Shown: piece after piece, positions 1 to 64,000 of the stretch
Numbering within the stretch: position 1 is the stretch's first letter
How the letters are laid out: every line of letters begins with the position of its first letter
Origin: Candidatus Wallbacteria bacterium
GTDB lineage: Bacteria > Muiribacteriota > UBA9980
Assembly: GCA_041441465.1 (NCBI GenBank)
Contig: JASDSY010000029.1
Span: 72,197-136,196 of the forward strand
Reading direction: 5' to 3'
DNA length: 64,000 nucleotides
Position numbers and translations under genes: made by a program
The notes under the pieces: generated by a model
What the model was told of the DNA's origin: nothing
Seen by the model: only the letters and a program-made list of their open reading frames with translations
Database searches by the model: none

Positions 1-6
1 AACGGA

Positions 7-666
7 TTGAGAGGTAAAGGTAAAATACCGGATTTGATACAGAATGACGCTAACCTCATTTGCGCCTTTAACGGCGGGTTCCGTACTAAACACGGCAGCT
101 GGGGATTTATTTCGGACGGCGTCGAATACTTGAAACCTTCGAACGGCGTAGCGACTGTCGCTGTAAATGACAAGGGCATTGTCAAATTTGGAAATTGGGG
201 TTTTTCAATGGACACCAAGGAAACTTATGTCCATCTGCGCCAGAACTTGCCGCCGCTCGTTGAAAACAGCAAGGTAAACGATAAAAATAAATATTGGGGT
301 TTTTCGATCGATAACAAAACCAACGTATGGCGTTCGGCACTCGGCATAACCAAAGACGGCAGATATTTAGTTTACGGTGCCGGCAACTCATTGTCATTCG
401 AAACGCTCGGCGCCGGAATGATAATGGCCGGGTGCAGCTTTGCGATGCAGCTTGATATAAATGATTATCACACGTATTTTTTCGGATACAACCCGAAGGA
501 AAGCAAGAACGGCACCTATAAATATAAACCGCAGCCTTTATGCGATGAAATGTCAGGTGATAATTACAGATGCCTGAAACCATATACCAGAGACTTCTTT
601 TATCTGACCTGGAAAAATAAAAAAGTCCAAACCGCGGCTAAAGTTGATAATATAGAAACTAATTAA
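7..666 (+). CDS. Phosphodiester glycosidase-family (DUF2233-like) protein, C-terminal part; 5' end lies outside the window
   Basis: ORF runs to the window edge. The motif RSALGITKDGRYLVYGAGNSLSFETLGAGMIMAGCSFAMQLD resembles the conserved C-terminal core of the phosphodiester glycosidase family (RtalG..dG..l..vdG...G.tl.elA..m..lGa..AlnLDGG), but the terminal GG-S is replaced. This is a family-level guess only. Confidence 0.4.
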   Translation: MRGKGKIPDLIQNDANLICAFNGGFRTKHGSWGFISDGVEYLKPSNGVATVAVNDKGIVKFGNWGFSMDTKETYVHLRQNLPPLVENSKVNDKNKYWGFSIDNKTNVWRSALGITKDGRYLVYGAGNSLSFETLGAGMIMAGCSFAMQLDINDYHTYFFGYNPKESKNGTYKYKPQPLCDEMSGDNYRCLKPYTRDFFYLTWKNKKVQTAAKVDNIETN

Positions 667-710
667 TTATTTTGCATTATTGAAAAACCGCTTACATACC
701 CTTTAATAAA

Positions 711-751
711 AAGGACGGCCGGGAAATATTTCTCAGCCGCCCTTTTTTTAT
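711..751 (+). terminator. Rho-independent terminator downstream of the 5'-truncated ORF
   Basis: GC-rich imperfect hairpin ggacggccggg...cagccgccc followed by a T7 run (ccctttttttatt). Confidence 0.5.
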
Positions 752-972
752 TGATTCCTCAATGCTAGTGAATTTTTTTTATCACAAAAAAAATATACCT
801 TAAAAATTGATATTCATAAATTCATGTTTGGATATGTCTGAAAGCAATCATTAATTCTTATGATCAAGCATAAAATTTTACGCAAAGCATTTATCGAATA
901 AAATAAAAACCTTATAAAAGGGTTACCGTGAATAACGTTAGCAAAATATAGTTTGAAATTATTTCCGGCATT

Positions 973-981
973 TGATATAAT
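973..981 (+). promoter_or_regulatory. Candidate extended -10 (TGaTATAAT) for the ubiD operon
   Basis: tgatataat lies 38 nt upstream of the ubiD ATG. The alternative TTGAAA / TATAAA pair would place the -10 against the start codon, so it is less likely. Confidence 0.3.
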
Positions 982-1018
982 CCATGCATTGAAATAAAAT
1001 TGAAATGAGCTTATAAAT

Positions 1019-2476
1019 ATGGTATTTGATGATTTAAGGCAATTTATAAAATTTTTGAAAGATAATAATGATTTAGCCGAAGTGAATGAAAAAGTCGATC
1101 CAATCCTCGAAGCGGCTGAAATTACAGACCGTGTCGTTAAAATGTCTGGTCCGGCACTTTTGTTTAATAATATGGCCGGCTGCTCGATTCCGTACCTTAC
1201 TAATATTTACGGCACTGAAAAGCGGATGCTTAACGCGCTCGGAGTTAATGATTATTCGGAAATTACCGGCAGGATCGAAAATTTTTTAAAGCCGCCTGAA
1301 AAAATGGGAATAATTGATAAAATGACCCAGGTGCCCAAGCTTTTTGAGCTGTCGAGAGCTTTTCCGGAAACTGGCGATAAGTTGAAAGCGCCCTGCAAAG
1401 AAATAATACTTAAGGATGACGAATGCGATCTCGGAGTTTTTCCTGTAATAAAATGCTGGCCCGATGACGGCGGCAAATTTATAACCTTGCCGGTAGTGAT
1501 TACTAAAAATCCGATTACCGGCGTTCAAAATTGCGGTATGTACAGGATGCAGGTTTTTTCTAAAAATACAACCGGCATGCACTGGCATAAACACAAAGAC
1601 GGTGCTTATATCGCGGCGATTTTTAAAGAAAACGGCAATTTGAAAGTTCCGGTTTCGGTCGCGCTCGGCGCTGATCCGGCCGTCACTTTCGCAGCTGCCG
1701 CCCCGCTTCCGCAGGGGATTGACGAGATGATATTTGCCGGTTTTTTACGAAATAAGCCTGTGAAACTGGTAAAAAGCGAGTTGTCAGATATAAAAGTCCC
1801 GGCCGAGGCGGAAATTATTCTCGAAGGATACGTCGATCTCGAGGAATTAGCTCTTGAGGGACCATTTGGCGATCATACCGGTTTTTATTCCGAGGCTGAT
1901 AATTATCCTGTTTTCCATGTAAAATGCATTACAATGCGTAAAAACCCGATATATCTGTCGACGATCGTGGGCGTTCCGCCGATGGAAGATTTTTACATGG
2001 GAAAGGCCATAGAACGAATATTTTTGCCTTTGCTTAAAATGCAATGCCCTGAAATCATCGATATATCATTTCCGCGCGCCGGAGTATTCCATAATCTGGC
2101 GCTTGTTAAAATAAAAAAATCTTACCACGGCCAGCCGCAGAAAATTTTTAATTATTTCTGGGGTCAGAATCAGCTTATGTTCACTAAAAATATTGTCGTA
2201 TTCGATGAAAATACCGATATTCATAATTCCGAGGAAGCGCTTTTCATGATGCTGGCGAATGTCGATTTTAAACGTGACGTGAGCGTTATGGACGGACCGC
2301 TGGATGTTCTGGACCACGCGTCGGCGGTATTTTGCTATGGCGCTAAAGTCGGAATTGACGCTACATTTAAGGACGGCCAGCCCGGATGCCGTAAATGGCC
2401 GAAAGTGGCTAAAATGCATCAAAACATCAAAAAAATAGTAGATGAGAAATGGGATAAATATCAAATAAAGCTTTAA
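1019..2476 (+). CDS. ubiD: UbiD-family (prenylated-FMN-dependent) aromatic decarboxylase; MqnL/UbiD-like
   Basis: 485 aa. The N-terminus MVFDDLRQFIKFLKDNNDLAEV and the overall length are typical of the UbiD family (3-octaprenyl-4-hydroxybenzoate carboxy-lyase). It is clustered with UbiA, UbiE and UbiX homologs. Confidence 0.85.
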   Translation: MVFDDLRQFIKFLKDNNDLAEVNEKVDPILEAAEITDRVVKMSGPALLFNNMAGCSIPYLTNIYGTEKRMLNALGVNDYSEITGRIENFLKPPEKMGIIDKMTQVPKLFELSRAFPETGDKLKAPCKEIILKDDECDLGVFPVIKCWPDDGGKFITLPVVITKNPITGVQNCGMYRMQVFSKNTTGMHWHKHKDGAYIAAIFKENGNLKVPVSVALGADPAVTFAAAAPLPQGIDEMIFAGFLRNKPVKLVKSELSDIKVPAEAEIILEGYVDLEELALEGPFGDHTGFYSEADNYPVFHVKCITMRKNPIYLSTIVGVPPMEDFYMGKAIERIFLPLLKMQCPEIIDISFPRAGVFHNLALVKIKKSYHGQPQKIFNYFWGQNQLMFTKNIVVFDENTDIHNSEEALFMMLANVDFKRDVSVMDGPLDVLDHASAVFCYGAKVGIDATFKDGQPGCRKWPKVAKMHQNIKKIVDEKWDKYQIKL

Positions 2477-2651
2477 CTGCATCTGATAAGAATTGATTAA
2501 TCCGGCAGATTGAAATTATAATAACTTTAAAAGTCGATGATAGTATATCTAAATGGCGAAAAAAAATTAGTATTTCTGATTTTTCAATATATTTAATCCT
2601 GTAAAAGTTGAGTATGTTTTTAATACTTAAGTTTTTATAAAAGGAAAAGTC

Positions 2652-3503
2652 ATGTTAAATAAGGTAAAAATAATAATGGAACTTGTTAAATTCGAGCATA
2701 CTATATTTGCTCTGCCGTTTGCTTTTGCTGGGGCGCTGATTGCCGGCCATGGCAGCATCGCATTTACTAAAATTTTATGGATTTTGCTTGCGATGGTTGG
2801 AGCGCGCACCGCTGCCATGGCTTTAAATAGGGTAATAGACGAAAAAATTGACGCCGAAAATCCGCGCACTAAAGAAAGGGCGCTTCCTAAAAAGATAATT
2901 TCGAAGCTTGCGGTTTGGCTTTTAATATTCGTTTCGCTCGCAATATTTTTTTTGGCCGCCTATAATATAAATATTTCCTGCTTTTATCTTTCGCCGATAG
3001 CGGTTTTACTTCTTACATTTTATTCATATACGAAAAGATTTACCAGTTTGTCGCATTTTTATCTCGGCATGACGCTTGCCGCCGCTCCGGTCGGCGGATA
3101 TATGGCGGTAGTTCCGGAATTTACGCTTTTACAGCTGACCCTTGCCGGCTGCGTGATGTTCTGGGTTGCCGGGTTTGATATTATTTACGCCTGCCAGGAC
3201 ATCGAGTTCGATAAAAACAACAATTTATTTTCGATTCCGGCAGTACGCGGAATGGCTGCGGCTCTTAATATATCAAGAATTTTACATTTCTTTACGATAG
3301 CCGGATTTTTATTTGCCGGATTTTTATTCGCGGCCGAATATCCGTACTATATAGCCATAGCGATAAGCGCGTGCTTGTTGATTTATGAGCACTCTTTATT
3401 AAAAGGCGGAAGTCTTGATAAAGTAGATATCGCTTTTTTTAATGTGAATGGTTATGTTTCAATTATTATTTTTGCCGGCATTCTCATTAATTATTTTGTA
3501 TGA
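2652..3503 (+). CDS. ubiA: UbiA-family aromatic prenyltransferase, paralog 1 (MqnP/UbiA-like)
   Basis: 283 aa polytopic membrane protein. N-terminal ELVKFEHTIFALPFAFAGAL and the Asp-rich motif NRVIDEKID (NxxxDxxxD) are present. It is ~65-70% identical by eye to the next ORF. Confidence 0.85.
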   Translation: MLNKVKIIMELVKFEHTIFALPFAFAGALIAGHGSIAFTKILWILLAMVGARTAAMALNRVIDEKIDAENPRTKERALPKKIISKLAVWLLIFVSLAIFFLAAYNINISCFYLSPIAVLLLTFYSYTKRFTSLSHFYLGMTLAAAPVGGYMAVVPEFTLLQLTLAGCVMFWVAGFDIIYACQDIEFDKNNNLFSIPAVRGMAAALNISRILHFFTIAGFLFAGFLFAAEYPYYIAIAISACLLIYEHSLLKGGSLDKVDIAFFNVNGYVSIIIFAGILINYFV

Positions 3504-3535
3504 ATTGCAAATATTGAATAAGGGATGGTTCTTAA

Positions 3536-4387
3536 ATGATAGAAAGATTAAAAATGTTGAGCGAACTCGTTAAATTCGAGCACTCGATATTCGCTTTGCC
3601 GTTTGCATTTGCCGGAGCTTTAATCGCCGGTAACGGCAGCGTGAGTTTCATAAAGCTGTTCTGGATTTTTGTAGCCATGAACGGCGCGTATATTGCCGCT
3701 ATGGCTTTAAATAGAATTATAGACGAAGCGATTGATGCCCGCAATCCCCGCACAAGCGGCCGGGCGCTTCCGATGGGCGATATATCGCGTATGGGAGTCT
3801 GGCTTATCGTTATTATTTCGCTGGCGTCTTTTTTCTGGTCAGCTTACAGCCTGAACATTTCTTGTTTATATCTCGCGCCGGTCGCGTTAGTTCTTTTGAG
3901 CATTTATTCATATACGAAAAGATTTACGAGTTTATGTCATTTATATCTCGGATTTACACTCTCAGCGGCTCCGGTCGGCGCGTATATGGCAGTTACACCC
4001 GAATTTACGCTTATTCAAATGGTCCTTGCCTGGTGCGTGATGTTCTGGGTCGCCGGGTTTGATATTATTTACGCCTGCCAGGATATCGAGTTTGACAGAA
4101 GCAACGGAATACATTCGATTCCGGCGGTTCGCGGAATGTATGGTGCGCTTATTATTTCAAGGCTTATGCATTTTTTTACAATAGCGGGTTTTATCGTCGC
4201 CGGATTTTTAATAGCGGCCAGATATCCTTATTATATTGCCATCGCTATAAGTTCAGCACTTCTTGCGTATGAACATTCTCTTTTAAAAGACGGCAGCCTT
4301 GACAAGGTGGATATAGCGTTTTTCCAGGTTAACGGTTATGTGGCTGTTATTTTTATTGCAGGCGTAATGGCTAATTATTACTTATAA
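3536..4387 (+). CDS. ubiA: UbiA-family aromatic prenyltransferase, paralog 2 (tandem duplicate)
   Basis: 283 aa with the same architecture, NRIIDEAID motif, a second conserved block GFDIIYACQDIEFD and identical length. Confidence 0.85.
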   Translation: MIERLKMLSELVKFEHSIFALPFAFAGALIAGNGSVSFIKLFWIFVAMNGAYIAAMALNRIIDEAIDARNPRTSGRALPMGDISRMGVWLIVIISLASFFWSAYSLNISCLYLAPVALVLLSIYSYTKRFTSLCHLYLGFTLSAAPVGAYMAVTPEFTLIQMVLAWCVMFWVAGFDIIYACQDIEFDRSNGIHSIPAVRGMYGALIISRLMHFFTIAGFIVAGFLIAARYPYYIAIAISSALLAYEHSLLKDGSLDKVDIAFFQVNGYVAVIFIAGVMANYYL

Positions 4388-4615
4388 AAGTTTTTTATTT
4401 TTTATCTATTTTTAGAAATTAAGTTTATCCGCAACTAATTTTTGCTGATAATTATAAAATTGCCGTTCCGGTAAGCGAACTATAACATAACAAGGAAGCC
4501 TGAATTTTAATAATTTGAGAGCAATAAAAATTTTTTCAATTGTCAGATAATTTCAAGTTTATTTTAAATTTTATAACGGATTATTAGTAAATCGATATGA
4601 TATATTTGGTAGGTT

Positions 4616-5572
4616 ATGAATTCAACAGATAAAAATATTAACATCATTTCTAATGAGTTTTCGATGAAGGTCAAGGCTATGTTCGATCAAATTGCGCCGA
4701 CTTATGATTTTTTAAATCATTTCTTAAGCGTCGGTTTTGACATAATATGGCGGAAAAAATTTATTGGATATATATTTAAAATTATGCGGGCCGGCAGAAT
4801 TTATTGCGGACCGGCGGCGGGAATTTGCAGGAACGCCGGAACAAATGCTGAAACGAATACGGATGATCTTCAGACGCCCGGTAGCGTTAAAATAGCAGAT
4901 ATTGCGGCCGGCACCGGCGATTTAACGCTGGAAGCGATAAGATATATATGCAGGCGACTTGAAAATCAAGGCTGGCTTATAAAATTGGCGAATAAACTCA
5001 TGAATATAGATTCGCCGGGTTATGATAAAAAACCTGATATTGAATTTTATGCTTCAGATATTTCCTATGAAATGCTGAAAAAGGCTAAAGTTAAAATTAA
5101 CGAATATGAAAAATTAAACAAAAAATTAAGCGTCAATGGCCGTACCGGCATTAAAGTAAATTATGTGGTCTGCGATATTGCACGTCCGTGCTTTAAGAAA
5201 AACTCATTTGATATCGTTATGAGCGGATTCGGGTTAAGAAATTTTCCTGATGCGTCGGATTTTGCATTGAAATCAAATATCATGCTGAAAAAAAACGGAA
5301 TCAATGCAATACTTGAATTTACTAATTTTTCAGACAATAAATTATTTTTAGCTTTAAAAATTTACTATGAAAATTTCGTAAAATTAGCAGGTAATTTTTT
5401 TTCCGGGCACATTTTTGCGTATAACTATCTTGTAAATTCGATATTCGCTTTCAAATCCGACTGCCAGGTGAAAGATATATTTGAAAAAAGCGGCTATGCA
5501 TTAGTGTTTTACAGAAAATTATTTCCGCCGGTCACGTCAATTTATTACTTTAAGAAAATAACAGACAAGTAA
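4616..5572 (+). CDS. menG: UbiE/MenG-like SAM-dependent C-methyltransferase carrying two insertions
   Basis: [27 protein letters not shown] matches the UbiE/MenG N-terminal signature [35 protein letters not shown] is SAM motif I. Two inserts of ~30 and ~35 aa lie between the conserved blocks; the first is GC-rich at the DNA level. Confidence 0.65.
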   Translation: [318 protein letters not shown]

Positions 5573-5655
5573 TTATTGACTTTATTGATAAATTAAAATA
5601 TAATACATCCCATATATAAAATTATCCTGATATATTTATTATTATAAAGGGGCGT

Positions 5656-6249
5656 ATGATGAGAATAGTTGTCGCGCATACAGGGGCTTCAGGTTCAATA
5701 TACTGCTTGAAATTCTTGAAATGGCTTTCGCTGAAACGTGATGTGAAAGTGTCTTTTATCGCTTCGGCAGAAGGTTATAAAGTGCTTCAGCACGAGGCGC
5801 AATATACGAAAAATGATATTAAAAAATTAGTGCCGACAATTATTTCTAATAATGATTTATTCGCCGATATATCGTCCGGAACTGCCGGCGTGAACGCGAT
5901 GGTAATAGTTCCGGCAAGCATGAATACCATAGCCAAGATCGTTCACGGCGTTTCCGATACTTTAATCACGAGATGCGCTTCTAATATGCTTAAATTAAGG
6001 CGCAAGCTTATTGTTGTCGCGCGTGAAATGCCGCTTTCGACAATTCATCTTGAAAATTTAACGGCGCTTTCAAAAGCCGGAGCCGATATAATGCTAGCTG
6101 CGCCGCCTTTTTATAATCTTCCTAAAAACATAGACGAATTGACTCTTCCCGTTTTATATTACATAAACGAACTTCTCGGCCTTGAAAATAATATAAACTT
6201 CAAATGGCGCGGTGAAAGCATTGCGTCTGCTAAAGATGACGAAGATTAA
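5656..6249 (+). CDS. ubiX: UbiX-family flavin prenyltransferase (prFMN synthase, partner of UbiD)
   Basis: MRIVVAHTGASGSIYCLKFLKWL matches the UbiX/Pad1 N-terminus (IVGISGASGAIYG). It is ~195 aa and sits next to ubiD. Confidence 0.85.
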   Translation: MMRIVVAHTGASGSIYCLKFLKWLSLKRDVKVSFIASAEGYKVLQHEAQYTKNDIKKLVPTIISNNDLFADISSGTAGVNAMVIVPASMNTIAKIVHGVSDTLITRCASNMLKLRRKLIVVAREMPLSTIHLENLTALSKAGADIMLAAPPFYNLPKNIDELTLPVLYYINELLGLENNINFKWRGESIASAKDDED

Positions 6250-6344
6250 AAAAATTATGCTGATGCATCGGTAAAAATTCATTTTATGCGGATCGGCTTA
6301 TAAATTTTGCCAGATAGTTATTTGGAAAAATAAAAAAAAGATAA

Positions 6345-7409
6345 GTGAATATGACTTTAAGCAGTAAAACGTCAAATGTCTTAGAATTAAATAGCGGCTG
6401 GATTCGGCACCTTCTTGAAAGTAACGAAAAATCGTATCTTTCGAAGTTCGCTCAGTTATCGACGCATACGCGCGGACGTGAAAAAACAGAAGACGAATGT
6501 CTTTATAGAACCTGTTACCAGCGCGACCGCGATAAAATACTGCACGCAAAATCGTTTCGAAGATTAAAGGACAAAACGCAGGTTTATATCAGAAAAAGCA
6601 CTGACCATGTCCGTGTCCGCCTTACTCATACTCTTGAAGTAATGCAGGTGGCGCGTACTATCGCCAGGGCTTTGCGCTTGAACGAGGATCTTGTGGAAGC
6701 GATTTCGCTCGGCCATGATCTTGGCCATACCCCGTTCGGCCATACCGGCGAGGCGGTTTTAAATTCGCTTCTTCCGGGCGGGTTCCGGCATAGCATCCAG
6801 TCGCTGCGCGTGGTTGATAAGCTTGAAAAAAACGGCCACGGGCTTAATTTATGTTTTGAGGTGCGCGAAGGTATTTTAAAGCATTCGAAAACAAGAACGG
6901 GAATATTCAGCTCATTTGGCAATGATTTTCCGTCTACGCTCGAAGCGATGGTAGTGAAGATTTCAGACAGCATCGCTTACATTAATCATGATCTTGACGA
7001 TGCTATTTATTCGGGGCTTGTAAAGGAAGAACAGATCCCTGAAGAGGTATTTGAAACAATCGGAAGAACTAACGGCCACCGGATAAGTTCTATGGTGACC
7101 GATGTAATCGAGCAAAGCATGGATTTACCCGAAATAAAAATGTCCGATGAAATTTTAAATGTGACAAATTCATTAAGAGATTTTTTATTTGAAAATGTTT
7201 ATATGAAAGAAGATAATTTTGAAGAGGCGCGCGAAGCACGTAATATTATTAGTTTCCTGTTTGATTATTATGTAAAGCATAAAGATGCGCTGGTTAAGGA
7301 TATAGGCAGGTCTGTCGATGACATTCCGATCGAGGTGGCTGCAGCTGATTTAATCTCGTCGATGACCGATAATTACGCTTCAAAAAAATATGAATCCATA
7401 AGAAGTTAA
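6345..7409 (+). CDS. dGTP triphosphohydrolase-like HD-domain phosphohydrolase
   Basis: QRDRDKILHAKSFRRLKDKTQV and the HD motif LGHDLGHTPFGHTGE are diagnostic of the Dgt-like HD superfamily. Confidence 0.75.
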   Translation: MNMTLSSKTSNVLELNSGWIRHLLESNEKSYLSKFAQLSTHTRGREKTEDECLYRTCYQRDRDKILHAKSFRRLKDKTQVYIRKSTDHVRVRLTHTLEVMQVARTIARALRLNEDLVEAISLGHDLGHTPFGHTGEAVLNSLLPGGFRHSIQSLRVVDKLEKNGHGLNLCFEVREGILKHSKTRTGIFSSFGNDFPSTLEAMVVKISDSIAYINHDLDDAIYSGLVKEEQIPEEVFETIGRTNGHRISSMVTDVIEQSMDLPEIKMSDEILNVTNSLRDFLFENVYMKEDNFEEAREARNIISFLFDYYVKHKDALVKDIGRSVDDIPIEVAAADLISSMTDNYASKKYESIRS

Positions 7410-7423
7410 TATCTGGAGGAACC

Positions 7424-7912
7424 ATGAAAGTTTATTATCTGAAAAGTTCTAAAAAAACTAACAAACATGCTGACAGATACGCAAACGGACTTGCGTTTGT
7501 CGAGCTGGTGGTCACCATAACCATAATTGGAATTTTAGTTGCGGTGGCTGTTTTGAATTACGATAAAATAAAACAAGATATAAAAAAGAAAGCCTGCATC
7601 GCGAATATGTCGTCAATACACAGCGCTACAAGGCTTTTTTATATGGAAAACCCGATGTCGACAAATGAAAATGTTACGGTTTCTAAATTGCTTGAGCAAA
7701 ATTACCTTAAAACCGACCCGCAATGCCCGAATGCACAGGGATTGACTAAATCTGACGCTTTTTATGCGATCGAAGACAGCGTAGGAAAAAAAATTGATGT
7801 AAAATGCGTGAATATGAAGCACAGCGAATTAGCGCACGGCTCATTTTTAAAAATAACTACGCCTGTCAAACCCGGCGCTAACGAAACTAATTCCGGGTCA
7901 AATTCCAATTAA
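7424..7912 (+). CDS. Prepilin-type N-terminal cleavage/methylation-domain protein (type IV pilin or pseudopilin-like)
   Basis: ANG|LAFVELVVTITIIGILVAVAV fits the class III signal peptide (G|F/L..E plus a hydrophobic helix). The leader is unusually long (21 aa) and basic. Confidence 0.55.
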   Translation: MKVYYLKSSKKTNKHADRYANGLAFVELVVTITIIGILVAVAVLNYDKIKQDIKKKACIANMSSIHSATRLFYMENPMSTNENVTVSKLLEQNYLKTDPQCPNAQGLTKSDAFYAIEDSVGKKIDVKCVNMKHSELAHGSFLKITTPVKPGANETNSGSNSN

Positions 7913-8272
7913 AATTTATTTGCCGTGGTTTTATTGTGGCAGGTATATTAAACCCTTTTTTTGATTATTTAAATACGGGTTTTATACTTGAATTACATAA
8001 AGTGTTATTATGTTCGAGTTGAATTTTGTCTAATAATCAAAAAATAGATTCCGTTAAAAATTTAGAAAATTATATTAATTAAGCCGTTCAGGTTATATAT
8101 CAGATTATATAAAGGATTTACTATCTTAATTGGCCGGCAGGCTATTTAAAAAACTGTCGTATGCGATGCAGTTAAAGATAATATGAAATAGAATTATTAA
8201 ACAAATAATTACTCACTTTAGTAAGCGAGTATAAAAGGCTCTTTAAAATAATGAAAGAATGGTGGAGATTTT

Positions 8273-11200
8273 ATGAATAATCAGAAAAATCAAGTTTATT
8301 ACGAAATTTCACATGCTGAAAAAAGAATGTTCTATCTTCAAAAATTTTATAAAGATACGACGATGTGTAATATTCCGCATACCGTATTATTTGACAAACC
8401 TGTTGATTTTCCCTTGCTGAACAGAGCAATAAATATTTTTATAAAAAATAACCAGAACTTAAGAATACGCTTTTGCGAAATAAATGACGAGCCTAAACAG
8501 TATTTTTCTGATTTTTCTGAGACTAATTTTGAGATAATTAATTTTTCCGCTGCCGAGGCCATGGAAAAATGGGCCGCCGCGAAATCACTTGAAACATTTG
8601 GCGATTTATACGAAAAAGATTTGTATAAAATCGTTTTAATAAACTTAGGTGATAAACGCGGCGGTTTTTTTGTTAATTTCCACCATATAATTTTCGACGG
8701 TATGTCTTTCGCCTTCTTTACCGATAAAATTTATGAATATTACGGCAAATTGTTAAACAATGAAAATATACCTGAAGAAAAATTCACTTTATATTCAGAG
8801 TATTTAAAAGATGAAAATGCTTATCTTAATTCGAAATCGGCTCAGGACGATTTGAAATATTGGAAAAATATTTTCAGCACTGATGTCGAACAGCTGGAAC
8901 TGAAGCCCGGCGCTGATAATACGTCAATCGACATTAAAAGGAATTATCATCGCGTATCAAATGAATTGAATGATAAAATTTATAAGTATTGCTCGAAAAA
9001 TAACATTTCCGTTTATAAACTTTTTATGGCATGCCTTTATACCTACTACAATAGACTTACTCAAAAAGAAGACCTTGTTATTTCAACTACTCACCATAAC
9101 CGCTCTGAAGGTTTCAAAAAAACAACCGGAATGTTTATAAGCACATTGCCGCTTCGTTTGAAATTTTCGCCTGATATTACATTCAAAGAATTATTAACCC
9201 TTTATTTAAATGAATTTGACGAAATGATGAAGCATCAAAAATATCCTACTGATATGCTGATTTCTGAACTTAGAAATGAAAAGCGCGATATTGAAAATGT
9301 TTTCAATATAATGGCCGCAGCATATATCAAAAGCGATAATTCTAAAATTAACGTTAAGTCTTATGCTAATTCAAACTCCGTAAGCGCCGTGACCTATTTT
9401 ATATCCTACAATAATAAAGAAAAACTGCCTGTTGAATTAATGATCGATTACAAAACTTCAATTTACAATGAAAATGAAGCAAGCCTCATGGCCGGCCATA
9501 TTTTTAATATATTAAACGCGGTTACCGGCGATGATAATATAAAAATAAATAAAATAGACTTTTTAACCGATTCTGAAAAACGCCGTCTTATAAATGAATT
9601 CAATGATACGGCGGCATATTATCCCGCGGACAAAACCTTTATCGATATATTCGACGAACAGGTAATCAAAACGCCGAATAAAAAAGCCGTTGTTTACCTC
9701 GATAAATCATATACTTACCTCGAACTATATAACCGCGCTGAAAAACTTGCGCATAAGCTTCGGGGATTGGGCATAAAACGCGATGATATAGTTTCTATAT
9801 TCGTCGACCGTTCGCTCGAGATGTTCGTCGCGGCCGTCGGCGTTTTAAAAGCGGGCGGAGCTTTTATGCCGATAGATACGAAATACCCTGCAGATAGAAT
9901 AGAATTTATGCTCGCTGACAGCCAATCGCGAGTATTTTTGACGCAGAAACACCTTATCGAAAAAGCCAAGTTCGACGGCACGATAATTGACCTAGACGAC
10001 CAGTCGCTTTATTCGGCAGACTGCCCTAAAGTCAATAATGTCAATAAGCCCCAGGATCTTGCATATATAATTTATACATCGGGTTCGACCGGCAAGCCTA
10101 AGGGAACGATGATCGAACACGGTTCCCTGTTGAATTTTTCGTTCTGGTCCAAAAATTTTCATAATCTTACCGAAAATGACAATACTGCAAAACATGCGTC
10201 ATTCGGATTCGACGCTTCGATAGTCGAAGTTTTTCCGCCGCTTATCGCCGGCTGTGAAATTCATATCATCAGCGAAGATATTAAATTATCGCTTGTCGAA
10301 TTGAATGAGTATTTCGAAAAAAATAAAATCAGATACGCGTTTTTAACCACGCAGCTTGCCGAGCAATTTATGGAAAACATAGACAACAAATCATTAAGAT
10401 GGCTTGATACAGGCGGTGAAAAGTTAAGGACATTTAAGAAACGCGATTACCAGCTCGTGAATGTTTACGGCCCGACCGAGTGTACCGTATATACGACGGC
10501 ATTTCAGGTAAACAAAAATTATGAGAATATTCCTATAGGAAAACCTTTGAGCAACGCTAAAATATTCATAACCGACCGGTTCGGCAATTTGATGCCCGAA
10601 GGTTATTGCGGCGAATTATGTGTCGCCGGCGTCTGCCTGTCGCGCGGCTATTTAAACAGGCCTGAAACTACCGCCGAGAAATTTATTGAATGCCCGTTCA
10701 GTCCAAAAGAACGCATGTATAAAACCGGAGATTTGGTAAGATGGCTTCCGAACGGCGATATCGAATATATCGGCCGCATAGATAATCAGGTGAAATTACG
10801 CGGATTCAGGATAGAACTCGGCGAAATAGAACAGGAAATAATGAAGATTGACGGCATTAAAACATCGGCGGTTACCGTTATATCCGAGGGCGACAACAAG
10901 CTCTTATGCGCGTATATAGTTTCGGAAAGTAAAATAAGCGACGACGTCATAAAAAATACTCTGACTGCGACGCTTCCTGAATTCATGATCCCGAGCTATA
11001 TAGTAAGGCTTGAAACTATGCCGGTTAACGCGAGCGGCAAAATCGACAGGAAAGCGCTTCCTGCGCCTAATATTAAAATCGAAACGCAGAGCGCCTATGT
11101 CGCTGCGGAAGGCGAAATTGAGACAAGGCTTTTAAAAATGTGGAAGGAAACCCTCGGCATTGAAAATTTCGGTGTTTGCGACAATTTCTTTAAAATCGGC

Positions 11201-14200
11201 GGACACTCGCTTAAAGCAGTCATGCTGCAGGCTAAAATCGAGCGTGACTTTGGGGTAAGGGTGCCGGTAAGGAAAATATTCGAAGCGGCCACGATAAGAC
11301 TGCAGGCTGAATTGATAAAAGCTGAAAAATCCGGGACATCGAATATTGATCTTGAAAGACTTGCCGCCGAACAGTCATCAGGCAAAAAAGTTATTGAACG
11401 CGGCATGGCTTCTGTTTATATAGAGCCGGCCACGAACACTGAAAAAGCGCTTATTAAAATATGGGAAGAACTCTTAAATGTAGACGGCGTCGGAACAGGC
11501 GATAACTTCTTTTCGATAGGCGGGCATTCAATAAAAGCCGTTACAATGCAATATAAAATCGAGAAGGAGTTTAAAGCCAGAATCCCTGTTAAAGATATTT
11601 TCAAAGCGCCTACAATAAGAGAGCTCGCGGTGTTAATAGACGGCGCCGAAAAAGTTAGCGCGATTGAAACAAGCGTATCTTTGGGCGATAAAAATTATTA
11701 TCCGTCTTCCTCTGTACAGAAGCGACTGTTTATGATTGAACAGAAAGACGGTTCATCGACGACATATAATATTCCTATGGCAATGAGAATAAAGGGCAGG
11801 CTTGACGACTCCAGGTTGAGCGACTCCATCGAAAAGATGATAGAGCGTCATGAAGCGCTGCGTACGTCATTCGCGATGATCGACGGCGAGCCCATGATAA
11901 AAATAAATAAGGACGTCAAACTGAAGAAAATATATCAAAAGGCTGAAGAAAGCGAACTGGGCGATATAATGAAGGATTTCCTCAAGCCGTTCGACCTGAC
12001 TAAAGCGCCTTTATTTAGAATCAAACTCGTTAAAATTTCCGATGAAAATCACGTGCTTTTGATAGACGTTCACCATATAATATTCGACGGAATGTCTCTT
12101 GAGATATTCATGAAGGAACTTTTTGAAATATATTCGGGCCAGACGCTTCCGGCGCTCGAGTATCAATATAAAGATTTTGTGGCGTGGCAGCAGAAATATC
12201 TTAAATCAAACAAGATGATCGAGCAGGAAAAAGCATGGCTCGAGATGTTAAGCGGCGAGCTTCCTGTTTTGAATATGCCGACTGATCATGCGAGAACGGC
12301 CGAACCAGGCCTTGCCGGCGCGCAGTATGATTTCTTTATCGAGCACGAACTTTCGTCGAAACTTAAAAATTACGCTAATAAGACGCAATCTACTCTTTAT
12401 ATGGTGTTTTTGAGCGCGTTGAATATAATGCTTTCGAAATATTGTTCGCAGGAAGATATAATAGTCGGCAGCCCTCTTCTAGGCCGGCCTACCATAGAGT
12501 CGCAGCAGATGCTCGGCATGTTTGTAAACACAATGCCGGTGCGTAATTATCCTAAACCGGACAAGAAAGCGAACGAGTTCATCGACGAAGTAAAACGCAA
12601 CTTTTTTAACGTTATCGATAATCAGGATTATCAGCTTGACACGCTTATAGAAAAACTGAATATTAAGCGTGAATCGTCGCGTAATCCGTTATTTGACGTT
12701 ATATTCGTATTCCAGACTTCGCAGGGCATCAAAGATACGCGTTACGGCGATATTATGGTAAGCCCCGGCACTATCGAAACGGGAACGGCCAAATTCGACC
12801 TTTCGCTGCAGGCTTATGAAGCCGGCGATTATATTAAGTGCATGCTCGAATACCGCTGCAGCCTTTTCGAGCCGGACACAATCAAGCGTATGTCGATGCA
12901 CCTTTCAAATATTCTCGAGCAGATAGCGGATAATCCCGAAATTGCATTGAAAGATATAGAATTGATAACCGATTCCGAAAAGAAGACGGTTTTATATGAA
13001 TTTAACATGAACGATATGGATTATCCGAAAGATAAGACTGTCCATGAGCTTTTCGAAGTTAATGCCGAATTATATCCGGACAGGGGCGCGGTCGTTTATA
13101 AGGATAAGAAATATACATATCGTGAATTGAATGAACGCGCCAACATGCTGGCCCGCTGCCTTATTAAAAACGGCGTGAAGCCGCGCGGGTTCGTTGCGCT
13201 TATAAGCGAAAAATCAGCCGAAGTAGCCCTTTGCGCTCTCGCGATTCAAAAAGCCGGTGCGTGCTATGTGCCTATCGATCCGTCATATCCGCAGGATAGG
13301 ATCGAATATATGCTCGGCGATACCGCTTCTAATGTAGTGCTGTGCCAGAAGGAATTAATTGATAAAGTGCCTTTTAACGGCGTTAAAATCAATATTGACG
13401 ATGAGTCCATTTATTCAGGCGCTTCTGATGAACGGAAAAATCTTGACATTAAAGTCAACCCGGAGGATTTATCATATCTTATATATACTTCGGGCTCTAC
13501 CGGAAAGCCTAAAGGCGTTATGATAGAGCATCGTTCGATTATAAACCTTTGCTGGTGGGAAATAAATAAATATAAGCTTACACATGAGGATAAAATAACA
13601 CAATATGTTTCAATATGCTTCGATCCGTCGGTAGGCTGCGAGATGTTTTTGAGCCTGCTTGCCGGCGCCGAGCTGCATGTTGTCGCCCCTGAATTGAGAA
13701 TGGACCCTGTTAAACTCAATGAATATATGGAAAAAAATAAGGTGACATTCTCTATTTTACCTACGCAATTTTATGAACAATTCAGCGAATTGACTGATAA
13801 TAAATCGCTTCGTTATTTGATGGTTGGCGGCGAAAAGCTTAAAGCGTATAAAAAAGCTAATTATAAACTTATCAACGCTTACGGTCCGACTGAATATACC
13901 GTCGTTACAACGGCTTTCAATGTCGAAAAGGACTATGAAAATATTCCGATAGGTTCCGGCGTCGCAAATTCAAGGCTTTATGTTCTTGATAAATATAATA
14001 AACTTATGCCGGTCGGTGTTTACGGCGAATTGTGCATAAGCGGCGACGGCCTTGCGCGCGGCTACCTTAACAGGCCTGAACTTAATTCCGAAAAATTTCC
14101 GGCTGACCCGTTTTTAGAAGGCAAGAAAATGTATAGAACCGGCGATCTTGTAAGATGGCTTCCTGACGGGAATATTGAATTTAACGGGCGAATAGATTTC

Positions 14201-16429
14201 CAGGTTAAAATAAGGGGATTCAGGATAGAAATCGGCGAAATCGAGGCTCAGATGCAAAAACACGAGCAAATCGAGGCTGTGCTCGTGCTCGCCAAGGAAG
14301 ATGAATCCAAAAATAAATATTTGTGCGCGTTCTATTCGTCGAATGAAGAAATACCTAATTCGGATTTAAAGGCGTTTCTTGCTAAATCGCTCGCTAATTA
14401 TATGATTCCGTCATTTTTTGTGTGGGTAAAGGATATGCCGATCAATTCCAGCGGCAAAATCGACCGCAAGACTCTCGAAAAACTTGAAATTAAAAAGCCG
14501 GTTGAAGTTAAAGTCGATCCGCAGAATGAAAAGGAAGAAAAAATCGCCAGGGTCTGGCGCGAGGTATTAAATATTCAAAAGATCGGCATTAATGAAAATT
14601 TCTTTGAAATAGGCGGCCACTCTTTGAAAGCGGTTGCTGCGGTCGCTAAAATGCAAAATGATTTTGACGTTACGATTAACGATATTTTCAAATACCAGAC
14701 AATATTTGCGCTTGCCGCTAATTTAAAGGATAAGAAAGGTAGTCTTTCAGGAAAACTTGCTGAGATCAAGGCTAAGTCGGCGGAAATATCCAAAAAATCC
14801 GCTGAATTTATGGAATCAAAATGGTATCTTGATTTTGTTAAACAATATCAGGAAAAAAATAAGAAATACGAAAAAATTGATATCCATAAAAGAAAAAACT
14901 ATAAAGCTGTTTTATTGACAGGTGCTACAGGCTACCTTGGCGTATATTTGCTGCACGATTTGCTGAAATATTATAAATGCGATATTTATGTTCCGGTAAG
15001 AGGCAAGACCGACGGCGACTCTTTGAGAAGGCTTAACGAAAAATACCGTTACTATTTTAATTCGGAATTGACCGCCGCGCAGCTTGAACGGGTTAAGGTA
15101 ATATGCTGTTCGGAACTGCAGGATGAAAACCTCGGAATAGATAAAGCAATTTATGATAAATTAGTGGATACCGTCGACTGCGTAATTAATCCGGCCGCAA
15201 ACGTTAAACATTACGGCCGCTATGAGGAATTTTACGCGCCGAATGTCGGGGCTGTGGCAAATCTTGTTAAATTCGCGGCGTCAGGCATCAAAAAAGACCT
15301 GCATCATGTATCGACTGCTTCTGTGGCCAGCGGTTATATCGAAGGTACGGATTTTTCCGCGTTCTGCGAAGATACCTGCAATGTCGGCCAGAAATCTGAC
15401 AACCTTTATATAATTACGAAATTAATGGCCGAGGAGCTGGTCATTAAAGCGCGCGCCGAATTTGGCATTAACACGAACATATACAGGGTCGGCAATATCT
15501 CGTTTAATTCTGAAACAGGGCATTTGCAACAAAATGTCGAGGAAAACGCCTTCAGCACCATGGTCAAGTCGTTCGTCAACCTGGGCGTTGTACCGCAATC
15601 AGATGACATGGCCGAACTTTCGTTCGTAGATAAGACGAGCGCCGCAATTTTAGTTTTATTCGATAAGGCGAACCTTTTGAACGAGACTTATCACATTCAT
15701 AATTCAAAGCCTGTTAAGCTTTCCGATATATTGACTTCAAAAAAACTGGGCCTGTCCGTCGAAGCCGTCCCGTTGGAAACATTTATCGACAGACTTGGCG
15801 AGCTCGATAAAAAAGAATGCTTCAGGCAGCATGTTCAGAATTTCATGCTTCACCGCGGCTGGCTTTCGGAGTCTGGGCCTGAAACGCAGTTCGCTCTGCA
15901 TTCCGAACGTACGTTCATGCTCTTAAAAATGCTCGGCTTCGAGTGGCCTGAGCTTGACGAGATGAAACTTATCCAATTAATAACAATGTCGCTTAAGGAC
16001 AGAATAAAATTCATAATGGATTCGGAATTATTCAATAACATTCCATACACCGTACAGCGTGAGCTGGCATTCATTTCAAGGGAATTGGCGGTCGACGAAA
16101 ACGATACGCTGATATGGGAAGATAATGAATGCGAGAATATGTATATGATTGTCGACGGCGTCGCTGAAATCCAGAAAAGTTCAAAAAGCGGATGGGTTGG
16201 CACTATTATGGTCGCATCTGCCGGCGATGTCATCGGACTTGAAGCGCTGCTTGATAAAAAATCAGGAACGACGGCGGAAGCTATTATGGGCGATTTGACA
16301 ATACTAGCTTTTGATAAGAAAAAAATTAACTCGATATTAAAAACGGCGCCTGAACTTTGCTACAACCTGTTTAAGTTCGCTAACGCGCAGAGCGGAAGAA
16401 TGGCGGGAATGATCGCGAACTTCGCTTAA
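8273..16429 (+). CDS. Bimodular nonribosomal peptide synthetase: C-A-T-T / C-A-T-R plus a C-terminal cNMP-binding-like domain
   Basis: 2718 aa. C1 HHIIFDG at nt 8681-8700. A1 core LAYIIYTSGSTGKPKG at nt 10058-10105. PCP1 FFKIGGHSLKA at nt 11186 and PCP2 FFSIGGHSIKA at nt 11507. C2 HHIIFDG at nt 12071. A2 LSYLIYTSGSTGKPKG at nt 13469. PCP3 FFEIGGHSLKA at nt 14600. Thioester-reductase Rossmann motif LLTGATGYLGVYLL at ~nt 14911. Crp-like beta-roll (YMIVDGVAEI...AGDVIGLEALL) at ~nt 16040-16400. SD-like ggtggag lies upstream of the ATG. Confidence 0.95.
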   Translation: MNNQKNQVYYEISHAEKRMFYLQKFYKDTTMCNIPHTVLFDKPVDFPLLNRAINIFIKNNQNLRIRFCEINDEPKQYFSDFSETNFEIINFSAAEAMEKWAAAKSLETFGDLYEKDLYKIVLINLGDKRGGFFVNFHHIIFDGMSFAFFTDKIYEYYGKLLNNENIPEEKFTLYSEYLKDENAYLNSKSAQDDLKYWKNIFSTDVEQLELKPGADNTSIDIKRNYHRVSNELNDKIYKYCSKNNISVYKLFMACLYTYYNRLTQKEDLVISTTHHNRSEGFKKTTGMFISTLPLRLKFSPDITFKELLTLYLNEFDEMMKHQKYPTDMLISELRNEKRDIENVFNIMAAAYIKSDNSKINVKSYANSNSVSAVTYFISYNNKEKLPVELMIDYKTSIYNENEASLMAGHIFNILNAVTGDDNIKINKIDFLTDSEKRRLINEFNDTAAYYPADKTFIDIFDEQVIKTPNKKAVVYLDKSYTYLELYNRAEKLAHKLRGLGIKRDDIVSIFVDRSLEMFVAAVGVLKAGGAFMPIDTKYPADRIEFMLADSQSRVFLTQKHLIEKAKFDGTIIDLDDQSLYSADCPKVNNVNKPQDLAYIIYTSGSTGKPKGTMIEHGSLLNFSFWSKNFHNLTENDNTAKHASFGFDASIVEVFPPLIAGCEIHIISEDIKLSLVELNEYFEKNKIRYAFLTTQLAEQFMENIDNKSLRWLDTGGEKLRTFKKRDYQLVNVYGPTECTVYTTAFQVNKNYENIPIGKPLSNAKIFITDRFGNLMPEGYCGELCVAGVCLSRGYLNRPETTAEKFIECPFSPKERMYKTGDLVRWLPNGDIEYIGRIDNQVKLRGFRIELGEIEQEIMKIDGIKTSAVTVISEGDNKLLCAYIVSESKISDDVIKNTLTATLPEFMIPSYIVRLETMPVNASGKIDRKALPAPNIKIETQSAYVAAEGEIETRLLKMWKETLGIENFGVCDNFFKIGGHSLKAVMLQAKIERDFGVRVPVRKIFEAATIRLQAELIKAEKSGTSNIDLERLAAEQSSGKKVIERGMASVYIEPATNTEKALIKIWEELLNVDGVGTGDNFFSIGGHSIKAVTMQYKIEKEFKARIPVKDIFKAPTIRELAVLIDGAEKVSAIETSVSLGDKNYYPSSSVQKRLFMIEQKDGSSTTYNIPMAMRIKGRLDDSRLSDSIEKMIERHEALRTSFAMIDGEPMIKINKDVKLKKIYQKAEESELGDIMKDFLKPFDLTKAPLFRIKLVKISDENHVLLIDVHHIIFDGMSLEIFMKELFEIYSGQTLPALEYQYKDFVAWQQKYLKSNKMIEQEKAWLEMLSGELPVLNMPTDHARTAEPGLAGAQYDFFIEHELSSKLKNYANKTQSTLYMVFLSALNIMLSKYCSQEDIIVGSPLLGRPTIESQQMLGMFVNTMPVRNYPKPDKKANEFIDEVKRNFFNVIDNQDYQLDTLIEKLNIKRESSRNPLFDVIFVFQTSQGIKDTRYGDIMVSPGTIETGTAKFDLSLQAYEAGDYIKCMLEYRCSLFEPDTIKRMSMHLSNILEQIADNPEIALKDIELITDSEKKTVLYEFNMNDMDYPKDKTVHELFEVNAELYPDRGAVVYKDKKYTYRELNERANMLARCLIKNGVKPRGFVALISEKSAEVALCALAIQKAGACYVPIDPSYPQDRIEYMLGDTASNVVLCQKELIDKVPFNGVKINIDDESIYSGASDERKNLDIKVNPEDLSYLIYTSGSTGKPKGVMIEHRSIINLCWWEINKYKLTHEDKITQYVSICFDPSVGCEMFLSLLAGAELHVVAPELRMDPVKLNEYMEKNKVTFSILPTQFYEQFSELTDNKSLRYLMVGGEKLKAYKKANYKLINAYGPTEYTVVTTAFNVEKDYENIPIGSGVANSRLYVLDKYNKLMPVGVYGELCISGDGLARGYLNRPELNSEKFPADPFLEGKKMYRTGDLVRWLPDGNIEFNGRIDFQVKIRGFRIEIGEIEAQMQKHEQIEAVLVLAKEDESKNKYLCAFYSSNEEIPNSDLKAFLAKSLANYMIPSFFVWVKDMPINSSGKIDRKTLEKLEIKKPVEVKVDPQNEKEEKIARVWREVLNIQKIGINENFFEIGGHSLKAVAAVAKMQNDFDVTINDIFKYQTIFALAANLKDKKGSLSGKLAEIKAKSAEISKKSAEFMESKWYLDFVKQYQEKNKKYEKIDIHKRKNYKAVLLTGATGYLGVYLLHDLLKYYKCDIYVPVRGKTDGDSLRRLNEKYRYYFNSELTAAQLERVKVICCSELQDENLGIDKAIYDKLVDTVDCVINPAANVKHYGRYEEFYAPNVGAVANLVKFAASGIKKDLHHVSTASVASGYIEGTDFSAFCEDTCNVGQKSDNLYIITKLMAEELVIKARAEFGINTNIYRVGNISFNSETGHLQQNVEENAFSTMVKSFVNLGVVPQSDDMAELSFVDKTSAAILVLFDKANLLNETYHIHNSKPVKLSDILTSKKLGLSVEAVPLETFIDRLGELDKKECFRQHVQNFMLHRGWLSESGPETQFALHSERTFMLLKMLGFEWPELDEMKLIQLITMSLKDRIKFIMDSELFNNIPYTVQRELAFISRELAVDENDTLIWEDNECENMYMIVDGVAEIQKSSKSGWVGTIMVASAGDVIGLEALLDKKSGTTAEAIMGDLTILAFDKKKINSILKTAPELCYNLFKFANAQSGRMAGMIANFA

Positions 16430-16464
16430 ATAATTTCGGGTGCGATCGAATAATCGAATGATAT

Positions 16465-16510
16465 AAAACGGCTGGAATTTTATAATTAATAGGATTCCAG
16501 CCGTTTTTAC
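16465..16510 (+). terminator. Rho-independent terminator after the NRPS gene
   Basis: cggctggaat...attccagccg hairpin followed by tttttac. Confidence 0.6.
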
Positions 16511-16751
16511 TTTTAATATCAATAACTTAATTTCACACCTTAAAAGTGTATGTGAGTAATGATTTTAAAAATTAATAAAATTTAGTTTTTAGCATTTGAC
16601 TTCAAAATCAATCGTAAATATGCTGGTTAAAAAATATAGATTGATGTAATAATAATAATAATGGTTTCGCTATGCCAAACTTAAGTCGATAAGTTGAACT
16701 AATTATTGCATATTTCGAAAAATTGATTATTATCTTATATACATGTTCATA

Positions 16752-17462
16752 TTATAAAAATTGCAGCTTTTCTAAATCTATATAATTGATTTCGTATGAT
16801 ATATTTTGATTGCCGCAGGCGCAAAGCGCCGCTTTATAGCCTTTAAAATCGTTTATTCGCTTGAAATTGCAGTTGGTATTAAAACCCATTTGGCACGAAA
16901 CTTTTATGCTGTCATCGTTAAAGTCTAAGACAAATTTTGTAGGTTCGAGTGATAAGCCGGTGCCAAGGTATTTTATGTAACTTTCTTTAAGTGTCCATAA
17001 TTCATAAAAGTAATCGATTTGGGAATTTTTGGGAATGCTCTTGAATCTTTCGCATTCTTCCGGTGAAAAATAACTGCCGTTCATACTTAAATCGACAGGT
17101 TCTATTTTTTCTATGTCGATGCCCACTTCACTATCATAAAAAGCTAGTAAAACAAAATCTCCGGAATGTGAAATATTAAAGTAAAAATCATTACGGCCCT
17201 TTAAATAGACTTTTCCATTGGCATTTTTTTCTAACTCAACATTAAGCGGGCCGATATTCAGATTTTTCATAAGAGAATGCTTTAATAATAATATCGCGCC
17301 AATCGAGCGCAATGAATCGGCCTCGAACCTGAATGAATTAACTTTCATTTTTTCATCGCGGTTTAAAATACCGGAATAAAGGCCGAGAAGATGGCTGATC
17401 GAATTATTTTTTATGCATGCTGCGTATATTTTGATGCCGGTCATGGTCAAAATATAACACAA
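16752..17462 (-). CDS. Sfp-type 4'-phosphopantetheinyl transferase
   Basis: Motifs GKVYLKG...FNISHSGDFVLLAF and VGIDIEKIE fit PPTase motifs (GKP / FNxSHS / GxDxE). The true start may be the internal Met at 17444. The gene sits next to the NRPS. Confidence 0.75.
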   Translation of the reverse strand: MCYILTMTGIKIYAACIKNNSISHLLGLYSGILNRDEKMKVNSFRFEADSLRSIGAILLLKHSLMKNLNIGPLNVELEKNANGKVYLKGRNDFYFNISHSGDFVLLAFYDSEVGIDIEKIEPVDLSMNGSYFSPEECERFKSIPKNSQIDYFYELWTLKESYIKYLGTGLSLEPTKFVLDFNDDSIKVSCQMGFNTNCNFKRINDFKGYKAALCACGNQNISYEINYIDLEKLQFL

Positions 17463-17544
17463 AAATTGAAAAATGTCATTAAATAATGAATAACTTCGAT
17501 AATCTATTGACTTTTTAATTAAATTTTAATAAAATAACCTCTCT

Positions 17545-20223
17545 ATGCAAAAGCTACCAATTATTATTCCGGAGTACTATAAATTAAGCAATGGATTTTC
17601 AATCTGCCTGTGCGGCAATTTTCCTTATAAATCCTCGCAAATATCGGTTTTATTTTTGTCTAAATGCGGGCTTTATTCAGAAACTCCTGAAAAGGCCGGA
17701 ATTACACATGCTCTTGAACATATGCTGTTTAAAGGCACGAAAAAACACAGCAATTTTGAATTTATGGCCGAAATTAACTCTCTGGGCTCGTCAGTTGACG
17801 CTTTTACAGCCGCCGATTCAATGTGTATCGAACTTATGTCGCCGGCTGATAATTTCGAAAAATCATTTTCACTATTTTCAGATTTGATCTTAAACCCGGT
17901 ATTCCCTGAAAAAGAAGTCGAGCTTGAAAAGAAAGTTGTAATAAATGAAATTCTTTTTTATGAGGATGATCCTGAAGATTTGCTGACGCTGCGCCTCGAA
18001 AGTGAATGTTTCAAAGGGACATGTTATCAAAATCCAATACTTGGAACGCGAAACAGTGTTAATTCGTTGACACGCGAAGAATTTCAAAAATATCATAAAG
18101 ATTATTTCACTCCGGAAAATTGCATGATGACTGTTATCGGCGATTTTAACGAACCTGAAATGGCCGGATTTATCGAGAAGTTTTTCGGCGAAAAAAAATG
18201 GAAACGTTCAAAGACCGGCCCTAAATATTTTAATTTAACAAATATAAACGATAAACCGACGCACAGCGTTATAAAAAGACTTGATAAGTTTTCACAAAAT
18301 TATCTCGGCTTCTCATTTGTGCTGCCGCCCTCGATCGCCGGAATTGATTCGTCGGCCATGATTTTGCCTTATGTGTTCAGCTCATTGAAATCATCGCCGC
18401 TCGGCTTTTTACTGCGCGAAAAAAATAATATCGTAAATGCTTTTAGCGCCGATTTGATATTTAAGCAGGGCGCATGGATGATGTCTCTTATCGCTTCGTG
18501 TGAGCCGCGTTATATGAATAAGGTTAAAAATATTATTCTTAATTTTATAAAAAGAGCTTCGTCGCTTGTTTCCAGAGAATTATTCGAAAGCGCCAGGAAT
18601 TTAATATTGCTCGATTACTTTCAGGAAATCGAGACTGCTAAGAATTATTGCAATGAACTTACCACATTTAACCATATAATCGGCGAAACTTCCTATAACA
18701 AATCTATCGAAAATCTTCTTAAAATATCATACGAAGATTTTCTTGATTATCTTTCTAAATATGTTGAACCGGCAGTTTTACATTTTGTCGAAATAATTTC
18801 GAAAGAAGTAAATTCATTTAAACACAATGCGGAATACATAAAACTTAAAAATCCTGACTTGGGCAAAGCTAACGCCGCAAATTTCGGATATGAAAATTCA
18901 TTCTATAAATTAAAAAAATATAACCCTAAATTATCTGCGGATGTTTCATGCAATACGGATAATCCGGCAAGACCTATTATCTCAACCATAGATACATCAT
19001 TGTTGTACTCAACCCTTAATATGTGGATCGAGGGCGGTGTCATAGCCTCACAAATACCCGGAGACGCTTATATTTTTAGCGAATTATTCGGCAAAAAAAC
19101 TCACTTATTGTCAAGTTATGATAATTTTATAAAAAATGACTATCTCGGCATATATTATGACTGCAACATATTTCTTGATTATGTCCTTATAGAAGCCGTC
19201 TGCCCTGGTAAATTTACCGGCGATAAAATAAAAAGGCTCGATGAATTTCTAAATGATTTTGATTTTACAGGCGATATGCTGAAAAAAGCCAAGCAGGTCG
19301 TTAAACGTTCAGTTGCAGGCGTTTATGACGATGTGTTCGAATATCCGTTCTGGAATTTCATTAAAATCCTTTTCGAAGGTAAATGCTATTCAAAATCAAT
19401 ATTCGGTAATGAAAAGTTTTTGTCTGAAATCAACGCGGAAAACGTTATTAATTATTATAACAACCTCAAAAACAGCTCGTCGAGATATTGCATTTCATAT
19501 TCAGCGGCCGTAAATTCAGCCGAAATTATAAAAAATAATCTTTCTTATATTAATTTATCAAGCCGGCGTCCGTTAGATATAAATCCCAATATGCAGGGCG
19601 GCAAATTAATTAACGGCTGTTCCAATATATTCAATAAATTTGATAAAAACGCTTTTTTAAACTCCGGTATCGGCGGCAAAACCATTGAAATAAAGTCAAG
19701 GCAGCAGCAGGCTACCGTTTTAATAGGCGGTTACGCTCCTGAAATCGCTAACGGCGATTCATTGGCTTTTTCTATAGCTAATTATATACTCGCCGATTAT
19801 ACCGGTAAAAGATTATGGGATCTGCGTGAATCCCACGGCCTGTGCTACAACATATTTTCTGAATATATTCCGTTGGCATACTCCGGCGTGTTTTTTTGCT
19901 ATGCCAATACCGACATAAATAAACTTGGTACCGTCGCCGAAAAAATATGCTGCGAACTAGATAAGTATTGCGCTGACGGCCCTACCGAAAAGGAAGTGGC
20001 TGAAGCTAAAATGCAGCTTATAAAGAAGATGGAGCTGGGGCTTAATTCGAGTGCCAGCCTGTCAAAAGCTGCCGGTAGTTCCATATTTTACGGCAAAACG
20101 CTGAGTGAATTCCTTGAATATAAAAAACGTATCGAAAGCGTTGAAGTGAATAAAATCAACGCGGTCATAAGAAAATACATGTCACCAAAAAAATTGCTTA
20201 CTTTAAGGGTTTTGACTTCATAA
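17545..20223 (+). CDS. Two-unit M16-family zinc metallopeptidase (pitrilysin-like; inverted zincin HxxEH)
   Basis: 892 aa. The inverted zinc motif GITHALEHMLFKG lies near residue 56, and the length fits a fused active plus inactive M16 unit. Confidence 0.8.
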   Translation: MQKLPIIIPEYYKLSNGFSICLCGNFPYKSSQISVLFLSKCGLYSETPEKAGITHALEHMLFKGTKKHSNFEFMAEINSLGSSVDAFTAADSMCIELMSPADNFEKSFSLFSDLILNPVFPEKEVELEKKVVINEILFYEDDPEDLLTLRLESECFKGTCYQNPILGTRNSVNSLTREEFQKYHKDYFTPENCMMTVIGDFNEPEMAGFIEKFFGEKKWKRSKTGPKYFNLTNINDKPTHSVIKRLDKFSQNYLGFSFVLPPSIAGIDSSAMILPYVFSSLKSSPLGFLLREKNNIVNAFSADLIFKQGAWMMSLIASCEPRYMNKVKNIILNFIKRASSLVSRELFESARNLILLDYFQEIETAKNYCNELTTFNHIIGETSYNKSIENLLKISYEDFLDYLSKYVEPAVLHFVEIISKEVNSFKHNAEYIKLKNPDLGKANAANFGYENSFYKLKKYNPKLSADVSCNTDNPARPIISTIDTSLLYSTLNMWIEGGVIASQIPGDAYIFSELFGKKTHLLSSYDNFIKNDYLGIYYDCNIFLDYVLIEAVCPGKFTGDKIKRLDEFLNDFDFTGDMLKKAKQVVKRSVAGVYDDVFEYPFWNFIKILFEGKCYSKSIFGNEKFLSEINAENVINYYNNLKNSSSRYCISYSAAVNSAEIIKNNLSYINLSSRRPLDINPNMQGGKLINGCSNIFNKFDKNAFLNSGIGGKTIEIKSRQQQATVLIGGYAPEIANGDSLAFSIANYILADYTGKRLWDLRESHGLCYNIFSEYIPLAYSGVFFCYANTDINKLGTVAEKICCELDKYCADGPTEKEVAEAKMQLIKKMELGLNSSASLSKAAGSSIFYGKTLSEFLEYKKRIESVEVNKINAVIRKYMSPKKLLTLRVLTS

Positions 20224-20245
20224 ACATTTTTTTAATATTTTTATA

Positions 20246-20766
20246 CGGGGGACACAAAGGGTTTAACCCTTTGATTTCCCCCGCACCCCCTCTTTAATCC
20301 TGCTATATCTACCGTTGCTTTGGGCGATTCTATCGTTTTATTTTGTGATTTTTAATATTCGCAAAGCGCGGCCTGCGCCGCTTACTTTGCGAATATCCAG
20401 CAATCGGCCGCGAGAATTTATCATATATTTACGCTATATCGTTTGCGGCCGAAGGTGAAGAAACATGAATGGCTGAAGCTTTTCCTCGGCACGTGAAACG
20501 TGCTAACACAGACTTCAAAGTATCTTGTAACTGCATTTCGCGTAAGCTTATGCGTGAGTATCAGCTTACGCGATTGCTGAATTTGTGCAAAGGAAACAGT
20601 TTAGAAACAAAATAAAAAAGCACTATTGATATAATAAAAATAATACTCTAAAAAACTTTTTACGAGTGAACGACTTCCGCAGGCGCACTTGTGGTCGAGG
20701 GTCGGGCTTGGCGCCGAGGACCAAGTGAACGAGAAAAAAGTTTTTTTATTCCTTATCCGCCCCCTT
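20246..20766. repeat. Structured GC-rich noncoding element, copy A, in the convergent gap after pilO
   Basis: No ORF. 5' nested G-rich hairpin gggggacacaaagggtttaaccctttgatttccccc. Decamer aatcctgcta at 20296-20305. Bulged hairpin at 20355-20396. Further perfect stems at 20404-20451, 20489-20503 and 20539-20572. 3' motif ccttatccgccccc at 20751-20764. Copy B at 25031-25445 is homologous. Confidence 0.6.
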
Positions 20767-20812
20767 TATGTAAAAGTCACAATAGCTTCGTGAATGGAAA
20801 GAAAAAAAATAT

Positions 20813-21385
20813 TTATTTTTTTAATATTTCGTTAAGGTTAATTTTCCCTGACGGCGAGTAAAAAGAATAAGAAATTAATGTCGGTGCGTCACTTAGTTCT
20901 TCTATTGTGATAGATTCCGTGAGTGCTCTCCTGTTTGAGCATATATTGGCAGATATATTCAAGAAATCTGAAATTTTGATATTTTTGATGTTCAACGTGC
21001 CGCTTAATGATTCCATAAAAGCGAAAGTTTTGATTCCGTAAGTTAATTCATAATCAGGTACGGCGGTTACTTTTTGAATTATTTCCCTGATATTTCGCTG
21101 CTTTATTTCGATAGTCTCGGTCGAAGCATTTTTTGAAACCGTGTCTGAAATGATATTTATGTCTTTTAATAGATTTTGTTTTTCGCTGTTTAATGCGCCG
21201 GCTTTTGTTTCAGCCTCTTGAGCGCGGCTTTCGAGCGATTGTGCGGCCTGCTTTAATGACGCCGCATCGCTTCTTTGCGGAAGCACGACTATTATTCTGA
21301 AAAAACCGACAAGCAGAAGGATAAAGGTGTTTATCGCGATTATATAAATGATTTTATTTTGAATGCTATCGTTCAAATATTTCAT
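20813..21385 (-). CDS. pilO: PilO-like type IV pilus inner-membrane assembly protein
   Basis: 190 aa with a single N-terminal TM helix then a coiled-coil region. It is the last gene of the pilC-B-M-N-O order. The sequence assignment is weak and rests on context. Confidence 0.45.
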   Translation of the reverse strand: MKYLNDSIQNKIIYIIAINTFILLLVGFFRIIVVLPQRSDAASLKQAAQSLESRAQEAETKAGALNSEKQNLLKDINIISDTVSKNASTETIEIKQRNIREIIQKVTAVPDYELTYGIKTFAFMESLSGTLNIKNIKISDFLNISANICSNRRALTESITIEELSDAPTLISYSFYSPSGKINLNEILKK

Positions 21386-22031
21386 CCCCTTTGATTTTAA
21401 TGATTACGCGCGCAGAAACGCCGTTAAGATTTGATCCTGAGGCTGCCGGAGTGTTTGTTCTGGTTTCGGCGTATTCGTTATTTATGAAAACGCTTTCGAC
21501 CCATTTTATTTTTTTGAGCTGCTCAATAAATGCTGAAAGAGCGTTCATATTTTTAACTGTTATAAAAAAGCTGCCCGTTAAGCTGCCGAAGTTAATGTTG
21601 AAATTTTTAACGCTCAATATTTCAGGAATATTCCTGCGTATCTTCAGAATGTCGTTAACTATTTCCGTATCGTTTGTTTTGCGGCTTGTCAGTGAACTTT
21701 GCGAATTTTTCAGGCTTTCTTTAAGTTTAGATATTTTTGTCTTTACCTCGTCGCTTATTGCTATCTCGGCGCTTTCGCCTGAAAACATTCCGCCAGCCCT
21801 GACAGTATTATTTTTTAGCGCCTTTTCATGCTGGTTTATTTTTGACTGCAGCGCTGAAATTTTTAAATTCGCGTCGTAAATTTCGCCTTTATAATCGTAA
21901 TAACTATACATCGAAAATATGAAATAGAGGAACGGAATAATTGAAATACCGTATTTAACGGCTTTGAATGACAATGAATTTTCATTCATTGCCGGCCTGG
22001 CAATTTTAAAATCCATTTTTATGCTTTTCAT
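21366..22031 (-). CDS. pilN: PilN-like type IV pilus inner-membrane assembly protein
   Basis: 221 aa with a TM helix (ISIIPFLYFIFSMY) plus coiled coil, downstream of pilM. It overlaps pilO by 20 nt. Confidence 0.45.
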   Translation of the reverse strand: MKSIKMDFKIARPAMNENSLSFKAVKYGISIIPFLYFIFSMYSYYDYKGEIYDANLKISALQSKINQHEKALKNNTVRAGGMFSGESAEIAISDEVKTKISKLKESLKNSQSSLTSRKTNDTEIVNDILKIRRNIPEILSVKNFNINFGSLTGSFFITVKNMNALSAFIEQLKKIKWVESVFINNEYAETRTNTPAASGSNLNGVSARVIIKIKGDEIFER

Positions 22032-22108
22032 TTTTGCTCCGATTCTTCCTTAAAATTTTACAATGCTATCTATAATTTAAATATATTCTTTGTGTTATTG
22101 AAAACAGG

Positions 22109-23086
22109 CTAATTTGTGCCGTCGAATAGTAACGGCGAATATTGTATTTTTTCGGTATTTTCCAGAAGTTTTATGTTAACAGCCAGAAAATTTTCTAAAA
22201 ATAATTTAATATTGGGTGTTTTTCCGAATCCGCCTGAGATTACTATTTCAGAAAGTTTTATATGCGGATATTTCGATATAAAAAACTCGTAGGTTATATG
22301 CAGTTCCTTTAAAAACTTGTCAGTTGCCTTAAGTTTATGTGATTCAAACTCGGAAAGCGAGTTGAAGTCGATTTTATCCGGAAAGATTTTATGTTCCGAT
22401 ATTTTTTTTGCAGATTCGCTTTTGGAAATTGGATGTTTAAGTTCGAGTGTTTCTATTATCTCATCGGCGAAATGCCTGCCTGCTGTTTCTATTATCCTTA
22501 CATAAACCGGTTCTGAGTCCACGAAAAAATAAAATGTGGTAACCTCATGGCCGATGTTTAATAGTCCGAAATTTTCCTTTAAAATTCCATTTTGTGAAAT
22601 GAAATTATATATTGCATGACACGACATATCGATTGACATAATTTTTATTTTCGCGTTTTCGAATAACTCGGTCAATTTATTTATCAATTCTTCTTTTACA
22701 AGGCAAACGTAGCAGTCGGCGTATAATTTGCCGGTTTCGATGTCTTTTTCGGTTTTGCATATATGCGCGTCTATTTTACAGCCGCTGTAAACTTCCTCGC
22801 GGATCTGGTCGCGCGCGCGCCAGAGGATATACTCTTTTGTGTATTCGGCCGGTAAATCGTTTACTCTTACGAATATCTGCCGCGCCCACTGGTCAGGCAG
22901 AAGAAGGTTGATTTTGGTTATTCCCTCTTTCCTTAATTTTTCAATATATCCGGCAAGTTCGGTTTCGTTTATTTGCGGAATTGTAAAAGTGCCGCCGATA
23001 ACGTCATTTCCAAAAATATATTCGTGAAAATTTCCGTTTTTTGTGTATTTAAGGCTGTATCCGCCTATGTCCACGTTAGAAACCAC
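22109..23086 (-). CDS. pilM: PilM, actin-like type IV pilus assembly ATPase
   Basis: 325 aa. N-terminal VDIGGYSLKY (actin-fold phosphate-1) and C-terminal ISGGFGK, in the pilB-pilM-pilN order. Confidence 0.7.
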   Translation of the reverse strand: MVSNVDIGGYSLKYTKNGNFHEYIFGNDVIGGTFTIPQINETELAGYIEKLRKEGITKINLLLPDQWARQIFVRVNDLPAEYTKEYILWRARDQIREEVYSGCKIDAHICKTEKDIETGKLYADCYVCLVKEELINKLTELFENAKIKIMSIDMSCHAIYNFISQNGILKENFGLLNIGHEVTTFYFFVDSEPVYVRIIETAGRHFADEIIETLELKHPISKSESAKKISEHKIFPDKIDFNSLSEFESHKLKATDKFLKELHITYEFFISKYPHIKLSEIVISGGFGKTPNIKLFLENFLAVNIKLLENTEKIQYSPLLFDGTN

Positions 23087-23109
23087 GGGACGCTCCTTTC
23101 TAACTGCGT

Positions 23110-24981
23110 TTAATCTTCAAATGTAACTCTGTTAATTTCCTCGATTGTAGTCATGCCTTCGATGACTTTTGCCCAGGCAGCCTGCCTGAGAGTTTTCATT
23201 CCTTCACTGATTGCCTGGCTTTTAATTTCAAGCGGCGACGCTTTTTTTAATATCAGCGACTTAATTTCATCGGACAAAGCAAGTGTTTCATAAATGCCGG
23301 TGCGCCCTTGATATCCGGTATTATGGCAGTAACGGCAGCCTTTGCCCCTATATAATTTACGGCCGCCGCAATATTTTTCAAAATCGCTAATTAGGGCCGT
23401 AGTTTCTTTATCAGGAACATATTCCTCTTTGCAGTTCGAGCATATTTTCCTGATAAGGCGCTGTGAAATGATCAGGTTAAAAGATGCGGCGAATTGGTAA
23501 GGTTCGACACCCATATTTGTAAGACGCGCTATAGCGTCTATTACGTTATTGGCGTGTATCGTCGAAAGTACAAGATGGCCTGTTAATGCTGCATTGACTG
23601 CAATTGCGGCAGTTTCGGTATCGCGTATTTCGCCTATCATGATTTTATCCGGGTCCTGTCTTACAATCGAACGAAGTCCAGACGCGAACGTCAGACCCTT
23701 TTTTTCGTTGACGTTAACCTGGACTATATCGGGTATCTGGTATTCTACGGGGTCCTCTATCGTAATGAGTTTGTCTTCAGGTGTTTTAATCGCTTTAATG
23801 GCCGAATAAAGCGTCGTGGTTTTGCCCGAACCTGTCGGCCCAGCCGATAAGATCATTCCGTAAGGTTTGAATATGTTTTTTTTGAATTTAAGCATATCTT
23901 CAGACGGGAATCCGAGTTTTTCAAGGTCAAGGCCGACCGCGTTCTGGTCTAAAATTCTTATTACGACGGTTTCACCAAAAATGGAAGGCAGTACGGATAC
24001 TCTGAAATCTATGTTTCTGTCGTCGATATATGCCTTAAAACGACCGTCCTGCGGCACGCGTTTTTCTGAAATATCGAGATTAGCCATATTTTTAATTCGC
24101 GATACTATAAAGTTCCGCGATTTTGGATCGATTTTTTTCACGTTAAAAAGCGCGCCGTCGATCCTGAATTTAACTTTCATTTCTTCTGGATAGATCTCAA
24201 TATGAATATCTGATGCTTTTTTGCGTATGGCTTTTATTAATATAGAATTAACCGTATTAACGATAGTCGCGTCGGAATATGTCTTGAGAAATTCCATATC
24301 GCCTTTATCATCGGTATCGTCTTCGCTGAGACTCTTTATAGCGACTGTTTCTTCGGTTTCAGAAAATAACGCGCTTTCACTTAATGAAGTTTCGGCCACA
24401 AGGTTGATCACTCTCATAATTTCGGATCTTACAGCTACGTAAGAAATTGTTGGAATACCTATTATCGACTCGATTTCTTCGATGCGTTCCACATCTGACG
24501 GGTCGTCCATTAATATTATTAATTTGTCGCCCTCTTTTTTGTATGGTATGAAGTTATAACGTCTGACAATGTTTATATCGAATTGGGAAAAAAGCGCGTC
24601 GTCAATTTTCATTTCGCTTAAATCTATGAATTCGGTTTTATGCTGAATGGCTACGGCTTTATAAAGATTTTTAGGCTTAATAAGTCCGCGGTCAACGATC
24701 AATTCTTTTAAATTTAACGGCATGCCGTTAAATTCATTTATTATTTTTTCGAGCTCGAAAGGCGAGAGCATTCCTTCGGAAATCAAAACATCCTCGAGCG
24801 AATGTGATTTCATGGCATAAAAATAATATTTATATGCGTCGTTTTCGTCCAATAAAACGCCGTCAGCAATTAAATTTTTTAATCCGTCTTGAAAATCTTT
24901 TGTAACCAGCTCATTGTAATTTTCAAGGGTGATTTTGCCTTTTAATTTAAGCTCATATAATATCTTTTCCCAGACTTTCAT
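23110..24981 (-). CDS. pilB: PilB/GspE-family type IV pilus assembly ATPase
   Basis: Walker A GPTGSGKTTTLYSA, Asp box, His box and the tetracysteine CSNC...CRYC motif are present. SD ggaggc lies upstream. Confidence 0.9.
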   Translation of the reverse strand: MKVWEKILYELKLKGKITLENYNELVTKDFQDGLKNLIADGVLLDENDAYKYYFYAMKSHSLEDVLISEGMLSPFELEKIINEFNGMPLNLKELIVDRGLIKPKNLYKAVAIQHKTEFIDLSEMKIDDALFSQFDINIVRRYNFIPYKKEGDKLIILMDDPSDVERIEEIESIIGIPTISYVAVRSEIMRVINLVAETSLSESALFSETEETVAIKSLSEDDTDDKGDMEFLKTYSDATIVNTVNSILIKAIRKKASDIHIEIYPEEMKVKFRIDGALFNVKKIDPKSRNFIVSRIKNMANLDISEKRVPQDGRFKAYIDDRNIDFRVSVLPSIFGETVVIRILDQNAVGLDLEKLGFPSEDMLKFKKNIFKPYGMILSAGPTGSGKTTTLYSAIKAIKTPEDKLITIEDPVEYQIPDIVQVNVNEKKGLTFASGLRSIVRQDPDKIMIGEIRDTETAAIAVNAALTGHLVLSTIHANNVIDAIARLTNMGVEPYQFAASFNLIISQRLIRKICSNCKEEYVPDKETTALISDFEKYCGGRKLYRGKGCRYCHNTGYQGRTGIYETLALSDEIKSLILKKASPLEIKSQAISEGMKTLRQAAWAKVIEGMTTIEEINRVTFED

Positions 24982-25030
24982 TTTGCCTCCGGTATGAACT
25001 AATTAGGTTTTATTTAATATTGATTTAAAG

Positions 25031-25445
25031 TCAGGGAAAGGCGAAGGGATTATCCCTTCCCTTTCCCTGAAACCCTATCCAATCCTGCTACTTTTTTGTT
25101 CTTAATCATCGCGAAGCGCAAATTTCATTTGCTTACTTCGCGATGATCCGGCATTCAAAATGAAACTGTTATTCATAACAGTTTCATTTTGAAACGAAGA
25201 GTTCAGATTTCCACATCGTTTTTTTATCAAATTGTTACGCATTTCGTGGCGTTCGACTGCAAACGATAAGTATGGATAATCTGAAAAATTTCACGCAGTC
25301 GATTGCCATGTTACATCAAACGCCGCGCGTTTGATGTAACTAAAAACGCAAAAAAATATAATCCGCCATCACAACGGTAGAAATAGCGGGAGTCACAGGG
25401 GGAAATGGGGGAGATAGAGGGCCATTGGCCTTCTGTCGCCCCCAT
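25031..25445. repeat. Structured GC-rich noncoding element, copy B, between pilC and pilB
   Basis: No ORF. 5' nested hairpin cagggaaagg-cgaagggat/tatcccttc-cctttccctg. Decamer aatcctgcta at 25081-25090. Bulged hairpin at 25105-25147. 19-bp palindrome at 25154-25193. 13-bp-arm hairpin at 25310-25338. 3' motif ccttctgtcgccccc at 25429-25443. Confidence 0.6.
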
Positions 25446-25468
25446 CAAAATTCCCTGGTAATAATTTA

Positions 25469-26692
25469 TCAATTAACGATAGTAGCCGCACCGATCATTG
25501 GAAGAAGGATAGCTATAATAATAACACCAAAAATTCCAATTACGCTTATTAATATAATCGGGCCGAACGCTGACTCGAGCGTGTTTATAATATCGTCAAG
25601 TTCGCTTTCCATAGTTTCCGAGATATGTTTAAAGACTTCGGGCAGATTATTGGAGTCTTCGCCGGCTTTGATGAGGCCGGGAATAAAACCGGCCGCGAAA
25701 TTCGACTGCTCGAATGAGTGATAGATAGAATTGCCGGTCTTAATGCTTATGACGGCGTTTTTGAGCCGTTCCAGTATTATGTTGTTACTGATGACATTCT
25801 GACTAACTTCGATCGCGCTAATGACATTTATGCCTGAATTTATAAGTAATCCGGCTGTTTTATAATATATAGCTAAAGTTTTTTTATAAATGAATTGATT
25901 GATTACAGGAAGTTTAAGTGTAAATTCGTCGATAATACGAGCGGCTTCCGGAGTTTTTTGCCATCTATATATTACGTAAACAAGAAGGCCTGACATAAGG
26001 AGAAGCTGAAAATAGAATTTAGCGATAATATCGGCGATAAAAAATACGAATTCAGAAACGGGCGGAAGATTGGCATTCATTTCCGAAAAAAGTTTTGTGT
26101 ATGTGGGGACGATGCTTACGAAAAGGTAGCTTACGGCGATAGTGCTTAAAATCATTATTATCAGCGGATATAAAGAAGCTGATAATAATTTTTTTTGAAG
26201 CGCCTGTTTTTTCTGGTAGTAATTGCGCAAATTATCGAGGGCCGGGCTTAAGTTGCCGGTAGTTTCGGCGCTCGCGATGGTTTTAACGAAAAGTTCGTCG
26301 AATATGTCGCCGCGCCGCGACAGTGCTATTGAAAGCGGGATGCCGTGCGCGACTGAAGTTTTGATATCATTTATTAACTCTGCGGAATAGCTGTCCGGGG
26401 ATTTTTCCGATAATGCTTTAAACGCCTCAGTAACTGACATGCCTGAATTTAAAAGCATCGCTAGTATTCTTGAAAATTCGATTATATATGAATTCTTCTT
26501 GAATTTAAATTTCAGTGCCTGCAGATTTTCGTATGTGAATACATTAGAAAATCCCGACTGGCTTTTTTCGATTTCGAGAGGAAAATAGCCCTGATTGGTA
26601 AGAGCTGCGCAAACTGCCTCGCGCGTCTCGCCTTCGATAGTAAATTGTTCGGTTTTACCCTGCCTGTCGGCGACTTTAACTTTATAATTCAT
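25469..26692 (-). CDS. pilC: PilC/GspF-family type IV pilus platform protein
   Basis: 407 aa with two T2SSF-type repeats and three TM segments, upstream of pilB on the same strand. Confidence 0.85.
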   Translation of the reverse strand: MNYKVKVADRQGKTEQFTIEGETREAVCAALTNQGYFPLEIEKSQSGFSNVFTYENLQALKFKFKKNSYIIEFSRILAMLLNSGMSVTEAFKALSEKSPDSYSAELINDIKTSVAHGIPLSIALSRRGDIFDELFVKTIASAETTGNLSPALDNLRNYYQKKQALQKKLLSASLYPLIIMILSTIAVSYLFVSIVPTYTKLFSEMNANLPPVSEFVFFIADIIAKFYFQLLLMSGLLVYVIYRWQKTPEAARIIDEFTLKLPVINQFIYKKTLAIYYKTAGLLINSGINVISAIEVSQNVISNNIILERLKNAVISIKTGNSIYHSFEQSNFAAGFIPGLIKAGEDSNNLPEVFKHISETMESELDDIINTLESAFGPIILISVIGIFGVIIIAILLPMIGAATIVN

Positions 26693-26882
26693 TATTTTGC
26701 CTTTTTATAAAAAAATGCATAATTTAGGGATTATTATACATCATTTAAGTTACTTTTACAATGTATTAATAAAAATAACTAAATTTTGAGTATTTAACCT
26801 ACAATATGCACTAAATAAAATTGAATTTACTATTTTTTTACTTTACAAAAAGAATATTTGTGATATTATTAAATTTTTATAA

Positions 26883-27140
26883 ATGTTTAATAATAAAATT
26901 GAAAAAATAGAAGATGCTTATAATAAGTATATCCTGATAGAAAAGTATTCATACATTTCAAGTATAGATAAGATACGTGAGAATGAATTTAATCTCAATA
27001 TTCCTCGTTATGCCGATACTTTTACAGGAGAAGAACACGTTGACATGGATGCTGTAAAAGAAAATATCGAAAAAAATTGAGGACGAACTTAAAGGCATAA
27101 AAGCGCAAATGAATAAATACCTGAAAGAACTTGGTTTATA
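26883..27140 (+). pseudogene. hsdM: Remnant of the C-terminus of a type I R-M M subunit (HsdM), frameshifted
   Basis: ENEFNLNIPRYADTF, VDMDAV and KENIEK resemble the conserved HsdM C-terminal tail (dynLsvsrYv...). After the stop, the next frame continues IEDELKGIKAQMNKYLKELGL, which is also HsdM-tail-like. No N-terminal methylase domain is present. Confidence 0.45.
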
Positions 27141-27652
27141 AGCGAATTAGCGCATTTATTAAAATTGCGACAGCCTGTTGCAGAATTTAATATTAAGATT
27201 ATAAAGGGTTTATGTGGCATTACTAGTGAAATCACGAATTAATTCATTTAAAATATAGAAACCATGATAAAAATTTCCATTATTTCTTAATGGTTTTAAT
27301 GCCTGATTGGAAAAAGAGAAAAGAAATTTTAGATCAAGAAGTTATTAAAGAATTATAAAATGTTACTAATTGCGAGGCTTAACAGTGTGCTTGCTTGCGG
27401 TTGCGTACCGTTCTTTTGGAAAAAAGTTTACAATCCAACTTTTAGTTGTAGCAAATTCGCCATAATCAAAAGTCAGGCTGGTTTGAATAGTTATAAATTG
27501 AGCGTTACCGAACGGACTGAAAAAACAAATGCTATCGGATTGAAGGCAGCTGCCGTACGATATGGCGGAATATATATTACATAAAGATATTGCCTTTGAA
27601 TTTGGAATGTGGATTAGCGCTGAATTTAAGATATATTGTAAGGCGGTCAGTT

Positions 27653-28411
27653 ATGGAGATTTCGGTAAAACATAAAAAAAATATTTCTGATATATCATTA
27701 AATGGGCCAGAATGTTTAAATAATAACAAAGCTGAAGATTATAATAAATCTGGAATTAATTATTATGACAATAAAGATTATAAAAATGCAGAAATAGAAT
27801 ATATAAAAGCGATACAACTTGAACCAAATGTAGCCGTTTATTATTTTAATTTAGGCAATGCTTATTTTGATCAGGATAAAGATTTAGAAGCGGAAATTGC
27901 ATATCAAAAAGCAATTCAACTGAATCCGGCCGTCGCTGCTTATTATAATGAGTTAGGATACTGCTATCTTGTTCAGGAAAAGTACGCTGACGCCATAATA
28001 AAAATAGCAAAAGCAATTGAACTTGAACCAAATACGGCTGATTATTATGACAGCTTAGGCGATGTTTACTGGTATCAAGGAAAATACTTTGAAGCAGAGT
28101 TACAATATAAAAAAGCGATACAATTAGAACCAAATGCTGAGCTTTTTTATAATAATTTAGGTAATGCTTATTATTGCCAGGGAAAGTATGGCGAATCAGA
28201 AATGCAATATAAAAAGGCGATTGAATTAGAACCAAATACGGCTGATTATTACAATAATTTAGGCGATGTTTATTATTGTCAGGAAAAATACGATAAAGCG
28301 GAAGCAATGTATAAAAAAGCGATAGAGCTTAATCCGGAAGTCGCGGAATATTATAAAAATTTAGATGCCGCTTGTTCTGAACAGGACAAACATGCCGAAT
28401 CAGGAATTTAA
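27653..28411 (+). CDS. TPR-repeat protein
   Basis: Six or more 34-aa repeats of the form AxxxYxKAIELEPNxAxYYNNLGNAYYxQGKY. The start was chosen at the in-frame Met 27653 because upstream of it lies a KilA-N-like remnant in another frame. Confidence 0.7.
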   Translation: MEISVKHKKNISDISLNGPECLNNNKAEDYNKSGINYYDNKDYKNAEIEYIKAIQLEPNVAVYYFNLGNAYFDQDKDLEAEIAYQKAIQLNPAVAAYYNELGYCYLVQEKYADAIIKIAKAIELEPNTADYYDSLGDVYWYQGKYFEAELQYKKAIQLEPNAELFYNNLGNAYYCQGKYGESEMQYKKAIELEPNTADYYNNLGDVYYCQEKYDKAEAMYKKAIELNPEVAEYYKNLDAACSEQDKHAESGI

Positions 28412-28548
28412 TATACCAAAGTAAGTACTTTCGACTAAAAAGTGGAAATGAATTAACAGATGATAGTTTAAAAATAAAGTGTTATCACTTAACTTAAATA
28501 TTTAAAATAATAAAATAGTAATAATGCGCTGATATAAAATTAAATTAT

Positions 28549-28600
28549 AAAAAAAAGGGGGCTGTTTCCAAAATTATCTTTTGGGACAGCCCCTTTTTTG
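28549..28600. terminator. Bidirectional terminator, conserved-loop family member 1
   Basis: A8-ggggctgtttccaaaattatcttttgggacagcccc-T6 between convergent genes. Confidence 0.6.
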
Positions 28601-28630
28601 TGATAATGTTATTAATTATAGTAGTTTTTA

Positions 28631-30663
28631 TTACCTTGCGATTATCTTAAATATATCGCCGTAGGTGCCGGCGCAGAAAACGAAGCTGCCTTCCGGAGCG
28701 TAAACTTCGCCTTTATTGGTGATGCTGTCAAAAATCGGGCCGCTTTCGGTTAGAACCATTACTCTTGCGTCTTTTGGAATTTCAACAAAGTTTAGGATCG
28801 CGCCTTTGGTTATTTTGAGCCATTCGTTATAATTATCATGTTTGATAACTAAACGGTTAACGCCGGGTATCGCGTTTCTGACTTTATCTGCCGGCATGAA
28901 TAAAATATAATTTGACATGGCCCATGTTTCGCCGTTTTTATCAATAAGGCGAAGCTCGGACTGGTCGCGGAACGATGTAGCCGCTATGCTTGCGAAATAG
29001 GGCGTTTCAATTTTCTTTAAGCCGTCAAAATCCACATAGCCCGGCAATTCTTTATAAGTTGCCGATTTTAAGGCCGTAATTCCTGCCGGAAGAATATCGG
29101 CGGCTAAATTTTTGCAAAGCCACATCTTGCCGTTTATGTCTGATTTAAGCGTAACCGGTTTCTTTATTTCTTCGACTTTCTGGTAAGTCAGCAAATCGGC
29201 TTCATAATTTGGAATGTTATGCGCCGCTAAATAAGTTTTTCCGTCGGCCGTGGTAAAATAAAGCTGCATTTTATCCTCAGGCGATATGAAATAACCGTTA
29301 TTATAAATCATCGATGTAGCGGCGGCAGGAGAATCTGCTTTTTTGGTTTCGCTTTCGACTGAAAGAGGCATAAAATTCATTTTTTTGCCTTTTAAATCAA
29401 ATTCAATTCTTATGGTTTTTCCGCCATTTGTGTAAATACCGGCATATTGAAGAAGCCCTTCAGGAATTGCCTGCGGTTCGGCCGGTTTTACAACAGGCTT
29501 TGTGATAGGTTCGATCAACTTTTTTTCCTGCATAAAAGTATCTAAAACCGGTCTTAATAATTTTTCGGAATTTGCGTGTCCGGTTATGGAATAAGCGATA
29601 ATGATATTATGTTCGGGAACGACATACATATATGTTGAATAACAGCCGGTGCCGCCGCTTTTAGCGAGGACCTGCATACCTTTGGCATCGTAAAAAGGTA
29701 TATTTGAAAAATCCCAGCCGAATTCACTGCAAATCTGTCGGTTTTGCAATTTATTTGCGAATAATGTAGGCTGCGTCTTTAATATTTCCTTAAGTGCTTC
29801 TTCACTGAGTATTTTTTTGCCGTTTTTAGTAAAACTGCTGCCGAATCTGCATAAATCGGAAGCGGTAGACGACAGGCCGCCTGCTCCGTAAACCGGAACC
29901 ACTTCAAGCGGATATTTATCGCCGGATTTTATGTCGTAATATTCAGCTGAATTTTTAAAATGCCCTTCGCCTACGCTCGGACCTGAGTTTTTCATGTTTA
30001 AAGGTTTGAATATACGTTCATCGACGAAATCGACGAATTTTTTACCTGATACTCTTTCGACTATAATTTCGGCGAGAGTAAAGCCGTCATTGCAGTAAAT
30101 GGCCATAGCGCCCGGATCGTGTTTCAGATGCGATTCGGCAAGCGTATCGAGAAGGAGTTTATGCATATCGACTGGGGTGCCGAAGCCGAAATAAAAAGTC
30201 GAGCCGGGAAGCCCTGAGGAATGATTAAAGAGCATGCGGATCGTTATGTCTTTATAACGTTCGTCTTTCATTTTAAAATCAGGAATGTATTTTATAACCT
30301 TATCGTCAAGCGCGATTTTACCGTCATCGGCAAGGAGCATTATCGAAACTGCCGCGAACATCTTGCTTGTCGAGCCGATATTAAATCTTGTATTAACATC
30401 CACCGGCCTGTTTTTTGCGCGGTCTGACGTTCCCACGCCTTCCGCGTAAACTATTTTATTGTTGTCCATAATAGCGATGGTAGCTCCGGTGCCTGTGCCG
30501 TTTGTAATTTCTTTCCATAAAGATTCGCGCGCCGTTTCTATCGTCTTTTGATAAGCGCACTGTTCGAAATGAACTGATTTATGCGCTTTAGCCTCACACA
30601 CAGAAAACATGCCTGTGCCCGCGTATAAAATAACTGCGGCCATGGTTAATTTTTTTAACATAT
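28631..30663 (-). CDS. Secreted beta-lactamase-family serine hydrolase with a C-terminal extra domain
   Basis: Signal peptide MLKKLTMAAVILYAG. The SxxK motif GSTSKMF and a downstream YxN-like region are present. Total length ~680 aa. Confidence 0.7.
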
Positions 30664-30933
30664 TATCACTCCTGTCTTTAAAATTTATCCGGATGGTTTT
30701 AGTCATGTTATCATATATCATAAGAAATTTAAAGTCAAATTTTTAGAACCGGTTTTTTTTGCCTGAATATAACCTTAAACTGTGGATAATTAAAAATTAA
30801 AACCGGATATTATAAGTTAAGGCACACATAAATAAATTAAGCTGAAGCAGCGAATCATAAAAAATAAATATGCTGTGTAATAGCTTTAACTTCATACTTT
30901 TCTTGAGATAATGCCCAATTTAAAAATAATATA

Positions 30934-30980
30934 AATAAAAAAAGCTGTTTCGAAAATTATTTTCGTTACAGCTTTTTTGT
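30934..30980 (-). terminator. Terminator, conserved-loop family member 2
   Basis: aaagctgtttcgaaaattattttcgttacagcttt flanked by A and T runs. Confidence 0.55.
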
Positions 30981-31021
30981 AAATAATAAAATCTGCGTTA
31001 AGATGTTATGCAAATTTGTCT

Positions 31022-31855
31022 CTATTTATTTTGTTTAAACCAGTCTTCATTTAAGGTAGCCTTGCGGCTGTTTAAAAATACTTCAAGCGTGTTTTTTAAA
31101 TCAGAAAGCTGCTTTATTTGAAATGTGCAGGAAGTGGTGTCGGTTATCGGCATCTGGATAAAACTATTTACATTCTTAGAAAGCTCGTTTATAAATTCGC
31201 TGCGTTTGGTGATATATATTTCATTTGAACTTTCGAAATTCGCCAGGCGCTCGACAAGCGCTTTGAGGTTATTGGCGTGTATTGAAACCTCATTTGTGCC
31301 GCCTTTAGCCATATATGTTTTCATTTCGCCTTCCATAACTGAAACTTTAGAAATAATCATATCAATAACATTTTGTTCGCTCATCGGCACACGGTCTTTA
31401 TATATCGCTGAAAATGCCTCATAAGCTGTTTTTACACAGGAATGCGCTTTGACAATCTCGCCCTGTTTTATCAAGCCGTGAACGACTTTTATATTGGAAT
31501 TTACAAGCGAAAGTTTGTCATGCCATTTAGTATCATCAATAAATTGTGCCGGCGGATTTTGAAAATATTTAATATAGAAATCGAAATAGGCATTTATCAG
31601 CTTGTCTATTTCAATCTGGGCATTTTGGGAATTGTTCTGGCTTAACGCGACATCTAAATACTGAAAGGTATTATTGATTGTGACAAGTTCATTTTTTAAG
31701 GTTTCATTAAGCTTTTCTACCGAAAGAAAGGCGTTTAACACGTCAGTGCATGCGTAAACCGGCTGACCTGAGTACGAACTAAGGCAAAAAAACAACGTCG
31801 TGCAAGCGCAAAATGATTTTAATAATTTGAATTTTGAGTTGCTATTATTTTTCAC
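31022..31855 (-). CDS. Hypothetical secreted protein
   Basis: 277 aa with an N-terminal signal-like hydrophobic segment. No recognisable motif. Confidence 0.5.
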   Translation of the reverse strand: MKNNSNSKFKLLKSFCACTTLFFCLSSYSGQPVYACTDVLNAFLSVEKLNETLKNELVTINNTFQYLDVALSQNNSQNAQIEIDKLINAYFDFYIKYFQNPPAQFIDDTKWHDKLSLVNSNIKVVHGLIKQGEIVKAHSCVKTAYEAFSAIYKDRVPMSEQNVIDMIISKVSVMEGEMKTYMAKGGTNEVSIHANNLKALVERLANFESSNEIYITKRSEFINELSKNVNSFIQMPITDTTSCTFQIKQLSDLKNTLEVFLNSRKATLNEDWFKQNK

Positions 31856-32007
31856 TTTTTGTTCCTTTTTTGAATACTGTTTTATGAACGATAAAGTATT
31901 ATATAGATAATTTCAAAATAATTCAAATTATATTTTAAAGATTTTTTCAATAATTTATTATTAATGTTTCTGATTTTTCAATATAATTTAATCCAGCAGA
32001 AGCCGGG

Positions 32008-33150
32008 TTAATAAGTAAGTCCGGCTATCATTGAAAGGACTACTATGAGCAATACGAAAAGTGTTGTTTTTTTATAGCCCATAATTGTGACCAAAGACAG
32101 CATCGACGAGAATGAAACTGTAGGGCCGGCCAGAAATAGTGATAATCCAGGACCGCTGGCCATTCCGAGTTCCATGAAGAATTTGACGATTATGACAGAC
32201 ATGCAGGTGCCGAAATACGTAAAAACACCGAACAACGACGAAATGAGACAGCCTCTCAAATCATTGTACCCGACAAGATTTACGACAATAGACGCAGTCA
32301 GGAACTCTTTGGCGAAACCTATCGCAAAGAGGCCGATTATCAGCGGCCTTAAAATTTTATAGATGAAATGCCCTGTTCTTTCAAGCCAGGCCATATATTC
32401 TTCTTTTTTAAAATTGCGGAATACGAATATCGAAAGCAGTAAAATATTGCCGAACATTAAGCTGAGTTTGGTCCAGATATCAACTTTGGCGCCTGGCATG
32501 ACGTTGCTGAAATTATCCATCTGTCCGAGAAACATCATTGCGATCAGAAATGCGAACAATATCGCTATTGAACTTTTAGGTTTTTCTATGAATTCATCGT
32601 CAAGCTCTTCGTCTTTTAAGCTGTCGTATTCCTTATCGTCTAAAATTCCGTCGTGGACGAGCGCAACCCCTTCTTTTATGCGCAGTTCTCGGCTTTCGTT
32701 GCGGTACAGGAATGCGTATAATCCGCCCACTATGAATCCGTGCAATATGGCGAAAAATATCCTGTAATACATCATTCTCATGCCGAAAAGCTGGCCCGTT
32801 AATATGACGGCCAGAAGATTTATTGCCGGCCCCGTGGTTAAAAATACCATCGCTGGTCCGATTCCGGCGCCGTGACGGAATATCGAGGAAAAAAGCGGTA
32901 TTACGCCGCATGAGCATGCCGAAAATAAAAGGCCGATAATGGTTGCGAATGAATAGGAGATCAAAGGATTTATCGACGGCCCGAGATAACGCGTGATGCT
33001 CCGCTCGCGCACAAATACCTTTAACGCCGCGGCTATTAAAAACGCAGGCAAAAACGAGCCTAATAAAAACTCGCCTAAAAAGTCGAATAATTGATAAAAT
33101 CCGCTGTAAAGTCCCTTTAATATAGCTCCTGATAATATATTAAAATCCAT
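32008..33150 (-). CDS. DUF318/ArsP-like predicted permease
   Basis: Polytopic membrane protein with the signature LFSACSCGVIPLF (compare the FCSCS motif of DUF318 permeases). Confidence 0.6.
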   Translation of the reverse strand: MDFNILSGAILKGLYSGFYQLFDFLGEFLLGSFLPAFLIAAALKVFVRERSITRYLGPSINPLISYSFATIIGLLFSACSCGVIPLFSSIFRHGAGIGPAMVFLTTGPAINLLAVILTGQLFGMRMMYYRIFFAILHGFIVGGLYAFLYRNESRELRIKEGVALVHDGILDDKEYDSLKDEELDDEFIEKPKSSIAILFAFLIAMMFLGQMDNFSNVMPGAKVDIWTKLSLMFGNILLLSIFVFRNFKKEEYMAWLERTGHFIYKILRPLIIGLFAIGFAKEFLTASIVVNLVGYNDLRGCLISSLFGVFTYFGTCMSVIIVKFFMELGMASGPGLSLFLAGPTVSFSSMLSLVTIMGYKKTTLFVLLIVVLSMIAGLTY

Positions 33151-33533
33151 TTATACACCTTCCTGAATCTGGGCAAATGTTGAAAAAATTTAAACTTCGA
33201 AAAAACAGAAATTTTAACAAATAGTTTTCAGCTGTATGTAAATTTTAAAATTTTCTAAATAAATTAAGCGAATGGAATTGAAAAGAATGATGCATAAGCC
33301 AGGATAACGCATAAAGCCTGAAAAAATAAAATTAAAACTTGTCAAAATGCCATTATATTAATAAAATGACCGCTGATTATAATTGAAAGTCGTATGCTAT
33401 TTATTACATGTTATTATGAATATTTATATTTTTAAAATTATACTTTATTATTGAGTTAATTAATAAAATTATATAAAAAAAATAATAAAATGTCAAATAG
33501 ATTTCCTTTATGTTACTGAATGATTTAATTTGC

Positions 33534-33562
33534 TTGACATGCCGTGCCGCTTAATATAAAAT
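33534..33562 (+). promoter_or_regulatory. Sigma70-like promoter (TTGACA-17-TAAAAT) that would give a leaderless yaiI mRNA
   Basis: ttgaca at 33534-33539, a 17-nt spacer, then taaaat at 33557-33562. The ATG is at 33570 and there is no SD. Confidence 0.35.
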
Positions 33563-33569
33563 TAAGATC

Positions 33570-34016
33570 ATGAGAATTTTAGTGGATGCGGATGCATGTC
33601 CGGTTAAGGAAATCATAATAAAAATCGCAAAGCAAAAATCGATACCTGTAATAATGTTTGCCGATACGAGCCATTACATAAATGACGGTTACTCGAGCGT
33701 AATAACCGTTGACCGCCACAATGATTCAGCTGATTATGAAATTACTGCAGCCGCGGCAGCCGGCGATATTGTCGTGACTCAGGATTACGGGCTTGCCGCT
33801 ATGGTAATGGCGCCGAATATTACTGTAATGAATCAGGACGGGTTTTTATATACCGATGAAAATATCGATATGCTCCTTGAGTCAAGGCATAATGCCTCTA
33901 AAATAAGGAGAAGCGGCGGTAAAACTACGAACCAGAAAAAGCGCCGATATGAAGATGACGAGAAATTCGAAAATCTTTTAAATAGTATAATTATTTCGCA
34001 AATGACAAGTGAATAA
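33570..34016 (+). CDS. YaiI/DUF188 (UPF0178) family protein
   Basis: MRILVDADACPVKEII matches the invariant YaiI N-terminus MkIwVDADACPv. Confidence 0.7.
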   Translation: MRILVDADACPVKEIIIKIAKQKSIPVIMFADTSHYINDGYSSVITVDRHNDSADYEITAAAAAGDIVVTQDYGLAAMVMAPNITVMNQDGFLYTDENIDMLLESRHNASKIRRSGGKTTNQKKRRYEDDEKFENLLNSIIISQMTSE

Positions 34017-34063
34017 TTTTAATGTCTAAACTCAAGTAATATTAAATAGAAGCTGGAGAAACA

Positions 34064-34615
34064 ATGGAAATATTGAGTATATTAACCGGTATAGGTTTAA
34101 GCGCGGCTGCGGGGTTTCGGGTATTTGTCCCGATGCTTATAATGAGTCTTGCGGCTTATAATGGTTATTACAAGCCGGCGCCCGGTTTTGAGTGGCTCGG
34201 CAGCGAAGTTGCGTTAGTCTGCTTCGGCGCCGCGACAGTTACTGAAATTGCGGCCTATTATATACCGTGGCTTGATAACTTTCTCGATGTGACGGTAGCT
34301 CCGGTTCTGGCACCGGCGGCAGGTTTTTTATTGGCCTCTTCGTGTCTCGGGCAAATGCCGCCTGCTATAAAGTGGTCATTAATCATAATGGCCGGCGGCG
34401 TAGCTTTCGGAGTGCAGGCGGCAACGACGTCCGCGCGTGCGGTTTCGACCGCGGCAACCGGCGGATTGGCTAACCCTATTGTCGCGACCTCGGAACTGGC
34501 AGGCTCGGCAGCACTATCTTTTAGCGCAATTATGATGCCTTTTATTTCGATAATTGCTTTAACTTTTTTTATTGGATTTTTAATTTATAAAAAGTCAAAA
34601 CGAAAAACAATATAA
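34064..34615 (+). CDS. DUF4126-like small membrane protein
   Basis: 183 aa with four hydrophobic helices and Gly/Ala-rich loops. Confidence 0.45.
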   Translation: MEILSILTGIGLSAAAGFRVFVPMLIMSLAAYNGYYKPAPGFEWLGSEVALVCFGAATVTEIAAYYIPWLDNFLDVTVAPVLAPAAGFLLASSCLGQMPPAIKWSLIIMAGGVAFGVQAATTSARAVSTAATGGLANPIVATSELAGSAALSFSAIMMPFISIIALTFFIGFLIYKKSKRKTI

Positions 34616-34835
34616 TTAAAAACAGAATCAAGGTCTGGCATACTGGCCGCCATAAAAAGTAAATGTATGAAAATAGTATTGAAAACTTTAAATTATAAAC
34701 AATAAATATTCAAATGATAACGTAAAAATTAAAAATTACTTTAACTTAATTTATTCATGACCAAATATATTGAAAAATTAAAATAACTAAATGAATATTT
34801 TTAGCGGAAGCATATTACAATAAGTATAAAACAAA

Positions 34836-34883
34836 ATAAAAAAGACTGTTTTGAAAATTATGTTTTCATACAGTCTTTTTTAT
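34836..34883. terminator. Bidirectional terminator, conserved-loop family member 3
   Basis: aagactgttttgaaaattatgttttcatacagtctt followed by T5, between convergent genes. Confidence 0.55.
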
Positions 34884-34918
34884 TTTGTTTTATTATTTAA
34901 GATTATATTATTTTTATA

Positions 34919-36322
34919 TTAACCGCGTTCTTCGGTTATTTCGACATTTCTCATTTCTTTTGGCTGAGACGCTATTTTTTTGATCGATTTTTCATATTTA
35001 TCTTTTTCAAGTATCGGAAACATCGATGACACAGGGTATTTATATTCCAGTTTTTCGTTCGGTACAGTTTGTTTGATCATCGATTTATGATTATATTTAC
35101 CCGCGATATAGAGCTTATCTTTCAGGCTTTCATATTTTTTTGTTTTTCTTGCCGCTTTAGCTTGCATTTTTTCGGTATTTTTGGCCGATTGTTCGGCTGC
35201 AGGAGCTTTTTTTACGTTCGCCGTTTCGGCAGCGGCTATGCTTTCTTCCCTCATCCCTTCAGCTTTAATCACTTTAACGTTAGGATCTGAGGTTTCGATT
35301 ATTTCAACCTCGGCGACCTGCTTATTTATAGCTTTCATATTGGGTTTAACGTATGATTTGGAATATGCAGCTGCGGGAGCCGCGTCTGCCGCAACTTTTG
35401 AATTTACCCTGACTGCGCTGTTTTTAGCTTCGCTATCTTCTATTAACGGCGCCGATTCGTCAACCATGGCCGCTGCCTGAACATTCTCGTTGTAACTATG
35501 AGCTTTTTTATAATCGGCGTTCTGTGCGGCCAGCATCGATTCATTGCCGAGACGGCTTTTTTTTATCTGATCGACCGGCATCGATTCAACTGATCGCTGC
35601 TTTAGTGTCTTAGCTATATAACCTGCTGAATCGCCCGATTCAACCGATGCCTCATATAATTTTTTGTAAATTCTTGTTGATTCCGGCATGGCTTTCACAG
35701 AAGAACGTTTTTCCGTGAAATTGACTGCTTTTTTAGCGATTTCGGCACGGTCTATTGAGCCGATATATTCCATTCTCTTATCTATTTCAGCTTTTAATTC
35801 CTTCGATTCCTTGGTATCGCTCTCTGCTAAAATTTTATTGATTCTTGAATAGAACCTGTTTAAATATTTTACCTCGGCATCGATTGCCTGCGGACGGTTT
35901 GAAGCCGTTAAGAGCGCTTTATTTACTTTTCCTTCAAATGTCTGGGCGCGCATATCGGACGGCAGGAAAATATTCGGGAAATTCAAAAGAAATATTCCGG
36001 CGGCGACAACGCCGCATGAAACCATTGTATATGCGAGTTTGAATTTAAATCTGTCAAGTTCTTTTTCCTTGTCATAGGTGGGAGCAACGCGGTTAAACAA
36101 ATTCCTGAAATTAAATCTGAATATATTCTTATACATTTTCCTTATTATGCTTTCGCCCGCTTCATCGCCTTCAAAGACTCCTGTAAGACAGTAATTTTTA
36201 ATTGCGCTCTTTAATTCTTCAGATGAAATCGAATATTTTATCAGAGCGTTTTCAAATGAGATGTCGCCTTTAATAACGGCAAGTACTGCTTCTTTTAAAT
36301 GACTAATGCTATGATTGTTCAT
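34919..36322 (-). CDS. Hypothetical single-pass membrane protein with an Ala/Lys-rich low-complexity C-terminal half
   Basis: 467 aa with one TM (VSCGVVAAGIFLLNF). The C-terminal region is rich in A/K/E. It is divergent from the pilQ-like secretin. Confidence 0.45.
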   Translation of the reverse strand: MNNHSISHLKEAVLAVIKGDISFENALIKYSISSEELKSAIKNYCLTGVFEGDEAGESIIRKMYKNIFRFNFRNLFNRVAPTYDKEKELDRFKFKLAYTMVSCGVVAAGIFLLNFPNIFLPSDMRAQTFEGKVNKALLTASNRPQAIDAEVKYLNRFYSRINKILAESDTKESKELKAEIDKRMEYIGSIDRAEIAKKAVNFTEKRSSVKAMPESTRIYKKLYEASVESGDSAGYIAKTLKQRSVESMPVDQIKKSRLGNESMLAAQNADYKKAHSYNENVQAAAMVDESAPLIEDSEAKNSAVRVNSKVAADAAPAAAYSKSYVKPNMKAINKQVAEVEIIETSDPNVKVIKAEGMREESIAAAETANVKKAPAAEQSAKNTEKMQAKAARKTKKYESLKDKLYIAGKYNHKSMIKQTVPNEKLEYKYPVSSMFPILEKDKYEKSIKKIASQPKEMRNVEITEERG

Positions 36323-36566
36323 AAAACACCTCGTATTTTATTTTTTATTGTTATTGATTTTATATTAAAAACATTATTTTCAATATATATGAATAAAGCA
36401 ATCCGTTTTAAAACACTTTTTCCGGTATATTTATTATTTCGGCTTTAAATTATAAAAGTTAAACTAAATTTTATTAAATTTTTATCTTATTAAATTTTGT
36501 TTTTTACCGATAAAAAAAACATTACCCATAGTGTATAAATTTTTTCATATATAATCGGAGGTTAAT

Positions 36567-38921
36567 ATGGCTAAAAAGAAATTTAAAGTATTTATAATTA
36601 TGGCATTGGCTATATTTATAATGCTTTGCTGCACGGCTAAAGGGGCTGATTTTTGCTTTGCCGCAAATGTAGCGCAGATAAGAAATATCGCAGTCCAGGA
36701 ATTTCCCGAAAAAGACCAGGTGATAATCACCGGCGATATGCCGCTTACATTTCATGAAATTAAAGCGCCGACTAAAATAATAATCGATATACCGAACGCG
36801 CAATATGACCCGAAAGCTAAGGCACAGCTTGTATTAAATAAAACGGTTAAATTATACAGAGGCACTAACCTTGATGGCATGCCCGTAAAAACTGCCAGAA
36901 TTATAGTGGTTCTCAATGAGTCTTTTCCTACTACTATTAATAAAGTGAATAACCAGGTAATCCTTGAAATTGATAAAGCCGCCATCAATGAACGTATCGA
37001 AGCCAAAGCGAATGACGAGACAAAAACGCAGTCAAAAAAAGGTACGAATACTCTTGTCGAATATCATTATAACCAGGGAAAAACATTGGCGCGTCTGGGA
37101 AAATGGAATGAAGCCGTTGACGAATATTTAAAGGCGCTTAAAATCGACCCGGCAAGTGAAAAAATAAAACTTGCACTCGATGTGGCTAAAAATAATCTTA
37201 AATCGGAAAAAGAAATTGACAAAGCCGTCAGGTTTTATCAAAACGGTGAATATAACGAAGCGGTAAGAGCTTTTCTGGCCATAACAAATATGTGGCCGCA
37301 AGATATTTCAGCGCATTTCTACCTTGGCAAAAGTTATTTGAAATTGAATAAATACAGAGAAACTGTTCTTGAATTTGAAAAAGTAATGGAAATAAATCCT
37401 GATTATGAGAACGTTAAGGAATTATATGAATTTGCCAAACGCCGCAAACAGTCTACAAACTTTACGGTGGAATTAAACGACCAGGACATACTTGACGTAT
37501 TAAGGACAATTCTTCACGGCACAGGTTATAATTTAATGGCCGAAGACGGCGTCAAGAAGAAAATATCGATTTCGCTGGTAGATAAGACCCTCGATGAGGC
37601 GTTGAATGAAATAATAATCAAAAACGGCTTCAAATATGAAAAATTTGATAACACTATAAAGATTATGCCAAATTTGCCCGCGGCCGAGGACAGAGTATTC
37701 GCGCAGAGCAACCTTGTCGATATCGAAATCGGCCATATGTTCGAAGTTTTAGCCAAAGAAATGGGCCGTAACTTAATTATAGACCCGTCAGTTGACCGCT
37801 CGAAAAAGACAACATTTTACATTAAAGACGAGCTTACGTTGAAGGAAATATTTTCACTGCTTTTGAAGCTTAATGACCTCGTAGCTGTTCCTTATTATGA
37901 TAATACTTATATAGTTATGACTCAGGATGAAGCCCGTAAAAACAATAAGTACAGTAAAAAAGAATATAAACTGCTCGAAGTTGTCAATATAAAACCGTCT
38001 GATCTTAAGAATAAAATATTTGAAATGAAGCTGATAAGCGATGCTATAAGCAAAGACAATATTACGGTTAATGATGACAAAGGCACTATTACGATATTTG
38101 ACACTCCTGATAATATAAAGCTGTTTGAGTCAGTCGTAAGACAAAATGACCGAAAAGACAAGCAGGTGACAATTGCTGTAAAAATACTCGAAGTTACCAA
38201 ATCTGCCAAAAAAGCGCTCGGCCTTAACTTGAATCTTTTAAATGAAGCCGGCGAGGTTGAAAGCTCTTTTCCAGGTTCGTTAAGTGTGCGGGTCAAGAAC
38301 CTCGGAAAAATATCGTTGACTAAACTGGATGCGACGCTTGAAATGCTTGAAAGCGACGACAGCGTAAAAACGCTCGCGTCGCCGATTACGCGTGTTATAG
38401 ACAAGCAGAGCGCCACGATTCACAGCGGTAAAACAATACCTATTAAGGATGTTAAGCAGAATCCGCAATATGAAGGCGGCAAAATAATAGGTTATACCTC
38501 TGAAGAAACATGGACCAGCGCTCAGATTGGTATAACTCTGGACGTTAAGCCTACTATACATAATGACGGCGAAGTTACGCTCGATGTGGATATAAAACAG
38601 GATGACGCCGATCTTACAAACGTTCAGGTAGGCTCGCATTTTGTAACAACCGGTAAAAACACGAAAACTATGCTTCGCCTTAAGGACGGCGAGACAATCG
38701 TTATGGGCGGTCTTATAAATATGTCGGAAGGCGGCTCGGATTCTAAGGTGCCGTTCTTCAGCAAACTTCCTATACTTGGAAAGTTATTCCAGAAATCAAC
38801 AAATAACAAAAGCAGAAACGAACTTATAATATTTTTGACGGCATTCTTAGTTAATAAAGATGATCCGGATGAGAGTTCAAAAAATTATGAAAAAATAACA
38901 TCTGATATGATAAAATATTAA
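36567..38921 (+). CDS. pilQ: PilQ/GspD-type secretin with an N-terminal TPR region
   Basis: The C-terminus KVPFFSKLPILGKLFQKSTNNKSRNELIIFLTAFLV is the canonical secretin tail (VP.L..IP.LG.LF...EL.IF.TP). A signal peptide and TPR-like repeats (YHYNQGKTLARLGKWNEAVDEYLKALKIDP) are present. Confidence 0.8.
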   Translation: MAKKKFKVFIIMALAIFIMLCCTAKGADFCFAANVAQIRNIAVQEFPEKDQVIITGDMPLTFHEIKAPTKIIIDIPNAQYDPKAKAQLVLNKTVKLYRGTNLDGMPVKTARIIVVLNESFPTTINKVNNQVILEIDKAAINERIEAKANDETKTQSKKGTNTLVEYHYNQGKTLARLGKWNEAVDEYLKALKIDPASEKIKLALDVAKNNLKSEKEIDKAVRFYQNGEYNEAVRAFLAITNMWPQDISAHFYLGKSYLKLNKYRETVLEFEKVMEINPDYENVKELYEFAKRRKQSTNFTVELNDQDILDVLRTILHGTGYNLMAEDGVKKKISISLVDKTLDEALNEIIIKNGFKYEKFDNTIKIMPNLPAAEDRVFAQSNLVDIEIGHMFEVLAKEMGRNLIIDPSVDRSKKTTFYIKDELTLKEIFSLLLKLNDLVAVPYYDNTYIVMTQDEARKNNKYSKKEYKLLEVVNIKPSDLKNKIFEMKLISDAISKDNITVNDDKGTITIFDTPDNIKLFESVVRQNDRKDKQVTIAVKILEVTKSAKKALGLNLNLLNEAGEVESSFPGSLSVRVKNLGKISLTKLDATLEMLESDDSVKTLASPITRVIDKQSATIHSGKTIPIKDVKQNPQYEGGKIIGYTSEETWTSAQIGITLDVKPTIHNDGEVTLDVDIKQDDADLTNVQVGSHFVTTGKNTKTMLRLKDGETIVMGGLINMSEGGSDSKVPFFSKLPILGKLFQKSTNNKSRNELIIFLTAFLVNKDDPDESSKNYEKITSDMIKY

Positions 38922-38946
38922 TTAATAATTTTAATGGAAAAAAATA

Positions 38947-38980
38947 AAAAGCGGGTTAATCAAATAGCCCGCTTTTTTAA
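38947..38980 (+). terminator. Terminator after pilQ, immediately abutting the RBS of the next gene
   Basis: aaagcgggttaatcaaatagcccgcttttttaa, then aagaggaa (SD) and the ATG at 38995. Confidence 0.55.
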
Positions 38981-38994
38981 AAGAGGAACTTACC

Positions 38995-41538
38995 ATGGCG
39001 CTTCAAAAACAATCTAAAAATATAACGAATGAAAATGGAATATTTCAAACTCTGTTTGATAATTTTAAATTTTCAGGTATCGAAAAATATTTTTTCATTT
39101 CAGCCGTGTTTTTAACTTTTTTAATTTTCACTACTTTTAATACTACGGCATTTTTAGCGCCTAAGTCATTTTTCATAAGATTCTGCATGATTTTATTTTC
39201 AATGTATTTTGTTTACAAATACGGCGCCTGCTTAAAAAAATGCGATGCGAATTTTCCATTATTTTGCGCCGGACTGGCTTTAGCGGCTTCAACTCTGGTT
39301 TCGCACAATATGCACATAAGCTTATTCAGAATATCAGAATATTTCGCTTATTTTATAATATTTTTGGGTGTAATCAATGTATTCAGGAAAAACGAGATAA
39401 GAAATATTGTATGGTATCTGATAGGCGTTTCGTTAATTGTTATAGTTTATGCGTGGTTTCAGTATTTTAATATCGATTTTGCGTTCTGGGAAAAGCCTAA
39501 CGGCAGGATGGACATGTTTTCGACGATTGGAAATGTCAACTGGTATGGAGCTTTTCTTGCCGGCATAATGCCGCTTTTAATTTTTGGGGCTTTTTATAAT
39601 TCAGAAAACCGCAAGGTTTTTTATTTTTTTTGCGCGGTTCTTTTAATGTCGGGCTCTTCGCTTATTACTACATACTCGAGAGCGGCTTTTATCTCATGCT
39701 TTACAGCGCTTATTATCGGGCTTTTTATTTTATTGATAATCGAAAAAGGTCGTTTTGCGGCCGATGTTTTGAAAAAGGCTGCAATCGGCGGAATTATATT
39801 GGCGGTTATAATCGCTCTATACAGTAATTATAGTTATTTTACCGCCAACCGTTACGAGACCGGATTCTGGGACAGGTTGAAAGCCGGTTTTTCACTGCAG
39901 GAACATAATGTCAGCCAGAGGCTTTTCGTATGGCGAGTGACATATGAAATGTTTAAAACAAGCCCATTGTTTGGTGTAGGGCCGGGCTTATTCAAGGTTG
40001 AATATCTTAACCATCAAAAAAAATATCTTGATAGCCTGAATAATGATCCATATTACGATAATATTGCCGGAAATGCGAAAGAGGCGCATAACGAGTATGT
40101 TCAGCTTGCGGCCGAAACCGGCATTATCGGACTTATATGCTTTCTATATTTTTTCGGCTCAGTTATTTATGGCGGGTTAAAACATATATTTTATGGATGT
40201 GAAAACCGTGATGAAAAGTATCTGCTGACTGCGCTTATAACTTCATTACTCGCTTTAATGATTAACGCTCTTGCAGATTTTCCTCTTCATGTACCTTGTA
40301 ACGCAGCCTTTATATTTTTGCTCGCCGGAATGATAGCGGCTATTACCTTAAAAACTTCAGATACATTTGATTTACTGGTTGCTGATAAAAAAAACAAAAA
40401 AAGTGATGAATATGCTGAGAATGTTTTTGAATTTATAAATGAGCCCGGAAAATTTTCGAGCTTTATGTTCGCTTATTATGCCATTTGTATTGTATTTATA
40501 GTATTTTTAATAATAATGCCTTTTTTTGCGGATGTATACACCGTTTATGGCCAGTCCGCTCTTAAAGCTTATAATTTTAAGGCCGCGGTACCATACCTCG
40601 AGCAGGCGATAAAACTTAATCCTGCGCAGGGTGATGCCATATATCTCCTCGGGACGGCGCTTACTGCCATCGCGACTTCGGACGGCGCCGGAATAAGCGA
40701 TCCTAAAATGCTTGAACGCGGCCAGCAATTGCTGAAAAATTCAACTAATTACGCGGCTGATAAGGGTATGTATAATAATCTTGGCTTTATAGGATTGCGA
40801 AAATTCAACATGTTAAGTTCGAAAACTGAAAATGCTCTCGAAAAAAATATAACAGCCGGAAATGACGGCGGTTTAAAAAGCGGTTCGGATCTTAAAATAA
40901 ATGAAAAAAAAGCGGCCTTAAAAGAAGCGATTGCGTATTTCGAGAAAGCGATCGGCTGCGAACCCATGTCTTCTGAATCATTGAATAATATCGGAATAGC
41001 TTATATGCATAGTTCATTTATCGATGAGCGCGAGAAAAATATTGAAACCGCGAAAAAATATTTTGAAAAGTCGATAAAATATAATGAAAATTTTATCATC
41101 GCCTACAATAACATGGGTGATTTATATTCGCAAACAAAGGAATATGACAAGGCCCTCGAAAATTATAAAAAAGTGATTGATAGTTCAGTGGAAGTCGTTA
41201 TAAACGAAAATCGCAAGAAGAATATATTTAATTTTAATTACGCTAGCTGCGTAAAAGAAAAAGCTCGTGCCTTTTATCAAATAGGCGAGATAATGATGAT
41301 AACCGGAAAATATCCGCAGGCTTTAAATTTTTACAATGCCGCTTACGATCATCAGAAAATGCCGCAGGTTGTGCTTAAAATCGGCCTTACATATATGAAA
41401 ATGGGCAATATTAGCGAAGGCCGCCGCATACTGGAAGAATTGAAAGCGTCCATGCCCCCAAACAGCGAGATTTATAAAAAAGCTTCGGAATATCAGCAGG
41501 TGAAAAACAGCGATAATAATGGATATTTCGGATATTAA
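38995..41538 (+). CDS. O-antigen ligase-like (Wzy_C) polytopic membrane protein fused to C-terminal TPR repeats
   Basis: ~10 TM helices with Wzy_C-like blocks (YSRAAFIS, AHNEYVQLAAETGIIGL), then more than five TPR repeats. Confidence 0.7.
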   Translation: MALQKQSKNITNENGIFQTLFDNFKFSGIEKYFFISAVFLTFLIFTTFNTTAFLAPKSFFIRFCMILFSMYFVYKYGACLKKCDANFPLFCAGLALAASTLVSHNMHISLFRISEYFAYFIIFLGVINVFRKNEIRNIVWYLIGVSLIVIVYAWFQYFNIDFAFWEKPNGRMDMFSTIGNVNWYGAFLAGIMPLLIFGAFYNSENRKVFYFFCAVLLMSGSSLITTYSRAAFISCFTALIIGLFILLIIEKGRFAADVLKKAAIGGIILAVIIALYSNYSYFTANRYETGFWDRLKAGFSLQEHNVSQRLFVWRVTYEMFKTSPLFGVGPGLFKVEYLNHQKKYLDSLNNDPYYDNIAGNAKEAHNEYVQLAAETGIIGLICFLYFFGSVIYGGLKHIFYGCENRDEKYLLTALITSLLALMINALADFPLHVPCNAAFIFLLAGMIAAITLKTSDTFDLLVADKKNKKSDEYAENVFEFINEPGKFSSFMFAYYAICIVFIVFLIIMPFFADVYTVYGQSALKAYNFKAAVPYLEQAIKLNPAQGDAIYLLGTALTAIATSDGAGISDPKMLERGQQLLKNSTNYAADKGMYNNLGFIGLRKFNMLSSKTENALEKNITAGNDGGLKSGSDLKINEKKAALKEAIAYFEKAIGCEPMSSESLNNIGIAYMHSSFIDEREKNIETAKKYFEKSIKYNENFIIAYNNMGDLYSQTKEYDKALENYKKVIDSSVEVVINENRKKNIFNFNYASCVKEKARAFYQIGEIMMITGKYPQALNFYNAAYDHQKMPQVVLKIGLTYMKMGNISEGRRILEELKASMPPNSEIYKKASEYQQVKNSDNNGYFGY

Positions 41539-41636
41539 AAAAATCAGTTTTTCAGGATATATAAATTTTTATTGATATTTTAAGCGAAAATTATTATAAT
41601 AAGTAAAATTTTTATTGATATTGGAGAAATAAGATT

Positions 41637-42185
41637 ATGTTAAGGGTTATAGCCGGAACAATGCGCGGCAAAAAGCTTTCAGAATTTACAGGCGACGATA
41701 TCAGGCCGATAACTGACCTGGCCAAAGGAGCGTTATTCAGCATTCTATTCGACAGGGTCATCGATGCGGATTTTCTGGATATATATGCAGGAACCGGCTG
41801 CGTCGGTATCGAGGCCATTTCGCGCGGCGCGGCTTCAGCCACTTTTATAGACTCGTCACGTGAATCCATAAAAATAATAAAAAAGAACCTCGAGCTTACT
41901 AAATTTACTGAAAAAGCCACTGTAATAAACGGCCTTGCGCGTAACGCTCTTTTAAGGCTCAATAAAAAATTTCATTTTATATTTTTGGACCCGCCCTTTT
42001 TTGAGGAAATAGATAACGAAGTTTTAAATATTATCGATAAAAATGAAATTTTATTAAAAGGCGGCGAAATCATACTTAAGCATTTTGAAAAGACCGTTCC
42101 TCCAGATTGTTTTGAAAAAATAAAACTGCGTGAGACGAGACGTTATGGCAATTCAAAACTTTCATTTTACGGTTATGAATCTTAA
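41637..42185 (+). CDS. rsmD: 16S rRNA (guanine966-N2)-methyltransferase RsmD
   Basis: MLRVIAGTMRGKKL...DIYAGTGCVGIEAISRGA...FLDPPF is the RsmD signature. Confidence 0.8.
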   Translation: MLRVIAGTMRGKKLSEFTGDDIRPITDLAKGALFSILFDRVIDADFLDIYAGTGCVGIEAISRGAASATFIDSSRESIKIIKKNLELTKFTEKATVINGLARNALLRLNKKFHFIFLDPPFFEEIDNEVLNIIDKNEILLKGGEIILKHFEKTVPPDCFEKIKLRETRRYGNSKLSFYGYES

Positions 42186-42244
42186 AATTAAAAATAATAA
42201 GGTAATGCTGTTTTATTTCGTTTATAACATAGAAAGGTAATATT

Positions 42245-42775
42245 ATGAGGACTGCTATTTATCCCGGGTCATTTGATCCAATCACCTGCGGACATTTAAA
42301 TGTGGCTTTTCGCGCCGCGTCTCTTTTTGATAAGCTGATTTTTACTGTCGCTATAAATTCAAGTAAAAAAAGTCTTTTTACGCTTGATGAGAGAGTCGAG
42401 ATGATTTCAAAATCGGTTGAACACTATGCGCAGGAAAAAAATATGGACAGCTCCAATATTGAGGTTGCACGTTTTGACGGATTACTGGCTAATTTCGCGC
42501 TTAAATATGAAAGACCAGTTATTATAAGAGGCCTCCGGGCTGTTTCGGATTTTGAATACGAATACCAGATGGCTTTGATGAACCGATATCAAAATTATCA
42601 GATGGAAACGGTATTTTTAATAACATCCTTGAGATATTCGTTTTTAAGCTCTTCGATCATTAAGGAAATCGCGAAGCACAACGGCGATTACCGTAAACTG
42701 GTAACACCGTTCGTTTATGATAAGTTATGGAATAAATTTAATCAAATTTCCGAAGAAGCAGGACAACTTGGCTAA
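42245..42775 (+). CDS. coaD: Phosphopantetheine adenylyltransferase
   Basis: MRTAIYPGSFDPITCGHLNV (T/HxGH motif), ~170 aa. Confidence 0.9.
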   Translation: MRTAIYPGSFDPITCGHLNVAFRAASLFDKLIFTVAINSSKKSLFTLDERVEMISKSVEHYAQEKNMDSSNIEVARFDGLLANFALKYERPVIIRGLRAVSDFEYEYQMALMNRYQNYQMETVFLITSLRYSFLSSSIIKEIAKHNGDYRKLVTPFVYDKLWNKFNQISEEAGQLG

Positions 42776-42776
42776 G

Positions 42777-43292
42777 ATGAAAGAAATTGGAAAAGTAATA
42801 GAAGTCGATGAAGAATATGCTTTTGTAGAGCTTAAAAACAATGATTTTTGCTCTAAATGCTGGCGCTGCAGCGAAGAACTGGCGAATATCGATATTCTCG
42901 ACGATGATGATAACGACGACGACTCTAAATTCGAGGAAGAAATCAGGCAAGTACTGCGGGTAAAGAGCGAAAAAGGCATCGAGCTTTACGACCGTGTGGA
43001 AATAGAAGTTTCCGATAATATTTATTATGTAAACCTGTTGATTGAATTTGCGATGCCGCTTACTGATTTTTTGATTGGCTATATTATTGGTTATTATCTT
43101 TCGATTTATTATAAAACCGGCACTGAAGAAAGCGATGCGCTGATTGTCGGAATAATATTTTTTTCAATTTCATTCTGGCTTTCTAGGATTTTTTCTTCTG
43201 ATATAATGATGAATTGGGGAAAATATCCTAAAATTACTAAAATAATTAAAAATACCTATCATGCGAGTTGTACCCGCTGTGATAATCAATAA
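42777..43292 (+). CDS. RseC/MucC-like small membrane protein (putative)
   Basis: N-terminal soluble region with CSKCWRC, an acidic linker and two TM helices. The start was moved to Met 42777, directly after the coaD stop. Confidence 0.4.
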   Translation: MKEIGKVIEVDEEYAFVELKNNDFCSKCWRCSEELANIDILDDDDNDDDSKFEEEIRQVLRVKSEKGIELYDRVEIEVSDNIYYVNLLIEFAMPLTDFLIGYIIGYYLSIYYKTGTEESDALIVGIIFFSISFWLSRIFSSDIMMNWGKYPKITKIIKNTYHASCTRCDNQ

Positions 43293-43404
43293 AAAATATT
43301 TTTCTTTTATTTTAAAAAAAAATGTGGTATATATATTGTATTAAAATAATTATAAGTTTATTTATGTTCTTTGAGGCTTAAACGCCCAAAAAGGGAGGAT
43401 TAAT

Positions 43405-44367
43405 ATGAAATCTGCTATAAAATTTATGTTTTATGCCTTTGTATTCGGCTTTATTTTATCGGTTTTTTCAGTTAATGCATATGCTCAGCAGGCTGCAGCT
43501 GAAGTCAATATTGCTCAATCGGGGACGACAGAGGTTAAAGCCGCAGCCGATACTGCCCCTATCGAAGTGATCAGACTCGGCAGGATTCCTTATCTGGATG
43601 CCAGAAAAATGGTTAAAGATCATGAGAAACTCTGTGAATATCTGAAAAAAGAACTTGGCGTAAAAGACGTAAAACTCGTATTAACTCCGAATTATGACGA
43701 ACTGAACAATTTTTTGAAAGATAAAAAAATTGAAATCGCTTGGCACGGGACGCTCGCATATCCTAAGGCACGCCAGATTGCTGATGTAAAAGCAGTTCTA
43801 ATGCCTATAAGATTTGCAAAAAAATCATACCGCGGCCAGATAGTGGTAAGAGCTGACTCGGGTATTGATAAAATTTCAGATTTAAAGGGGAAATCTTTCG
43901 CATTTACTGATAAAAAAAGCGCATCGGGTTATTTTTTCCCGAAAATTTTAATGATTGAAAACGGCCTTAATCCGGATAAAGATCTTTCAAAAGTAGAGTA
44001 CATTAAAAAACATGACAATATTCTTTATAATATTTTATACAAAAAATTCGATGCCGGCGCCGTTTACGATAACGCGCTTGAGCTTTTAAAGACCGACGCG
44101 GAAAGATCGCAAATTAAAATATTATCTAAAACCGCTGAAATATTGAATGAACCTATAGTTGTCCGCGGCGATTTGCCTAAAGATATGATCGATAAAATAG
44201 TGAACGCGTTTGCTAAGTTGAAAAAAAATGATCCGCAATTAGGCGGAATAATCGAAAATCTTGGCAATGTCGAATCTTTTGAAAAAGTTACTGATAATGA
44301 TTACAGTGAAATAATAAAGTTCTCTGAAAAATATAAATTGCTATTCGAAGAAGAAAGTAAAAAATAA
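43405..44367 (+). CDS. PhnD/SsuA-like periplasmic substrate-binding protein
   Basis: Signal peptide, then LGRIPYLDARKMVKDHEKLCEYLKKELGVKDVKLVLTPNYDELNNFL...IAWHG, typical of phosphonate-type ABC-binding-protein folds. Confidence 0.6.
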   Translation: MKSAIKFMFYAFVFGFILSVFSVNAYAQQAAAEVNIAQSGTTEVKAAADTAPIEVIRLGRIPYLDARKMVKDHEKLCEYLKKELGVKDVKLVLTPNYDELNNFLKDKKIEIAWHGTLAYPKARQIADVKAVLMPIRFAKKSYRGQIVVRADSGIDKISDLKGKSFAFTDKKSASGYFFPKILMIENGLNPDKDLSKVEYIKKHDNILYNILYKKFDAGAVYDNALELLKTDAERSQIKILSKTAEILNEPIVVRGDLPKDMIDKIVNAFAKLKKNDPQLGGIIENLGNVESFEKVTDNDYSEIIKFSEKYKLLFEEESKK

Positions 44368-44388
44368 AAAGAAAGTTGAATTTAACGG

Positions 44389-46167
44389 ATGACACATGAA
44401 ACTATAAAATTCAGTCTTAAATATAAGTTTATTATTTTTGTCACGACACTTATAATTGTCGTGCTTGCTTCCGCTTCATATTTTATTATAAGCCGCGAGC
44501 AGGAAATAATAACTCAAAAAATGGAAAACGCGGGCGTTTTGCTTTTAAGAACACTGTCTAATGTTTCTAAAGGCCCTTTGATTCAAAGTAACTATATCGA
44601 CCTCAAAGGTTATATGGAAGATATAAAAAATGACAAAGAAATTGCCTATGCCTACATATTCGAAGACCTCAATAAAACTTGTGTCGTTCATATAAATAAT
44701 ATTGATGACGCCAATTATGAAGGCGCTTCAGTAGCAAAATTCACTGACGAAGTTTCTATAAAAGCTTTTAACGCCAAAGACCTTATAATCCAGCGCTGGA
44801 AAGATAAAAAACGCGGCGGCGGTTTTATCGATATCTGCGGTCCGATTATAGAGGGTAACTCTGTATATGGCAAAATAAGAATCGGATACTCAACGAAAAA
44901 ACTAGAGGACGAGCTTTACACCACGGCTATTAACGTTCTTATAATAGCTGTAATCGCTATTATATTGGCGTTTTTGGTATCTATAATTCTTGCCGGCCTG
45001 ATATTAAAACCGATCGCTAAACTCGTAGAAGGCGTCGATAAAATTTCAGTCGGCGATTTCGGTCATCAAATTAATGTGAAAACAGGCGACGAACTTGGAC
45101 TTCTCGCAGATGCATTCAACCGAATGTCTTATAATATTTCAGTTCTTTATAATATTTCTAATAAGATGAACTATGTGTCCGACCGTGACGAGCTTTTGAA
45201 TATCATTATGGATAATGCGCTTGACGCGCTTAAGGCTGAAAAGGGTTCAATTATGCTTTTAAATGAGCAAAACGAGCTCGAATTAAATTTAGTGCGCGGC
45301 CACAGTTATGAAAAGAAAAGCCTTGTAAGGCTGAAACTCGGCGAAGGCATTGCCGGAACTGTCGCTAAAACAGGCGATCCGCTTGTTATAAATAAAGGCG
45401 AAGAAGACGACAATTTCAAAAGATATTCCGATTTTATCGGACGCTCGCATATTTCATCGTTATTATGCGTACCGCTAAAAATCGAGGACAGGATTTTAGG
45501 CGTCGTTAATATAGTAAATAAAAAAGATGAACAAATGTTTAATATAAACGACACAAAGCTTATGCTTGTGCTTGGCGCTCAGGCAGCGGCAACCATCAGT
45601 AAAGCTAAAGTATATGAGGAATCCATCACCGACGGTATGACAAAATTGTTCATCCATCGTTATTTCCAGATAAGACTTGACGAAGAGTTGAAACGCTCTG
45701 CGCGTTACGGCACGAAATTATCTTTAATGCTTTTTGACGTCGATCACTTCAAGAAATTTAACGATACTTACGGCCATCAGCAGGGCGATATAGTCTTAAT
45801 CGAGGCAGCCAAGATCGTAAAAGAATCCATACGTTCAAATATTGATATAGGCTGCCGTTACGGCGGAGAAGAATTTACGGTAATTATGCCTGAAACAGAC
45901 GGGGCCGGCGCTAAAGTGCTTGCCGAACGTCTAAGAAAACGTGTTGAGGCTTATGAATTTCCAGGCCAGGAGAAGCCGCTGCATGTTACCATAAGCATCG
46001 GAATTTCAGTTTTTCCTGACGATGCTATTGATAAACCAATGCTGATAAAAAAATCTGATGATGCTTTATATAGAGCTAAAGAAGACGGCAGAAACAATTG
46101 CAAACTTTATTCCGAAGTTAACTGGGAAGGCGGAGTAAGTGAAAACAAAAAAGAAGGAAGCCATTAA
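44389..46167 (+). CDS. Membrane sensor HAMP-GAF-GGDEF diguanylate cyclase
   Basis: Two TM helices flank a periplasmic region. HAMP (PIAKLVEGVDKISVGDF), a GAF segment, and the GGDEF core RYGGEEF with an I-site-like RSAR are present. Confidence 0.85.
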   Translation: MTHETIKFSLKYKFIIFVTTLIIVVLASASYFIISREQEIITQKMENAGVLLLRTLSNVSKGPLIQSNYIDLKGYMEDIKNDKEIAYAYIFEDLNKTCVVHINNIDDANYEGASVAKFTDEVSIKAFNAKDLIIQRWKDKKRGGGFIDICGPIIEGNSVYGKIRIGYSTKKLEDELYTTAINVLIIAVIAIILAFLVSIILAGLILKPIAKLVEGVDKISVGDFGHQINVKTGDELGLLADAFNRMSYNISVLYNISNKMNYVSDRDELLNIIMDNALDALKAEKGSIMLLNEQNELELNLVRGHSYEKKSLVRLKLGEGIAGTVAKTGDPLVINKGEEDDNFKRYSDFIGRSHISSLLCVPLKIEDRILGVVNIVNKKDEQMFNINDTKLMLVLGAQAAATISKAKVYEESITDGMTKLFIHRYFQIRLDEELKRSARYGTKLSLMLFDVDHFKKFNDTYGHQQGDIVLIEAAKIVKESIRSNIDIGCRYGGEEFTVIMPETDGAGAKVLAERLRKRVEAYEFPGQEKPLHVTISIGISVFPDDAIDKPMLIKKSDDALYRAKEDGRNNCKLYSEVNWEGGVSENKKEGSH

Positions 46168-46972
46168 TATATGTGTCGCGGCAGGTAATTCATATACTAA
46201 GGTCGGCATTTATAAGGATGGGGCGCTTGCCGATTTTTTTAAATTCGAATCCAGGCCGTTGTCTGATTTAAACTCTAAAGTTAATTTTTTTACCGAAAAA
46301 ATAAAACGAAATCTGTCTAAAAAATCTGAAAATCTTCCTTTGTTGATGACACATTGCTCTACAATAAAAGAAGCACCGGATTATTATCAAGCGCTTGCCG
46401 AAAAATTAAGCGCTTCATTCTTGCTTATAAATTCTGAGTTAAATATTCCTTTAAAAATTAATTATAACCCTGAAAATACTCTTGGGACAGATAGAATTTG
46501 TGCCGCAGTCAGCGCATATAAAAAATATGCAGCCGAGGCGGACAATATTTTAGTCATCGATTTCGGTACCGCTACTACCTTTAATCTAATAAAAAAAAAT
46601 ACATTTGAAGGCGGACTGATATTGCCGGGATTTGGTCTTTATTCCAATTCCCTGGGCAATTCTTGTGACCGGCTTTTCAGAGTGCATTTTAACAAAATTT
46701 CAGGATTTTTATGCCGCGATACACAATCGGCGCTGGTCGCCGGAATATATGGCGGCTATTCGATTTTAATAAACGGACTTTATGAGAAATTGCTTAACGA
46801 TGCGCAGGTTTCGCCGAAAGATGTATGTACTGTTATCACAGGCGGTTTTTCAAGTTTTTTCACCACCAATGTTGAATTTTCGGTAATTAACGATCAAAAT
46901 CTGGTTTTAGACGGAATGAAAATTTTAAGTGAAATAAATTTTCATTCTGAATTTAAGGTCATGGCCCGTTAA
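46139..46972 (+). CDS. coaX: Type III pantothenate kinase
   Basis: INICVAAGNSYTKVGIY...GTDRICAAVSAY matches CoaX (Bvg accessory factor family, GTDR motif). It overlaps the preceding gene by 29 nt. Confidence 0.8.
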   Translation: MKTKKKEAINICVAAGNSYTKVGIYKDGALADFFKFESRPLSDLNSKVNFFTEKIKRNLSKKSENLPLLMTHCSTIKEAPDYYQALAEKLSASFLLINSELNIPLKINYNPENTLGTDRICAAVSAYKKYAAEADNILVIDFGTATTFNLIKKNTFEGGLILPGFGLYSNSLGNSCDRLFRVHFNKISGFLCRDTQSALVAGIYGGYSILINGLYEKLLNDAQVSPKDVCTVITGGFSSFFTTNVEFSVINDQNLVLDGMKILSEINFHSEFKVMAR

Positions 46973-47128
46973 TATATTAATCAGCATTTGAAATTTTTCT
47001 TATTATTGTCTGTTTATGCGTGTTTTAAAATTAAAAAATGCCGATAAATATTGCAATTAAAAAATACCTTAAATGACTGAATTTTTAAAAGGCGAAAAAT
47101 AAAATCAAAGGTTAATTTCTATCGAATT

Positions 47129-48199
47129 ATGAATGATTATATTAAAGAATTAAAAATAGGCAATGTAAAAATAAAAAATAATATTATTTTAGCGCCGATG
47201 GCCGGAATTACGGACTATCCGTTCAGACTTTTATCATTGATTTTTGGTGTGGGACTTACCGTTTCGGAGATGGTGAATGTCACCGGCATGCATTATAAGA
47301 GTAAACTTACACCGACGTTAATAAAACGCGCTGAAGGCGAAAGACCATTTTCGATACAGCTTTTTGGAAATAACGCCGACCATTTTGCCACTTCGGTAAG
47401 ATTTATTGCCGAGAATAAATTAAGCGAAATTATAGACATAAATATGGGCTGTCCTGCTAAAAATGTCACCAGTTCGAAATCCGGCGTATATTTAATGAAG
47501 GACATAGAAAACGCTAAAAAAATTGTAAAATCCGCCGTGGCAGCGGCCGCTGAGTATAATCCGGCGCCGCCTGTAACCGTTAAAATAAGATTGGGCTGGG
47601 ATTTAAACTCGATAATAGCTCCTGATTTTTGCAGAATGCTTGAAGATCTTGGAGTATCCATGATAACGGTTCACGGCAGGACATATTCTATGATGTTTTC
47701 CGGTACGCCTTTATATAAATATATCGCTGAATGTAAAAAGGCGGTTAAGGTTCCGGTTATAGCCAACGGCGATATAAATCTTTATGAATCGATTAAAAAT
47801 GTTATTGATATTACCGGCGCCGACGGAGTAATGATAGGACGCGCCGCTATGGGACGGCCGTGGATTTTTAAAGACATATTAAATGCCGCTGAAAATAAAA
47901 ATGGACTGCATTTTCAAATTCCGGATATGATTAAGCTTATGAAGATTCATAGTAAACTTGTAGAAGAATTTTATAGGGATATAAGCGGCATTGTTACCAT
48001 AAGAAAGCATCTTTTGTGGTATACACGCGGCTGGCATCAGGGCGCTCAGCTTCGCGAAAAACTCAAGCTGGCTGAAAGTACTGAACATATCGAACAGATG
48101 CTTTCCGAATATTTGTCGAGTTCTAAATTCGTGGATATTCCTGAAAACAGGGTGTTTAATGTTTATTCTCACTCGCCTCAGCAAATTGAGACTGTGTAA
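47129..48199 (+). CDS. dus: tRNA-dihydrouridine synthase
   Basis: ILAPMAGITDYPFRLL and a TIM-barrel FMN-binding pattern with the catalytic Cys in INMGCPAKNV. Confidence 0.85.
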   Translation: MNDYIKELKIGNVKIKNNIILAPMAGITDYPFRLLSLIFGVGLTVSEMVNVTGMHYKSKLTPTLIKRAEGERPFSIQLFGNNADHFATSVRFIAENKLSEIIDINMGCPAKNVTSSKSGVYLMKDIENAKKIVKSAVAAAAEYNPAPPVTVKIRLGWDLNSIIAPDFCRMLEDLGVSMITVHGRTYSMMFSGTPLYKYIAECKKAVKVPVIANGDINLYESIKNVIDITGADGVMIGRAAMGRPWIFKDILNAAENKNGLHFQIPDMIKLMKIHSKLVEEFYRDISGIVTIRKHLLWYTRGWHQGAQLREKLKLAESTEHIEQMLSEYLSSSKFVDIPENRVFNVYSHSPQQIETV

Positions 48200-48203
48200 A
48201 CGA

Positions 48204-51086
48204 ATGAAAAAAAACTTATTTTTAATTTATTTAATATTTTTCGCAATATTGTTTGCCGGCATTAAACCGCTTTATGCGCAAAGCGTTTTTCCGCCCGGCG
48301 AGCTTTATTTTTCACCCGCGACTTCGCTCGAGGATAAGCTGGCCGGCTTTATCAAGCAATCTCAGGGCAGCATTTTTTTGTGCACCAATTCATTGGATTC
48401 AAAAAAAATAGCCGACGCGTTGATAGACGCCCGCACTTTACGGCAGCTGCCTGTAAAAGTTATTATTTATAAACCTAATGCCGCCGGCAATGCTTTTATA
48501 GAAAAATTTTTGTATTACGGAATAAATGTCGTTCTTGCTGAAAATTCAGACGGTTTTGATTTTAATTTTTGTATGATAGATTTCAATTCTGTATTTTTAA
48601 CTTCGGCGCCTTTTAATTATAAATCGTTGAATCAAAATTATAATTATGCGATGATTGTCAATAGCGAAAAATTTGCGGAAAATTTTCAATATGAATTTGT
48701 TGAAATGTTCGAGGGCCATTATTTCGGAAGCGCCTCGCCCTCAAACACGCCTAACGCTAATATAAATATAAACGGCGCCTACTTAGATACGGCCTTTTTG
48801 CCTGAAGACGCGAGCGACAATAAAATCACATCGATAATATCCAGGGCAGCCAAACAAATAAAAATAATGTCGCCTGAATTAAAAAACGAGTTAATAAACG
48901 ATAATGTTATAGGACGTAAAAACGCAATTTCAGATATTACTTTAATTTTTAACGGCGAAGAGAGCGGCACCCAATTTACGGCCAGACCCGAATATGAAAG
49001 ATACCGTAAATCCGGTATTTATACCGTTTTAAATAAAAATTACGCGAAAATTGAGTGCCCGTTTATAGTAGTAGACGCGCAGCAGGTTTTGCTTTTTGGA
49101 AATAAAAAAGCTGTATCGAATACGACATTAGCCGATTCGGCTTTCATTTCGATTAATTCGAAGGAAGCCGCTTCAATGTTCACAACTTTTTTTGATTCAA
49201 TCGTAAAATCAAATACTGAAAATATAGTTTTAAAGGGCCAGGTTGTTAATTCAAGTAATAATCTGCCTTTAGAAGGAGTAAGGGTCTGGCTTTCGAATTT
49301 GAATGCCGAAATTTATACCGACTATCTTGGCTGGTATGAAATGAAAGGTAATTTGCCTGATGAATTCCTGATTTCAGCCGAGAAGGAATATTATTTTTCT
49401 CAGGATATAAATTTTTCAAAAAAAAATGGAACCAGACTTGATTTTTTTCTTAAATCTATTGTATCATATAATAGTTTATCCGGATTTATAATCAGTGAAA
49501 CTACGCGTCTGCCGATTTCAGGGTGCGGGCTTGTCGCGGCTTATATTGAAAACGGCACCGGGACACGCACTTTTATAAGGACAAACACTAACGAAAAAGG
49601 TTTTTTTAGTTTTAAGGCGCTGCCGGTCGGAAAAATTGATCTTGAAATTACGCACCCGAATTACCAGACTAAGCTCGAAAAAGCCTATGAAGTAAAGTCT
49701 GGTCAGGCTATTTCACTAAGCGGTCCGCTGGTTTTGAAGCCTAACTACATTATAACCGCTTATCCGAATCCGATTTTTGAGGATAATTTATTCATAAATA
49801 TTAAGGATTCGAATGCGGGCGGCCAGGTGCCGCAGGTTACCATAAAACAGAATAATTATGCTGAAATTCCAGTAAGTATGAGAATTGGCGCGTCGGCTGA
49901 TATTTATAACATATATATCGGTAATTATATAATAAAAAAGGGATACTACGGAACGGCAAGAATAAGCGTAAACGGCTCAATGTCATATAAGGACATTAAT
50001 ATCGACTTTCTCGAGGCTTATAAAAATTATACTTATTCGGCTCCGAAAAATGATGGAAATGTGGCTTTCGCACTTAATCTCGCAGGCGAATCGATAAAGA
50101 AATCTGCGTTTATAGCTATTCAAAATGATTCGTCAGTAATTTTAAGAGGAACGCAAGACCTAAAAAAAGACGGTTTATGTTTATTGGACGGCTGCGAACC
50201 TGTTTCGGTGGATATTAAATCAAAGGCTTTTTCGCCGGCCGATAGTTCAAATAGCATAAGGAATAATATAGAATTCAAGCTGCCGTATGAAACATATAAA
50301 AAAAATGTCAATGAAAATGGCGGAGTTCCGGCGATATATTTTTATGATACAGCTTTAGGAACATGGAAATATTTAAAAACTGCAACTGATTTGCCTGAAT
50401 ATTCAACTGATATAAGCAGCGAGGTTATACTTAAATGTGAATTTTCAGAACCCGGTATTTTCGGTGTTTTAAGTGATAATACCGTGCCGGTAGTAGACAG
50501 CGTAAAAAATAATCTGGGTTGTTTGGAAATTGATATTATTGATAACGGGTCCGGTATTTCCGAAAGGGGTCTTTCTTTATACTCTAATAATACGCTTGAA
50601 AACGCTGTGAGCGTGAATTTTATAAATTATGAAAAAAATGATAAAAAAGCTAAATTTAGAATCAGCTCTATTGATAGCGATTATTTAAAAAAGGACATTA
50701 ACGTTGTTCTCAGCGATAATTCGGGAAATTCATCCGTAATTTCACTGAAATCAATCGTTGATAAAGCTCCGGCTGCCAATTCTTCGTTACGGATTGTAGA
50801 GTTTTATCCAAATCCCTGCAAAAGTTTTGGTAAATTCAGAGTGCGAAGCGGAGAAAATGATTTCGTGACTTTAAAAATTTATGACGGCTCCGGCGGTATG
50901 ATTTTTGAAGTTTGTGAAGATTCGCCGGTATCTCAGGGAGTCAGCGAATTTAATTTTAACGTAAATAATTTAGCGATTTTCAAAAATAAAATTGGAGTTA
51001 ATAGACTTTCAAACGGAGTTTATTTTTATAAGGCGATTTTTGCCTCAGGACATGAAACTAATGGTAAATTTTCTATATTAAAGTAG
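48204..51086 (+). CDS. Large secreted multidomain protein with a PLD-like N-domain, CarboxypepD_reg-like beta-sandwiches and a T9SS type-A C-terminal sorting domain
   Basis: Signal peptide MKKNLFLIYLIFFAILFAGIKPLYAQ. The C-terminal ~80 aa (VEFYPNPCKS...GVYFYKA...KFSILK) fits the Por/T9SS CTD. The internal start was chosen over the ORF-track start, which overlaps dus. Confidence 0.55.
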   Translation: MKKNLFLIYLIFFAILFAGIKPLYAQSVFPPGELYFSPATSLEDKLAGFIKQSQGSIFLCTNSLDSKKIADALIDARTLRQLPVKVIIYKPNAAGNAFIEKFLYYGINVVLAENSDGFDFNFCMIDFNSVFLTSAPFNYKSLNQNYNYAMIVNSEKFAENFQYEFVEMFEGHYFGSASPSNTPNANININGAYLDTAFLPEDASDNKITSIISRAAKQIKIMSPELKNELINDNVIGRKNAISDITLIFNGEESGTQFTARPEYERYRKSGIYTVLNKNYAKIECPFIVVDAQQVLLFGNKKAVSNTTLADSAFISINSKEAASMFTTFFDSIVKSNTENIVLKGQVVNSSNNLPLEGVRVWLSNLNAEIYTDYLGWYEMKGNLPDEFLISAEKEYYFSQDINFSKKNGTRLDFFLKSIVSYNSLSGFIISETTRLPISGCGLVAAYIENGTGTRTFIRTNTNEKGFFSFKALPVGKIDLEITHPNYQTKLEKAYEVKSGQAISLSGPLVLKPNYIITAYPNPIFEDNLFINIKDSNAGGQVPQVTIKQNNYAEIPVSMRIGASADIYNIYIGNYIIKKGYYGTARISVNGSMSYKDINIDFLEAYKNYTYSAPKNDGNVAFALNLAGESIKKSAFIAIQNDSSVILRGTQDLKKDGLCLLDGCEPVSVDIKSKAFSPADSSNSIRNNIEFKLPYETYKKNVNENGGVPAIYFYDTALGTWKYLKTATDLPEYSTDISSEVILKCEFSEPGIFGVLSDNTVPVVDSVKNNLGCLEIDIIDNGSGISERGLSLYSNNTLENAVSVNFINYEKNDKKAKFRISSIDSDYLKKDINVVLSDNSGNSSVISLKSIVDKAPAANSSLRIVEFYPNPCKSFGKFRVRSGENDFVTLKIYDGSGGMIFEVCEDSPVSQGVSEFNFNVNNLAIFKNKIGVNRLSNGVYFYKAIFASGHETNGKFSILK

Positions 51087-51101
51087 GAAGTGTAGGTAAT
51101 T

Positions 51102-51521
51102 ATGGGAAAAAGACGTGATGCAAGAGTGTTGGCATTAACTTTTATGTACCAATTCGACCTTGGAATTCATGAAAAGCTGGACGATATTATCCATTATACT
51201 TTATTTGTCGACGAGTATGAAGTAGATGTCGTTAATTATGCCACGAAATTGGCCGCCGGCACTGTGAAAAATCTGGCTGAAGTCGATGACATAATAACTA
51301 GATCGGCGGATAACTGGTCAATTGGGCGAATGGCGACGCTCGACCGCAATATTTTACGACTTTCCATTTACGAAATGCTCTACGAAGAGGATGTTCCAAA
51401 AAACGTTACGATTAACGAAGCCGTTGAAGTCGCAAAGACATTCAGTACTGAAAAGTCCGGAGAGTTCGTTAACGGAATTTTAGACAAGATAAGTAAAACT
51501 TATATAAAAAATAAAAAATAA
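51102..51521 (+). CDS. nusB: Transcription antitermination factor NusB
   Basis: MGKRRDARVLALTFMYQFD and ~140 aa. Confidence 0.85.
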   Translation: MGKRRDARVLALTFMYQFDLGIHEKLDDIIHYTLFVDEYEVDVVNYATKLAAGTVKNLAEVDDIITRSADNWSIGRMATLDRNILRLSIYEMLYEEDVPKNVTINEAVEVAKTFSTEKSGEFVNGILDKISKTYIKNKK

Positions 51522-51586
51522 AATTATTAAAAAATGAAAACTATTCAATATTAAATTATTAATATTGGATAATAAGGAGACTGATT

Positions 51587-53338
51587 ATGGCAAGGGTTGA
51601 AAAAAAGCTTCTTGGCCAGAGTCTTATAAGCGCTAATTTAATAACTCAAAAGCAGCTTGACGAAGCTTTAAAAGAACAAAGAAAAACCGACCAATCACTT
51701 GGGATTATTCTGATAACTAATAATTTCATATCCCAGGTCGAACTTATAAATTTTCTTGAAAGTAAGCTCGGAATACCTTATGCCAATCTTACTAATTATG
51801 TTATTGATCCTGAAATAGTAAAAATTGTACCTCTCGATATAGCTTCGAAATATAAATTGATACCGCTTTTAAAGGTTAAAAGCACGCTTACGGTTGCAAT
51901 GCTCGATCCGCTGGATAGTTTTGTAATAGATTCCTTGAAATATACCACTGGCTGTGATATTAAGCCGCTGGTCTCCACTAAGGAAGAAATAGAAAAATCG
52001 CTTGAAAAATATTATAATGTCAAAAGTGCCGCGGCTAAAGATAATGTTCAGGTTTCACAAAATCTTATGGGCGACGCTGAACAGTTGAATGAATTACAAC
52101 AATTCGCAAATAAATTGCAGGGTATTACTGATACCTCTTTCGGCGGCGGCAGTAACGACAATGAAGCGCCGGTAGTAAAATTAGTTAATTTGATAATCGT
52201 AAAAGCTATATCCGAAGGCGCGTCCGATATTCATATCGAGCCGTCTGAAAAGGCGCTGCGCACAAGATATAGAATCGACGGAATTTTGCATGAAGTCATG
52301 TCGCTTAGTAAAACTCTTGAGTCGGCTGTATTATCGAGAATAAAAATAATGGGAAACATGGATATTTCAGAAAAGAGAATTCCGCAGGACGGCCGCTCGG
52401 AAATGAAGCTTATGAATAGAAGCATCGACCTTCGTATTTCTTCATTTCCATGTGTTCACGGCGAAAAGATAGTTATAAGAATATTGGATAAAAGCGGTGT
52501 TCTTATACCGCTTGAAGATCTTGGTTTTTCACACGCGGTTCTTGAAAAATTCAAATTGATGATCAGAAAACCAAATGGAATTATACTTGTTACCGGCCCT
52601 ACCGGTTCAGGTAAATCAACGACATTGTACGCATCGCTCGATAAGATCAACTCAATGGATAAAAATATTGTTACAATTGAAGACCCGGTCGAATATGAGT
52701 TAAGTACTATTAACCAGGCGCAGATAAATGTCAAGGCTGGATTTACTTTCGCTCACGGCTTGAGGTCAATATTGAGGCAGGACCCTGATATAGTAATGGT
52801 CGGAGAAATACGTGACTACGAGACTGCCGAGATCGCGATAAGAGCAGCATTAACAGGCCATCTTGTGTTTTCGACGCTTCATACAAATGACGCATCAGGC
52901 GCGATTACAAGACTTATTGATATGAAAATCGAGCCGTTTTTGATTTCGTCATCAATTATTTGCGTTATGGCTCAGCGACTTATCAGAAAAATATGCGAAA
53001 AATGCAAAACTTCATATATGCCGACACCGCAATTTATAGATAAAATTAACCAGTTGATCAATACCAATTTACCGGACAATTTTGAATTATACAGGGGTAA
53101 GGGCTGCGCGTTTTGCAAGCATACCGGCTTTAAAGGCAGAACAACCATTAATGAACTGTTGATACCAAACGAAAGAATTCATGAATTGATCATCAACAGG
53201 GCGCCTACTTCGCAGATAAAAAAAGAAGCTAAATTGAATGATATGAAGTCGCTTCGTGAGGACGGCATATTTAAAGTTATTGAAGGTATTACTACGATTG
53301 AAGAAGTTATAAGGGTAACACAGGCAGATGAAAGCTAA
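51587..53338 (+). CDS. Second PilB/GspE/MshE-family secretion ATPase with an N-terminal GspE_N (MshEN-like) domain
   Basis: Walker A GPTGSGKSTTLYAS and the tetracysteine CEKC...CAFC are present. The N-terminus LLGQSLISANLITQKQLDEALKEQ matches the MshEN c-di-GMP-binding motif pattern (LGxxLIxxxLIxxxxLxxALxxQ). Confidence 0.85.
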   Translation: MARVEKKLLGQSLISANLITQKQLDEALKEQRKTDQSLGIILITNNFISQVELINFLESKLGIPYANLTNYVIDPEIVKIVPLDIASKYKLIPLLKVKSTLTVAMLDPLDSFVIDSLKYTTGCDIKPLVSTKEEIEKSLEKYYNVKSAAAKDNVQVSQNLMGDAEQLNELQQFANKLQGITDTSFGGGSNDNEAPVVKLVNLIIVKAISEGASDIHIEPSEKALRTRYRIDGILHEVMSLSKTLESAVLSRIKIMGNMDISEKRIPQDGRSEMKLMNRSIDLRISSFPCVHGEKIVIRILDKSGVLIPLEDLGFSHAVLEKFKLMIRKPNGIILVTGPTGSGKSTTLYASLDKINSMDKNIVTIEDPVEYELSTINQAQINVKAGFTFAHGLRSILRQDPDIVMVGEIRDYETAEIAIRAALTGHLVFSTLHTNDASGAITRLIDMKIEPFLISSSIICVMAQRLIRKICEKCKTSYMPTPQFIDKINQLINTNLPDNFELYRGKGCAFCKHTGFKGRTTINELLIPNERIHELIINRAPTSQIKKEAKLNDMKSLREDGIFKVIEGITTIEEVIRVTQADES

Positions 53339-53837
53339 TCAAAATACCGAGGAAACATTTATTGAATATAACGGCATCGAATTCGAACCGCCTGTTTTCG
53401 AGACCGAAATCAGGGTGAGGTATGCTGAAACTGACCGTATGGACGTTGTTTATTACGGTAATTATTTTACATGGTTCGAGGTTGCTCGCGGTGATGTTTT
53501 AAGGCAAATAGGCTATCCTTACTCTCAAATTGAAAAAGATGGAGTAATTTTGCCTGTCGGTGAGGCCTATTGCAAATATATAGCGCCGACAGCTTATGAC
53601 GATTTGATCGTTATTGCCTCAAAAATTGATGAATTCAGCGTTCATAAAATTTCTTTTATATATGAAATTTATAAAATGCCGGAACGTAAACTTTGCAGCA
53701 AAGGTTATACCATGCACCCCATTATCGGACGCGATGGAAAGATATTAAGGCATGATAATAGCGGCGTAATAGATAAAATCAAGAAAAGTTTATTTGAGTT
53801 CTCACAAAAAAGCGCTATAAATCATAGTCAAACATAA
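53328..53837 (+). CDS. YbgC/4HBT-family acyl-CoA thioesterase
   Basis: YAETDRMDVVYYGNYFTWFEVAR is the hotdog-fold 4HBT signature. It overlaps the previous gene by 11 nt. Confidence 0.7.
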   Translation: MKANQNTEETFIEYNGIEFEPPVFETEIRVRYAETDRMDVVYYGNYFTWFEVARGDVLRQIGYPYSQIEKDGVILPVGEAYCKYIAPTAYDDLIVIASKIDEFSVHKISFIYEIYKMPERKLCSKGYTMHPIIGRDGKILRHDNSGVIDKIKKSLFEFSQKSAINHSQT

Positions 53838-54076
53838 AATCAGGCAATAAAAAAAGCCTTTGAAAATAATTTTTATTTATTATTAATCAATATAAAAATC
53901 GACTCTTATTTTAATTATGCTTTTCAAGACTACTCTTAAATGTTGCTTTAAGTAAAATCAAAATAAGAATTGCTGAAGTTTAAAGAAAAATAAAATGCCG
54001 GAAGCGGCATTAATTTTTATGTTTACATATTTTATATAAATATTACCAAATTTATTATGAAAAAGGTGAAATAAAA

Positions 54077-54370
54077 ATGATTTCACGTGAAGAAGTGCTT
54101 AAAATTTCAAAACTTGCTATGCTTGAACTCACTGACGAGGAAGTTTCAAATTATACCAGGCAGCTTGGCGGTATTTTAGGTTTTTTTGAAGAATTAAAAG
54201 AACTGGACTTAAAAAATGTCGAACCGGCTAATCACGCAATTATAACGCCGGATATTACAAGGGAAGATATTGCGAAAAAGTCGCGCTGCCAAATTGAGGT
54301 TGTCGGCCAGTCGCCGGAAACTGACGGTAAAAACATAATAGTTCCTGCAATAATTGAAACTGAGGAGTAG
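54077..54370 (+). CDS. gatC: Glu/Asp-tRNA amidotransferase subunit C
   Basis: MISREEVLKISKLAMLELTDEE, 97 aa. Confidence 0.85.
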   Translation: MISREEVLKISKLAMLELTDEEVSNYTRQLGGILGFFEELKELDLKNVEPANHAIITPDITREDIAKKSRCQIEVVGQSPETDGKNIIVPAIIETEE

Positions 54371-54377
54371 TCATAAA

Positions 54378-55853
54378 ATGAGCGATAAATTTTTAAAATT
54401 TGATAACGTAAAAGACATGCCGCTTCATTATAAACCAGCCCATGAAATTAGAAGAATGATAGATAATAAGGAATTATCGGCTGCTGAATTAAAACAGCAT
54501 ATCAAGGATAGAATTTCGGCAGTAGAACCTAAACTGAAGGCTTTTTTGAGATTTTCAAAAGAAGCGGCCATTGATAATTCAGATAAAAATAATTTTTGGA
54601 ATAATATCCCTGTCACGCTAAAAGATAACATTATGACTGCCGGCGAAATTACGACGGCTGGTTCAAAAATACTTTCAAATTATACCGCGGTATATGATGC
54701 TACAGTAACTAAGAAACTTCGTGAAAGCGGCGCATTTATCGTAGGTAAAGCTAATCTCGACGAATTTGCGATGGGTTCGTCGACTGAAAATTCGGCTTTT
54801 GAAAAAACCGCTAATCCCTGGGATGTTCAATATGTCCCTGGCGGTTCGTCAGGCGGTTCGGCCGTTGCGGTCGCGTCTGGAATGTCATATATGTCGCTTG
54901 GCAGCGATACGGGCGGTTCAATAAGACAGCCAGCTTCATTTTGCGGTATTTGCGGTTTAAAACCTACTTATGGAAGAGTTTCACGTTATGGCCTTATCGC
55001 ATATGCAAGCTCGCTCGATCAAATCGGGCCTTTTACGCGCGATGCCGTTGATATGGCATATGCAATGGAAGCTATTTCGGGCCACGATAATAACGATTCG
55101 ACATCAAGCGCGATGCCGGTTGATAATTATGTAGAAAAAGTAAAAAATGGAATTGATGTTTCTAAATTAAAAATAGGCGTGCCGGAGGAATTTTTCGGCG
55201 GCGACGGCATCGATCCTGAAGTTTTGAAATGCGTTGAGAATGCTATTGAAACATATAAAAAACTCGGCGCGAAAATAGTAAAAATTTCTTTACCGCACAC
55301 TAAATATGCGATTCCGGTTTACTATCTGGTGGCGACTGCGGAAGCAAGCTCCAACCTTGCACGTTTTGATGGAATACGATATGGTTACAGAGCGAAAGAT
55401 TATACGAATTTGAAGACATTATATCAAAAAACAAGAGATGAAGGGTTCGGTCCTGAGGTAAAAAGAAGGATAATCCTTGGTACATATGGGTTAAGTTCAG
55501 GATATTATGATGCTTATTATAAAAACGCGCAAAAAGCAAGAACTAAAATGACAGAAGATTTTGTCAATGCTTTTAAAAATGTTGATATTATATTAACACC
55601 GACTTCGCCTACAATTCCATTCAAGTTTGGCGAAAAAATCGATGATCCTGTTACAATGTATAAGTCGGATATTTTTACGATATCTGTTAATTTAGCTTCA
55701 ATTCCAGGCATGTCAATACCTTGCGGATTCGTTAAAAACTTGCCGGTAGGATTGCAAATTCTTGGCAATTATTTCGAGGAGTCAAAAATCATAGTAGCCG
55801 CCAACGAATTCCAGAAGCAGACAGATTATCACAAAACATTCCCAAATTTATAA
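54378..55853 (+). CDS. gatA: Glu/Asp-tRNA amidotransferase subunit A (amidase)
   Basis: Amidase signature GGSSGGSAVAVASG...GSDTGGSIRQPA. SD gaggag lies upstream of Met 54378. Confidence 0.9.
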   Translation: MSDKFLKFDNVKDMPLHYKPAHEIRRMIDNKELSAAELKQHIKDRISAVEPKLKAFLRFSKEAAIDNSDKNNFWNNIPVTLKDNIMTAGEITTAGSKILSNYTAVYDATVTKKLRESGAFIVGKANLDEFAMGSSTENSAFEKTANPWDVQYVPGGSSGGSAVAVASGMSYMSLGSDTGGSIRQPASFCGICGLKPTYGRVSRYGLIAYASSLDQIGPFTRDAVDMAYAMEAISGHDNNDSTSSAMPVDNYVEKVKNGIDVSKLKIGVPEEFFGGDGIDPEVLKCVENAIETYKKLGAKIVKISLPHTKYAIPVYYLVATAEASSNLARFDGIRYGYRAKDYTNLKTLYQKTRDEGFGPEVKRRIILGTYGLSSGYYDAYYKNAQKARTKMTEDFVNAFKNVDIILTPTSPTIPFKFGEKIDDPVTMYKSDIFTISVNLASIPGMSIPCGFVKNLPVGLQILGNYFEESKIIVAANEFQKQTDYHKTFPNL

Positions 55854-55896
55854 TAAAAAACTTAGCTCCAAAATCCAATTTATCTAATAATTTATA

Positions 55897-55927
55897 TTAT
55901 GTAAACTTAGTAATTGAGAAATTTGAG
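55897..55927 (+). repeat. Conserved intergenic motif, copy 1: ttatgtaaacttagtaattgagaaatttgag
   Basis: Lies in the 161-nt gatA-gatB gap. A near-identical copy is at 62826-62856, with ~45 nt of extended similarity. Confidence 0.4.
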
Positions 55928-56014
55928 TTTTTTAAGTTATATTGAAAATTAATGTCATAAATTTTTTATTTTGTTTTTTATAATTTTTTTATTTTTTTCA
56001 GGGGGAAATTTTTA

Positions 56015-57478
56015 ATGAAATATGAAGCCGTTATTGGTCTTGAAGTACATGTTCAATTGAATACCAAGACCAAGATATTTTGTAATTGTACGACGGAATA
56101 TAGTGGCAAAGAGCCCAATACATGCGTTTGTGAAATATGCAGCGCACAACCTGGAGTATTGCCTGTTTTAAATAAGCAGGTGCTTGAACATGCAGTAAAA
56201 GCGGGTCTTGCCTTAAATTGTAATATTGCCGCTAAAACAAAGTTCGACAGGAAAAATTATTTTTATCCTGATTTGCCGAAAGGTTATCAAATTTCGCAAT
56301 TTGATATGCCTATATGCGAAAAGGGTTCTTTAAAGGTTTTAGTTCCGACAGAAGTTGAAAATGAATATTATGAAAAAGAAATAGGCATTACCAGAATACA
56401 TATGGAAGAAGATGCCGGAAAAAATATTCATGGCGGCAGCGGTGAAAAATCATATGTAGATTTAAATCGTGCCGGTGTGCCGCTGCTTGAAATCGTTTCT
56501 GAACCGGACATGAGAACTCCGGCTGAAGCACGCGAATATCTTGAAAAATTAAAAATTATTTTAAAATATATAAATATTTCTGATTGTAATATGGAAGACG
56601 GTTCGTTGAGATGTGATGCCAATATTTCAATAAGGCCTGTCGGCGAGAAAAAATTCGGTACAAAAGCTGAGATAAAAAACATGAATTCTTTCAGGGGTGT
56701 TCAGAAAGCCCTTGAATACGAAATAAAAAGACAGACCGAAGTTTTGGAAAGAGGCGAGAAGGTAATTCAAGAAACAAGGCTCTATGATGAAGCTAAAGGC
56801 GTCACCGCTACTATGAGAAAAAAAGAAGGCGCAGTTGATTATAGATATTTTCCTGAACCTGATTTACCGCCTTTCAATGTATCAAGGGAATTTATTGAAA
56901 AAATCAGAACGTTACTTCCGGAAATGCCGGATATTAAATTTAAAAGATATACTGCCGAATACGGCCTGCCGAATTACGATGCGAATTTAATTGCAAATAA
57001 TCCTTCATTAGCAGTTTTTTTCGAAGAGTGTATCAAAAATTACAAAAATTATAAAGCTGTCGCTAACTGGTTAATGGGCGAAGTGGCAAGATTAATGAAT
57101 GAAGCCGCGGTAAATGATATTTCAAAAACAAAAATAACTCCTGTAAATTTAGTTGAAATGTTAAAATTGATTGATAATTCAACAATTTCAGGTAAAATTG
57201 CCAAAACTGTCATTGCGGAAATATTCAATTCAGGCGAAGCTCCGTCAGAAATAATAAAAAAACTTGGATTAGTTCAGATTTCAGACGACAGCGTCATAAT
57301 TTCAATTATAAACGAAGTATTAAAAGAAAACGAAAAAGTCGTAGCTGATTATGTTTCCGGAAAAGATGCAGCCAAAGGATTTTTAGTTGGCCAGGCTATG
57401 AAAAAATCTAAAGGCAAAGCTAATCCTAAAATGGTAAATGAAGTTTTAGAAAAAGAATTATTAAAATTAAGAAAATAG
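56015..57478 (+). CDS. gatB: Glu/Asp-tRNA amidotransferase subunit B
   Basis: MKYEAVIGLEVHVQLNTKTKIFC... is the canonical GatB N-terminus. Confidence 0.9.
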   Translation: MKYEAVIGLEVHVQLNTKTKIFCNCTTEYSGKEPNTCVCEICSAQPGVLPVLNKQVLEHAVKAGLALNCNIAAKTKFDRKNYFYPDLPKGYQISQFDMPICEKGSLKVLVPTEVENEYYEKEIGITRIHMEEDAGKNIHGGSGEKSYVDLNRAGVPLLEIVSEPDMRTPAEAREYLEKLKIILKYINISDCNMEDGSLRCDANISIRPVGEKKFGTKAEIKNMNSFRGVQKALEYEIKRQTEVLERGEKVIQETRLYDEAKGVTATMRKKEGAVDYRYFPEPDLPPFNVSREFIEKIRTLLPEMPDIKFKRYTAEYGLPNYDANLIANNPSLAVFFEECIKNYKNYKAVANWLMGEVARLMNEAAVNDISKTKITPVNLVEMLKLIDNSTISGKIAKTVIAEIFNSGEAPSEIIKKLGLVQISDDSVIISIINEVLKENEKVVADYVSGKDAAKGFLVGQAMKKSKGKANPKMVNEVLEKELLKLRK

Positions 57479-57511
57479 TTCATCTCAAAAATAAAATCAA
57501 ATTGGAGACTT

Positions 57512-59830
57512 ATGAAAGAGATATTCATTATAAAAAAAGATGAAGAAACATTTTTTAAAGAATGTAAGAACAAAACCATAATTGTGCCGGCAGATCAAAT
57601 TTATCATGATTGTCTGTATATTGGCTGTTTAAACAATGATAAAACAAAATTAAAATATCTGGCAAAAGTTTTAGATGTCCAATTTGTTGATGAAACTACA
57701 ACAAAAAGTGACGTTAAAAACGAAGAATCAAATGATTCTTCAGAATCTGAAAATATTGCTGAAAAAAAAGAAACTGTCAATGAAATTGATAAAGATTTTT
57801 ATTGTTTGAAAATAAAAACCAGCGGTGTTATGACTATCGACAGTGAAATTAACGTTTCGAAAAATGCTGATATGTGTTATTATATTACATTTGAGGAACT
57901 TTTTAATAAAACTGTAAACAAAAAAAGTATTATTAATAATCAGAAGAAAATGACAAAAAAAGAATTGACACTTATTGTCGGCAGGTATTTGGAACAGGGA
58001 ATAAATTACAGCATGAATCAAAAGCTTGACGACGCTCAGGAAATATTTAATTTAGCGCTTGATATCGATGAAAAAAACTATCTTGTTTATTTTTATCTTG
58101 GAAACGTTTATGTAGACAAAGCAAAATTTGATATAGCTCTTTATTACTACAAAAAATCAATCGAGATAAATCCTAAATTCAACCACTCGTATAATTATCT
58201 CGGACTTGCGTATTCTTACCTTTCAAAGACTTCGAAATCTGTCGAATGCTGGGAAAAAGCTCTTGAATTAAATGAAAAAGACGAATTTGCGCTTACAAAT
58301 TTAAGCAAAGCTTATATTCAGCAAAAAAGATATCAGGAAGCTCTTGAAAAATTGAATTTAGCCAAGCAGATAAATTCATCAAATCTCTTTGTTTATAACT
58401 TAATAGGTGTTGCTAACGCCAATATCGGAAATCTCGAGCAGGCGATTGAAAATTGGTCTAAAATAATTGAGTCAGGCCAGGATGATGAATATTTGCACCT
58501 GAATTTAGCGAGAGCTTATTTTGAATCAGGCAAATACAAAGAAGCTCTTGAAGAATACGAACTGCTTCTTGAAATGTTTCCAAAAGGCCATGAATTAAAT
58601 GAATTAGCCGAAAAAAATATAGAACTTCTAAGAGAGAAGATATCTGAAAAAACAGTTGTAATCAATGAAATTAAAGATATTTCACCATACTTTCAAAAAA
58701 AATTCGGTATCGCTTTACCTGATGTTGACGAATCATTAACTAAAATTATTAATTTTAATAAATTGGCAGATTATATTCAATTATTTTCTTTAAATTCACT
58801 CGACTTGAAAGCTATAGTATTTGATAAAACTAACGATACTGATGTTATTAATTACGAACCCGAATCTAAAACACTGAAGCTATCGCTGGGTGCCTTTAAA
58901 ACGACTTTGAAGTTAAGAAAATCGTTAAGAAAAGCTAAGACTATGATACCTGTTAAGCCTGAGTCTGATGTTAACACTAATACGGAAGAAAAATCTGCAG
59001 AAGAGAGTGAAAAAATACAAATCAGGCAAATAAATCAATCAAATGAAAATGCAAAAGCGACAATCGAAGAATTACAGGATGCGATAAATAATGCTAAGGA
59101 TGCTATTATGGCCGATCCCAAAAATGAATGGGCGCATTATGGTCTTGGTTCATTATATGCCCAGGCAAATAGCTTTAAAGAAGCTGCCGAAGAATTTAGA
59201 ATTGCATCGGAAATTAATTCGAATAACTCAATCGCATGGTATGCATTAGGGCTTAGCTATGCACGGCTTGGAAAATTCGACGAATCGATTCAAGCTTTGC
59301 AGCAAGCTATAATTTCAGTACCTGATTCCAGATTGACAAATGTTTTTGATGAATGGAACTATAAGGACTCTCTTGCTTATTTTGGACTTGGCGATGTTTA
59401 TATTAGAAAAGGAATGTTTGACGAAGCGATCCAGATTTTTCAAAAGGGGCTCTTAATTGATGCCACATCGGCGCTTGCGCATTTTCAGCTTGGAACTTGC
59501 TACGAAGTCAAAGGACAGTTCGATCTGGCGATTGAGTCATTCATTAATTGTATTTCATTAAACCCGAATTTCCACTATGCATATTCGAAATTAGGCATTG
59601 TGTACTATAAAAAAGAACTATATAATGAAGCGCTTGTGATGCTTTTAAAAGCAGTAAGCTATGAAAATCCCGACAGCGAAAGTTATTATTACTTAGGTGA
59701 AGTTTATAATTCGCTTGGAAAAGTCGAAGAAGCTAAATATGCTTTTAATATGGTCTTACAAATTGCACCTAAAGACGATATGTATTATACAAAAGCACAA
59801 AAAATAATTTCTTCGTTAATAAAAAAATAA
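57512..59830 (+). CDS. Large TPR-repeat protein
   Basis: Multiple TPR units (AxxxYxKAIEINP, LGxxYxxxGxxxEA) across ~770 aa. Confidence 0.7.
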   Translation: MKEIFIIKKDEETFFKECKNKTIIVPADQIYHDCLYIGCLNNDKTKLKYLAKVLDVQFVDETTTKSDVKNEESNDSSESENIAEKKETVNEIDKDFYCLKIKTSGVMTIDSEINVSKNADMCYYITFEELFNKTVNKKSIINNQKKMTKKELTLIVGRYLEQGINYSMNQKLDDAQEIFNLALDIDEKNYLVYFYLGNVYVDKAKFDIALYYYKKSIEINPKFNHSYNYLGLAYSYLSKTSKSVECWEKALELNEKDEFALTNLSKAYIQQKRYQEALEKLNLAKQINSSNLFVYNLIGVANANIGNLEQAIENWSKIIESGQDDEYLHLNLARAYFESGKYKEALEEYELLLEMFPKGHELNELAEKNIELLREKISEKTVVINEIKDISPYFQKKFGIALPDVDESLTKIINFNKLADYIQLFSLNSLDLKAIVFDKTNDTDVINYEPESKTLKLSLGAFKTTLKLRKSLRKAKTMIPVKPESDVNTNTEEKSAEESEKIQIRQINQSNENAKATIEELQDAINNAKDAIMADPKNEWAHYGLGSLYAQANSFKEAAEEFRIASEINSNNSIAWYALGLSYARLGKFDESIQALQQAIISVPDSRLTNVFDEWNYKDSLAYFGLGDVYIRKGMFDEAIQIFQKGLLIDATSALAHFQLGTCYEVKGQFDLAIESFINCISLNPNFHYAYSKLGIVYYKKELYNEALVMLLKAVSYENPDSESYYYLGEVYNSLGKVEEAKYAFNMVLQIAPKDDMYYTKAQKIISSLIKK

Positions 59831-59870
59831 TTTTTTATTTAAACAATTATATATGAGGTGAACATTTTTA

Positions 59871-61466
59871 ATGTTTTTTAATTTTAATAAAAATTTAGTT
59901 TTTACAATAGTTTTAATAATACTTTTATTCGGCGTTACAATTACTTCGAATGGCTGCGGCTGCGGTACCGAAAGTGCTAATAACTCAGAAAAAAGTAATT
60001 TAAAGACTTTAAGAGTCGCAATACCATCCGATATTACAGCAACCGATCCTGCGATGTCATCAGATGTCAATTCAGGTTTGGTGCTTTCTAAAGTATTTGA
60101 AAAACTTGTGACATTAGATGAAAATTTAGCGCCGTCACCCGATCTGGCTGAAACTTTTGAAGTTAGCGCGGATTGCACTGAATTTAAATTTAAATTAAAA
60201 TCAAATATAAAATTTTCTGATGGTAAAACATTATTAACGGCTAAAATGGTTAAAAATTCCTTTGAAAGAGTCATTAGTCCTAAAACAATAAGTCCGCGGG
60301 CTAATATCTTTGAAAAATTGACCGGATATGATGAATTCATAAAAGGTACAACCAGCGAAGTTAGCGGAATAAAGATATCTGGCGATTATGAGATAACTTT
60401 AAAAATAAAAGAACCTTTTGCTCCATTTATCTATAATTTAACTATGGTGTCGGCATCAATTGTCACATTTACGGAAGATGGAGGCTTAATAGGAACCGGC
60501 CCTTATGTTATGACTAAAAAAAGCGATGGCGCTAAACTAATTTTAACTAAAAATAATTTTTACCATGACATTGCCAGTGTAAAATTAGATGAAATTATCT
60601 ATAAAATAATTCATGATGAGCAAACGCAAATTTCCGAATTTGAAGTCGGCAATATTGATATTTTAAACCTTAGCACTATCAATGTAAACGATTTCATAAA
60701 AAGAAACGGCGATAAATTTAATGTTATAAATCAGCCTAAATTAAATATTTATTACATTGCGTTTAATTGCCAAAATCCTTTATTTACTAATCCTAAAATT
60801 AGACAGGCTATGAATTATGCAATTAATAAAGAAGAAATAATAAATATGCTGATGAAAAACACTATGATTTCTTCTAAGGGACCGTTTCCGCCGGCACTTG
60901 GCGCATTTGATCAAACTCTCGCAGGCTATGAATACAATCCCGAAAAGGCAAAAAAAATTCTTGAAGAAGAAAAAGTAAAAGAGCTGAAATTTGATTTATA
61001 TTATAAGTCAAGTTATGAATTTGAAAACTTAATGCAATTGATAAAGGATCATCTTGAAAAAGTTGGAATTAAGGTTGGATTGAAAAAAATGGAATGGGCT
61101 GCTTTAAAGGCTGAAATTGTAAAAGGTAATTTGCCTGCCTATTATCTGAATTGGTCAGCAGATTTTCCTGACGCTCATAATTTTTTGGTGCCGGTATTTC
61201 ATACTAAAAATAAAGGTGTAGGCGGCAATCGTGCTTTTTATTCCGATCCTGAATTAGATAAAATGATGGATAAACTTGAAACTACTTCTAATAAAGATGA
61301 TTATAAAAAATTAGCTCAGGATATTCAAAAAAAAGTAGTTGAATCGGCACCATGGTTATTTTTATGGCATGAAATCGAATTTGCAGCTACTCAAAAGAAT
61401 ATTGATGGATATAAAATTCCAAAGATTTATTCAATGGAAAAATTTCTCGATTTAAGTATTAAATAA
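59871..61466 (+). CDS. ABC transporter substrate-binding protein, family 5 (Dpp/Opp/Nik-like)
   Basis: Signal peptide plus a Cys-rich lipobox-like region, SBP_bac_5-like blocks (LVxLDENLAPxPDLAETFEVS), 531 aa. Confidence 0.8.
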   Translation: MFFNFNKNLVFTIVLIILLFGVTITSNGCGCGTESANNSEKSNLKTLRVAIPSDITATDPAMSSDVNSGLVLSKVFEKLVTLDENLAPSPDLAETFEVSADCTEFKFKLKSNIKFSDGKTLLTAKMVKNSFERVISPKTISPRANIFEKLTGYDEFIKGTTSEVSGIKISGDYEITLKIKEPFAPFIYNLTMVSASIVTFTEDGGLIGTGPYVMTKKSDGAKLILTKNNFYHDIASVKLDEIIYKIIHDEQTQISEFEVGNIDILNLSTINVNDFIKRNGDKFNVINQPKLNIYYIAFNCQNPLFTNPKIRQAMNYAINKEEIINMLMKNTMISSKGPFPPALGAFDQTLAGYEYNPEKAKKILEEEKVKELKFDLYYKSSYEFENLMQLIKDHLEKVGIKVGLKKMEWAALKAEIVKGNLPAYYLNWSADFPDAHNFLVPVFHTKNKGVGGNRAFYSDPELDKMMDKLETTSNKDDYKKLAQDIQKKVVESAPWLFLWHEIEFAATQKNIDGYKIPKIYSMEKFLDLSIK

Positions 61467-61524
61467 TTTAATGAAGTATTAGTGCCGCAATGATAAAATA
61501 AAAAATAGGTTAAAATAATTTATT

Positions 61525-62463
61525 ATGGTTAATTATATTATAGAAAGAATAGTATATAGTCTGATAGTATTAATTGGAATAACATTGATAACTTCAATGT
61601 TGATTTTTCTTGTTCCAGGCGACCCGGTGTTATCAATTGTCGGCGAGAACGCTTCACCTGAAACAATAAGGATGATAAAGGAAAAATTACTTCTAGATCA
61701 GCCTTTTATTGTACAATACTTCGCATATTTAAAGAAACTTTTTACATTTGACCTCGGAAAGTCTTATATAACAAATATTGAAATATGGGAAGTTATAAAA
61801 ACAAGATTTCCAAATACGTTGTTACTTGCTATTTCTTCAATAATATTCGCTTCAATTACCGGTATTTTTGTCGGTTTTATATCTGCATTATATAAAGATT
61901 CCTTGTTTGATAAAATCAGTAAGTATTTAATATTAATAGGCATATCAACACCTGTATTTGTGTTGGGCGTTATATTATATACAGTGTTTTCAGTTAAGTT
62001 TCGTTTTATTAAAACAATTACCGGTTTTGAAAATTATTATAATTTAATTCTTCCGACTATTGCCCTTGGCACGCAGAGCGCAGCATATATTGCAAGAATA
62101 ACCAGATCGACAGTACTGGACATAAAGAAGCAGGAGTATGTAAGATTAGCTCAGTCTAAAGGGCTTTCACGAATACATGTTTATTTGTGGCACATCTTTG
62201 CGAATTCGCTGGCTCCTATAATTACTGTAATTGGTCTTGATTTCGGTTCCTACTTAAACGGGTCTGTTATAACTGAAACAATATTCGGATGGCCTGGTAT
62301 TGGATTGTATATTTTTAAAGATGGAATTGGAAATAGGGATTTTCCAGTAATTCAATCTATGGTTTTATTCTGTGCCGTAATTTTTGTGCTTGTAAATTTT
62401 ATAATAGATATATTATATTTCGTGCTTGATCCAAGAATGCGTGAAAAATTAAAACAATATTAA
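61525..62463 (+). CDS. ABC transporter permease (DppB/OppB-like)
   Basis: 312 aa with six TM helices, the N-terminal conserved IERIVYSLIVLIGITLITSMLIFLVPGDP and an EAA-like loop. Confidence 0.85.
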   Translation: MVNYIIERIVYSLIVLIGITLITSMLIFLVPGDPVLSIVGENASPETIRMIKEKLLLDQPFIVQYFAYLKKLFTFDLGKSYITNIEIWEVIKTRFPNTLLLAISSIIFASITGIFVGFISALYKDSLFDKISKYLILIGISTPVFVLGVILYTVFSVKFRFIKTITGFENYYNLILPTIALGTQSAAYIARITRSTVLDIKKQEYVRLAQSKGLSRIHVYLWHIFANSLAPIITVIGLDFGSYLNGSVITETIFGWPGIGLYIFKDGIGNRDFPVIQSMVLFCAVIFVLVNFIIDILYFVLDPRMREKLKQY

Positions 62464-62825
62464 AACCCGGCCAAACATAAAAATCAATTATTAATTAAAG
62501 TTTAATTTTATGTTTTATATATAAGCTTTATACTAAAAACTTTATAATACTAATAGGTTTATTATTTAACTAATCAAAGTAAACTCACATTGTTTCTTAG
62601 TAAATAAAAATTAATTCTCAAAAAGATTTATATTTTTTCCCATCCTAAATATTTAAGTGAAAAAACTAATATTTTTAATTTTATATTATTAGAAGTAAAT
62701 TAGATATGATATAAAGTTTTAATTTTTATCGAAATAATTTCAATCAATTAGGTTTACATAATATTAATTATCAACATTTTAACGTATCGTTTTTCGCGAC
62801 TAGATTTTTCCGCCGATAATATATC

Positions 62826-62856
62826 TTATGTAAACTTGATAATTGAGAAATTTTAG
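62826..62856 (+). repeat. Conserved intergenic motif, copy 2: ttatgtaaacttgataattgagaaattttag
   Basis: Lies in the ORF-less AT-rich region after the dpp-like permease. 27 of 31 nt are identical to copy 1. Confidence 0.4.
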
Positions 62857-63262
62857 GAGTTTATTATTTAGAGGATTCTATTGTATAAACCAAGTTCGAG
62901 TTTAATGAATAATAATTAATTTATCATAGATGCATCAAGATTAATTGATATTGTATATTTTTATCATAACAGGTTTTTTAACATTATGAGAAAAGTTTTA
63001 TTGTTCTTCTCTGTATGGTGTGTTTCAAGTTTATTTTTGTTTCTGTATAATTAAATAAAATATTTCTTTCTTTTAAATTTCGTTTTTGTTTTTAGCCAAT
63101 GTTTTGTTAAATGTTAAAAATTAAGTTGAGCTTGTATTTAAATTAAATTTTTAGTACAAAGATATTATTAAGTAATTCTTTGTGAAAAAACATTTTTAAA
63201 AATAAAAACGTTGAGGCTTTATAGTAAAGAATATGATAATATTTTACTTAGTTAACTAATAA

Positions 63263-64000
63263 TTACTCTAATGGAAGTAATATTTGAACTTGTAACCCGC
63301 CGTCCTTTTCGTTAAATGCCTTTACTGTTCCATTATGAAAGCTTATTGCTCTTTCGGTAATAGCTAATCCTAATCCGACTCCGCCTGATGAACGTTCGCG
63401 TGCTCCTGAGAGTCTGTAGAATGGTTTAAAAATATTGGTTAGTTCAGATTCATTTACTCCCGGGCCGTGATCTTTTACAATAATTTCTACAGCTGATTTT
63501 AAGTTATAAATTGATTTTTTCATAAATATTTCAACTGTAGTATTTTCTTTTGTGTATTTAATTGCATTTCTGATAAGATTTTCTAAAGCCCTTTTTAATA
63601 ATTCCTCATTGCCTACTATAAAGCATTCTTCAGATGAAATAAGAGTAACACTCTTTTGGATTGCCTCAGCTTCAAAATTACCGTCAGCGATTATTTTTTT
63701 CAAAAGCTTATCAAGTTGAAACTTGGATTTAGAAATTTCTTTAACTCCGCATTCTAATTTGGTTAATTCAAGTACTTTTTCGATCATAAGATTTAACGCT
63801 TCAACTTCTTTTTCAATTCTATTAATATTTTTGGATGCTGAATCGCCGAATTGTTTTCTGATAAGTTCTAATGCCACATTCAAACGGGCAAGCGGCGATC
63901 GTAATTCATGGGAAATATCGCCTAATAATTGTTTTTGAGAGTTCATCAATAATTCTATTTTTTCGGCCATATTGTCAAATGAATTTGCCAGAACATAGAA
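63263..64000 (-). CDS. Sensor histidine kinase, C-terminal HisKA plus HATPase_c; N-terminus lies beyond the window end
   Basis: H-box SHELRSPL, N-box LIRNAIKYT and G-boxes DHGPGV / GGVGLGLAI. The reading frame continues to nt 64000. Confidence 0.7.
   Translation of the reverse strand, partial: FYVLANSFDNMAEKIELLMNSQKQLLGDISHELRSPLARLNVALELIRKQFGDSASKNINRIEKEVEALNLMIEKVLELTKLECGVKEISKSKFQLDKLLKKIIADGNFEAEAIQKSVTLISSEECFIVGNEELLKRALENLIRNAIKYTKENTTVEIFMKKSIYNLKSAVEIIVKDHGPGVNESELTNIFKPFYRLSGARERSSGGVGLGLAITERAISFHNGTVKAFNEKDGGLQVQILLPLE

Follow-up and report, generated by a model that had tools for sequence, protein, structure and literature searches.

The closest described systems to the locus reported here are the dipeptide-aldehyde NRPSs of gut and rumen bacteria. 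Guo et al. 2017 reportedly defined a pyrazinone/dipeptide aldehyde NRPS family from gut bacteria with the domain order C-A-T-C-A-T-R, and the rup system of Ruminococcus bromii, which makes ruminopeptin, is said by Schneider et al. to be a further dipeptide-aldehyde NRPS. Dipeptide aldehydes of gut bacteria have been isolated as pyrazinones, which arise by non-enzymatic cyclization and oxidation (PMC12327764). The NRPS described here lies in a 64 000 nucleotide stretch of DNA from a Candidatus Wallbacteria assembly, hereafter the window. Like the window NRPS, the gut and rumen enzymes are bimodular, have a terminal SDR-type thioester reductase (R) domain and often an adjacent PPTase. The core order of the gut C-A-T-C-A-T-R (or A-T-C-A-T-R) enzymes is present in the window NRPS, but module 1 has one carrier domain more and a CNB-fold domain stands at the C-terminus. 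The core is that of an ordinary peptide aldehyde or alcohol NRPS, and the novelty lies in the fusion of a CNB domain, the role of which is inferred, to R. The features of the locus are as follows.

8273..16429, + strand: NRPS gene, 2718 aa, C-A-T-T-C-A-T-R-CNB (open reading frame list, Pfam, motifs).
8273..9607, + strand: C1, condensation domain at the N-terminus (starter position), with its HHIIFDG at aa 137 (Pfam, motif).
9638..11122, + strand: A1 adenylation domain, specificity residues DAVFLTVVYK in a manual register (Pfam, motifs, anchor counting).
11123..11662, + strand: T1 (aa 951-1030) and T2 (aa 1056-1130), a carrier-domain tandem, each with a GGHS serine motif (PP-binding stretches).
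11678..13012, + strand: C2, an LCL-like condensation domain for elongation, with its HHIIFDG at aa 1267 (scores 365 bits against 2jgp, a TycC PCP-C structure).
13043..14527, + strand: A2 adenylation domain, specificity residues DP[G/C]ILVAVVK, a 1-aa insertion leaving position 239 ambiguous (Pfam, motifs).
14528..14767, + strand: T3 carrier domain, GGHSL at aa 2114 (Pfam, motif).
14888..15982, + strand: R, thioester reductase, TGATGYLG at aa 2216 and Thr2348/Tyr2379/Lys2383 (NAD_binding_4 E=1e-45, alignment, AF2 model).
15992..16426, + strand: CNB-fold domain (N-terminal helices, beta-barrel, long C-helix) without the phosphate-binding Arg (Pfam, PDB sequence matches, AF2).
16465..16507, + strand: strong hairpin terminator, 19-bp stem and T run, 36 nt past the NRPS stop and between the convergent NRPS and PPTase genes.
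16752..17462, - strand: Sfp-type 4'-phosphopantetheinyl transferase (ACPS and AASDHPPT_N), start codon uncertain.
17545..20223, + strand: M16 peptidase, 892 aa (Peptidase_M16 and M16_C), HALEH (HxxEH) at aa 55.

The open reading frame at 8273..16429 encodes an intact two-module NRPS with the C, A and carrier motifs of a type I NRPS all present, and GGTGGAG is found 5' of its ATG. The Pfam content was two Condensation, two AMP-binding (with AMP-binding_C), three PP-binding and one NAD_binding_4 domain. Pfam and motifs therefore agree with the original prediction of one 2718-aa reading frame carrying two full modules, each opening with a C domain, and the two HHIIFDG motifs it placed at nt 8681 and 12071 were exactly located. 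All the domains in its C-A-T-T-C-A-T-R string were recovered, although the string misses a CNB domain (PF00027) after R; R is present and intact, but the end of the protein is this CNB domain and not, as had been stated, the SDR-type R in place of a TE.

A misassembled, chimeric gene had been named as something that would count against the prediction. An identical protein is found in NCBI (MEZ7892622.1, on a 138.7-kb contig) and is also encoded on a Logan contig from run SRR24078314, while another Logan contig encodes a protein of the same length that is 98.5% identical. The same protein in a separate, independent assembly rules out a chimera. A 2733-aa counterpart of the same architecture was found in a related locus (L006), with a per-domain identity of 42-72%. 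The window has a GC content of 36.6% and derives from a Candidatus Wallbacteria MAG, so the predicted AT-rich, uncultivated host was correct. Within the NRPS gene the GC content of C1 is 31%, compared with 38-45% for the remaining domains, and horizontal transfer or a domain swap was considered as the source of this step. However, relatives differ in the same direction at the C1/A1 boundary, by a smaller amount, which suggests that the step is partly a matter of amino-acid composition.

The Pfam Condensation model matched two stretches of the protein (E=2e-185). C1 (aa 1-445) is the first domain of the first module and has an intact active-site motif. In related loci, C1-like domains were N-terminal in 21 cases and internal in none of 45, all 45 internal C domains being C2-like, and this exclusively N-terminal distribution fits a starter role for C1. 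C1 is divergent from the solved C domains; its best match was to the LCL domain of TycC (96 bits), and scores against the solved starter C domains were below this (36-56 bits). By its sequence, C2 is LCL-like. No NRPS gene was found upstream of the window NRPS, the genes there being those of an HD-domain protein and of a pseudopilin-like one, and no FAAL, ACP or acyl-CoA ligase genes were found near the NRPS within the window flanks. The N-terminal location of C1, its HHxxxDG motif and its N-terminal-only relatives fit the proposal of a starter domain, whereas its scores, higher for LCL than for starter structures, do not; N-acylation is suggested by domain position only.

Core motifs A3, A5, A7, A8 and A10 are all intact in both A1 and A2 (TSGSTGKPKG, NxYGPTE, YxTGD, GRxDxQVKxRGxRIE and GKIDR), and the partial specificity stretches reported previously are present as FDASIVE at aa 646 (A1) and FDPSVGCE at aa 1783 (A2). 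Automatic pairwise alignment of A1 and A2 to a GrsA-PheA fragment gave inconsistent gaps, and the specificity register was set instead by counting between the anchors FDxS, GGE and NxYGPTE. The range of the match to 1amu (query 2-110 against chain 229-340) agrees with a three-residue deletion after GGE. The specificity segment of A1 was closest to the A domain of LgrA module 1 (105 bits). Both pockets are lined with hydrophobic residues, which suggests that the substrates are probably aliphatic or hydrophobic amino acids; the provisional A1 and A2 codes are not known to match any described specificity code, and for this reason only a hydrophobic class is predicted. The carrier serine motifs are GGHSL at aa 976, GGHSI at aa 1083 and GGHSL at aa 2114. 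T1 and T2 are 53% identical, and the same T-T tandem was found in L006 and in one further related locus (L007).

An inactive R domain would have been inconsistent with reductive release. The GxxGxxG motif and the Thr/Tyr/Lys triad of R (T149, Y180 and K184 of the alignment) were invariant across 23 aligned homologues, the Tyr and Lys lying in YIITK at aa 2379 of the window protein, and the AF2 model of R plus CNB (pLDDT 91.6, pTM 0.88) gave as best Foldseek matches for R the R domains of MxaA and AusA and an archaeal NRPS T-R. With its NAD(P)H motif and catalytic triad present and a fold matching known R domains, R does not appear inactive, and reductive release is predicted to be NAD(P)H-dependent.

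The CNB domain spans aa ∼2574-2718, after R, and the cNMP_binding match (PF00027, aa 2607-2691) exceeded the gathering score of 27.5, at 37.8 bits. Its best PDB sequence matches were Crp/Fnr effector domains. An AF2 model of the domain (pLDDT 88.9) matched GlxR and M. tuberculosis CRP with TMq up to 0.89. In the AF2 input alignment, the CNB part comprised only seven sequences. By its pTM alone, the model of R plus CNB suggests that the CNB domain may be held in one defined orientation relative to R. The Gly-Glu ... Arg-[Ser/Thr/Ala] phosphate-binding cassette (PBC) was not found in the window CNB. The PBC Arg was absent from all 47 CNB tails examined, being replaced by Ser, Ala or another residue; the window protein also lacks the PBC Glu (G-L-E, not G-E-L, with Leu at the Glu position), while some family members retain the Gly-Glu. 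The family has instead the motif P-S-x-[VI]-[TS]-A-[EQ]-A at this site, with Ser in 33/47, Glu in 38/47 and GWxGT conserved in the PBC-like segment, which suggests selection on the pocket region. The corresponding stretches of the window protein read KSGTTAEA (with Ser2665 and Glu2670) and SGWVGT (with Trp2640). As the Arg is lost throughout, cAMP or cGMP is an unlikely ligand, and the domain, a CNB fold without the cNMP-contact residues, is better not classed as a cNMP receptor. Of all parts of the protein, the CNB has the lowest identity to its L006 counterpart (42%). The same Arg-less motif occurs in HEAT-repeat-CNB proteins, stand-alone CNB proteins (∼150 aa) and C-CNB proteins, a distribution that suggests a module for sensing or interaction which can move between proteins. 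In the literature covered by an incomplete search, no description of an NRPS fused with a cyclic-nucleotide-binding domain was found; reports combining the two concerned separate Crp-type regulators, encapsulins and geosmin loci only.

The R-CNB unit is conserved and was present in at least 36 clusters (50% identity), most often in the order C-A-T-C-A-T-R-CNB; the count comprises 33 of the best 150 representative clusters plus P0002, P0005 and P0006. The fusion is conserved at 36-57% identity. The proteins of these clusters have one to four modules, and the unit occurs in MAGs labelled with five or more taxa (Wallbacteria, UBP16, Vulcanimicrobiota, Desulfobacteraceae, Desulfovibrionaceae and Synergistetes). 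In one related locus (L001) R-CNB is encoded by its own gene after an NRPS, and it thus behaves as one evolutionary unit. Three related loci have partner-switching genes directly downstream (STAS, RsbW-like HATPase_c_2 and SpoIIE phosphatases with Cache sensors). None of the STAS, RsbW, SpoIIE, MFS and A2M genes of the relatives' neighbourhoods was found in the window.

The Sfp-type PPTase predicted immediately downstream on the opposite strand was confirmed by Pfam and is convergent with the NRPS. It is two-lobed (AASDHPPT_N at aa 32-107 and ACPS at aa 113-214), and its start differs between the longest reading frame (236 aa) and the Logan gene call (186 aa, 16752..17312). PPTase homologues adjoin the NRPS in 14 of 85 related loci (L006 and 13 others). 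The adjacent M16 peptidase that the original prediction included is a bona fide 892-aa member of its family with HALEH, but it is not a conserved cluster partner, since a tblastn with the window M16 found no homologue in the 85 related loci, including the closest, L006; it is probably a bystander. A part for it in the pathway, for instance in self-resistance as a target-like protein or in the processing of a protease-inhibitor product, is highly improbable. It does lie only 82 bp from the PPTase gene, divergently, with an active HxxEH motif, and alpha-2-macroglobulin-like genes, another protease-related theme, adjoin the NRPS in two related loci. However, besides its absence from the related loci, the M16 gene is separated from the NRPS by a terminator and an opposite-strand gene.

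A model that we consider reasonably probable as a whole combines a two-gene unit, reductive release of an acyl-dipeptide and a CNB domain acting as a regulatory module on that release. The NRPS and the PPTase would form a self-contained biosynthetic unit, in which the PPTase primes the three carrier domains. C1 would most likely acylate the first amino acid, loaded by A1 on T1/T2, with acyl-CoA or acyl-ACP from primary metabolism as the donor, and C2 would couple the acyl-amino acid to a second amino acid, loaded by A2 on T3. R may then release the acyl-dipeptidyl thioester with NAD(P)H, giving an aldehyde (two electrons) or, less likely, an alcohol (four electrons). The CNB domain would tie chain release to a signal, presumably either a partner protein or a small molecule that is not cAMP/cGMP. 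Judged from the domain sequences, the product is probably a short dipeptide aldehyde or alcohol carrying an acyl group. N-acylation, if it occurs, would prevent cyclization to a pyrazinone.

An alternative for the product is that C1 is inactive or uses a non-acyl donor, so that a free dipeptide aldehyde is released and passes to a dihydropyrazinone or pyrazinone. The pyrazinones isolated from gut bacteria (PMC12327764) are a precedent for such a non-acylated product, and both the weak likeness of C1 to solved starter C domains and the lack of an acyl-activating gene near the NRPS are in its favour. Yet HHIIFDG is intact in C1, related NRPSs conserve C1-like domains N-terminally and have none internally, and the conservation of a 445-aa domain argues for function; a free dipeptide aldehyde is therefore considered unlikely, and N-acylation by C1 is the preferred reading.

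With regard to the CNB domain, it is possible, if tentative, that R-CNB is a post-translational switch in cis, in which the CNB senses a small molecule or docks a protein of the STAS/RsbW/SpoIIE type and gates reductive release; the N-terminal helices of the CNB would pass the signal to the substrate-binding subdomain of R. A ligand-free structural element, whose long C-helix dimerizes or scaffolds the synthetase and which senses nothing, is a somewhat doubtful explanation. The predicted CNB structure has a C-helix of 25 residues at its end and is most closely superposed by the dimeric effector domains of CRP and GlxR, a helix of this length is equally compatible with a purely dimerizing role, and both the lost cNMP-contact residues and the low conservation of the CNB relative to L006 may be read in the same way. 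Against this, the PBC-like segment is not degenerate but has a conserved motif of its own, and the domain belongs to the same subfamily as the stand-alone and HEAT-repeat-fused proteins. It is very unlikely that the CNB is a genuine cAMP/cGMP receptor through which second-messenger levels gate release: the cNMP_binding match above the gathering score, the similarity in fold to cAMP/cGMP-bound CNB domains and the Gly-Glu retained in some family members are opposed by the missing phosphate-binding Arg in 47/47 (and Glu in the window protein), by a conserved Glu in the PBC-like motif that would disfavour phosphate, and by the lack of a cyclase gene adjoining the NRPS.

The output of an NRPS is usually thought to be controlled at transcription, and a conserved sensor-fold domain joined to R suggests that product release is controlled directly, in the enzyme itself. 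If R-CNB is such a switch, this would be, to our knowledge, the first NRPS with release gated by an embedded sensor domain, and a ligand class would be gained for the widespread orphan CNB subfamily, whose members are joined to HEAT-repeat proteins and to a terminal C domain as well. Should the CNB have a structural role only, the locus would add just another small R-terminated NRPS. It is also a marker for a family of small reduced peptides of uncultivated anaerobes, which are plausibly protease-reactive aldehydes, and the 145-aa CNB domain offers a concrete, testable handle on release control.

In comparison with the gut and rumen NRPSs, the R domain of the window protein shows an identity of only about 28-35%, with R domains from Clostridia, Bacteroidales and Methanobrevibacter among the relatives, and the window host is a diderm candidate phylum and not Firmicutes. 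N-terminal C domains with HHxxxDG preceding the first A domain are shared with the lipoinitiation (starter C) NRPSs such as surfactin SrfAA, CDA PS1 C1 (4jn3) and rhizomide RzmA Cs (7c1h), but the scores of C1 to the solved starter domains (36-56 bits) are lower than to LCL and the window has no dedicated acyl-activation genes nearby. The R domains of MxaA (4w4t/4u7w), the archaeal NRPS T-R (6vtj) and AusA (4f6c) have the same fold, NAD(P)H motif and triad as the window R (Foldseek E=1e-20 to 1e-25, TMt 0.67-0.81, sequence identity 21-28%); none of these solved proteins has a domain after R, and the alignments cover ∼380 of the 519 modelled residues. The CNB fold is common to GlxR (3r6s, 4cyd), M. 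tuberculosis CRP (3mzh, 4a2u) and the Deinococcus Crp/Fnr protein 3e97 (TMq 0.78-0.89). Unlike CRP/FNR proteins, the window CNB is without a DNA-binding domain, is fused to an enzyme and has the PBC Arg, and in the window also the Glu, replaced.

The NRPS gene and the features that follow it are listed here by window position.

8273–16429, + strand: NRPS, a single ORF of 2718 aa with Pfam domains
16465–16507: terminator with a 19-bp stem, 3′ of the NRPS stop codon
16752–17462, − strand: Sfp-type PPTase, convergent with the NRPS (ACPS and AASDHPPT_N)
17545–20223, + strand: M16 peptidase, 892 aa, divergent from the PPTase, with a HALEH motif

The original prediction gave the condensation (C), adenylation (A), carrier (T) and thioester reductase (R) domains as C-A-T-T-C-A-T-R. 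All of these were found by Pfam (two Condensation, two AMP-binding with AMP-binding_C, three PP-binding and one NAD_binding_4), but a domain beyond R had been overlooked, a cNMP_binding match (PF00027) at aa 2607–2691, at 37.8 bits (gathering score 27.5). The full architecture is C-A-T-T-C-A-T-R-CNB, where CNB denotes a cyclic-nucleotide-binding fold. The HHIIFDG motifs lie where predicted, at aa 137 (nt 8681) and aa 1267 (nt 12071), three carrier serine motifs are present and a Shine-Dalgarno-like GGTGGAG precedes the ATG. The protein (NCBI MEZ7892622.1, sited on a 138.7-kb contig) was also found in identical form on a Logan assembly contig from run SRR24078314, a protein of equal length and 98.5% identity (P0061) is encoded on a different Logan contig, and L006, one of 85 related loci, encodes a 2733-aa counterpart of the same architecture adjoining a PPTase and a PilC gene. 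The gene is therefore no chimera, a possibility that the original prediction had allowed for.

By sequence comparison, the fusion of R with CNB (R-CNB) is conserved. Six metagenomic proteins span both domains at 36–56% identity, and full matches were found in genome representatives of UBP16, Vulcanimicrobiota, Desulfobacteraceae and Synergistetes MAGs and in two further MAGs; a Desulfovibrionaceae locus matched most of R-CNB, up to residue 472 of the 519 in the query. A profile of the tail was searched against 1.84 billion cluster representatives, and among the best 150 matches 33 proteins end in R-CNB, besides the proteins P0002, P0005 and P0006. The commonest R-CNB architecture among the matches listed was C-A-T-C-A-T-R-CNB, alongside A-T-R-CNB, C-A-T-R-CNB, three- and four-module forms and short, possibly fragmentary R-CNB entries. 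At locus L001, R-CNB is a separate gene immediately 3′ of an NRPS gene. Locus L007 (UBP16 MAG UBA6123; 83–13410 and 13548–15023) carries two tandem NRPSs, each ending in R-CNB; the second looks truncated only through a single frameshift near nt 13108, possibly an assembly error or a pseudogene.

R carries TGATGYLG at aa 2216 and YIITK at aa 2379. Its nucleotide motif is kept and the Thr/Tyr/Lys triad, invariant among 23 homologues, is present, which argues against the inactive R domain that had been raised as a concern. An AF2 model of R (pLDDT 91.6) matched the R domain of MxaA, an archaeal NRPS T-R didomain and the R domain of AusA. By established NRPS logic, the predicted product would be an acyl-dipeptide aldehyde or alcohol formed by reductive release. 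All adenylation core motifs are intact. With a register counted manually between conserved anchors, and a GrsA fragment as reference, the putative specificity residues are D A V F L T V V Y K for A1 and D P (G/C) I L V A V V K for A2, and both predicted pockets are hydrophobic. The tandem carriers of module 1 (T1 and T2, window 11123–11662) are 53% identical and each has the Ser motif; the tandem is common to the close relatives L006 and L007 and missing in more distant C-A-T-C-A-T-R-CNB members.

Sequence matches of the tail (aa ∼2574–2718) in the PDB are Crp/Fnr effector domains. Modelled alone with AF2 (pLDDT 88.9), the tail superposes on the effector domains of GlxR and M. tuberculosis CRP (TMq up to 0.89) over the N-terminal helices, beta-barrel and 25-residue C-helix. 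Aligned to PKA-R and CRP, the window protein has Ser in place of the phosphate-binding Arg and Leu in place of the ribose-contacting Glu, and none of 47 family tails has an Arg at the phosphate-binding or adjacent position. The family motif there is P-S-x-[VI]-[TS]-A-[EQ]-A (Ser in 33 and Glu in 38 of the 47), with G-W-x-G-T in the preceding hairpin. As a canonical cNMP receptor the domain was rejected owing to these substitutions; that a domain of this fold nevertheless truly senses cAMP or cGMP is very unlikely. The Arg-less motif recurs in HEAT-repeat-CNB proteins of ∼1010 aa (P0137, P0164, P0172, P0176 and P0154), in stand-alone proteins of ∼150 aa (P0066 and P0142) and after a lone condensation domain in a 645-aa protein (P0128), whereas canonical CNB matches from the same search read P-R-T-A-T-V. 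These data indicate that the tail is a member of a distinct, portable, Arg-less CNB subfamily. The pTM of 0.88 for a model of R plus CNB suggests that the two domains adopt a single defined arrangement; among the structure matches, no solved structure spans both. That CNB merely dimerises or scaffolds is a possible, if doubtful, account of the fusion.

A second alternative concerns C1, predicted to be a starter domain. C2 matches the TycC structure 2jgp at 365 bits and is clearly LCL-like in sequence. C1 is divergent; its top match, at 96 bits, is to the same LCL structure, and the solved starter domains of RzmA and CDA score below this, at 52–56 bits. Across the 85 related loci, all C domains encoded by large ORFs were assigned to whichever of C1 and C2 they matched better. 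All 45 internal domains were C2-like, and C1-like domains occurred at N-termini only (21 of 38 N-terminal C domains); this local typing, rather than a reference phylogeny, supports assignment of C1 to the starter class. No acyl-activating or ACP gene was found near the NRPS, so primary metabolism would have to supply any acyl donor. Dipeptide aldehydes and their pyrazinone artefacts are documented for gut bacterial NRPSs (PMC12327764). The pyrazinone route is closed to an N-acylated product; that C1 fails to acylate, so that pyrazinones form, is considered unlikely. There is a sharp GC step at the C1/A1 boundary (window 8273–9650 versus 9650–16426): C1 has 31% GC (GC3 32%), against 38–45% (GC3 40–52%) in the other domains and 36.6% across the window. 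C1 is among the parts least conserved with L006 (50%), and in relatives the difference has the same direction but is smaller, 2–7 points. Amino-acid composition could account for part of the step, and a swapped starter domain or a mosaic origin for another part. The predicted M16 peptidase exists, but its homologues occur at none of the 85 related loci and it is therefore treated as a bystander; a part in the pathway is most improbable.

The PPTase lies downstream on the opposite strand, as predicted, and has homologues at 14 of the 85 loci. The window flanks carry menaquinone-type UbiD/UbiA/UbiE/UbiX genes, an HD-domain protein, a pseudopilin-like protein, type IV pilus genes, a secretin, GatA/GatB, Dus and CoaX; the context is ordinary chromosomal, in a diderm host. 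Two adjacent 283-aa UbiA-family prenyltransferase paralogues (2652–3503 and 3536–4387) lie in the menaquinone-type group just upstream of the NRPS. The one nucleotide-second-messenger gene seen in the window encodes a HAMP-GAF-GGDEF diguanylate cyclase (44389–46167); it lies ∼28 kb from the NRPS and has no evident link to CNB. ORFs at 34919–36322 (467 aa), 31022–31855 (277 aa) and 21366–22031 (221 aa), all on the − strand, had no Pfam match, and the right-hand end (62001–64000) is low in GC, at 27.6%. Elsewhere, several R-CNB NRPSs are accompanied by MFS or MatE exporters. Partner-switching genes (STAS anti-sigma antagonist, RsbW-like HATPase_c_2 kinase and Cache/HAMP-SpoIIE phosphatases) lie directly downstream at three R-CNB loci of other lineages (L001, 7392–10036; L003, 3276–7369; L040, 11493–13283), and alpha-2-macroglobulin (A2M)-like genes lie 3′ of R-CNB at L005 (1837–4323) and L007. 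No STAS, RsbW, SpoIIE, MFS or A2M genes were found in the window.

In the favoured reading, the PPTase would prime a bimodular NRPS, which would build an N-acyl dipeptide of hydrophobic residues that leaves by reductive release, and the fused Arg-less CNB may couple the release step to a partner protein or to a signal other than a cNMP. As a whole this reading is considered somewhat probable; confidence in the NRPS core is higher, and the coupling role of CNB is put forward tentatively.

No description of a CNB domain fused to an NRPS was found in the literature searched, the coverage of which was incomplete. Small R-terminated NRPSs are well known, and the core described here is ordinary; the conserved fusion of a release domain with a sensor-fold domain is unexpected, and is directly testable.

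Follow-up and report, generated by a model that had tools for sequence, protein, structure and literature searches.

A CRP/FNR-type cyclic-nucleotide-binding-fold domain follows the terminal reductase in a family of NRPSs

The NRPS gene and its surroundings

The stretch of DNA analysed here, referred to as the window, is 64,000 nucleotides long and carries an NRPS gene whose product is 100% identical to MEZ7892622.1 (P0151) from a Candidatus Wallbacteria MAG. The features of the gene and its 3' flank are as follows.

8273 to 16429, + strand: NRPS gene, 2718 aa, C-A-T-T-C-A-T-R-CNB (ORF list, translation, Pfam, domain order from local phmmer)
14909 to 15985, + strand: thioester reductase (R) domain, aa 2213-2571 (PF07993, TIGR01746)
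15932 to 15949, + strand: LGFEWP motif, aa 2554-2559, marking the end of the R domain
15959 to 16426, + strand: CRP/FNR-type cyclic-nucleotide-binding (CNB) domain, aa ~2563-2718, with N-terminal helices, beta-roll, alpha-B and long C-helix
16091 to 16345, + strand: PF00027 core, aa 2607-2691 (Pfam match)
16349 to 16426, + strand: C-helix with hydrophobic heptads, aa 2693-2718, reaching the last residue, 2718
16465 to 16507, + strand: intrinsic-terminator-like hairpin, a 19-pair stem then a T-rich tail
16752 to 17462, - strand: Sfp-type 4'-phosphopantetheinyl transferase (PPTase; PF01648 and PF22624), convergent with the NRPS gene

The GGHS serine is visible in all three PP-binding stretches of the protein (Pfam and translation), and a T domain with this serine precedes the terminal R domain, as expected of an NRPS reductase. 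The terminator-like hairpin begins 36 nt 3' of the stop codon, which indicates that the end of the open reading frame is genuine. The PPTase is the sole other recognisable biosynthetic gene in this small NRPS cluster; a PPTase gene also adjoins the NRPS in loci L020, L022, L023, L031, L034, L039 and L042.

An initial annotation of this DNA had assigned a CAP/CRP-type domain to the tail of the synthetase, and the peptide it quoted (FNNIPYTVQ...KKKINSIL) is present in the translation of the ORF at 8273-16429 (+). The range that it gave, 16040-16429, starts three codons inside that peptide, F2587 of which is encoded from nt 16031, and runs through the stop codon at its end. The domain itself does extend to the C-terminus as proposed, but begins around 25 residues further upstream, at about aa 2563.

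The terminal reductase and its junction with the CNB domain

PF07993 matches the R domain with 156.4 bits against a cut-off of 20.1, and TIGR01746 covers it over model positions 2-363 of 371 with 209.3 bits, marginally below its cut-off of 213.35. The window sequence has the TGxTGxxG motif as TGATGYLG (aa 2216) and the Thr...TyrxxxLys triad as T2348 with YIITK (aa 2379), and both are kept in 57/57 sequences with the R-CNB ending. Judged by these motifs, the R domain is apparently catalytically intact.

Both Pfam and NCBIfam place the CNB domain where it had first been located, after the reductase at the extreme C-terminus. The W of LGFEWP is invariant in R-CNB proteins and in relatives that end with the reductase (R-only) alike, and the alignment to 6vtj extends to LGFDWPEADEEYLKRL, close to the chain end. 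The R-only relatives retrieved end ~20 aa beyond LGFxWP, with the pattern ...LGFEWPKV..KMIxYCKxVGFL followed by the stop codon; in the window NRPS, the helix after LGFEWP runs into the CNB domain without a linker, and is itself the first CNB helix. Close R-only relatives (38-45% identity) have no CNB domain and interleave with R-CNB proteins in a rough tree, from which it follows that the CNB domain is an accessory module that looks dispensable for catalysis. An alignment comparison found only four mild columns among R-surface positions that separate the two groups, and there is thus no sign of a co-adapted interface between R and CNB.

Fold of the C-terminal domain

The whole protein matches the Pfam model PF00027 (cNMP_binding), named in the initial annotation as the check to make, with 37.8 bits, and the tail taken by itself reaches 43.5 bits (E 3e-11); with a gathering score of 27.5, the match is well beyond chance. 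AlphaFold2 run on the single sequence gave a pLDDT of only 42 for the domain; a 35-sequence family alignment was used instead, with which pLDDT rose to 94.5 and pTM was 0.86. By AlphaFold2 and Foldseek, the domain is an eight-stranded beta-roll with flanking N-terminal helices and alpha-B/alpha-C, as in the CNB fold. The top 50 matches listed by Foldseek against the PDB are all CNB domains, with 630 matches at E<=1e-3, and the best are to CRP, GlxR, PKA and PKG, among them PKA RI-alpha CNB-B (E 1e-10) and M. tuberculosis CRP and GlxR (TM 0.76-0.78, rmsd 1.7-2.0 A). Alignment of the domain to E. coli CRP by hhalign has a probability of 96.9%, and NCBIfam gives weak matches to the Pat and family 2B encapsulin models. 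Sequence profile and structural comparison thus both uphold the fold originally read from the letters.

In CRP, the C-helix is the dimerisation helix. Its counterpart here (residues 140-164 of the AlphaFold2 model) has conserved hydrophobics at alignment positions 147, 150, 154, 157, 161 and 164, which align to CRP residues 117, 120, 124, 127, 131 and 134, positions that we take to be the dimer contacts of CRP; P140 aligns to CRP P110 (hhalign), and the chains whose alignment extends through profile positions 156-161 are all of the CRP/FNR type. An effector domain followed by a long C-helix, as in CRP/FNR proteins, is therefore present. The protein ends at the equivalent of about CRP residue 135, the hinge where the DNA-binding domain would begin, and Pfam finds no HTH DNA-binding domain (PF13545/PF00325) in the NRPS. 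The C-terminal ~155 residues thus form an effector domain of the CRP/FNR type, joined to the helix that closes an intact thioester reductase.

Within the beta-roll, two further features distinguish the domain.

16181 to 16204, + strand: beta4-beta5 hairpin SKSGWVGT, aa 2637-2644, a family signature (conservation table)
16223 to 16282, + strand: degenerate phosphate-binding cassette GDVIGLEALLDKKSGTTAEA, aa 2651-2670 (HMMER alignments to PKA/PKG)

That the Arg of the cassette is replaced had been recognised at the outset, and the alignments agree: HMMER sets KRAAT of PKA-R (5kbf) against KSGTT, with Ser2664 in the place of Arg, and DEPRSAT against ekpssvt in the comparison with PKG. The Glu that should follow the cassette Gly is Leu in the window, which consequently does not show the Gly-Glu ... 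Arg-(Ala/Ser/Thr) pattern. Across the 78 non-identical family sequences of our conservation table, the Arg column holds S in 50, A in 15, Y in 4 and K in 2; virtually every member lacks the structurally equivalent Arg, and 32 (41%) keep the canonical Glu. With Ser here and Ser/Ala in the family, classical binding of cAMP or cGMP is unlikely. In the same table, G102, T114, E116 and A117 are conserved in the pocket, a pattern suggesting that it is under selection while not canonical. In the hairpin, G and W are invariant, and S, G and T exceed 85%; the W aligns to CRP K57 (hhalign), presumably on the exposed AR3 flap through which CRP contacts other proteins. The window CNB is among the more divergent members, with WEDN for WEGE and a cassette one residue shorter.

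Distribution of the R-CNB ending

Word-indexed searches with the tail or with a family profile gave almost no matches, and an exhaustive search of cluster representatives (50% identity) was needed to find relatives. At least 48 of the best 150 representatives are NRPSs ending ...T-R-CNB, and 30 of 31 matches to a DNA pattern in species-representative genomes are NRPS ORFs with the same ending; other synthetases of this kind, which the initial annotation had suggested looking for, do exist. They span about ten phyla, mostly of uncultured bacteria, and include a protein from a named species in RefSeq, Azotosporobacter soli WP_346355761.1. The stop codon always lies 74-76 residues past the GWxGT hairpin, and no break in the reading frame occurs in ~78 distinct sequences, which come from separate assemblies and different phyla. 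Mean pairwise identity is 35% in the beta-roll, 36% in the C-terminal subdomain of R and 27% in the C-helix. The synthetases range from one to four or more modules, and minimal ones of the form A-T-R-CNB exist (P0015 and P0040). Many lineages, most of them uncultured, have NRPSs with T-R-CNB as a conserved accessory termination module; beyond what the initial annotation had proposed, the fusion defines a large conserved family, and the fold is specifically CRP/FNR-like, C-helix included.

The same CNB subtype is found on free-standing condensation-domain (C-CNB) proteins and on MFS/TLC-HEAT proteins, and such a portable module fits a general regulatory role. Proteins of ~1000 aa with a C-terminal CNB domain, considered as candidate NRPSs, proved to be these MFS/TLC-HEAT proteins, and ~150-aa matches resembling small stand-alone CNB proteins are fragments, coming from contigs of 0.6-1.7 kb or clustering with longer proteins.

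The initial annotation knew of no described NRPS with such a domain. Our full-text literature searches found no paper on one, NCBIfam holds no model for the R-CNB ending, and no curated model describes the fusion; this way of ending an NRPS has apparently never been described before. Public annotations of R-CNB proteins never name the CNB domain.

Possible functions of the CNB domain

The interpretation we favour, with a probability of roughly 0.4, is that the CNB domain, in the manner of CRP, serves both for sensing and for dimerisation and thereby tunes reductive release. The heptads of the C-helix would bring two synthetase chains together at their C-termini, while the beta-roll pocket, without the Arg that contacts the cyclic phosphate, would bind some small molecule that is neither cAMP nor cGMP. 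The state of the pocket, occupied or empty, or the geometry of the dimer would then be relayed to the reductase along the first CNB helix, which is continuous with the last helix of the C-terminal subdomain of R, the part that binds substrate and carrier protein; the relay would tune the NAD(P)H-dependent release of a product that is presumably a dipeptide aldehyde or alcohol. Several observations count against a sensor module: both hallmark cNMP contacts are degenerate, the window CNB is itself rather divergent, relatives manage with R only and no R-surface positions are specific to R-CNB, and no linked nucleotide cyclase or conserved partner gene was found in the ~36 NRPS loci examined. Ligand sensing, gating of release and dimerisation, the roles suggested at first, would each be compatible with the evidence, which proves none of them. 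More tentatively, R-CNB and C-CNB proteins may represent an unrecognised class of NRPS offloading system in which a CRP-derived small-molecule sensor forms part of the assembly line and gates release at the post-translational level, possibly by ligand-controlled dimerisation.

Several of the same features can be read in other ways. Heptads at the positions of the CRP C-helix, a protein end at the hinge, a degenerate cassette and best TM-scores to the dimeric CRP and GlxR would all be expected of a constitutive, ligand-free scaffold, in which a C-helix coiled coil joins two NRPS C-termini and might, for instance, help two amino-aldehydes to condense once released or make the synthetase more stable; the A-T-R-CNB synthetases moreover resemble pyrazine-forming A-T-R enzymes (PMC7586950). 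We nevertheless regard a purely constitutive dimer as less likely, since dimerisation alone does not explain why G102, T114, E116 and the GWxGT hairpin are conserved beyond the C-helix (35% versus 27%). To our knowledge, the NRPS R domains characterised so far all act as monomers, which also speaks against it. The invariant G and W at the tip of the beta4-beta5 flap, at the AR3 position, would suit a docking surface recruiting a partner such as an exporter, a PPTase or a STAS/partner-switching protein, and STAS or SpoIIE genes do adjoin the NRPS in 7 of ~36 loci, with MFS_3 exporters abutting it in several. However, none of the neighbouring genes recurs throughout the family, the window has no STAS, SpoIIE or adjacent MFS gene, and the hairpin recurs in the unrelated contexts of C-CNB and MFS-HEAT-CNB proteins, so we give docking little weight. 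Hetero-docking through paired CNB domains was rejected, as each locus has one CNB domain only and the C-CNB gene lies among housekeeping genes.

The pocket could instead hold the product or an intermediate (a peptide aldehyde, or an acyl or peptidyl chain), providing feedback inhibition or protecting the cell from a reactive aldehyde. Its Ser/Thr in the place of Arg, and the fact that the domain is joined solely to offloading domains, either R or a free-standing C, are in line with this, but the pocket motif is conserved in synthetases from one module up to four or more, which presumably make very different products, and the C-CNB protein has a non-NRPS neighbourhood; this reading is improbable. 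Slightly less credible, in our estimate, is a true receptor for cAMP or cGMP (or c-di-GMP) with a non-canonical phosphate contact, such as a Lys or Arg directly before the Ser. The CNB fold is preserved, 22/78 sequences have R or K at that position (Lys2663 in the window), alignment position 104, two residues past the cassette Gly, is acidic in 79%, and a GGDEF gene lies immediately 3' of the NRPS in Azotosporobacter soli. Against these stand the near-universal loss of the Arg, the retention of Glu in a minority, the lack of a linked cyclase at any locus examined, and the distance of 28 kb between the NRPS and the GGDEF gene of the window. Nothing specific, beyond the silence of public annotations, speaks for a non-functional relic or an assembly or annotation artefact, such as a crp-like gene fused in error, and that reading is effectively refuted by the family data: the frame is intact throughout, the domain is as conserved as the C-terminal subdomain of R, and a clean terminator follows the stop.

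NRPS output is usually held to be controlled by transcription and substrate supply. With a conserved sensor-type domain attached to the release step, a signal could regulate chain release itself or bring about oligomerisation of the synthetase; if true, this would be the first case in which a metabolite exerts direct allosteric control over an NRPS megaenzyme, and one widespread in uncultured anaerobic and candidate phyla. It would offer a handle for activating silent clusters of uncultured phyla, a new building block for assembly lines that can be switched, and a class of ligands, other than cNMPs, that is new to the CNB fold. With ~80 sequences, the R-CNB family is large enough for structural and biochemical work.

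Comparison with known systems

Among known proteins, the effector domains of CRP/FNR regulators (E. coli CRP, M. tuberculosis CRP 3d0s/4a2u, GlxR 3r6s from C. glutamicum, and Deinococcus 3e97) share the fold over ~140 residues (TM 0.76-0.78, rmsd ~2 A), having in common with the NRPS domain an N-terminal helix, the beta-roll, alpha-B and a 25-residue C-helix with heptads at aligned positions. Unlike them, the NRPS domain sits at the C-terminus of an enzyme and has no HTH DNA-binding domain, since the protein stops at the hinge; its cassette has Ser/Ala for Arg, and its GWxGT hairpin is missing in CRP. With the R-only NRPS reductases (AusA 4f6c, MxaA 4u7w and Mru_0351 6vtj) the window protein shares the T-R ending, the NAD(P)H motif and the Thr/Tyr/Lys triad, its R domain being 30-45% identical to R-only relatives. 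The Mru_0351 PCP-R structure (6vtj) is the release module of an archaeal NRPS (PMC8024701), and whereas that construct ends shortly past LGFxWP, the window NRPS continues for ~155 residues, which are the CNB domain.

CNB domains are also tied to secondary-metabolite biosynthesis in terpene systems, where cnb genes occur in geosmin/2-MIB clusters and family 2B encapsulin shells carry an inserted CNB domain (PMC4558948, PMC8346489). Those domains belong to separate regulators or shell proteins, whereas that of the NRPS is part of the biosynthetic megaenzyme.

A CNB domain is coupled to, or controls, a catalytic domain in PKA, PKG, Epac and mycobacterial Pat, the last a cAMP-dependent acetyltransferase, and in such enzymes the N-terminal helices and the C-helix are the moving parts. 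The NRPS domain is like those of PKA and PKG in fold, with strong Foldseek matches, but PKA, PKG, Epac and Pat have the Arg/Glu cassette intact and cAMP or cGMP as their ligand, whereas the NRPS cassette is degenerate. The likeness is one of functional analogy only, and the enzyme under control would be an assembly-line release domain, an arrangement for which we found no precedent. Loss of the phosphate-binding Arg does have parallels in otherwise unrelated proteins that keep the CNB fold: trypanosomatid PKA regulatory subunits bind nucleosides, and the CNB-homology domains of KCNH channels have an intrinsic ligand, indicating that pockets without the Arg can remain functional.

Domain architecture of the NRPS

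The nonribosomal peptide synthetase (NRPS) encoded in the window has the same sequence (100% identity) as MEZ7892622.1, a protein of a Candidatus Wallbacteria MAG. Pfam recognises two Condensation (C) domains, two AMP-binding (A) domains and three PP-binding carrier (T) stretches, followed by a thioester reductase (R) and a cyclic-nucleotide-binding (CNB) fold domain, giving the order C-A-T-T-C-A-T-R-CNB.

The NRPS gene and its C-terminal domains
8273-16429, + strand: NRPS, 2718 aa
aa 2215-2454 of the NRPS: NAD_binding_4 (Pfam)
aa 2607-2691 of the NRPS: PF00027 cNMP_binding (Pfam)

The tail peptide quoted in the initial annotation is found exactly in the translation. PF00027 has a gathering score of 27.5; it matches the full-length protein at 37.8 bits and, when the last 159 aa are searched alone, scores 43.5 bits (E 3e-11). 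The top phmmer matches of the tail to PDB sequences are CAP-family chains only (e.g. the Crp/Fnr regulator 3e97, E 1.6e-4). AlphaFold2 gave a poor model from the single sequence (pLDDT 42); an alignment of 35 family sequences gave, for the C-terminal 165 residues, a model of pLDDT 94.5 and pTM 0.86 that runs from two N-terminal helices and alpha-A through a beta-roll and a short helix in the cassette to alpha-B and a C-helix of 25 residues. Foldseek returned 630 PDB matches to this model at E<=1e-3, and all of the 50 matches listed are CNB domains; PKA RI-alpha CNB-B (E 1e-10), PKG, Epac2 and HCN are among those matched. Together, the Pfam score, the CAP-family matches and the modelled fold bear out the earlier proposal of a CAP-type domain at the NRPS C-terminus, after the reductase.

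The reductase itself appears complete: TIGR01746 spans aa 2213-2571, near its full model length, at 209.3 bits, slightly below the cut-off of 213.35, and 57/57 family sequences preserve the motifs for cofactor binding and catalysis. The closest solved R domain is that of the archaeal Mru_0351 PCP-R didomain (6vtj, E 4e-31), a construct of residues 3701-4187 (PMC8024701), and the alignment extends through LGFDWPEADEEYLKRL, near the end of that construct. The closest reductase-terminated relatives lacking a CNB domain (R-only; 38-45% identical) terminate in ...LGFEWPKVxxxHIKKMIxYCKxVGFL*, approximately 20 residues past LGFxWP, whereas in the window NRPS the helix after LGFEWP is the first CNB helix, continuous and without a linker.

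Two further features of the gene can be recorded. Module 1 contains two tandem T domains (window approximately 11165-11647), each with a GGHS serine motif, and the C-A-T-T-C-A-T-R-CNB order recurs in the NRPSs of three other loci (L002, L013 and L027). G+C content is 33% in the first 2 kb or so (window 8001-10000, N-terminal C domain) and 42-43% in the rest (10001-16000), in a flanking genome of 33-40%, a shift that may come from recombination, or from part of the gene having been acquired horizontally.

A family of reductase-CNB synthetases

HMMER, run exhaustively over 1.84 billion cluster representatives with the last 159 aa as query, returned 301 matches at E<=1e-3. Among the best 150 of these, 48 have the R-CNB ending with the CNB domain flush with the C-terminus, most of them NRPSs with several modules and a length of 1500-5238 aa. 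Species-representative genomes were scanned with a degenerate DNA pattern for WEG[DE]-x10-G-x10-GWxGT, which yielded 31 loci, all but one (30/31) being NRPS reading frames with a T-R-CNB ending and a stop codon 74-76 aa downstream of the motif. The search for similar NRPSs that the initial annotation had suggested thus reveals a family, with pattern loci in Vulcanimicrobiota, Wallbacteria, Muiribacteriota, Bacteroidota, Synergistia, Geobacter, Gammaproteobacteria (including Competibacteraceae), and Negativicutes and other Bacillota. Further members occur in Syntrophomonas, Azotosporobacter soli (WP_346355761.1), Riflebacteria and Neisseriales/Burkholderiales MAGs, and some genomes carry two R-CNB NRPSs (locus pairs L003 and L008, L001 and L026, L013 and L016).

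Source annotations of these proteins are generic (e.g. "amino acid adenylation domain-containing protein"), and fragments are annotated as "CRP-like cAMP-binding protein". In agreement with the earlier remark that no described NRPS is known to end in a CAP-family domain, our full-text literature search turned up no account of a CNB domain in an NRPS; papers containing both terms are about encapsulins or about CNB regulators encoded separately in terpene clusters. No NCBIfam model covers the tail.

One C-A-T-R-CNB gene from Neisseriales/Burkholderiales (protein P0215, 1536 aa) is present on >15 contigs (e.g. L040 1-7851, L041 3-6363), adjoining F-type conjugation genes (TraV, TrbI, TraK, TraE, TraL) and a RepA_C gene, neighbours which suggest a location on a plasmid or ICE. 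Precomputed Pfam matches for P0215 do not register its CNB domain.

The CNB domain behaves as an accessory module. Among 26 R-domain relatives retrieved, it is present in only two, P0174 (61% identical) and P0049; a rough neighbour-joining tree, computed without support values, places some R-only sequences among the R-CNB sequences, and we found no R-surface columns clearly separating the two. The same CNB subtype (GWxG[TS], with approximately 75 aa between the motif and the C-terminus) is also found at the end of two further protein types. One comprises free-standing Condensation-CNB proteins of approximately 640 aa (P0026, P0138, P0139). The P0026 gene (L032 10001-11938 and L033 3684-5621) lies between a gene for a metallo-beta-lactamase-fold protein and Amidase_3/GerM genes, in a neighbourhood of housekeeping and sporulation genes that has no NRPS close by. 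The other comprises proteins of approximately 1000 aa that combine an MFS/TLC transporter with HEAT repeats and a related C-terminal CNB (P0057, P0069, P0085, P0097, P0101, P0137); in P0101, GWxGT lies 75 aa before the C-terminal end.

Gene neighbourhoods

Genes and elements around the NRPS gene (window coordinates)
1019-6249: UbiD, two UbiA prenyltransferases, UbiE-type methyltransferase and flavoprotein (UbiX-like), upstream; consistent with a quinone biosynthesis operon
6345-7409: dGTP triphosphohydrolase (dGTPase), upstream
7424-7912: ComGC/pilin-like protein, upstream
16465-16507: terminator-like hairpin, 19-pair stem, 3' of the NRPS stop
16752-17462, - strand: Sfp-type PPTase, downstream, convergent with the NRPS
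17545-20223: M16 (insulinase-type) peptidase, just downstream of the PPTase
22109-26692 and 36567-38921: type IV pilus/T2SS genes (PilM-like, T2SSE ATPase, T2SSF) and TPR-secretin, beyond the peptidase
44389-46167: HAMP-GAF-GGDEF diguanylate cyclase, 28 kb from the NRPS

Over approximately 36 loci, the genes that recur near the NRPS encode a PPTase and an MFS_3/MFS_1 exporter. The exporter (EntS-like) abuts or overlaps the R-CNB NRPS gene at many loci (L034 8611-10014; L036 8729-10000; L037 6715-7998; L039 18948-20183; L010 1760-3037; L011 5103-6377); none is adjacent to the NRPS in the window. Partner-switching genes (STAS and/or SpoIIE) lie directly beside the NRPS at seven of the approximately 36 loci, in several phyla (L012 2566-2895, - strand; L024 1-298; L037 23890-24222; L036 25739-29128; L008 7233-8000; L015 2831-6229, - strand; L026 891-4301). 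They encode single-domain STAS proteins, SpoIIE-type PP2C phosphatases (some with dCache-HAMP sensors) and, in one case, a HATPase_c_2 protein. The gene order NRPS, STAS, deaminase, HlyD, MFS is common to L012 and L037; L024 has the homologous STAS reading frame, at which the locus ends.

Conservation and probable role of the CNB domain

In an alignment of 78 non-identical family sequences (alignment numbering), G76 and W88 (W2641 in the window protein) are invariant, W5, F3, R24, E63, S84, G87, G90, T91 and G102 are each conserved in >85%, and E116 in 83%. Mean pairwise identity is 47% in the R N-terminal subdomain, 36% in the R C-terminal subdomain, 35% in the CNB roll and 27% in the C-helix; since the roll is about as conserved as the R C-terminal subdomain, the CNB domain is under selection comparable to that on part of the enzyme. 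The GWxGT motif forms the tip of the beta4-beta5 hairpin, aligned to CRP G56-K57, and docking of a partner via this Trp hairpin is one of the less likely roles to be considered.

The phosphate-binding cassette is degenerate. Its PSS(V/I)T motif aligns without gaps to PRAAT of PKA/PKG, and the position of the canonical Arg, which contacts the cyclic phosphate, is occupied by Ser in 50 of the 78 sequences, Ala in 15, Tyr in four and Lys in two. The window cassette is one residue shorter, with Ser2664 at this position, so the Arg replacement noted initially holds for the protein and for the family. A Glu follows the cassette Gly in only 32/78, no conserved cyclase lies beside the R-CNB NRPS over the approximately 36 loci, and each locus has one CNB domain only. 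A small GGDEF protein is encoded directly downstream of the NRPS in Azotosporobacter soli (L035 18081-18731). The domain probably senses something other than cAMP or cGMP; non-canonical binding of cyclic nucleotides and binding of the NRPS product are both less likely.

The function of the tail is inferred. On the most economical reading, it would be the effector domain and C-helix of a CRP/FNR protein, without the DNA-binding domain it once had; it would now report to the reductase via the shared helix, and probably acts as a dimer. The main rival of this reading is a purely structural role in dimerisation, which would not explain why the roll is more conserved than the C-helix. The C-helix is of CRP type: conserved hydrophobics at 147, 150, 154, 157, 161 and 164, in 3-4 heptad spacing, align to CRP 117, 120, 124, 127, 131 and 134, the coiled-coil dimer contacts of CRP.

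Comparison with solved structures, also proposed in the initial annotation, points to CRP/FNR-type regulators. Dimeric bacterial CRP and GlxR are the best superpositions of the tail model (TM 0.76-0.78, rmsd 1.7-2.0 A, approximately 141 columns), and hhalign matches the family to a hand-entered E. coli CRP sequence at 96.9% probability, pairing family P140 with CRP P110. The family C-terminus aligns to approximately CRP 135, the hinge. Family-profile alignments to PKA and PKG end at approximately 136-146, whereas those to CRP/FNR-type chains continue through positions 156-161 and thus include the C-helix.

Follow-up and report, generated by a model that had tools for sequence, protein, structure and literature searches.

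A dispersed family of hairpin-rich noncoding repeats with two members in a pil gene cluster of Candidatus Wallbacteria bacterium

Background

Hairpin-folding MITEs occur in the transcribed intergenic DNA of bacteria, with examples in Neisseria (Correia), enterobacteria (ERIC/IRU), pneumococcus (RUP and BOX), and cyanobacteria (Nezha). REP/BIME elements and REPIN doublets are mobilized by RAYT (TnpA-REP) transposases of the HUH type; REP units are ~20-40 nt long and carry a 5' GTAG-type motif. The ends of IS200/IS605 elements are not inverted repeats of each other.

We analyzed a 64-kb stretch of DNA (the window) whose pil gene cluster contains two elements, termed A and B. They are members of one previously undescribed, dispersed family of noncoding, hairpin-rich repeats.

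Two related noncoding elements

The elements and the genes of the host operon are as follows.

20239-20766, no strand assigned: element A, a composite repeat between the stop codons of an M16 peptidase gene (20223, plus strand) and the pilO-like gene (20813, minus strand)
25025-25451, no strand assigned: element B, two units in inverted orientation that occupy most of the 487-nt pilC-pilB gap (24982-25468)
20813-26692, minus strand: host pil operon, identified by Pfam matches and by synteny with the related loci L003 and L083-L086
25469-26692, minus strand: pilC/T2SSF
23110-24981, minus strand: pilB/T2SSE
22109-23086, minus strand: pilM
21366-22031, minus strand: pilN-like gene
20813-21385, minus strand: pilO-like gene

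An earlier note had proposed that 20246-20766 and 25031-25445 are noncoding members of a repeat family, and this proposal is borne out. Neither interval contains a credible ORF: those within A are all ≤56 aa, and B has only short ones, apart from the beginning of a 98-aa ORF that extends into pilC in the antisense direction. That both are far more GC-rich than their surroundings is overstated. They are modestly richer (0.434 for A and 0.424 for B, versus a window mean of 0.366), and nearby coding DNA reaches 0.45-0.50.

The reported landmarks are all present. Nested G-rich hairpins lie at 20246-20283 (A) and 25031-25070 (B), exact copies of the decamer AATCCTGCTA begin at 20296 and 25081, bulged stem-loops whose stems differ by compensatory changes occupy 20355-20396 and 25105-25147, and the 3' block CCTT-N4-CGCCCCC is located at 20751-20764 and 25429-25443. 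The decamer alone is not beyond chance (three matches at ≤1 mismatch, versus 4.6 expected). Pairwise alignment places the homology of A and B above chance, with A 20227-20305 and B 25009-25090 scoring 36, compared with 20.5 +/- 2.3 for shuffled sequences.

The best similarity had been overlooked: A 20267-20453 (plus strand) matches the reverse complement of B 25421-25252 with a score of 47, and B is therefore an inverted pair of units. The earlier picture of shared ends and divergent middles is incomplete; the ends are homologous, and each element is also an inverted pair of ~215-nt structured units, in which the inverted arms share ~65% identity and no exact match longer than 10 nt. The middle and 3' part of A, taken to be divergent, is conserved in another locus, L092 (73% identity over 298 nt, E 1.5e-46), positions 1099-1657 of which are homologous to A over its full length. 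Because all pil genes are on the minus strand, the end of B that had been called 5' is the one transcribed last.

Ordinary intergenic DNA might look similar if terminator hairpins, or the decayed remains of lost genes such as pilins, resembled each other by chance or composition. The note had expected pilP and pilQ after pilO; relatives have four genes there instead, two of them pseudopilin-like, and it is this site that A occupies. (A secretin gene lies elsewhere in the window, at 36567-38921.) Outer hairpins of A and B also start 23-25 nt past stop codons. However, homology scores are far above those of shuffles, the same ~215-nt unit recurs in other contigs at 214-245 bits (covariance model R1), and the intervals have no prepilin motif or conserved reading frame that would indicate a degraded coding gene. 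There is no terminator signal and no U-tract past the stems, in agreement with the note's view that these are not terminators. Such an origin is extremely improbable, and the family evidence already refutes it.

Architecture of the repeat unit

The building block of A and B is a ~215-nt unit made up of H1 (a nested G5/C5 hairpin at the outer end), a spacer rich in C, a 20-mer, and the hairpins H2 and H3. The 20-mer, TCCYGCTATWTCTACCGTTG, is nearly invariant across the family and is a single-stranded motif in the unit. In a complete element, two units are inverted relative to each other and each outer end carries an H1. The arms are of two kinds, a strong "type I" and a "type II" that has diverged further; internal modules and deletions may or may not be present. 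R1 was built in the "unit-reverse" sense, which for the left unit of A is the minus strand. Element A combines one strong unit with the decayed remains of an inverted partner and with an additional module that is conserved.

20239-20462, minus strand: A-left unit (type I); R1 197 bits, E 4e-56
20246-20283, no strand assigned: H1 of A-left, the nested G5/C5 hairpin at the outer end of the unit; inverted repeats I1 and I3; helices 6 and 7 covary
20298-20317, plus strand: conserved 20-mer TCCTGCTATATCTACCGTTG, which contains the decamer; near-invariant among family members
20355-20396, no strand assigned: H2 of A-left, a bulged stem-loop; inverted repeat I6; helix 3 has double changes in 10/10 pairs across the family
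20404-20452, no strand assigned: H3 of A-left, TCGGCCGC...GCGGCCGA, preceded by GCAATCG; inverted repeat I12; helix 1 has double changes in 7/8 pairs
20538-20595, plus strand: decayed inverted partner, with an H3-like hairpin (20538-20573) and an H2 remnant (20571-20595); inverted repeat I5
20650-20746, plus strand: "Module 3," a GC-rich core between arms AAAAAACTTTTT and AAAAAGTTTTTT; inverted repeat I7
20751-20766, plus strand: right terminus CCTTATCCGCCCCCTT, half of a type-II terminal hairpin

H1 of A-left begins 23 nt past the M16 stop codon. Direct similarity of the decayed partner to the unit is weak (z 2.3-2.9), whereas its homologous counterpart in L092 is clearly an inverted unit (z 18.8). 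Module 3, for which a consensus hairpin was derived, is among the best-conserved parts of A and L092, with a near-identical alignment, and is also found at L096 1143-1188. Read on the other strand, the right terminus of A fits the family right-end consensus AAAGGGGGCGG..AAGGAAT, and homology to L092 ends just beyond it.

Element B has the following parts.

25243-25451, plus strand: B-right unit (type I-like); R1 178 bits, E 1e-50; inverted repeats I3, I4, and I7
25247-25260 and 25295-25308: arms of B-right H3
25310-25340: B-right H2
25372-25391, read on the minus strand: 20-mer of B-right
25405-25445: B-right H1
25025-25201, minus strand: B-left unit (type II); R1 36.4 bits, E 1e-8; inverted repeats I1, I5, I6, and I9
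25031-25070: B-left H1
25081-25090: AATCCTGCTA in B-left
25105-25147: B-left H2
25154-25193: B-left H3

In the direction of transcription, B-right H1 begins ~25 nt past the pilC stop codon, and the outer end of B-left is 50 nt upstream of the pilB ATG. B-left is missing ~36 nt of linker and is similar to a truncated unit that opens contig L129.

Position within the pil operon

The pilC and pilB genes are separated by 5-23 nt or overlap in L003 and L083-L086, compared with 487 nt in the window. Because the two genes are adjacent in every one of these relatives, the sequences indicate that B is an insertion splitting pilC from pilB. A occupies the 3' end of the operon, and no gene follows it on that strand.

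The inverted arms of B directly upstream of pilB, and the mutually inverted A-left and B-right on either side of pilB-pilO, are an arrangement that could serve an invertible phase-variation switch, in which recombination at the units flips the center of B or the whole pilB-pilO segment. The pil block is also oriented differently relative to NRPS and PPTase genes than in L083. Nevertheless, we consider a switch very unlikely: the low identity and short exact matches of the arms disfavor it, element B is 100% identical and in the same orientation in two independent assemblies (L001 and L002), no recombinase domain was found among the window ORFs scanned, and the same architecture is repeated at unrelated loci.

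Dispersed copies in unrelated contexts

An exact scan of metagenomes for the 20-mer, in which a few chance hits are expected, gave 12 hits; three are chance hits in coding sequence, and nine are real, with the whole unit conserved. The nine comprise eight further copies and L097, an orthologue of A, and seven come from one sample. The other copies may belong to the genome of the window itself: L097 shares its metagenome with six other copies, and sample SRR24078314 has both the pilC contig of the window and an L092-type locus. With R1, a weak inverted partner is detected beside the strong unit in B, L087 (366 bp), L088 (641 bp), and L096 (677 bp). Right ends bear ATAGCAGGA, G-runs, and a hairpin, and are the mirror image of the left end. 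L095 is a solo unit.

Short-read contigs frequently break in these repeats. L001 and L002 end 76-87 nt past pilO, within element A, and contig ends also lie inside elements in L090, L094, L098, L129 (both ends), and, after Fur, in L131 and L137-L140.

Could the elements be specific to pili, acting in cis as a leader, as an RNA resembling a riboswitch, or as DNA bound by a protein? The window has only two elements and both are in the pil cluster, B-left ends close to the pilB start, and in L085, a relative at 70% in PilB, a diverged unit directly follows the last pil-operon gene. However, the eight further copies adjoin unrelated housekeeping genes (encoding an amylase-type enzyme, Fur/AhpC, clostripain, RuvX/TyrRS, and YtfJ) in both orientations, relatives have nothing between pilC and pilB, and no same-strand gene lies downstream of A. 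In the suggested Rfam test, A and B matched no family at gathering thresholds, including c-di-GMP and other riboswitches. There is no evidence for the cis-regulatory RNA role in the pil operon that the note had considered. The unrelated contexts already largely refute a pilus-specific function, which we judge highly improbable.

Searches of plasmids and phages gave no match to the repeat family, no tRNAs were found, and Pfam revealed neither a transposase nor a recombinase domain in the window ORFs that were scanned. The analysis also detected no autonomous element, and no transposase with ends like those of the repeats; no target-site duplication is definable, and an empty site was recovered for no copy.

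Conserved structure and strand

In the family alignment, which was fitted to the model, pairing holds in 97.4% of cells and double changes occur at 29 pairs; slid controls have 37-48% paired cells and 3-6 such pairs. In palindromes, changes that look compensatory can also arise through intrastrand templated correction. Wobble pairs in H1-H3 are asymmetric (nine G·U versus one A·C), which points to one functional strand. The minimum free energy is lower on the same "unit-reverse" strand in all three window units; values are -83.0 (minus strand) versus -77.0 (plus) for A-left and -85.2 (plus) versus -76.8 (minus) for B-right.

These features would also fit a unit that is a multi-copy structured RNA gene or module, read from the "unit-reverse" strand as 5'-H3-H2-linker-CAACGGUAGAUAUAGCAGGA-H1-3'. 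Such an RNA might act in trans as an sRNA, as a guide or scaffold for a protein encoded elsewhere, or as an mRNA processing or stability element, and the repeats would spread since the module is useful. The three compensated hairpins, the nearly invariant single-stranded motif, the wobble asymmetry, and the energy bias all suit this explanation. On the other hand, neither sigma-70-like promoters nor intrinsic terminators are enriched in or beside the units, and the L095 unit starts 11 nt past a stop codon. Orientation to flanking genes is mixed, with B-right antisense to the operon and B-left and A-left sense. Rfam has no match, the contig breaks indicate a high-copy repeat, and the mirror-image partial H1 and TCCTGCTAT at the other end of composites befit a transposon end rather than an RNA gene. 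We regard an RNA gene as unlikely.

A probable mobile repeat

A and B probably belong to a non-autonomous, MITE/REPIN-like mobile repeat family whose position in the pilus operon is incidental. Among the origins that the note had offered, a MITE-like palindromic element fits best, given the dispersed copies, the inverted arms, and the absence from the orthologous site of relatives. Mobility would be by transposition: a transposase encoded elsewhere would recognize the structured ends (H1 and the TCCTGCTAT motif at both ends) and copy or move the element into intergenic DNA. The structure under selection is presumably single-stranded, as either ssDNA or RNA. B is presumably co-transcribed within a pilC-to-pilB mRNA, where the hairpins it contributes could lower pilB expression or uncouple it, and A may mark a site of operon truncation or rearrangement. 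The internal covarying hairpins and the near-invariant 20-mer exceed what a classical DDE-type MITE needs, and would equally fit a selected RNA.

Comparison with known repeat systems

Like Correia, ERIC/IRU, RUP, BOX, and Nezha, the A/B family consists of noncoding elements of a few hundred base pairs that are dispersed in intergenic DNA, often just past stop codons or within operons. They share inverted arms, strong predicted secondary structure, the lack of an internal transposase, and modular or mosaic variation through internal insertions and deletions. The A/B family differs in its long arms (~70 to 215 nt), each of three separate covarying hairpins, and in having two distinct arm subtypes. 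The analysis yielded neither a target-site duplication nor a parent IS for it, and it has no sequence similarity to these MITEs or to anything in Rfam, plasmids, or phages.

Palindrome-associated transposable elements (PATEs) derived from IS200/IS605 likewise have subterminal hairpins at both ends, a structural strand bias, and no evident target-site duplication. A PATE-like trait of several family copies is a short, partly conserved sequence such as TTTG immediately beyond the main end. In contrast to IS200/IS605, the ends of the A/B family mirror each other, including the TCCTGCTAT motif, and neither a TnpA nor a TnpB gene was detected in the vicinity.

As with REP/BIME/REPIN elements, the hairpin unit may stand alone or form an inverted doublet and is intergenic, dispersed, and high in copy number. 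Pfam revealed no RAYT-like gene among the scanned ORFs of the window, and the unit, with ~215 nt and three hairpins, differs from REP. Nonetheless, compensatory hairpins and strand asymmetry are what REP/REPIN-like recognition of single-stranded DNA would produce.

Two elements among type IV pilus genes

Two noncoding elements lie among the type IV pilus (pil) genes of the window. Element A (20239-20766) follows the pilO-like gene, and element B (25025-25451) separates pilC from pilB. The surrounding genes are arranged as follows.

25469-26692, - strand, pilC/T2SSF
23110-24981, - strand, pilB/T2SSE
22109-23086, - strand, pilM
21366-22031, - strand, pilN-like gene
20813-21385, - strand, pilO-like gene
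17545-20223, + strand, M16 peptidase gene

Interval B occupies the 487-nt gap from the pilC stop to the pilB start (24982-25468). Interval A occupies the 589-nt gap from the M16 peptidase stop to the pilO stop (20224-20812). The + strand M16 stop faces the pilO stop, and therefore interval A is a convergent intergenic region.

An earlier note had described both intervals as ORF-free, homologous and far more GC-rich than their surroundings. Neither contains a credible ORF, and the hairpins, bulged stem-loops and CCTT-N4-CGCCCCC ends were all found where that note had placed them, as was the decamer AATCCTGCTA (20296 and 25081). GC content is indeed raised (0.434 in A and 0.424 in B versus 0.366 for the whole window), but "far more" was an overstatement, with nearby coding DNA at 0.45-0.50. 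Homology is borne out by local alignment, in which A 20227-20305 and B 25009-25090 align with a score of 36 (shuffles, 20.5 +/- 2.3), and a second collinear block pairs A 20341-20405 with B 25092-25156. The top alignment (score 47) matches A 20267-20453 to the reverse complement of B 25421-25252. Therefore, B carries a unit of ~200 nt twice, in inverted orientation.

Parts of the unit

Alignment of the three copies in the window defines a building block of ~215 nt with three hairpins (H1, H2 and H3). The left half of A and the right half of B (A-left and B-right) are type I or I-like units, and the left half of B (B-left) is type II. The parts of the unit are, in order:

Part 1, H1, an outer nested G5/C5 hairpin
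Part 2, a C-rich spacer
Part 3, the motif TCCYGCTATWTCTACCGTTG
Part 4, an A/T-rich linker
Part 5, hairpin H2
Part 6, GGCAATCG, then hairpin H3, then CGAA

B-left is missing ~36 nt after TCCTGCTA. Compensatory changes distinguish the stems between copies: H2 is ATATTCGCAAAG/CTTTGCGAATAT in A versus ATCATCGCGAAG/CTTCGCGATGAT in B-left, and H3 is TCGGCCGC/GCGGCCGA in A versus TCGACTGC/GCAGTCGA in B-right.

Just upstream of pilB, the sense (-) strand at 25055-25076 contains a canonical four-tract G-quadruplex motif, GGGTTTCAGGGAAAGGGAAGGG. The motif makes up one arm of H1 in B-left, where its G-runs pair with C-runs of the hairpin. Other family members retain three G-runs of at least 3 bases on the matching strand. 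The motif in B-left recalls the G-quadruplex upstream of Neisseria pilE.

Copies at unrelated genes

The earlier note had suggested looking for more copies, and JGI metagenome contigs were scanned for exact matches to the conserved 20-mer of the unit, which yielded 12 stretches. Three are chance matches in coding DNA and nine contain a whole unit (L087, L088, L090, L092, L094, L095, L096 and L098, plus L097, which is the orthologue of A). The eight further copies occupy different gene contexts in two metagenomes, and additional copies lie at contig ends. A covariance model, termed R1 and built from nine units, scores the nine metagenome units at 214-245 bits, A-left at 197, B-right at 178 and B-left at 36.

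Genes adjacent to these copies include those for an amylase/glucanotransferase, Fur and AhpC, a clostripain-type peptidase, a fumarase-class lyase, RuvX and TyrRS, and YtfJ. The orientation of the units relative to neighbouring genes is mixed. Rfam gave no match anywhere in the window at gathering thresholds, which answers the earlier note's concern that the intervals might belong to a known family. In E-value mode, both intervals produced only sub-threshold noise (best, BTnc231, with 33 bits where the gathering score is 80). A pilus-specific regulatory element, including the cis-regulatory RNA of the pil operon that the note had raised, is largely refuted by the unrelated contexts and mixed orientation, together with the absence of an Rfam match at the gathering score.

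Contigs frequently terminate within the repeats (L090, L094, L098, L129 at both ends, L131 and L137-L140), as high-copy repeats do in short-read assemblies. The AhpC that adjoins the L092 copy carries the NCBI name Candidatus Wallbacteria and comes from sample SRR24078314, as does the window's pilC contig, and L097 shares its metagenome of origin with six other copies. The copies plausibly derive from the same genome as the window or from closely related ones. The window's organism is also present in the ERR34383xx series and in JGI Ga0116193.

In a relative with 70% PilB identity (L085), the last pil-operon gene is followed directly by a diverged unit that scores 46 bits, and the family therefore predates the window's species. 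Past this unit, at 17410-17869, are more perfect GC-rich palindromes, CCTCCGCGCACGC...GCGTGCGCGGAGG and CATGTGCGCGCG...CGCGCGCACATG, an indication that hairpin-rich repeats of a related type are common in the clade.

The window itself holds three units only, even with R1 filters off, and blastn found no other copies in it. The model was run on 46 of the 80 fetched PilB loci of distant taxa (L005-L050) and detected no copy. A 16-mer scan of viral contigs gave 30 matches, all due to chance, and the model found no unit in them. Plasmid and phage collections contain no match to the elements, the window has no tRNA or tmRNA, and a literature search on repeats in Riflebacteria gave nothing relevant.

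Composite architecture

The elements measure 366-677 bp (A, 528 bp; B, 427 bp). The ORFs in them are all short, and none is conserved from copy to copy. The model places a weak inverted partner beside the strong unit in L087 (1482-1847), L088 (29-669), L096 (429-1105) and B, where B-left and B-right are inverted homologues. The ends of L087, L088 and L096 mirror each other, each with a hairpin, then G/C runs, then TCCTGCTAT. Far ends read ATAGCAGGA-TGGGTGGGGG-N5-AAAGGGGGCGGCAAGGAATAATTCCTTGGCCGCCCCCTTT, which is the mirror image of TCCTGCTAT plus a C-run and H1. The arms of the elements are diverged (~65% identity), and two subtypes can be distinguished among them. The unit in L095 is solo, and L129 begins inside a type-II unit with its own H2 and H3.

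The whole of A is homologous to L092 1099-1657, and this homology takes in a middle module as well as a further segment, "module 3". The right half of L092 contains a clear inverted unit (z 18.8). The right half of A has a decayed remnant of an inverted unit at 20538-20595, with weak direct similarity to the unit (z 2.3-2.9), and its second arm is accepted only because of the L092 homologue. The terminus of A, the CCTT-N4-CGCCCCC end, is half of a type-II hairpin.

Module 3 is nearly identical in A (20650-20746) and L092 (~1550-1645), and is also found at L096 1143-1188. It reads GGTC-RAGG...GGCYTGGCGCYGAGG...AAAAAGnTTTTT, has its own hairpin, and is flanked by the direct repeat AGTGAACGA and enclosing A/T inverted arms. 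Its position in L096 is outside the composite element, and it may thus represent a nested mini-repeat in its own right.

Covariation and strand bias

Covariation was counted in 12 units, in an alignment that was fitted to the model and thus leans toward it. Paired cells amount to 97.4%, compared with 37-48% in slid controls, and both partners have changed in 29 of the 44 pairs, compared with 3-6 pairs in the controls. Shuffles never reached either value, and H1, H2 and H3 are each well supported. These counts are small, and apparent compensatory change can also arise from templated correction within palindromes. A long-range helix proposed by RNAalifold (UGCCGU/ACGGUA) was rejected, as the counts are against it (86% paired, one double change).

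Wobble pairs in H1-H3 are asymmetric: the unit-reverse strand, which is the sense in which R1 was built, has nine G·U versus one A·C. The minimum free energy of this strand is also lower in all three window units, by 4-8 kcal/mol. Both features point to selection that would act on one single strand of the unit, either RNA or single-stranded DNA. The covarying hairpins and strand bias would fit an enzyme of the HUH type, which acts on single-stranded DNA, better than one of the classical DDE type.

If the selected strand is RNA, the unit might be a multi-copy RNA transcribed from the unit-reverse strand. This is the main rival explanation, and the strand bias would agree with it. However, units occur in mixed orientation, promoter signals are not enriched over shuffles and partial ends lie in mirror image, and we consider it unlikely. 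Even less probable is that the unit is a strand-specific structured RNA borne by a mobile element, in which H3 and H2 would form a scaffold, the invariant CAACGGUAGAUAUAGCAGGA a single-stranded functional motif and H1 the 3' hairpin; the wobble asymmetry and covariation are compatible with this. By analogy with transposon-borne guide or scaffold RNAs, such an RNA could have a partner protein encoded elsewhere, or could be a trans-acting regulator. B would then also act at the RNA level as an insulator between pilC and pilB, uncoupling their expression.

Probable insertion at pilC-pilB and probable truncation or rearrangement at A

The nearest PilB relatives (P0002-P0009) are 70% identical to the window's protein. 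The next group is ~48-56% identical, with source names that include Riflebacteria, Ozemobacteraceae and Wallbacteria. In every syntenic locus fetched (L003, L083-L086), pilC and pilB are spaced by 5-23 nt or overlap. B is missing from this junction in the relatives, which share just 54-70% PilB identity with the window. Comparative sequence data thus indicate that B is probably an insertion between pilC and pilB. B recurs with 100% identity in L001 and L002, independent short-read assemblies from the same organism, both of which stop 76-87 nt after pilO, inside A.

No near-identical empty site was found for any copy, and contigs retrieved through proteins that flank the L092 copy either carry the element or stop at it. 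Direct repeats that would mark a target-site duplication are not evident at the ends of A, B, L087 and L096, whose termini are uncertain by ~10 nt. Two strains of a related organism with 90% identical AhpC (L133 and L134) differ at ~16.7-18.9 kb by a periplasmic-binding-protein gene and a TrmO-like gene, present in one and absent in the other, and near 1.3-1.9 kb by a methyltransferase gene; the family has no copy at any of these places.

Four more genes follow pilO in L083-L086, two of them pseudopilin-like. All four are missing from the window, and no prepilin motif occurs anywhere in it, so A probably lies at a point of truncation or rearrangement. NRPS (8273-16429) and PPTase (16752-17462) genes, together with the M16 peptidase gene, all lie past the 3' end of pilO in the window. 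In L083 (1-6414), NRPS and PPTase genes adjoin the 5' side of pilC. Therefore, the pilC-pilO block is inverted relative to these neighbours, with A at one junction. Directly upstream of pilC, 26700-26900 is extremely AT-rich (GC 0.15-0.18) and is likely either the region with the promoter of the operon or the second junction of the rearrangement.

A TPR-secretin fusion that resembles PilQ/GspD (784 aa, 36567-38921) is encoded 10 kb from the operon, and a second T2SSE ATPase (583 aa, 51587-53338) 25 kb from it. Thus, the pilus/secretion machinery is scattered rather than confined to one operon.

Two further explanations are largely refuted. An invertible switch would call for a recombinase, and no transposase or recombinase was found among the window ORFs scanned or among genes that flank other copies. 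Terminators or decayed genes fare no better: promoter and terminator signals are not enriched over shuffles, H1, H2 and H3 have no adjacent T-runs (the earlier note was correct to dismiss terminators), and the lack of a prepilin motif argues against decayed pilin genes.

A probable family of mobile repeats

The MITE-like option in the earlier note is the one that gains most. Dispersed unrelated contexts, mirror-image ends that share motifs, mosaic variants, contig breaks and the B-less junction in relatives favour the interpretation that A and B are members of a non-autonomous mobile repeat family, MITE- or REPIN-like. On this reading their location among pilus genes is incidental. A transposase encoded elsewhere would recognise H1 plus TCCTGCTAT; no parent element turned up among the window ORFs scanned or the genes beside other copies. 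B would be transcribed as part of the pilC-to-pilB mRNA, and its hairpins there may reduce pilB expression or uncouple it; the 487 nt of stable hairpin structure between the two genes could change the stoichiometry of pilus gene products. A would mark the loss or relocation of the genes found downstream of pilO in relatives.

The family is real and has not been described before, but it is of a familiar kind. Its arms are unusually long, conserved by covariation and biased toward one strand. Two odd gaps in a type IV pilus operon are thereby explained as probable repeat insertions, and their mis-annotation as pilus regulators is avoided. The family also accounts for the fragmentation of short-read assemblies at its sites in these genomes. 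The present work describes the structured family for the first time, in a candidate lineage that has hardly been studied, and provides a covariance model for it. If transposition via single-stranded DNA or a function as RNA is true, the family would offer a new model for structure-dependent mobile elements.

Other repeats in the window

Six tandem 102-nt repeats (27788-28429; 63-73% identity) inside a TPR protein gene (27590-28411) are ordinary TPR repeats that show up in the DNA sequence. Two tandem 283-aa ORFs (2652-4387) are 76% identical in their DNA over 300 nt. The first (2652-3503) has a match to the UbiA prenyltransferase family, and the second (3536-4387) follows it in a cluster with UbiD, UbiE-type and flavoprotein genes.

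Comparison with known element classes

Riboswitches are expected at a conserved 5' UTR position of related genes and to match a curated family; neither is the case here. Intrinsic (Rho-independent) terminators differ in having a U-tract directly after a GC-rich hairpin, which these hairpins lack. PATEs of the IS200/IS605 type have ends that are not inverted repeats, whereas the ends here mirror each other. PATEs also insert 3' of a fixed tetra- or pentanucleotide, whereas the H1 flank here reads TTTG in only five of the 11 aligned units and varies among the others. In the REP/REPIN-RAYT system, a REP is a palindrome of ~20-40 nt with a conserved 5' tetranucleotide, in contrast to the present three-hairpin unit of ~215 nt, and no RAYT (HUH Y1) gene was found among the window ORFs scanned. 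The likeness to MITEs is closer: the elements are small (366-677 bp, where MITEs are under ~1 kb), have no coding capacity, carry terminal or subterminal inverted repeats and are present as many dispersed copies at unrelated sites.

Follow-up and report, generated by a model that had tools for sequence, protein, structure and literature searches.

A lineage-specific, non-coding stem-loop module occurs in three diverged copies in a type IV pilus gene cluster of 'Candidatus Wallbacteria'

Introduction

Small structured repeats of the ERIC, Correia, RUP and BOX types number in the tens to hundreds per genome, the copies being fairly similar; they have defined terminal inverted repeats, often with TA duplications, and can alter processing, stability or termination when they lie inside operons. 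ERIC/IRU, Correia (CREE/NEMIS), RUP and BOX-type small structured intergenic repeats are covered by reviews (PMC2229807, PMC10969869). Here we analyse a module located within the type IV pilus gene cluster of an uncultured 'Candidatus Wallbacteria' MAG, in a 64-kb stretch of DNA referred to as the window. Like these repeats, the modules are short, non-coding and restricted to intergenic or intercistronic sites, occur in both orientations, are predicted to form stable stem-loops upon transcription and appear as insertions relative to related genomes. They differ in that there are three copies of ~65% identity in one 5.3-kb segment, each made of several local hairpins rather than one long fold-back, and no target duplication was found for them.

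A second group of systems, comprising REP/BIME, REPINs with RAYT, the ends of IS200/IS605 elements and PATEs, shares with the modules imperfect palindromes with bulged bases, strand-asymmetric folding, inverted pairs and a position just past stop codons. However, within a genome the 20-40 nt REPs share a conserved sequence that includes the 5' GTAG, and IS200/IS605 ends keep both the hairpin sequence and the cleavage tetranucleotides, whereas the hairpin sequences of the modules are almost wholly different between copies. No Y1 transposase or TnpB was found among the scanned ORFs of the window.

Like integron attC sites, the modules conserve structure over sequence in an imperfect palindrome whose centre varies, and extrahelical bases occur in two of the copies. 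On the other hand, the modules have no R''/R' cores, their bulges are not universal and their orientations are mixed, neither intI nor attI was found in the window, and the flanked genes are core operon genes instead of cassettes. The modules also resemble the Qrr, RsmX/Y/Z and PrrF sRNA families and structured 3'-UTR elements in having paralogous copies, compensated variable stems and conserved single-stranded linkers, and, as in multi-copy sRNA families, two copies converge on a common terminator-like palindrome. In contrast to those families, the copies do not all share a conserved promoter or terminator, and the modules fall below every Rfam gathering score.

Results

The starting point of this analysis was a bulged hairpin, here called hp2, which an earlier note had described at two sites, those of copies A and B (Table 1). 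The letters given there are exact: hp2 reads ATATTCGCAAAG-C-GCGGC-CTGC-GCCGC-TTA-CTTTGCGAATAT in copy A and ATCATCGCGAAG-C-GCAAAT-TTC-ATTTGC-TTA-CTTCGCGATGAT in copy B. We also find, as reported, that the outer stems differ at positions 3, 4 and 9 only, each change being compensated on the opposite arm, that the inner stems pair perfectly in both copies with no sequence kinship between them, and that each hairpin sits between TTAAT and ATCC. Folding as RNA bears the hairpin out, with -24.5 kcal/mol for the + strand of A and -23.7 kcal/mol for that of B (z = -4.5 and -4.8), values which none of 200 shuffles equalled. The - strands reach -32.2 (A) and -26.3 (B) kcal/mol, and the structures are unchanged under DNA parameters. 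The core pattern TCGCRAAGC-N(6-30)-TTACTTYGCGA has two matches in the 64-kb window against 0.00 expected; perfect hairpins with a stem of at least 12 bp number eight against 0.43 in Markov-simulated windows (~20-fold excess), and hp2 elements of the copies described below, A, B and C, make up three of the eight. The flagged hairpin is real, and it belongs to a small non-coding module as one of its stem-loops.

The module is present in three copies rather than two: the additional copy C is inverted, adjoins copy B and is the nearest relative of copy A. The hairpin hp2 is the second stem-loop of this lineage-specific module of 170-230 nt, in which a G/C-rich hp1 is followed by a conserved linker (AATCCTGCTA / TCTACCGTTG), TTTTTAAT, hp2 and ATCC-GCAATCG, and then, in A and C only, by hp3. 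At the position of the linker motif shared by A and B, copy C reads GACTCCCGCTA. The three copies are homologous, as seen by blastn of A against C (229 nt, 64.6% identity, E = 2e-15), by local alignment of A with B (score 67 against a null of 27 +/- 3), and also by nhmmer and local alignments across the set. They have diverged to about 65% identity, the linkers retaining 65-80% between copies. No shared or conserved ORF was found in the modules, the open frames of A and C falling in different registers. Scans of genome and metagenome collections with strict patterns returned copy A itself and chance matches only.

Table 1 Positions of the module copies and their parts in the window.
Feature	Position	Strand	Composition	Evidence
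Module copy A	20224..20463	+	hp1, linker, hp2, hp3	blastn, nhmmer, local alignment
hp1 of A	20246..20283	+	G/C-rich; 7 bp, internal loop, 8 bp	ViennaRNA, inverted-repeat scan
Linker motif	20296..20305	+	AATCCTGCTA, identical in A and B	
hp2 of A (flagged hairpin)	20355..20396	+	12 bp outer stem, C bulge, 5 bp inner stem, TTA bulge	
hp3 of A	20404..20452	+	TCGGCCGCG ... (T)GCGGCCGA, loop ~30 nt	RNAalifold, folds
Module copy B	25005..25156	+	hp1, shortened linker, hp2; without hp3	nhmmer, local alignment
hp1 of B	25031..25070	+	11 bp, C bulge, 7 bp	folding
hp2 of B (flagged hairpin)	25105..25147	+		
Central palindrome	25154..25193	.	perfect, 19-bp, between inverted B and C	inverted-repeat scan
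Module copy C	25242..25451	-	hp1, linker, hp2, hp3; inverted vs A and B	
hp1 of C	25404..25446	-		folding
hp2 of C	25310..25340	-	GTTACATCAAACG / CGTTTGATGTAAC, perfect 13-14 bp stem	covariance model, folds
hp3 of C	25253..25302	-	TCGACTGCG ... TGCAGTCGA	RNAalifold, folds
pilC-pilB spacer	24982..25468	-	487 nt; contains C, palindrome, B	

That pairing rather than sequence is maintained, as had been proposed from A and B, is borne out by the third copy: a covariance model built from A and B only recovers the hp2 of copy C (25349->25298, - strand) as its third-ranking match window-wide, with E = 5.8e-4. In the three-way hp2 alignment, whose covariation is drawn from three sequences of one species, all 44 of 44 cells are paired (100%), and nine of the 17 pairs are altered on both sides while none is altered on one side only. 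When the 3' partner is slid by 1-3 columns as a control, pairing falls to 31-54%. Between A and C, in the register of the model, six of the 11 aligned outer-stem pairs differ and all six are compensated; hp3 adds two doubly changed pairs (G-C to A-U and C-G to U-A, RNAalifold), and the inner stems of hp1 differ between copies. Stems are less conserved than linkers, in modules whose overall A-C identity is 65%. All stems stay paired despite largely replaced sequence.

The extrahelical bases, which the earlier note had taken to be fixed, hold in two of three copies only, because the hp2 of copy C is a plain 13-14 bp stem below a loop of 3-5 nt. It lacks the bulged C, the TTA and the inner stem, which is the outcome that had been named beforehand as refuting the claim. 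The hp2 flanks, TTAAT...ATCC in A and B, are TTAGT...CATGG in C.

The loose analogy with attC is not supported either. In its full form it would make A and B, direct repeats 4.7 kb apart with a bulged imperfect palindrome and a variable centre, recombination sites of attC-like or other site-specific type bracketing a cassette of pilB and the pilM-, pilN- and pilO-like genes. A regex search found no GTTRRRY or RYYYAAC core on either strand within +/-20-40 nt of hp2 in A, B or C, copy C is inverted and has no bulges, and the ORFs of at least 100 aa that were scanned across the 64 kb yielded neither an integrase nor a recombinase. No break in composition marks the segment, and its genes are those that normally follow in the pilC operon, in the order found in relatives; we regard this reading as close to refuted. 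It is also very improbable that the hairpins are palindromic operators for a dimeric DNA-binding regulator of pilus genes. A and B do share a half-site core, TCGC(A/G)AAG / CTT(C/T)GCGA, but the stem of copy C is unrelated in sequence at the homologous position, an operator would give the inner stems no reason to pair, and copy A has no downstream gene to regulate.

We compared the sites of the modules with those of related genomes. Copy A occupies the space between the pilO-like gene's end and the M16 peptidase gene that converges on it; the M16 stop codon (20221-20223) is immediately 5' of the copy, and pilB and the pilM-, pilN- and pilO-like genes, which relatives show in the same order, separate it from copy B. 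Copy C starts ~22 nt past the pilC stop codon (25469-25471); both A and C begin just past a stop codon (about 22-25 nt) and are oriented like the upstream gene. The pilC-pilB gap, 487 nt here, is an overlap or 17-23 nt at the seven nearest-relative loci (L015-L022), and in relative L027 a gap of 3 nt separates the M16 gene from a convergent gene downstream, with no module at the site. The modules are missing from the equivalent sites in the nearest relatives; since the pilC-pilB gap of the relatives is tiny or absent, we take them to be lineage-specific insertions or duplications. Short, non-coding and inserted relative to empty sites in relatives, they are in these respects like MITEs and structured intergenic repeats.

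This setting raises the alternative that a mobile element read as folded single-stranded DNA, such as an IS200/IS605-type PATE, a REPIN/RAYT-like element or another MITE, gave rise to the modules, which would be its ends or derivatives. The hairpins would then be kept because a transposase reads their structure, and the copies would be insertions from diverged subfamilies. HUH/Y1 enzymes read imperfect palindromes, and the bulged hp2 of A and B and hp1 of B are reminiscent of their substrates. Insertion relative to every relative examined, the inverted pair formed by B and C about a palindrome, and hairpins that are equally good with DNA parameters all fit such an origin, as do the two ends of Logan contig L023, one within each spacer, although the L024 and L025 assemblies are uninterrupted through the region. 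However, the scanned ORFs of 100 aa or more in the 64 kb include no transposase, RAYT, TnpB or integrase, and neither the remaining 59 kb of the window nor 3.7 kb of flank has a further copy. Enzymes of this kind usually depend on conserved hairpins and cleavage motifs, whereas the hairpin sequences vary between copies, and no cleavage motif (e.g. GTAG or TTAC) of the kind expected for REP/REPIN-RAYT or IS200/IS605-PATE systems is common to the copies at a fixed distance. Neither a target-site duplication nor a sequence-level terminal inverted repeat was found at the module edges, and B and C, homologous modules in opposite orientations, do not align directly as inverted repeats by blastn or local alignments. 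At 65% identity with perfect stems, each copy would moreover have to be a recent arrival from a separate master copy. We consider this origin unlikely.

Transcription signals were then considered. No sigma-70-like promoter was found on the pil strand from the palindrome to pilB, and pilB is therefore probably transcribed through the spacer. There is no T-run after hp1 or hp2 on either strand, so that these hairpins are not canonical terminators; intrinsic (rho-independent) termination was rejected for both for want of a U-tract directly after the stem, and of the hp2 of A the terminator scan called only the inner stem, with a tail falling within the outer arm. The central palindrome, at which copy B ends, looks like a bidirectional terminator, with an A-run, a stem and a T-run. 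It folds to -21.7 kcal/mol on both strands and resembles the other A-run/stem/T-run hairpins of the window; the terminator scan left it uncalled.

If the modules were paralogous small-RNA genes with their own promoters, B (+) and C (-) would be convergent units sharing this palindrome as a bidirectional terminator, B being antisense to the pilB 5' UTR, and A would be a third unit 3' of the M16 gene. The convergent arrangement suits two transcription units, a sigma-70-like TTGACT-16-AATATT (9/12 matches) lies closely upstream of the hp1 of A, and a TTTAATATT block 5' of hp1 is common to A and B. Paralogous sRNAs typically have conserved unpaired linkers and variable stems, as the modules do. 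Against this, no promoter-like site was called for B or C, the candidate -35 of B seen by eye (ATGAAC) has 3/6 matches with a 15-nt spacer, and A has no clear terminator 3' of hp3. Rfam 15 gave no match over the window at gathering thresholds; the best match in E-value mode, BTnc231, is generic and multi-hairpin and scores 33 bits against a gathering score of 80. The G.U evidence for hp1 and hp2 points to the opposite strand. We consider independent sRNA genes improbable.

The strand evidence is itself conflicting: in A and B, G.U pairs speak for the pil-sense strand, in C for the antisense strand. The hp1 of A folds at -24.7 kcal/mol (+ strand) and -28.3 kcal/mol (- strand) in ViennaRNA. That of C has three 1x1 mismatches on the - strand, where it folds at -26.1 kcal/mol; on the + strand, at -33.3 kcal/mol, two of these become G.U pairs. 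A polymorphism in L010, C20280T, yields a G.U pair on one strand only, opposite to the strand otherwise favoured.

Finally, we compared strains. Strain L023, which is 98% identical, has eight changes across the 235-nt B region and none in its 110 stem nucleotides, an outcome with a chance probability of about 0.6%. In its central palindrome the middle 2 nt are inverted (TC to GA), and hairpin-mediated DNA events therefore occur at this locus. L025 is uninformative on strain variation because its entire pilC-spacer block is identical to the window. As for contiguity, the L024 and L025 assemblies continue unbroken across the region, and the Logan contig of L023 terminates inside both spacers.

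The inverted centre bears on the proposal that the modules are functionless, decaying duplicated spacer DNA, in which a mutational bias keeps the palindromes perfect, one arm being rewritten from the other through intrastrand template switching or quasi-palindrome correction. An exact 2-nt centre inversion between strains is the signature of a hairpin-templated event, and transversion swaps, for which stepwise fixation needs a mismatched intermediate, account for many of the double changes in hp2. However, template switching perfects palindromes, and yet the asymmetric C and TTA bulges are co-located in A and B; hp3 covaries although its ~30 nt loop is non-palindromic; the linkers are conserved too, at the identities given above; and the strain changes spare all stems. 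Pure decay of this type appears improbable on balance.

Discussion

We favour, at a probability of roughly 40%, the reading that the modules are an ERIC/Correia-like structured intergenic repeat which, judging from the DNA, may act as RNA stem-loops in pil transcripts. In its favour are the homology of the copies, the compensated changes in hp2 and hp3, the missing modules at the sites of relatives, the strain changes that spare the stems, the placement of A and C past stop codons and the probable transcription of pilB through the spacer. Against it, there are only three copies, within 5.3 kb and in one species, the strand evidence conflicts, hp1 and hp2 lack U-tracts, and DNA-level template switching can maintain perfect palindromes without selection.

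According to this RNA stem-loop model, the modules would descend from a small repeat that, like ERIC, Correia or REP elements, was inserted or duplicated locally, and would now be retained because their stem-loops act in the transcripts that cross them, namely the intercistronic RNA between pilC and pilB and the 3' UTRs of the M16 and pilO-like genes. A link of copy B to pilB expression is plausible because of its location in the pilC-pilB spacer. The stem-loops would likely serve as exonuclease barriers, processing sites or partial terminators, and in this way may determine mRNA stability and uncouple pilC from pilB, pilM and the next two genes.

The hairpin hp2 and its three-copy module

The earlier note had described a bulged hairpin, here named hp2, in two elements, A and B. 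Read directly from the window sequence, both hairpins match that transcription exactly: each consists of an outer stem of 12 bp and a perfectly paired inner stem, separated by an unpaired C in the 5' arm and an unpaired TTA in the 3' arm, with TTAAT before and ATCC after. The outer stems of A and B differ at three positions and, as had been claimed, all three differences are compensated. Predicted RNA folds of the + strand reach -24.5 (A) and -23.7 kcal/mol (B), with z about -4.6, and those of the - strand -32.2 and -26.3 kcal/mol, the stronger fold arising because a U.G pair shortens the bulge. DNA folding parameters return the same shapes. The hp2 core pattern occurs twice in the window against an expected 0.00, and eight hairpins in the window have a perfect stem of 12 bp or more, against 0.43 in simulated sequence.

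The flagged hairpin is real, and it extends to a module of three helices present in three copies. Alignment of the regions upstream of hp2 in A and B identifies a G/C-rich hairpin, hp1, and the common motif AATCCTGCTA. A third copy, C, lies on the - strand of the pilC-pilB spacer, inverted relative to B, and is the best homologue of A (64.6% identity over 229 nt, E = 2e-15; nhmmer E = 2.5e-13; local alignment score 111 against a null of 27 +/- 4). Common to A and C are a longer linker between hp1 and hp2 (GCTAT-TCTACCGTTG), the block GCAATCG that follows hp2, and hp3, a third helix; about 30 nt of the linker and hp3 are missing from B. Within the hp2 segment A and B are 82% identical, a closer pair there than either makes with C. 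Using nhmmer and a covariance model, we find no further copies in the rest of the window, in 3.7 kb of flank to its left or in the locus of any relative.

In every copy a short C-run comes 3-4 nt after hp1 and duplicates the last bases of the 3' arm of that hp1 (CCCCC for A and C, CCCT for B). Run and arm covary, so that the 5' G-run may have an alternative partner in the run.

Coordinates of the module copies, their stem-loops and neighbouring genes in the window
Feature	Coordinates	Strand	Remarks
Module A	20224-20463	+	
Module B	25005-25156	+	
Module C	25242-25451	-	
hp1 with trailing C-run, A	20246-20291		
hp1 with trailing C-run, B	25031-25078		
hp1 of C	25404-25446		
hp2 of A	20355-20396		inner stem GCGGC/GCCGC
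hp2 of B	25105-25147		inner stem GCAAAT/ATTTGC
Central palindrome	25154-25193		perfect, 19 bp; B and C converge on it
M16 peptidase gene	17545-20223		convergent with pilO-like gene
Small gene in pilO place	20813-21385	-	type IV pilus operon
Small gene in pilN place	21366-22031	-	type IV pilus operon
pilM-like gene	22109-23086	-	type IV pilus operon
pilB	23110-24981	-	type IV pilus operon
pilC	25469-26692	-	type IV pilus operon
PilB of the 'Candidatus Wallbacteria bacterium' MAG			MEZ7892628.1
Two tandem UbiA prenyltransferase paralogues	2652-4387		76% identical over 300 nt; part of a UbiD/UbiA/UbiE/flavoprotein cluster
Secretin gene	36567-38921		
O-antigen-ligase/TPR fusion	38995-41538		
Second PilB/GspE-type ATPase gene	51587-53338		583 aa; DNA 69-78% identical to parts of pilB

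Pairing is kept while the sequence changes

A covariance model built from hp2 of A and B only places the hp2 of C third in the window over both strands (E = 5.8e-4), in register. In the three-copy alignment all 44 of 44 cells are standard pairs, and 9 of 17 pairs are changed on both sides with none changed on one side; these counts lean towards structure, the alignment having been fitted to the model's own structure, and three sequences are too few for a phylogeny-aware significance test such as R-scape. Only one of 500 column shuffles attains these values, and sliding the 3' partner by 1-3 columns lowers the pairing to 31-54%. Double changes affect 7 of the 12 pairs of the outer helix. Between A and C, hp3 has two doubly changed pairs (CGGCCGC/GCGGCCG versus CGACTGC/GCAGTCG), and hp1 is a strong hairpin in A, B and C alike (-25 to -33 kcal/mol), although its inner helix in C is a different one. 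The linkers are more conserved in sequence than the stems, which argues that pairing, not sequence, is what is kept. Selection on structure is supported. That the modules serve as a palindromic operator is very unlikely.

Comparison of strains bears on the same question. A 98% identical contig (L023) differs by eight events in the 235-nt B region, none of which touches any of the 110 nucleotides that form the stems of hp1, hp2 and the palindrome, an outcome of about 0.6% by chance. One of the eight is an exact inversion of the 2-nt centre of the palindrome (TC to GA; window 25154-25193 versus L023:25-64). Such a flip is the mark of a template switch in a hairpin or of recombination between the arms, not of two independent substitutions. 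Template switching could also keep up the palindromes neutrally, a reading that we consider unlikely. In a 99.6% identical contig (L010), C20280T falls in the hp1 stem of A and leaves a G.U pair on the + strand only. A 97% identical contig (L025) matches the window exactly across the pilC-pilB spacer, which says nothing on constraint because the whole 24250-26777 block is nearly identical to the window. The pilM-pilN junction (22000-22250) is a strain-variable hot spot, where L025 has 51 differences, among them an 18-nt change in length, against 0-20 in most bins of 250 nt.

Proposed fixed bulges and recombination sites

The hp2 of C is a plain stem of 13-14 bp with a loop of 3-5 nt. Of the proposed conservation of extrahelical bases, the part concerning A and B stands; C has no inner stem, bulged C or TTA, and fixed extrahelical bases are thus a feature of A and B only. 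The loose analogy with attC, the integron recombination site, does not survive. There is no attC core sequence near A, B or C, copy C is inverted relative to A and B, and from A to B the pil operon simply continues with its usual genes. The ORFs scanned, those of 100 aa or more, gave no domain of an integrase, transposase, reverse transcriptase or TnpB. The attC reading thus finds no support in the sequence and we have removed it; such a site is scarcely credible. A mobile element recognised as folded single-stranded DNA is unlikely. A fim-like invertible promoter was rejected, B and C having no exact or near-exact inverted repeat for a recombinase site.

Relatives and genomic context

Contigs of this Wallbacteria organism occur in SRR24078314, SRR9878565, ERR3438382, Ga0116193 and Ga0116255. 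B lies within the 487-nt pilC-pilB spacer and A within the 589-nt gap from the end of the pilO-like gene to the convergent M16 gene. The nearest PilB relatives are 61-70% identical, and in seven relative loci (L015-L022) pilC and pilB overlap or are 17-23 nt apart. Where relatives' contigs reach that far, minor-pilin genes directly follow the pilO-like gene; no homologues of these were detected in the window. The nearest M16 homologue (47% identity) has a convergent gene 3 nt after it. It follows that each spacer is, in this lineage, an insertion, a duplication or a rearrangement junction, and on the loci compared the modules are lineage-specific. Neither GC content nor skew shows a break at A or at B, on which ground a horizontally acquired cassette was rejected.

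NRPS and phosphopantetheinyl-transferase genes (8273-17462) adjoin the pil cluster, as in L015:1-4414, where they are on the opposite side with the transferase inverted; this side swap indicates a rearranged pil neighbourhood, with A at one junction. Upstream of pilC, 26700-27300 is very AT-rich (24-28% GC), and a 65-aa fragment (ORF 26883-27080, +) matches N6_Mtase (Pfam) and is probably what is left of a restriction-modification gene.

The other half of the pilO-M16 gap, outside module A (20600-20812), begins on the - strand with GGGGGCGGATAAGG, a sequence similar to the 5' arm in hp1 of C; it may represent an inverted partner of A that has decayed. The gap holds further hairpins at 20538-20573 and at 20650-20686 with 20711-20746. 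An extended -10-like TGATATAAT, seen by eye at about 20627-20635 (+), is not listed by the promoter scan.

Searches of public collections place the element in no curated RNA family. Rfam gave nothing meaningful, either at gathering thresholds over the whole window or in E-value mode over both spacers, and no tRNA or tmRNA was found. With an hp2 pattern too strict to catch diverged copies, public genome contigs yielded one chance match inside a high-GC coding region, and metagenome contigs yielded copy A itself (L010), GC-rich chance matches and one hairpin on an unrelated low-GC contig (Ga0136611_10059731, L007:1171-1227). This last, between convergent nucleoside-transporter and DinB-family genes, has the same outer-stem core TTTCGCAAAG/CTTTGCGAAA, a bulged C, a 5-bp inner stem and TTA; no module linkers or context surround it, and it may be due to chance because the pattern itself selected it. 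Three viral scans gave nothing or one chance coding match, and blastn against plasmids gave no match. In the pilB-pilM spacer of a relative (L019), GGCAATCG was set aside, since chance alone should produce a 10-of-11 match in as much DNA as was searched. A coding module was also rejected: small ORFs cross the modules with frames that differ between A and C, and the downstream ORFs of 46-48 aa have no similarity to each other.

Strand and transcription

Wobble pairs favour the strand opposite to A's written orientation (- for A and B, + for C), as seen in hp1 of C (-33.3 versus -26.1 kcal/mol), hp2 of A (-29.0 versus -24.5) and hp2 of B (-26.3 versus -23.2); hp3 and the L010 polymorphism favour the other strand. 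A and C each start about 22-25 nt past a stop codon, in the orientation of the gene that it follows (M16 for A, pilC for C). Upstream of pilB the pil strand gave no sigma-70-like site, which suggests that pilB is transcribed through C, the palindrome and B. Sigma-70-like sites were called for A only, and no sigma-54 motif was seen by eye.

The central palindrome has the A-run/stem/T-run shape of other terminator-like hairpins of the window; it was not called by the terminator scan, and neither hp1 nor hp2 has a U-tract. Independent sRNA genes with this palindrome as their common bidirectional terminator are improbable. Three terminator-like hairpins (28538-28613, 30930-30978 and 34826-34893) have the common core (G/A)CTGTTT(C/T)..AAAAT, to which the palindrome core GAAACTGTTAT is related.

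Interpretation

We favour, with a probability of about 40%, the reading of the module as a small structured repeat of intergenic DNA, of the same kind as ERIC, Correia and REP elements. Such a repeat would have entered the pil cluster by insertion or local duplication. Its stem-loops would since have been retained in place for their action in the transcripts crossing the modules, where they would affect processing, stability or partial termination at the pilC-pilB junction and at the 3' ends of two further genes, M16 and the pilO-like one. Families of this sort have been described (reviewed in PMC2229807, PMC10969869), and the module fits this known kind of element, with three copies in one species. 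It is decidedly unlikely that the module is instead an undescribed structured RNA of about 230 nt and three helices, specific to this Wallbacteria lineage, which as an sRNA or cis element would control the PilB ATPase and the downstream assembly genes, with the bulged hp2 of A and B as a protein- or RNA-binding platform.

If the modules act in pil transcripts, a small structured insertion can split the tightly coupled pilC-pilB junction and re-wire pilus expression in a candidate phylum without cultured members; if true, this would also contribute a motif, RNA or DNA, that Rfam lacks. For the present, the module is a clean small-scale case of pairing kept through sequence turnover.
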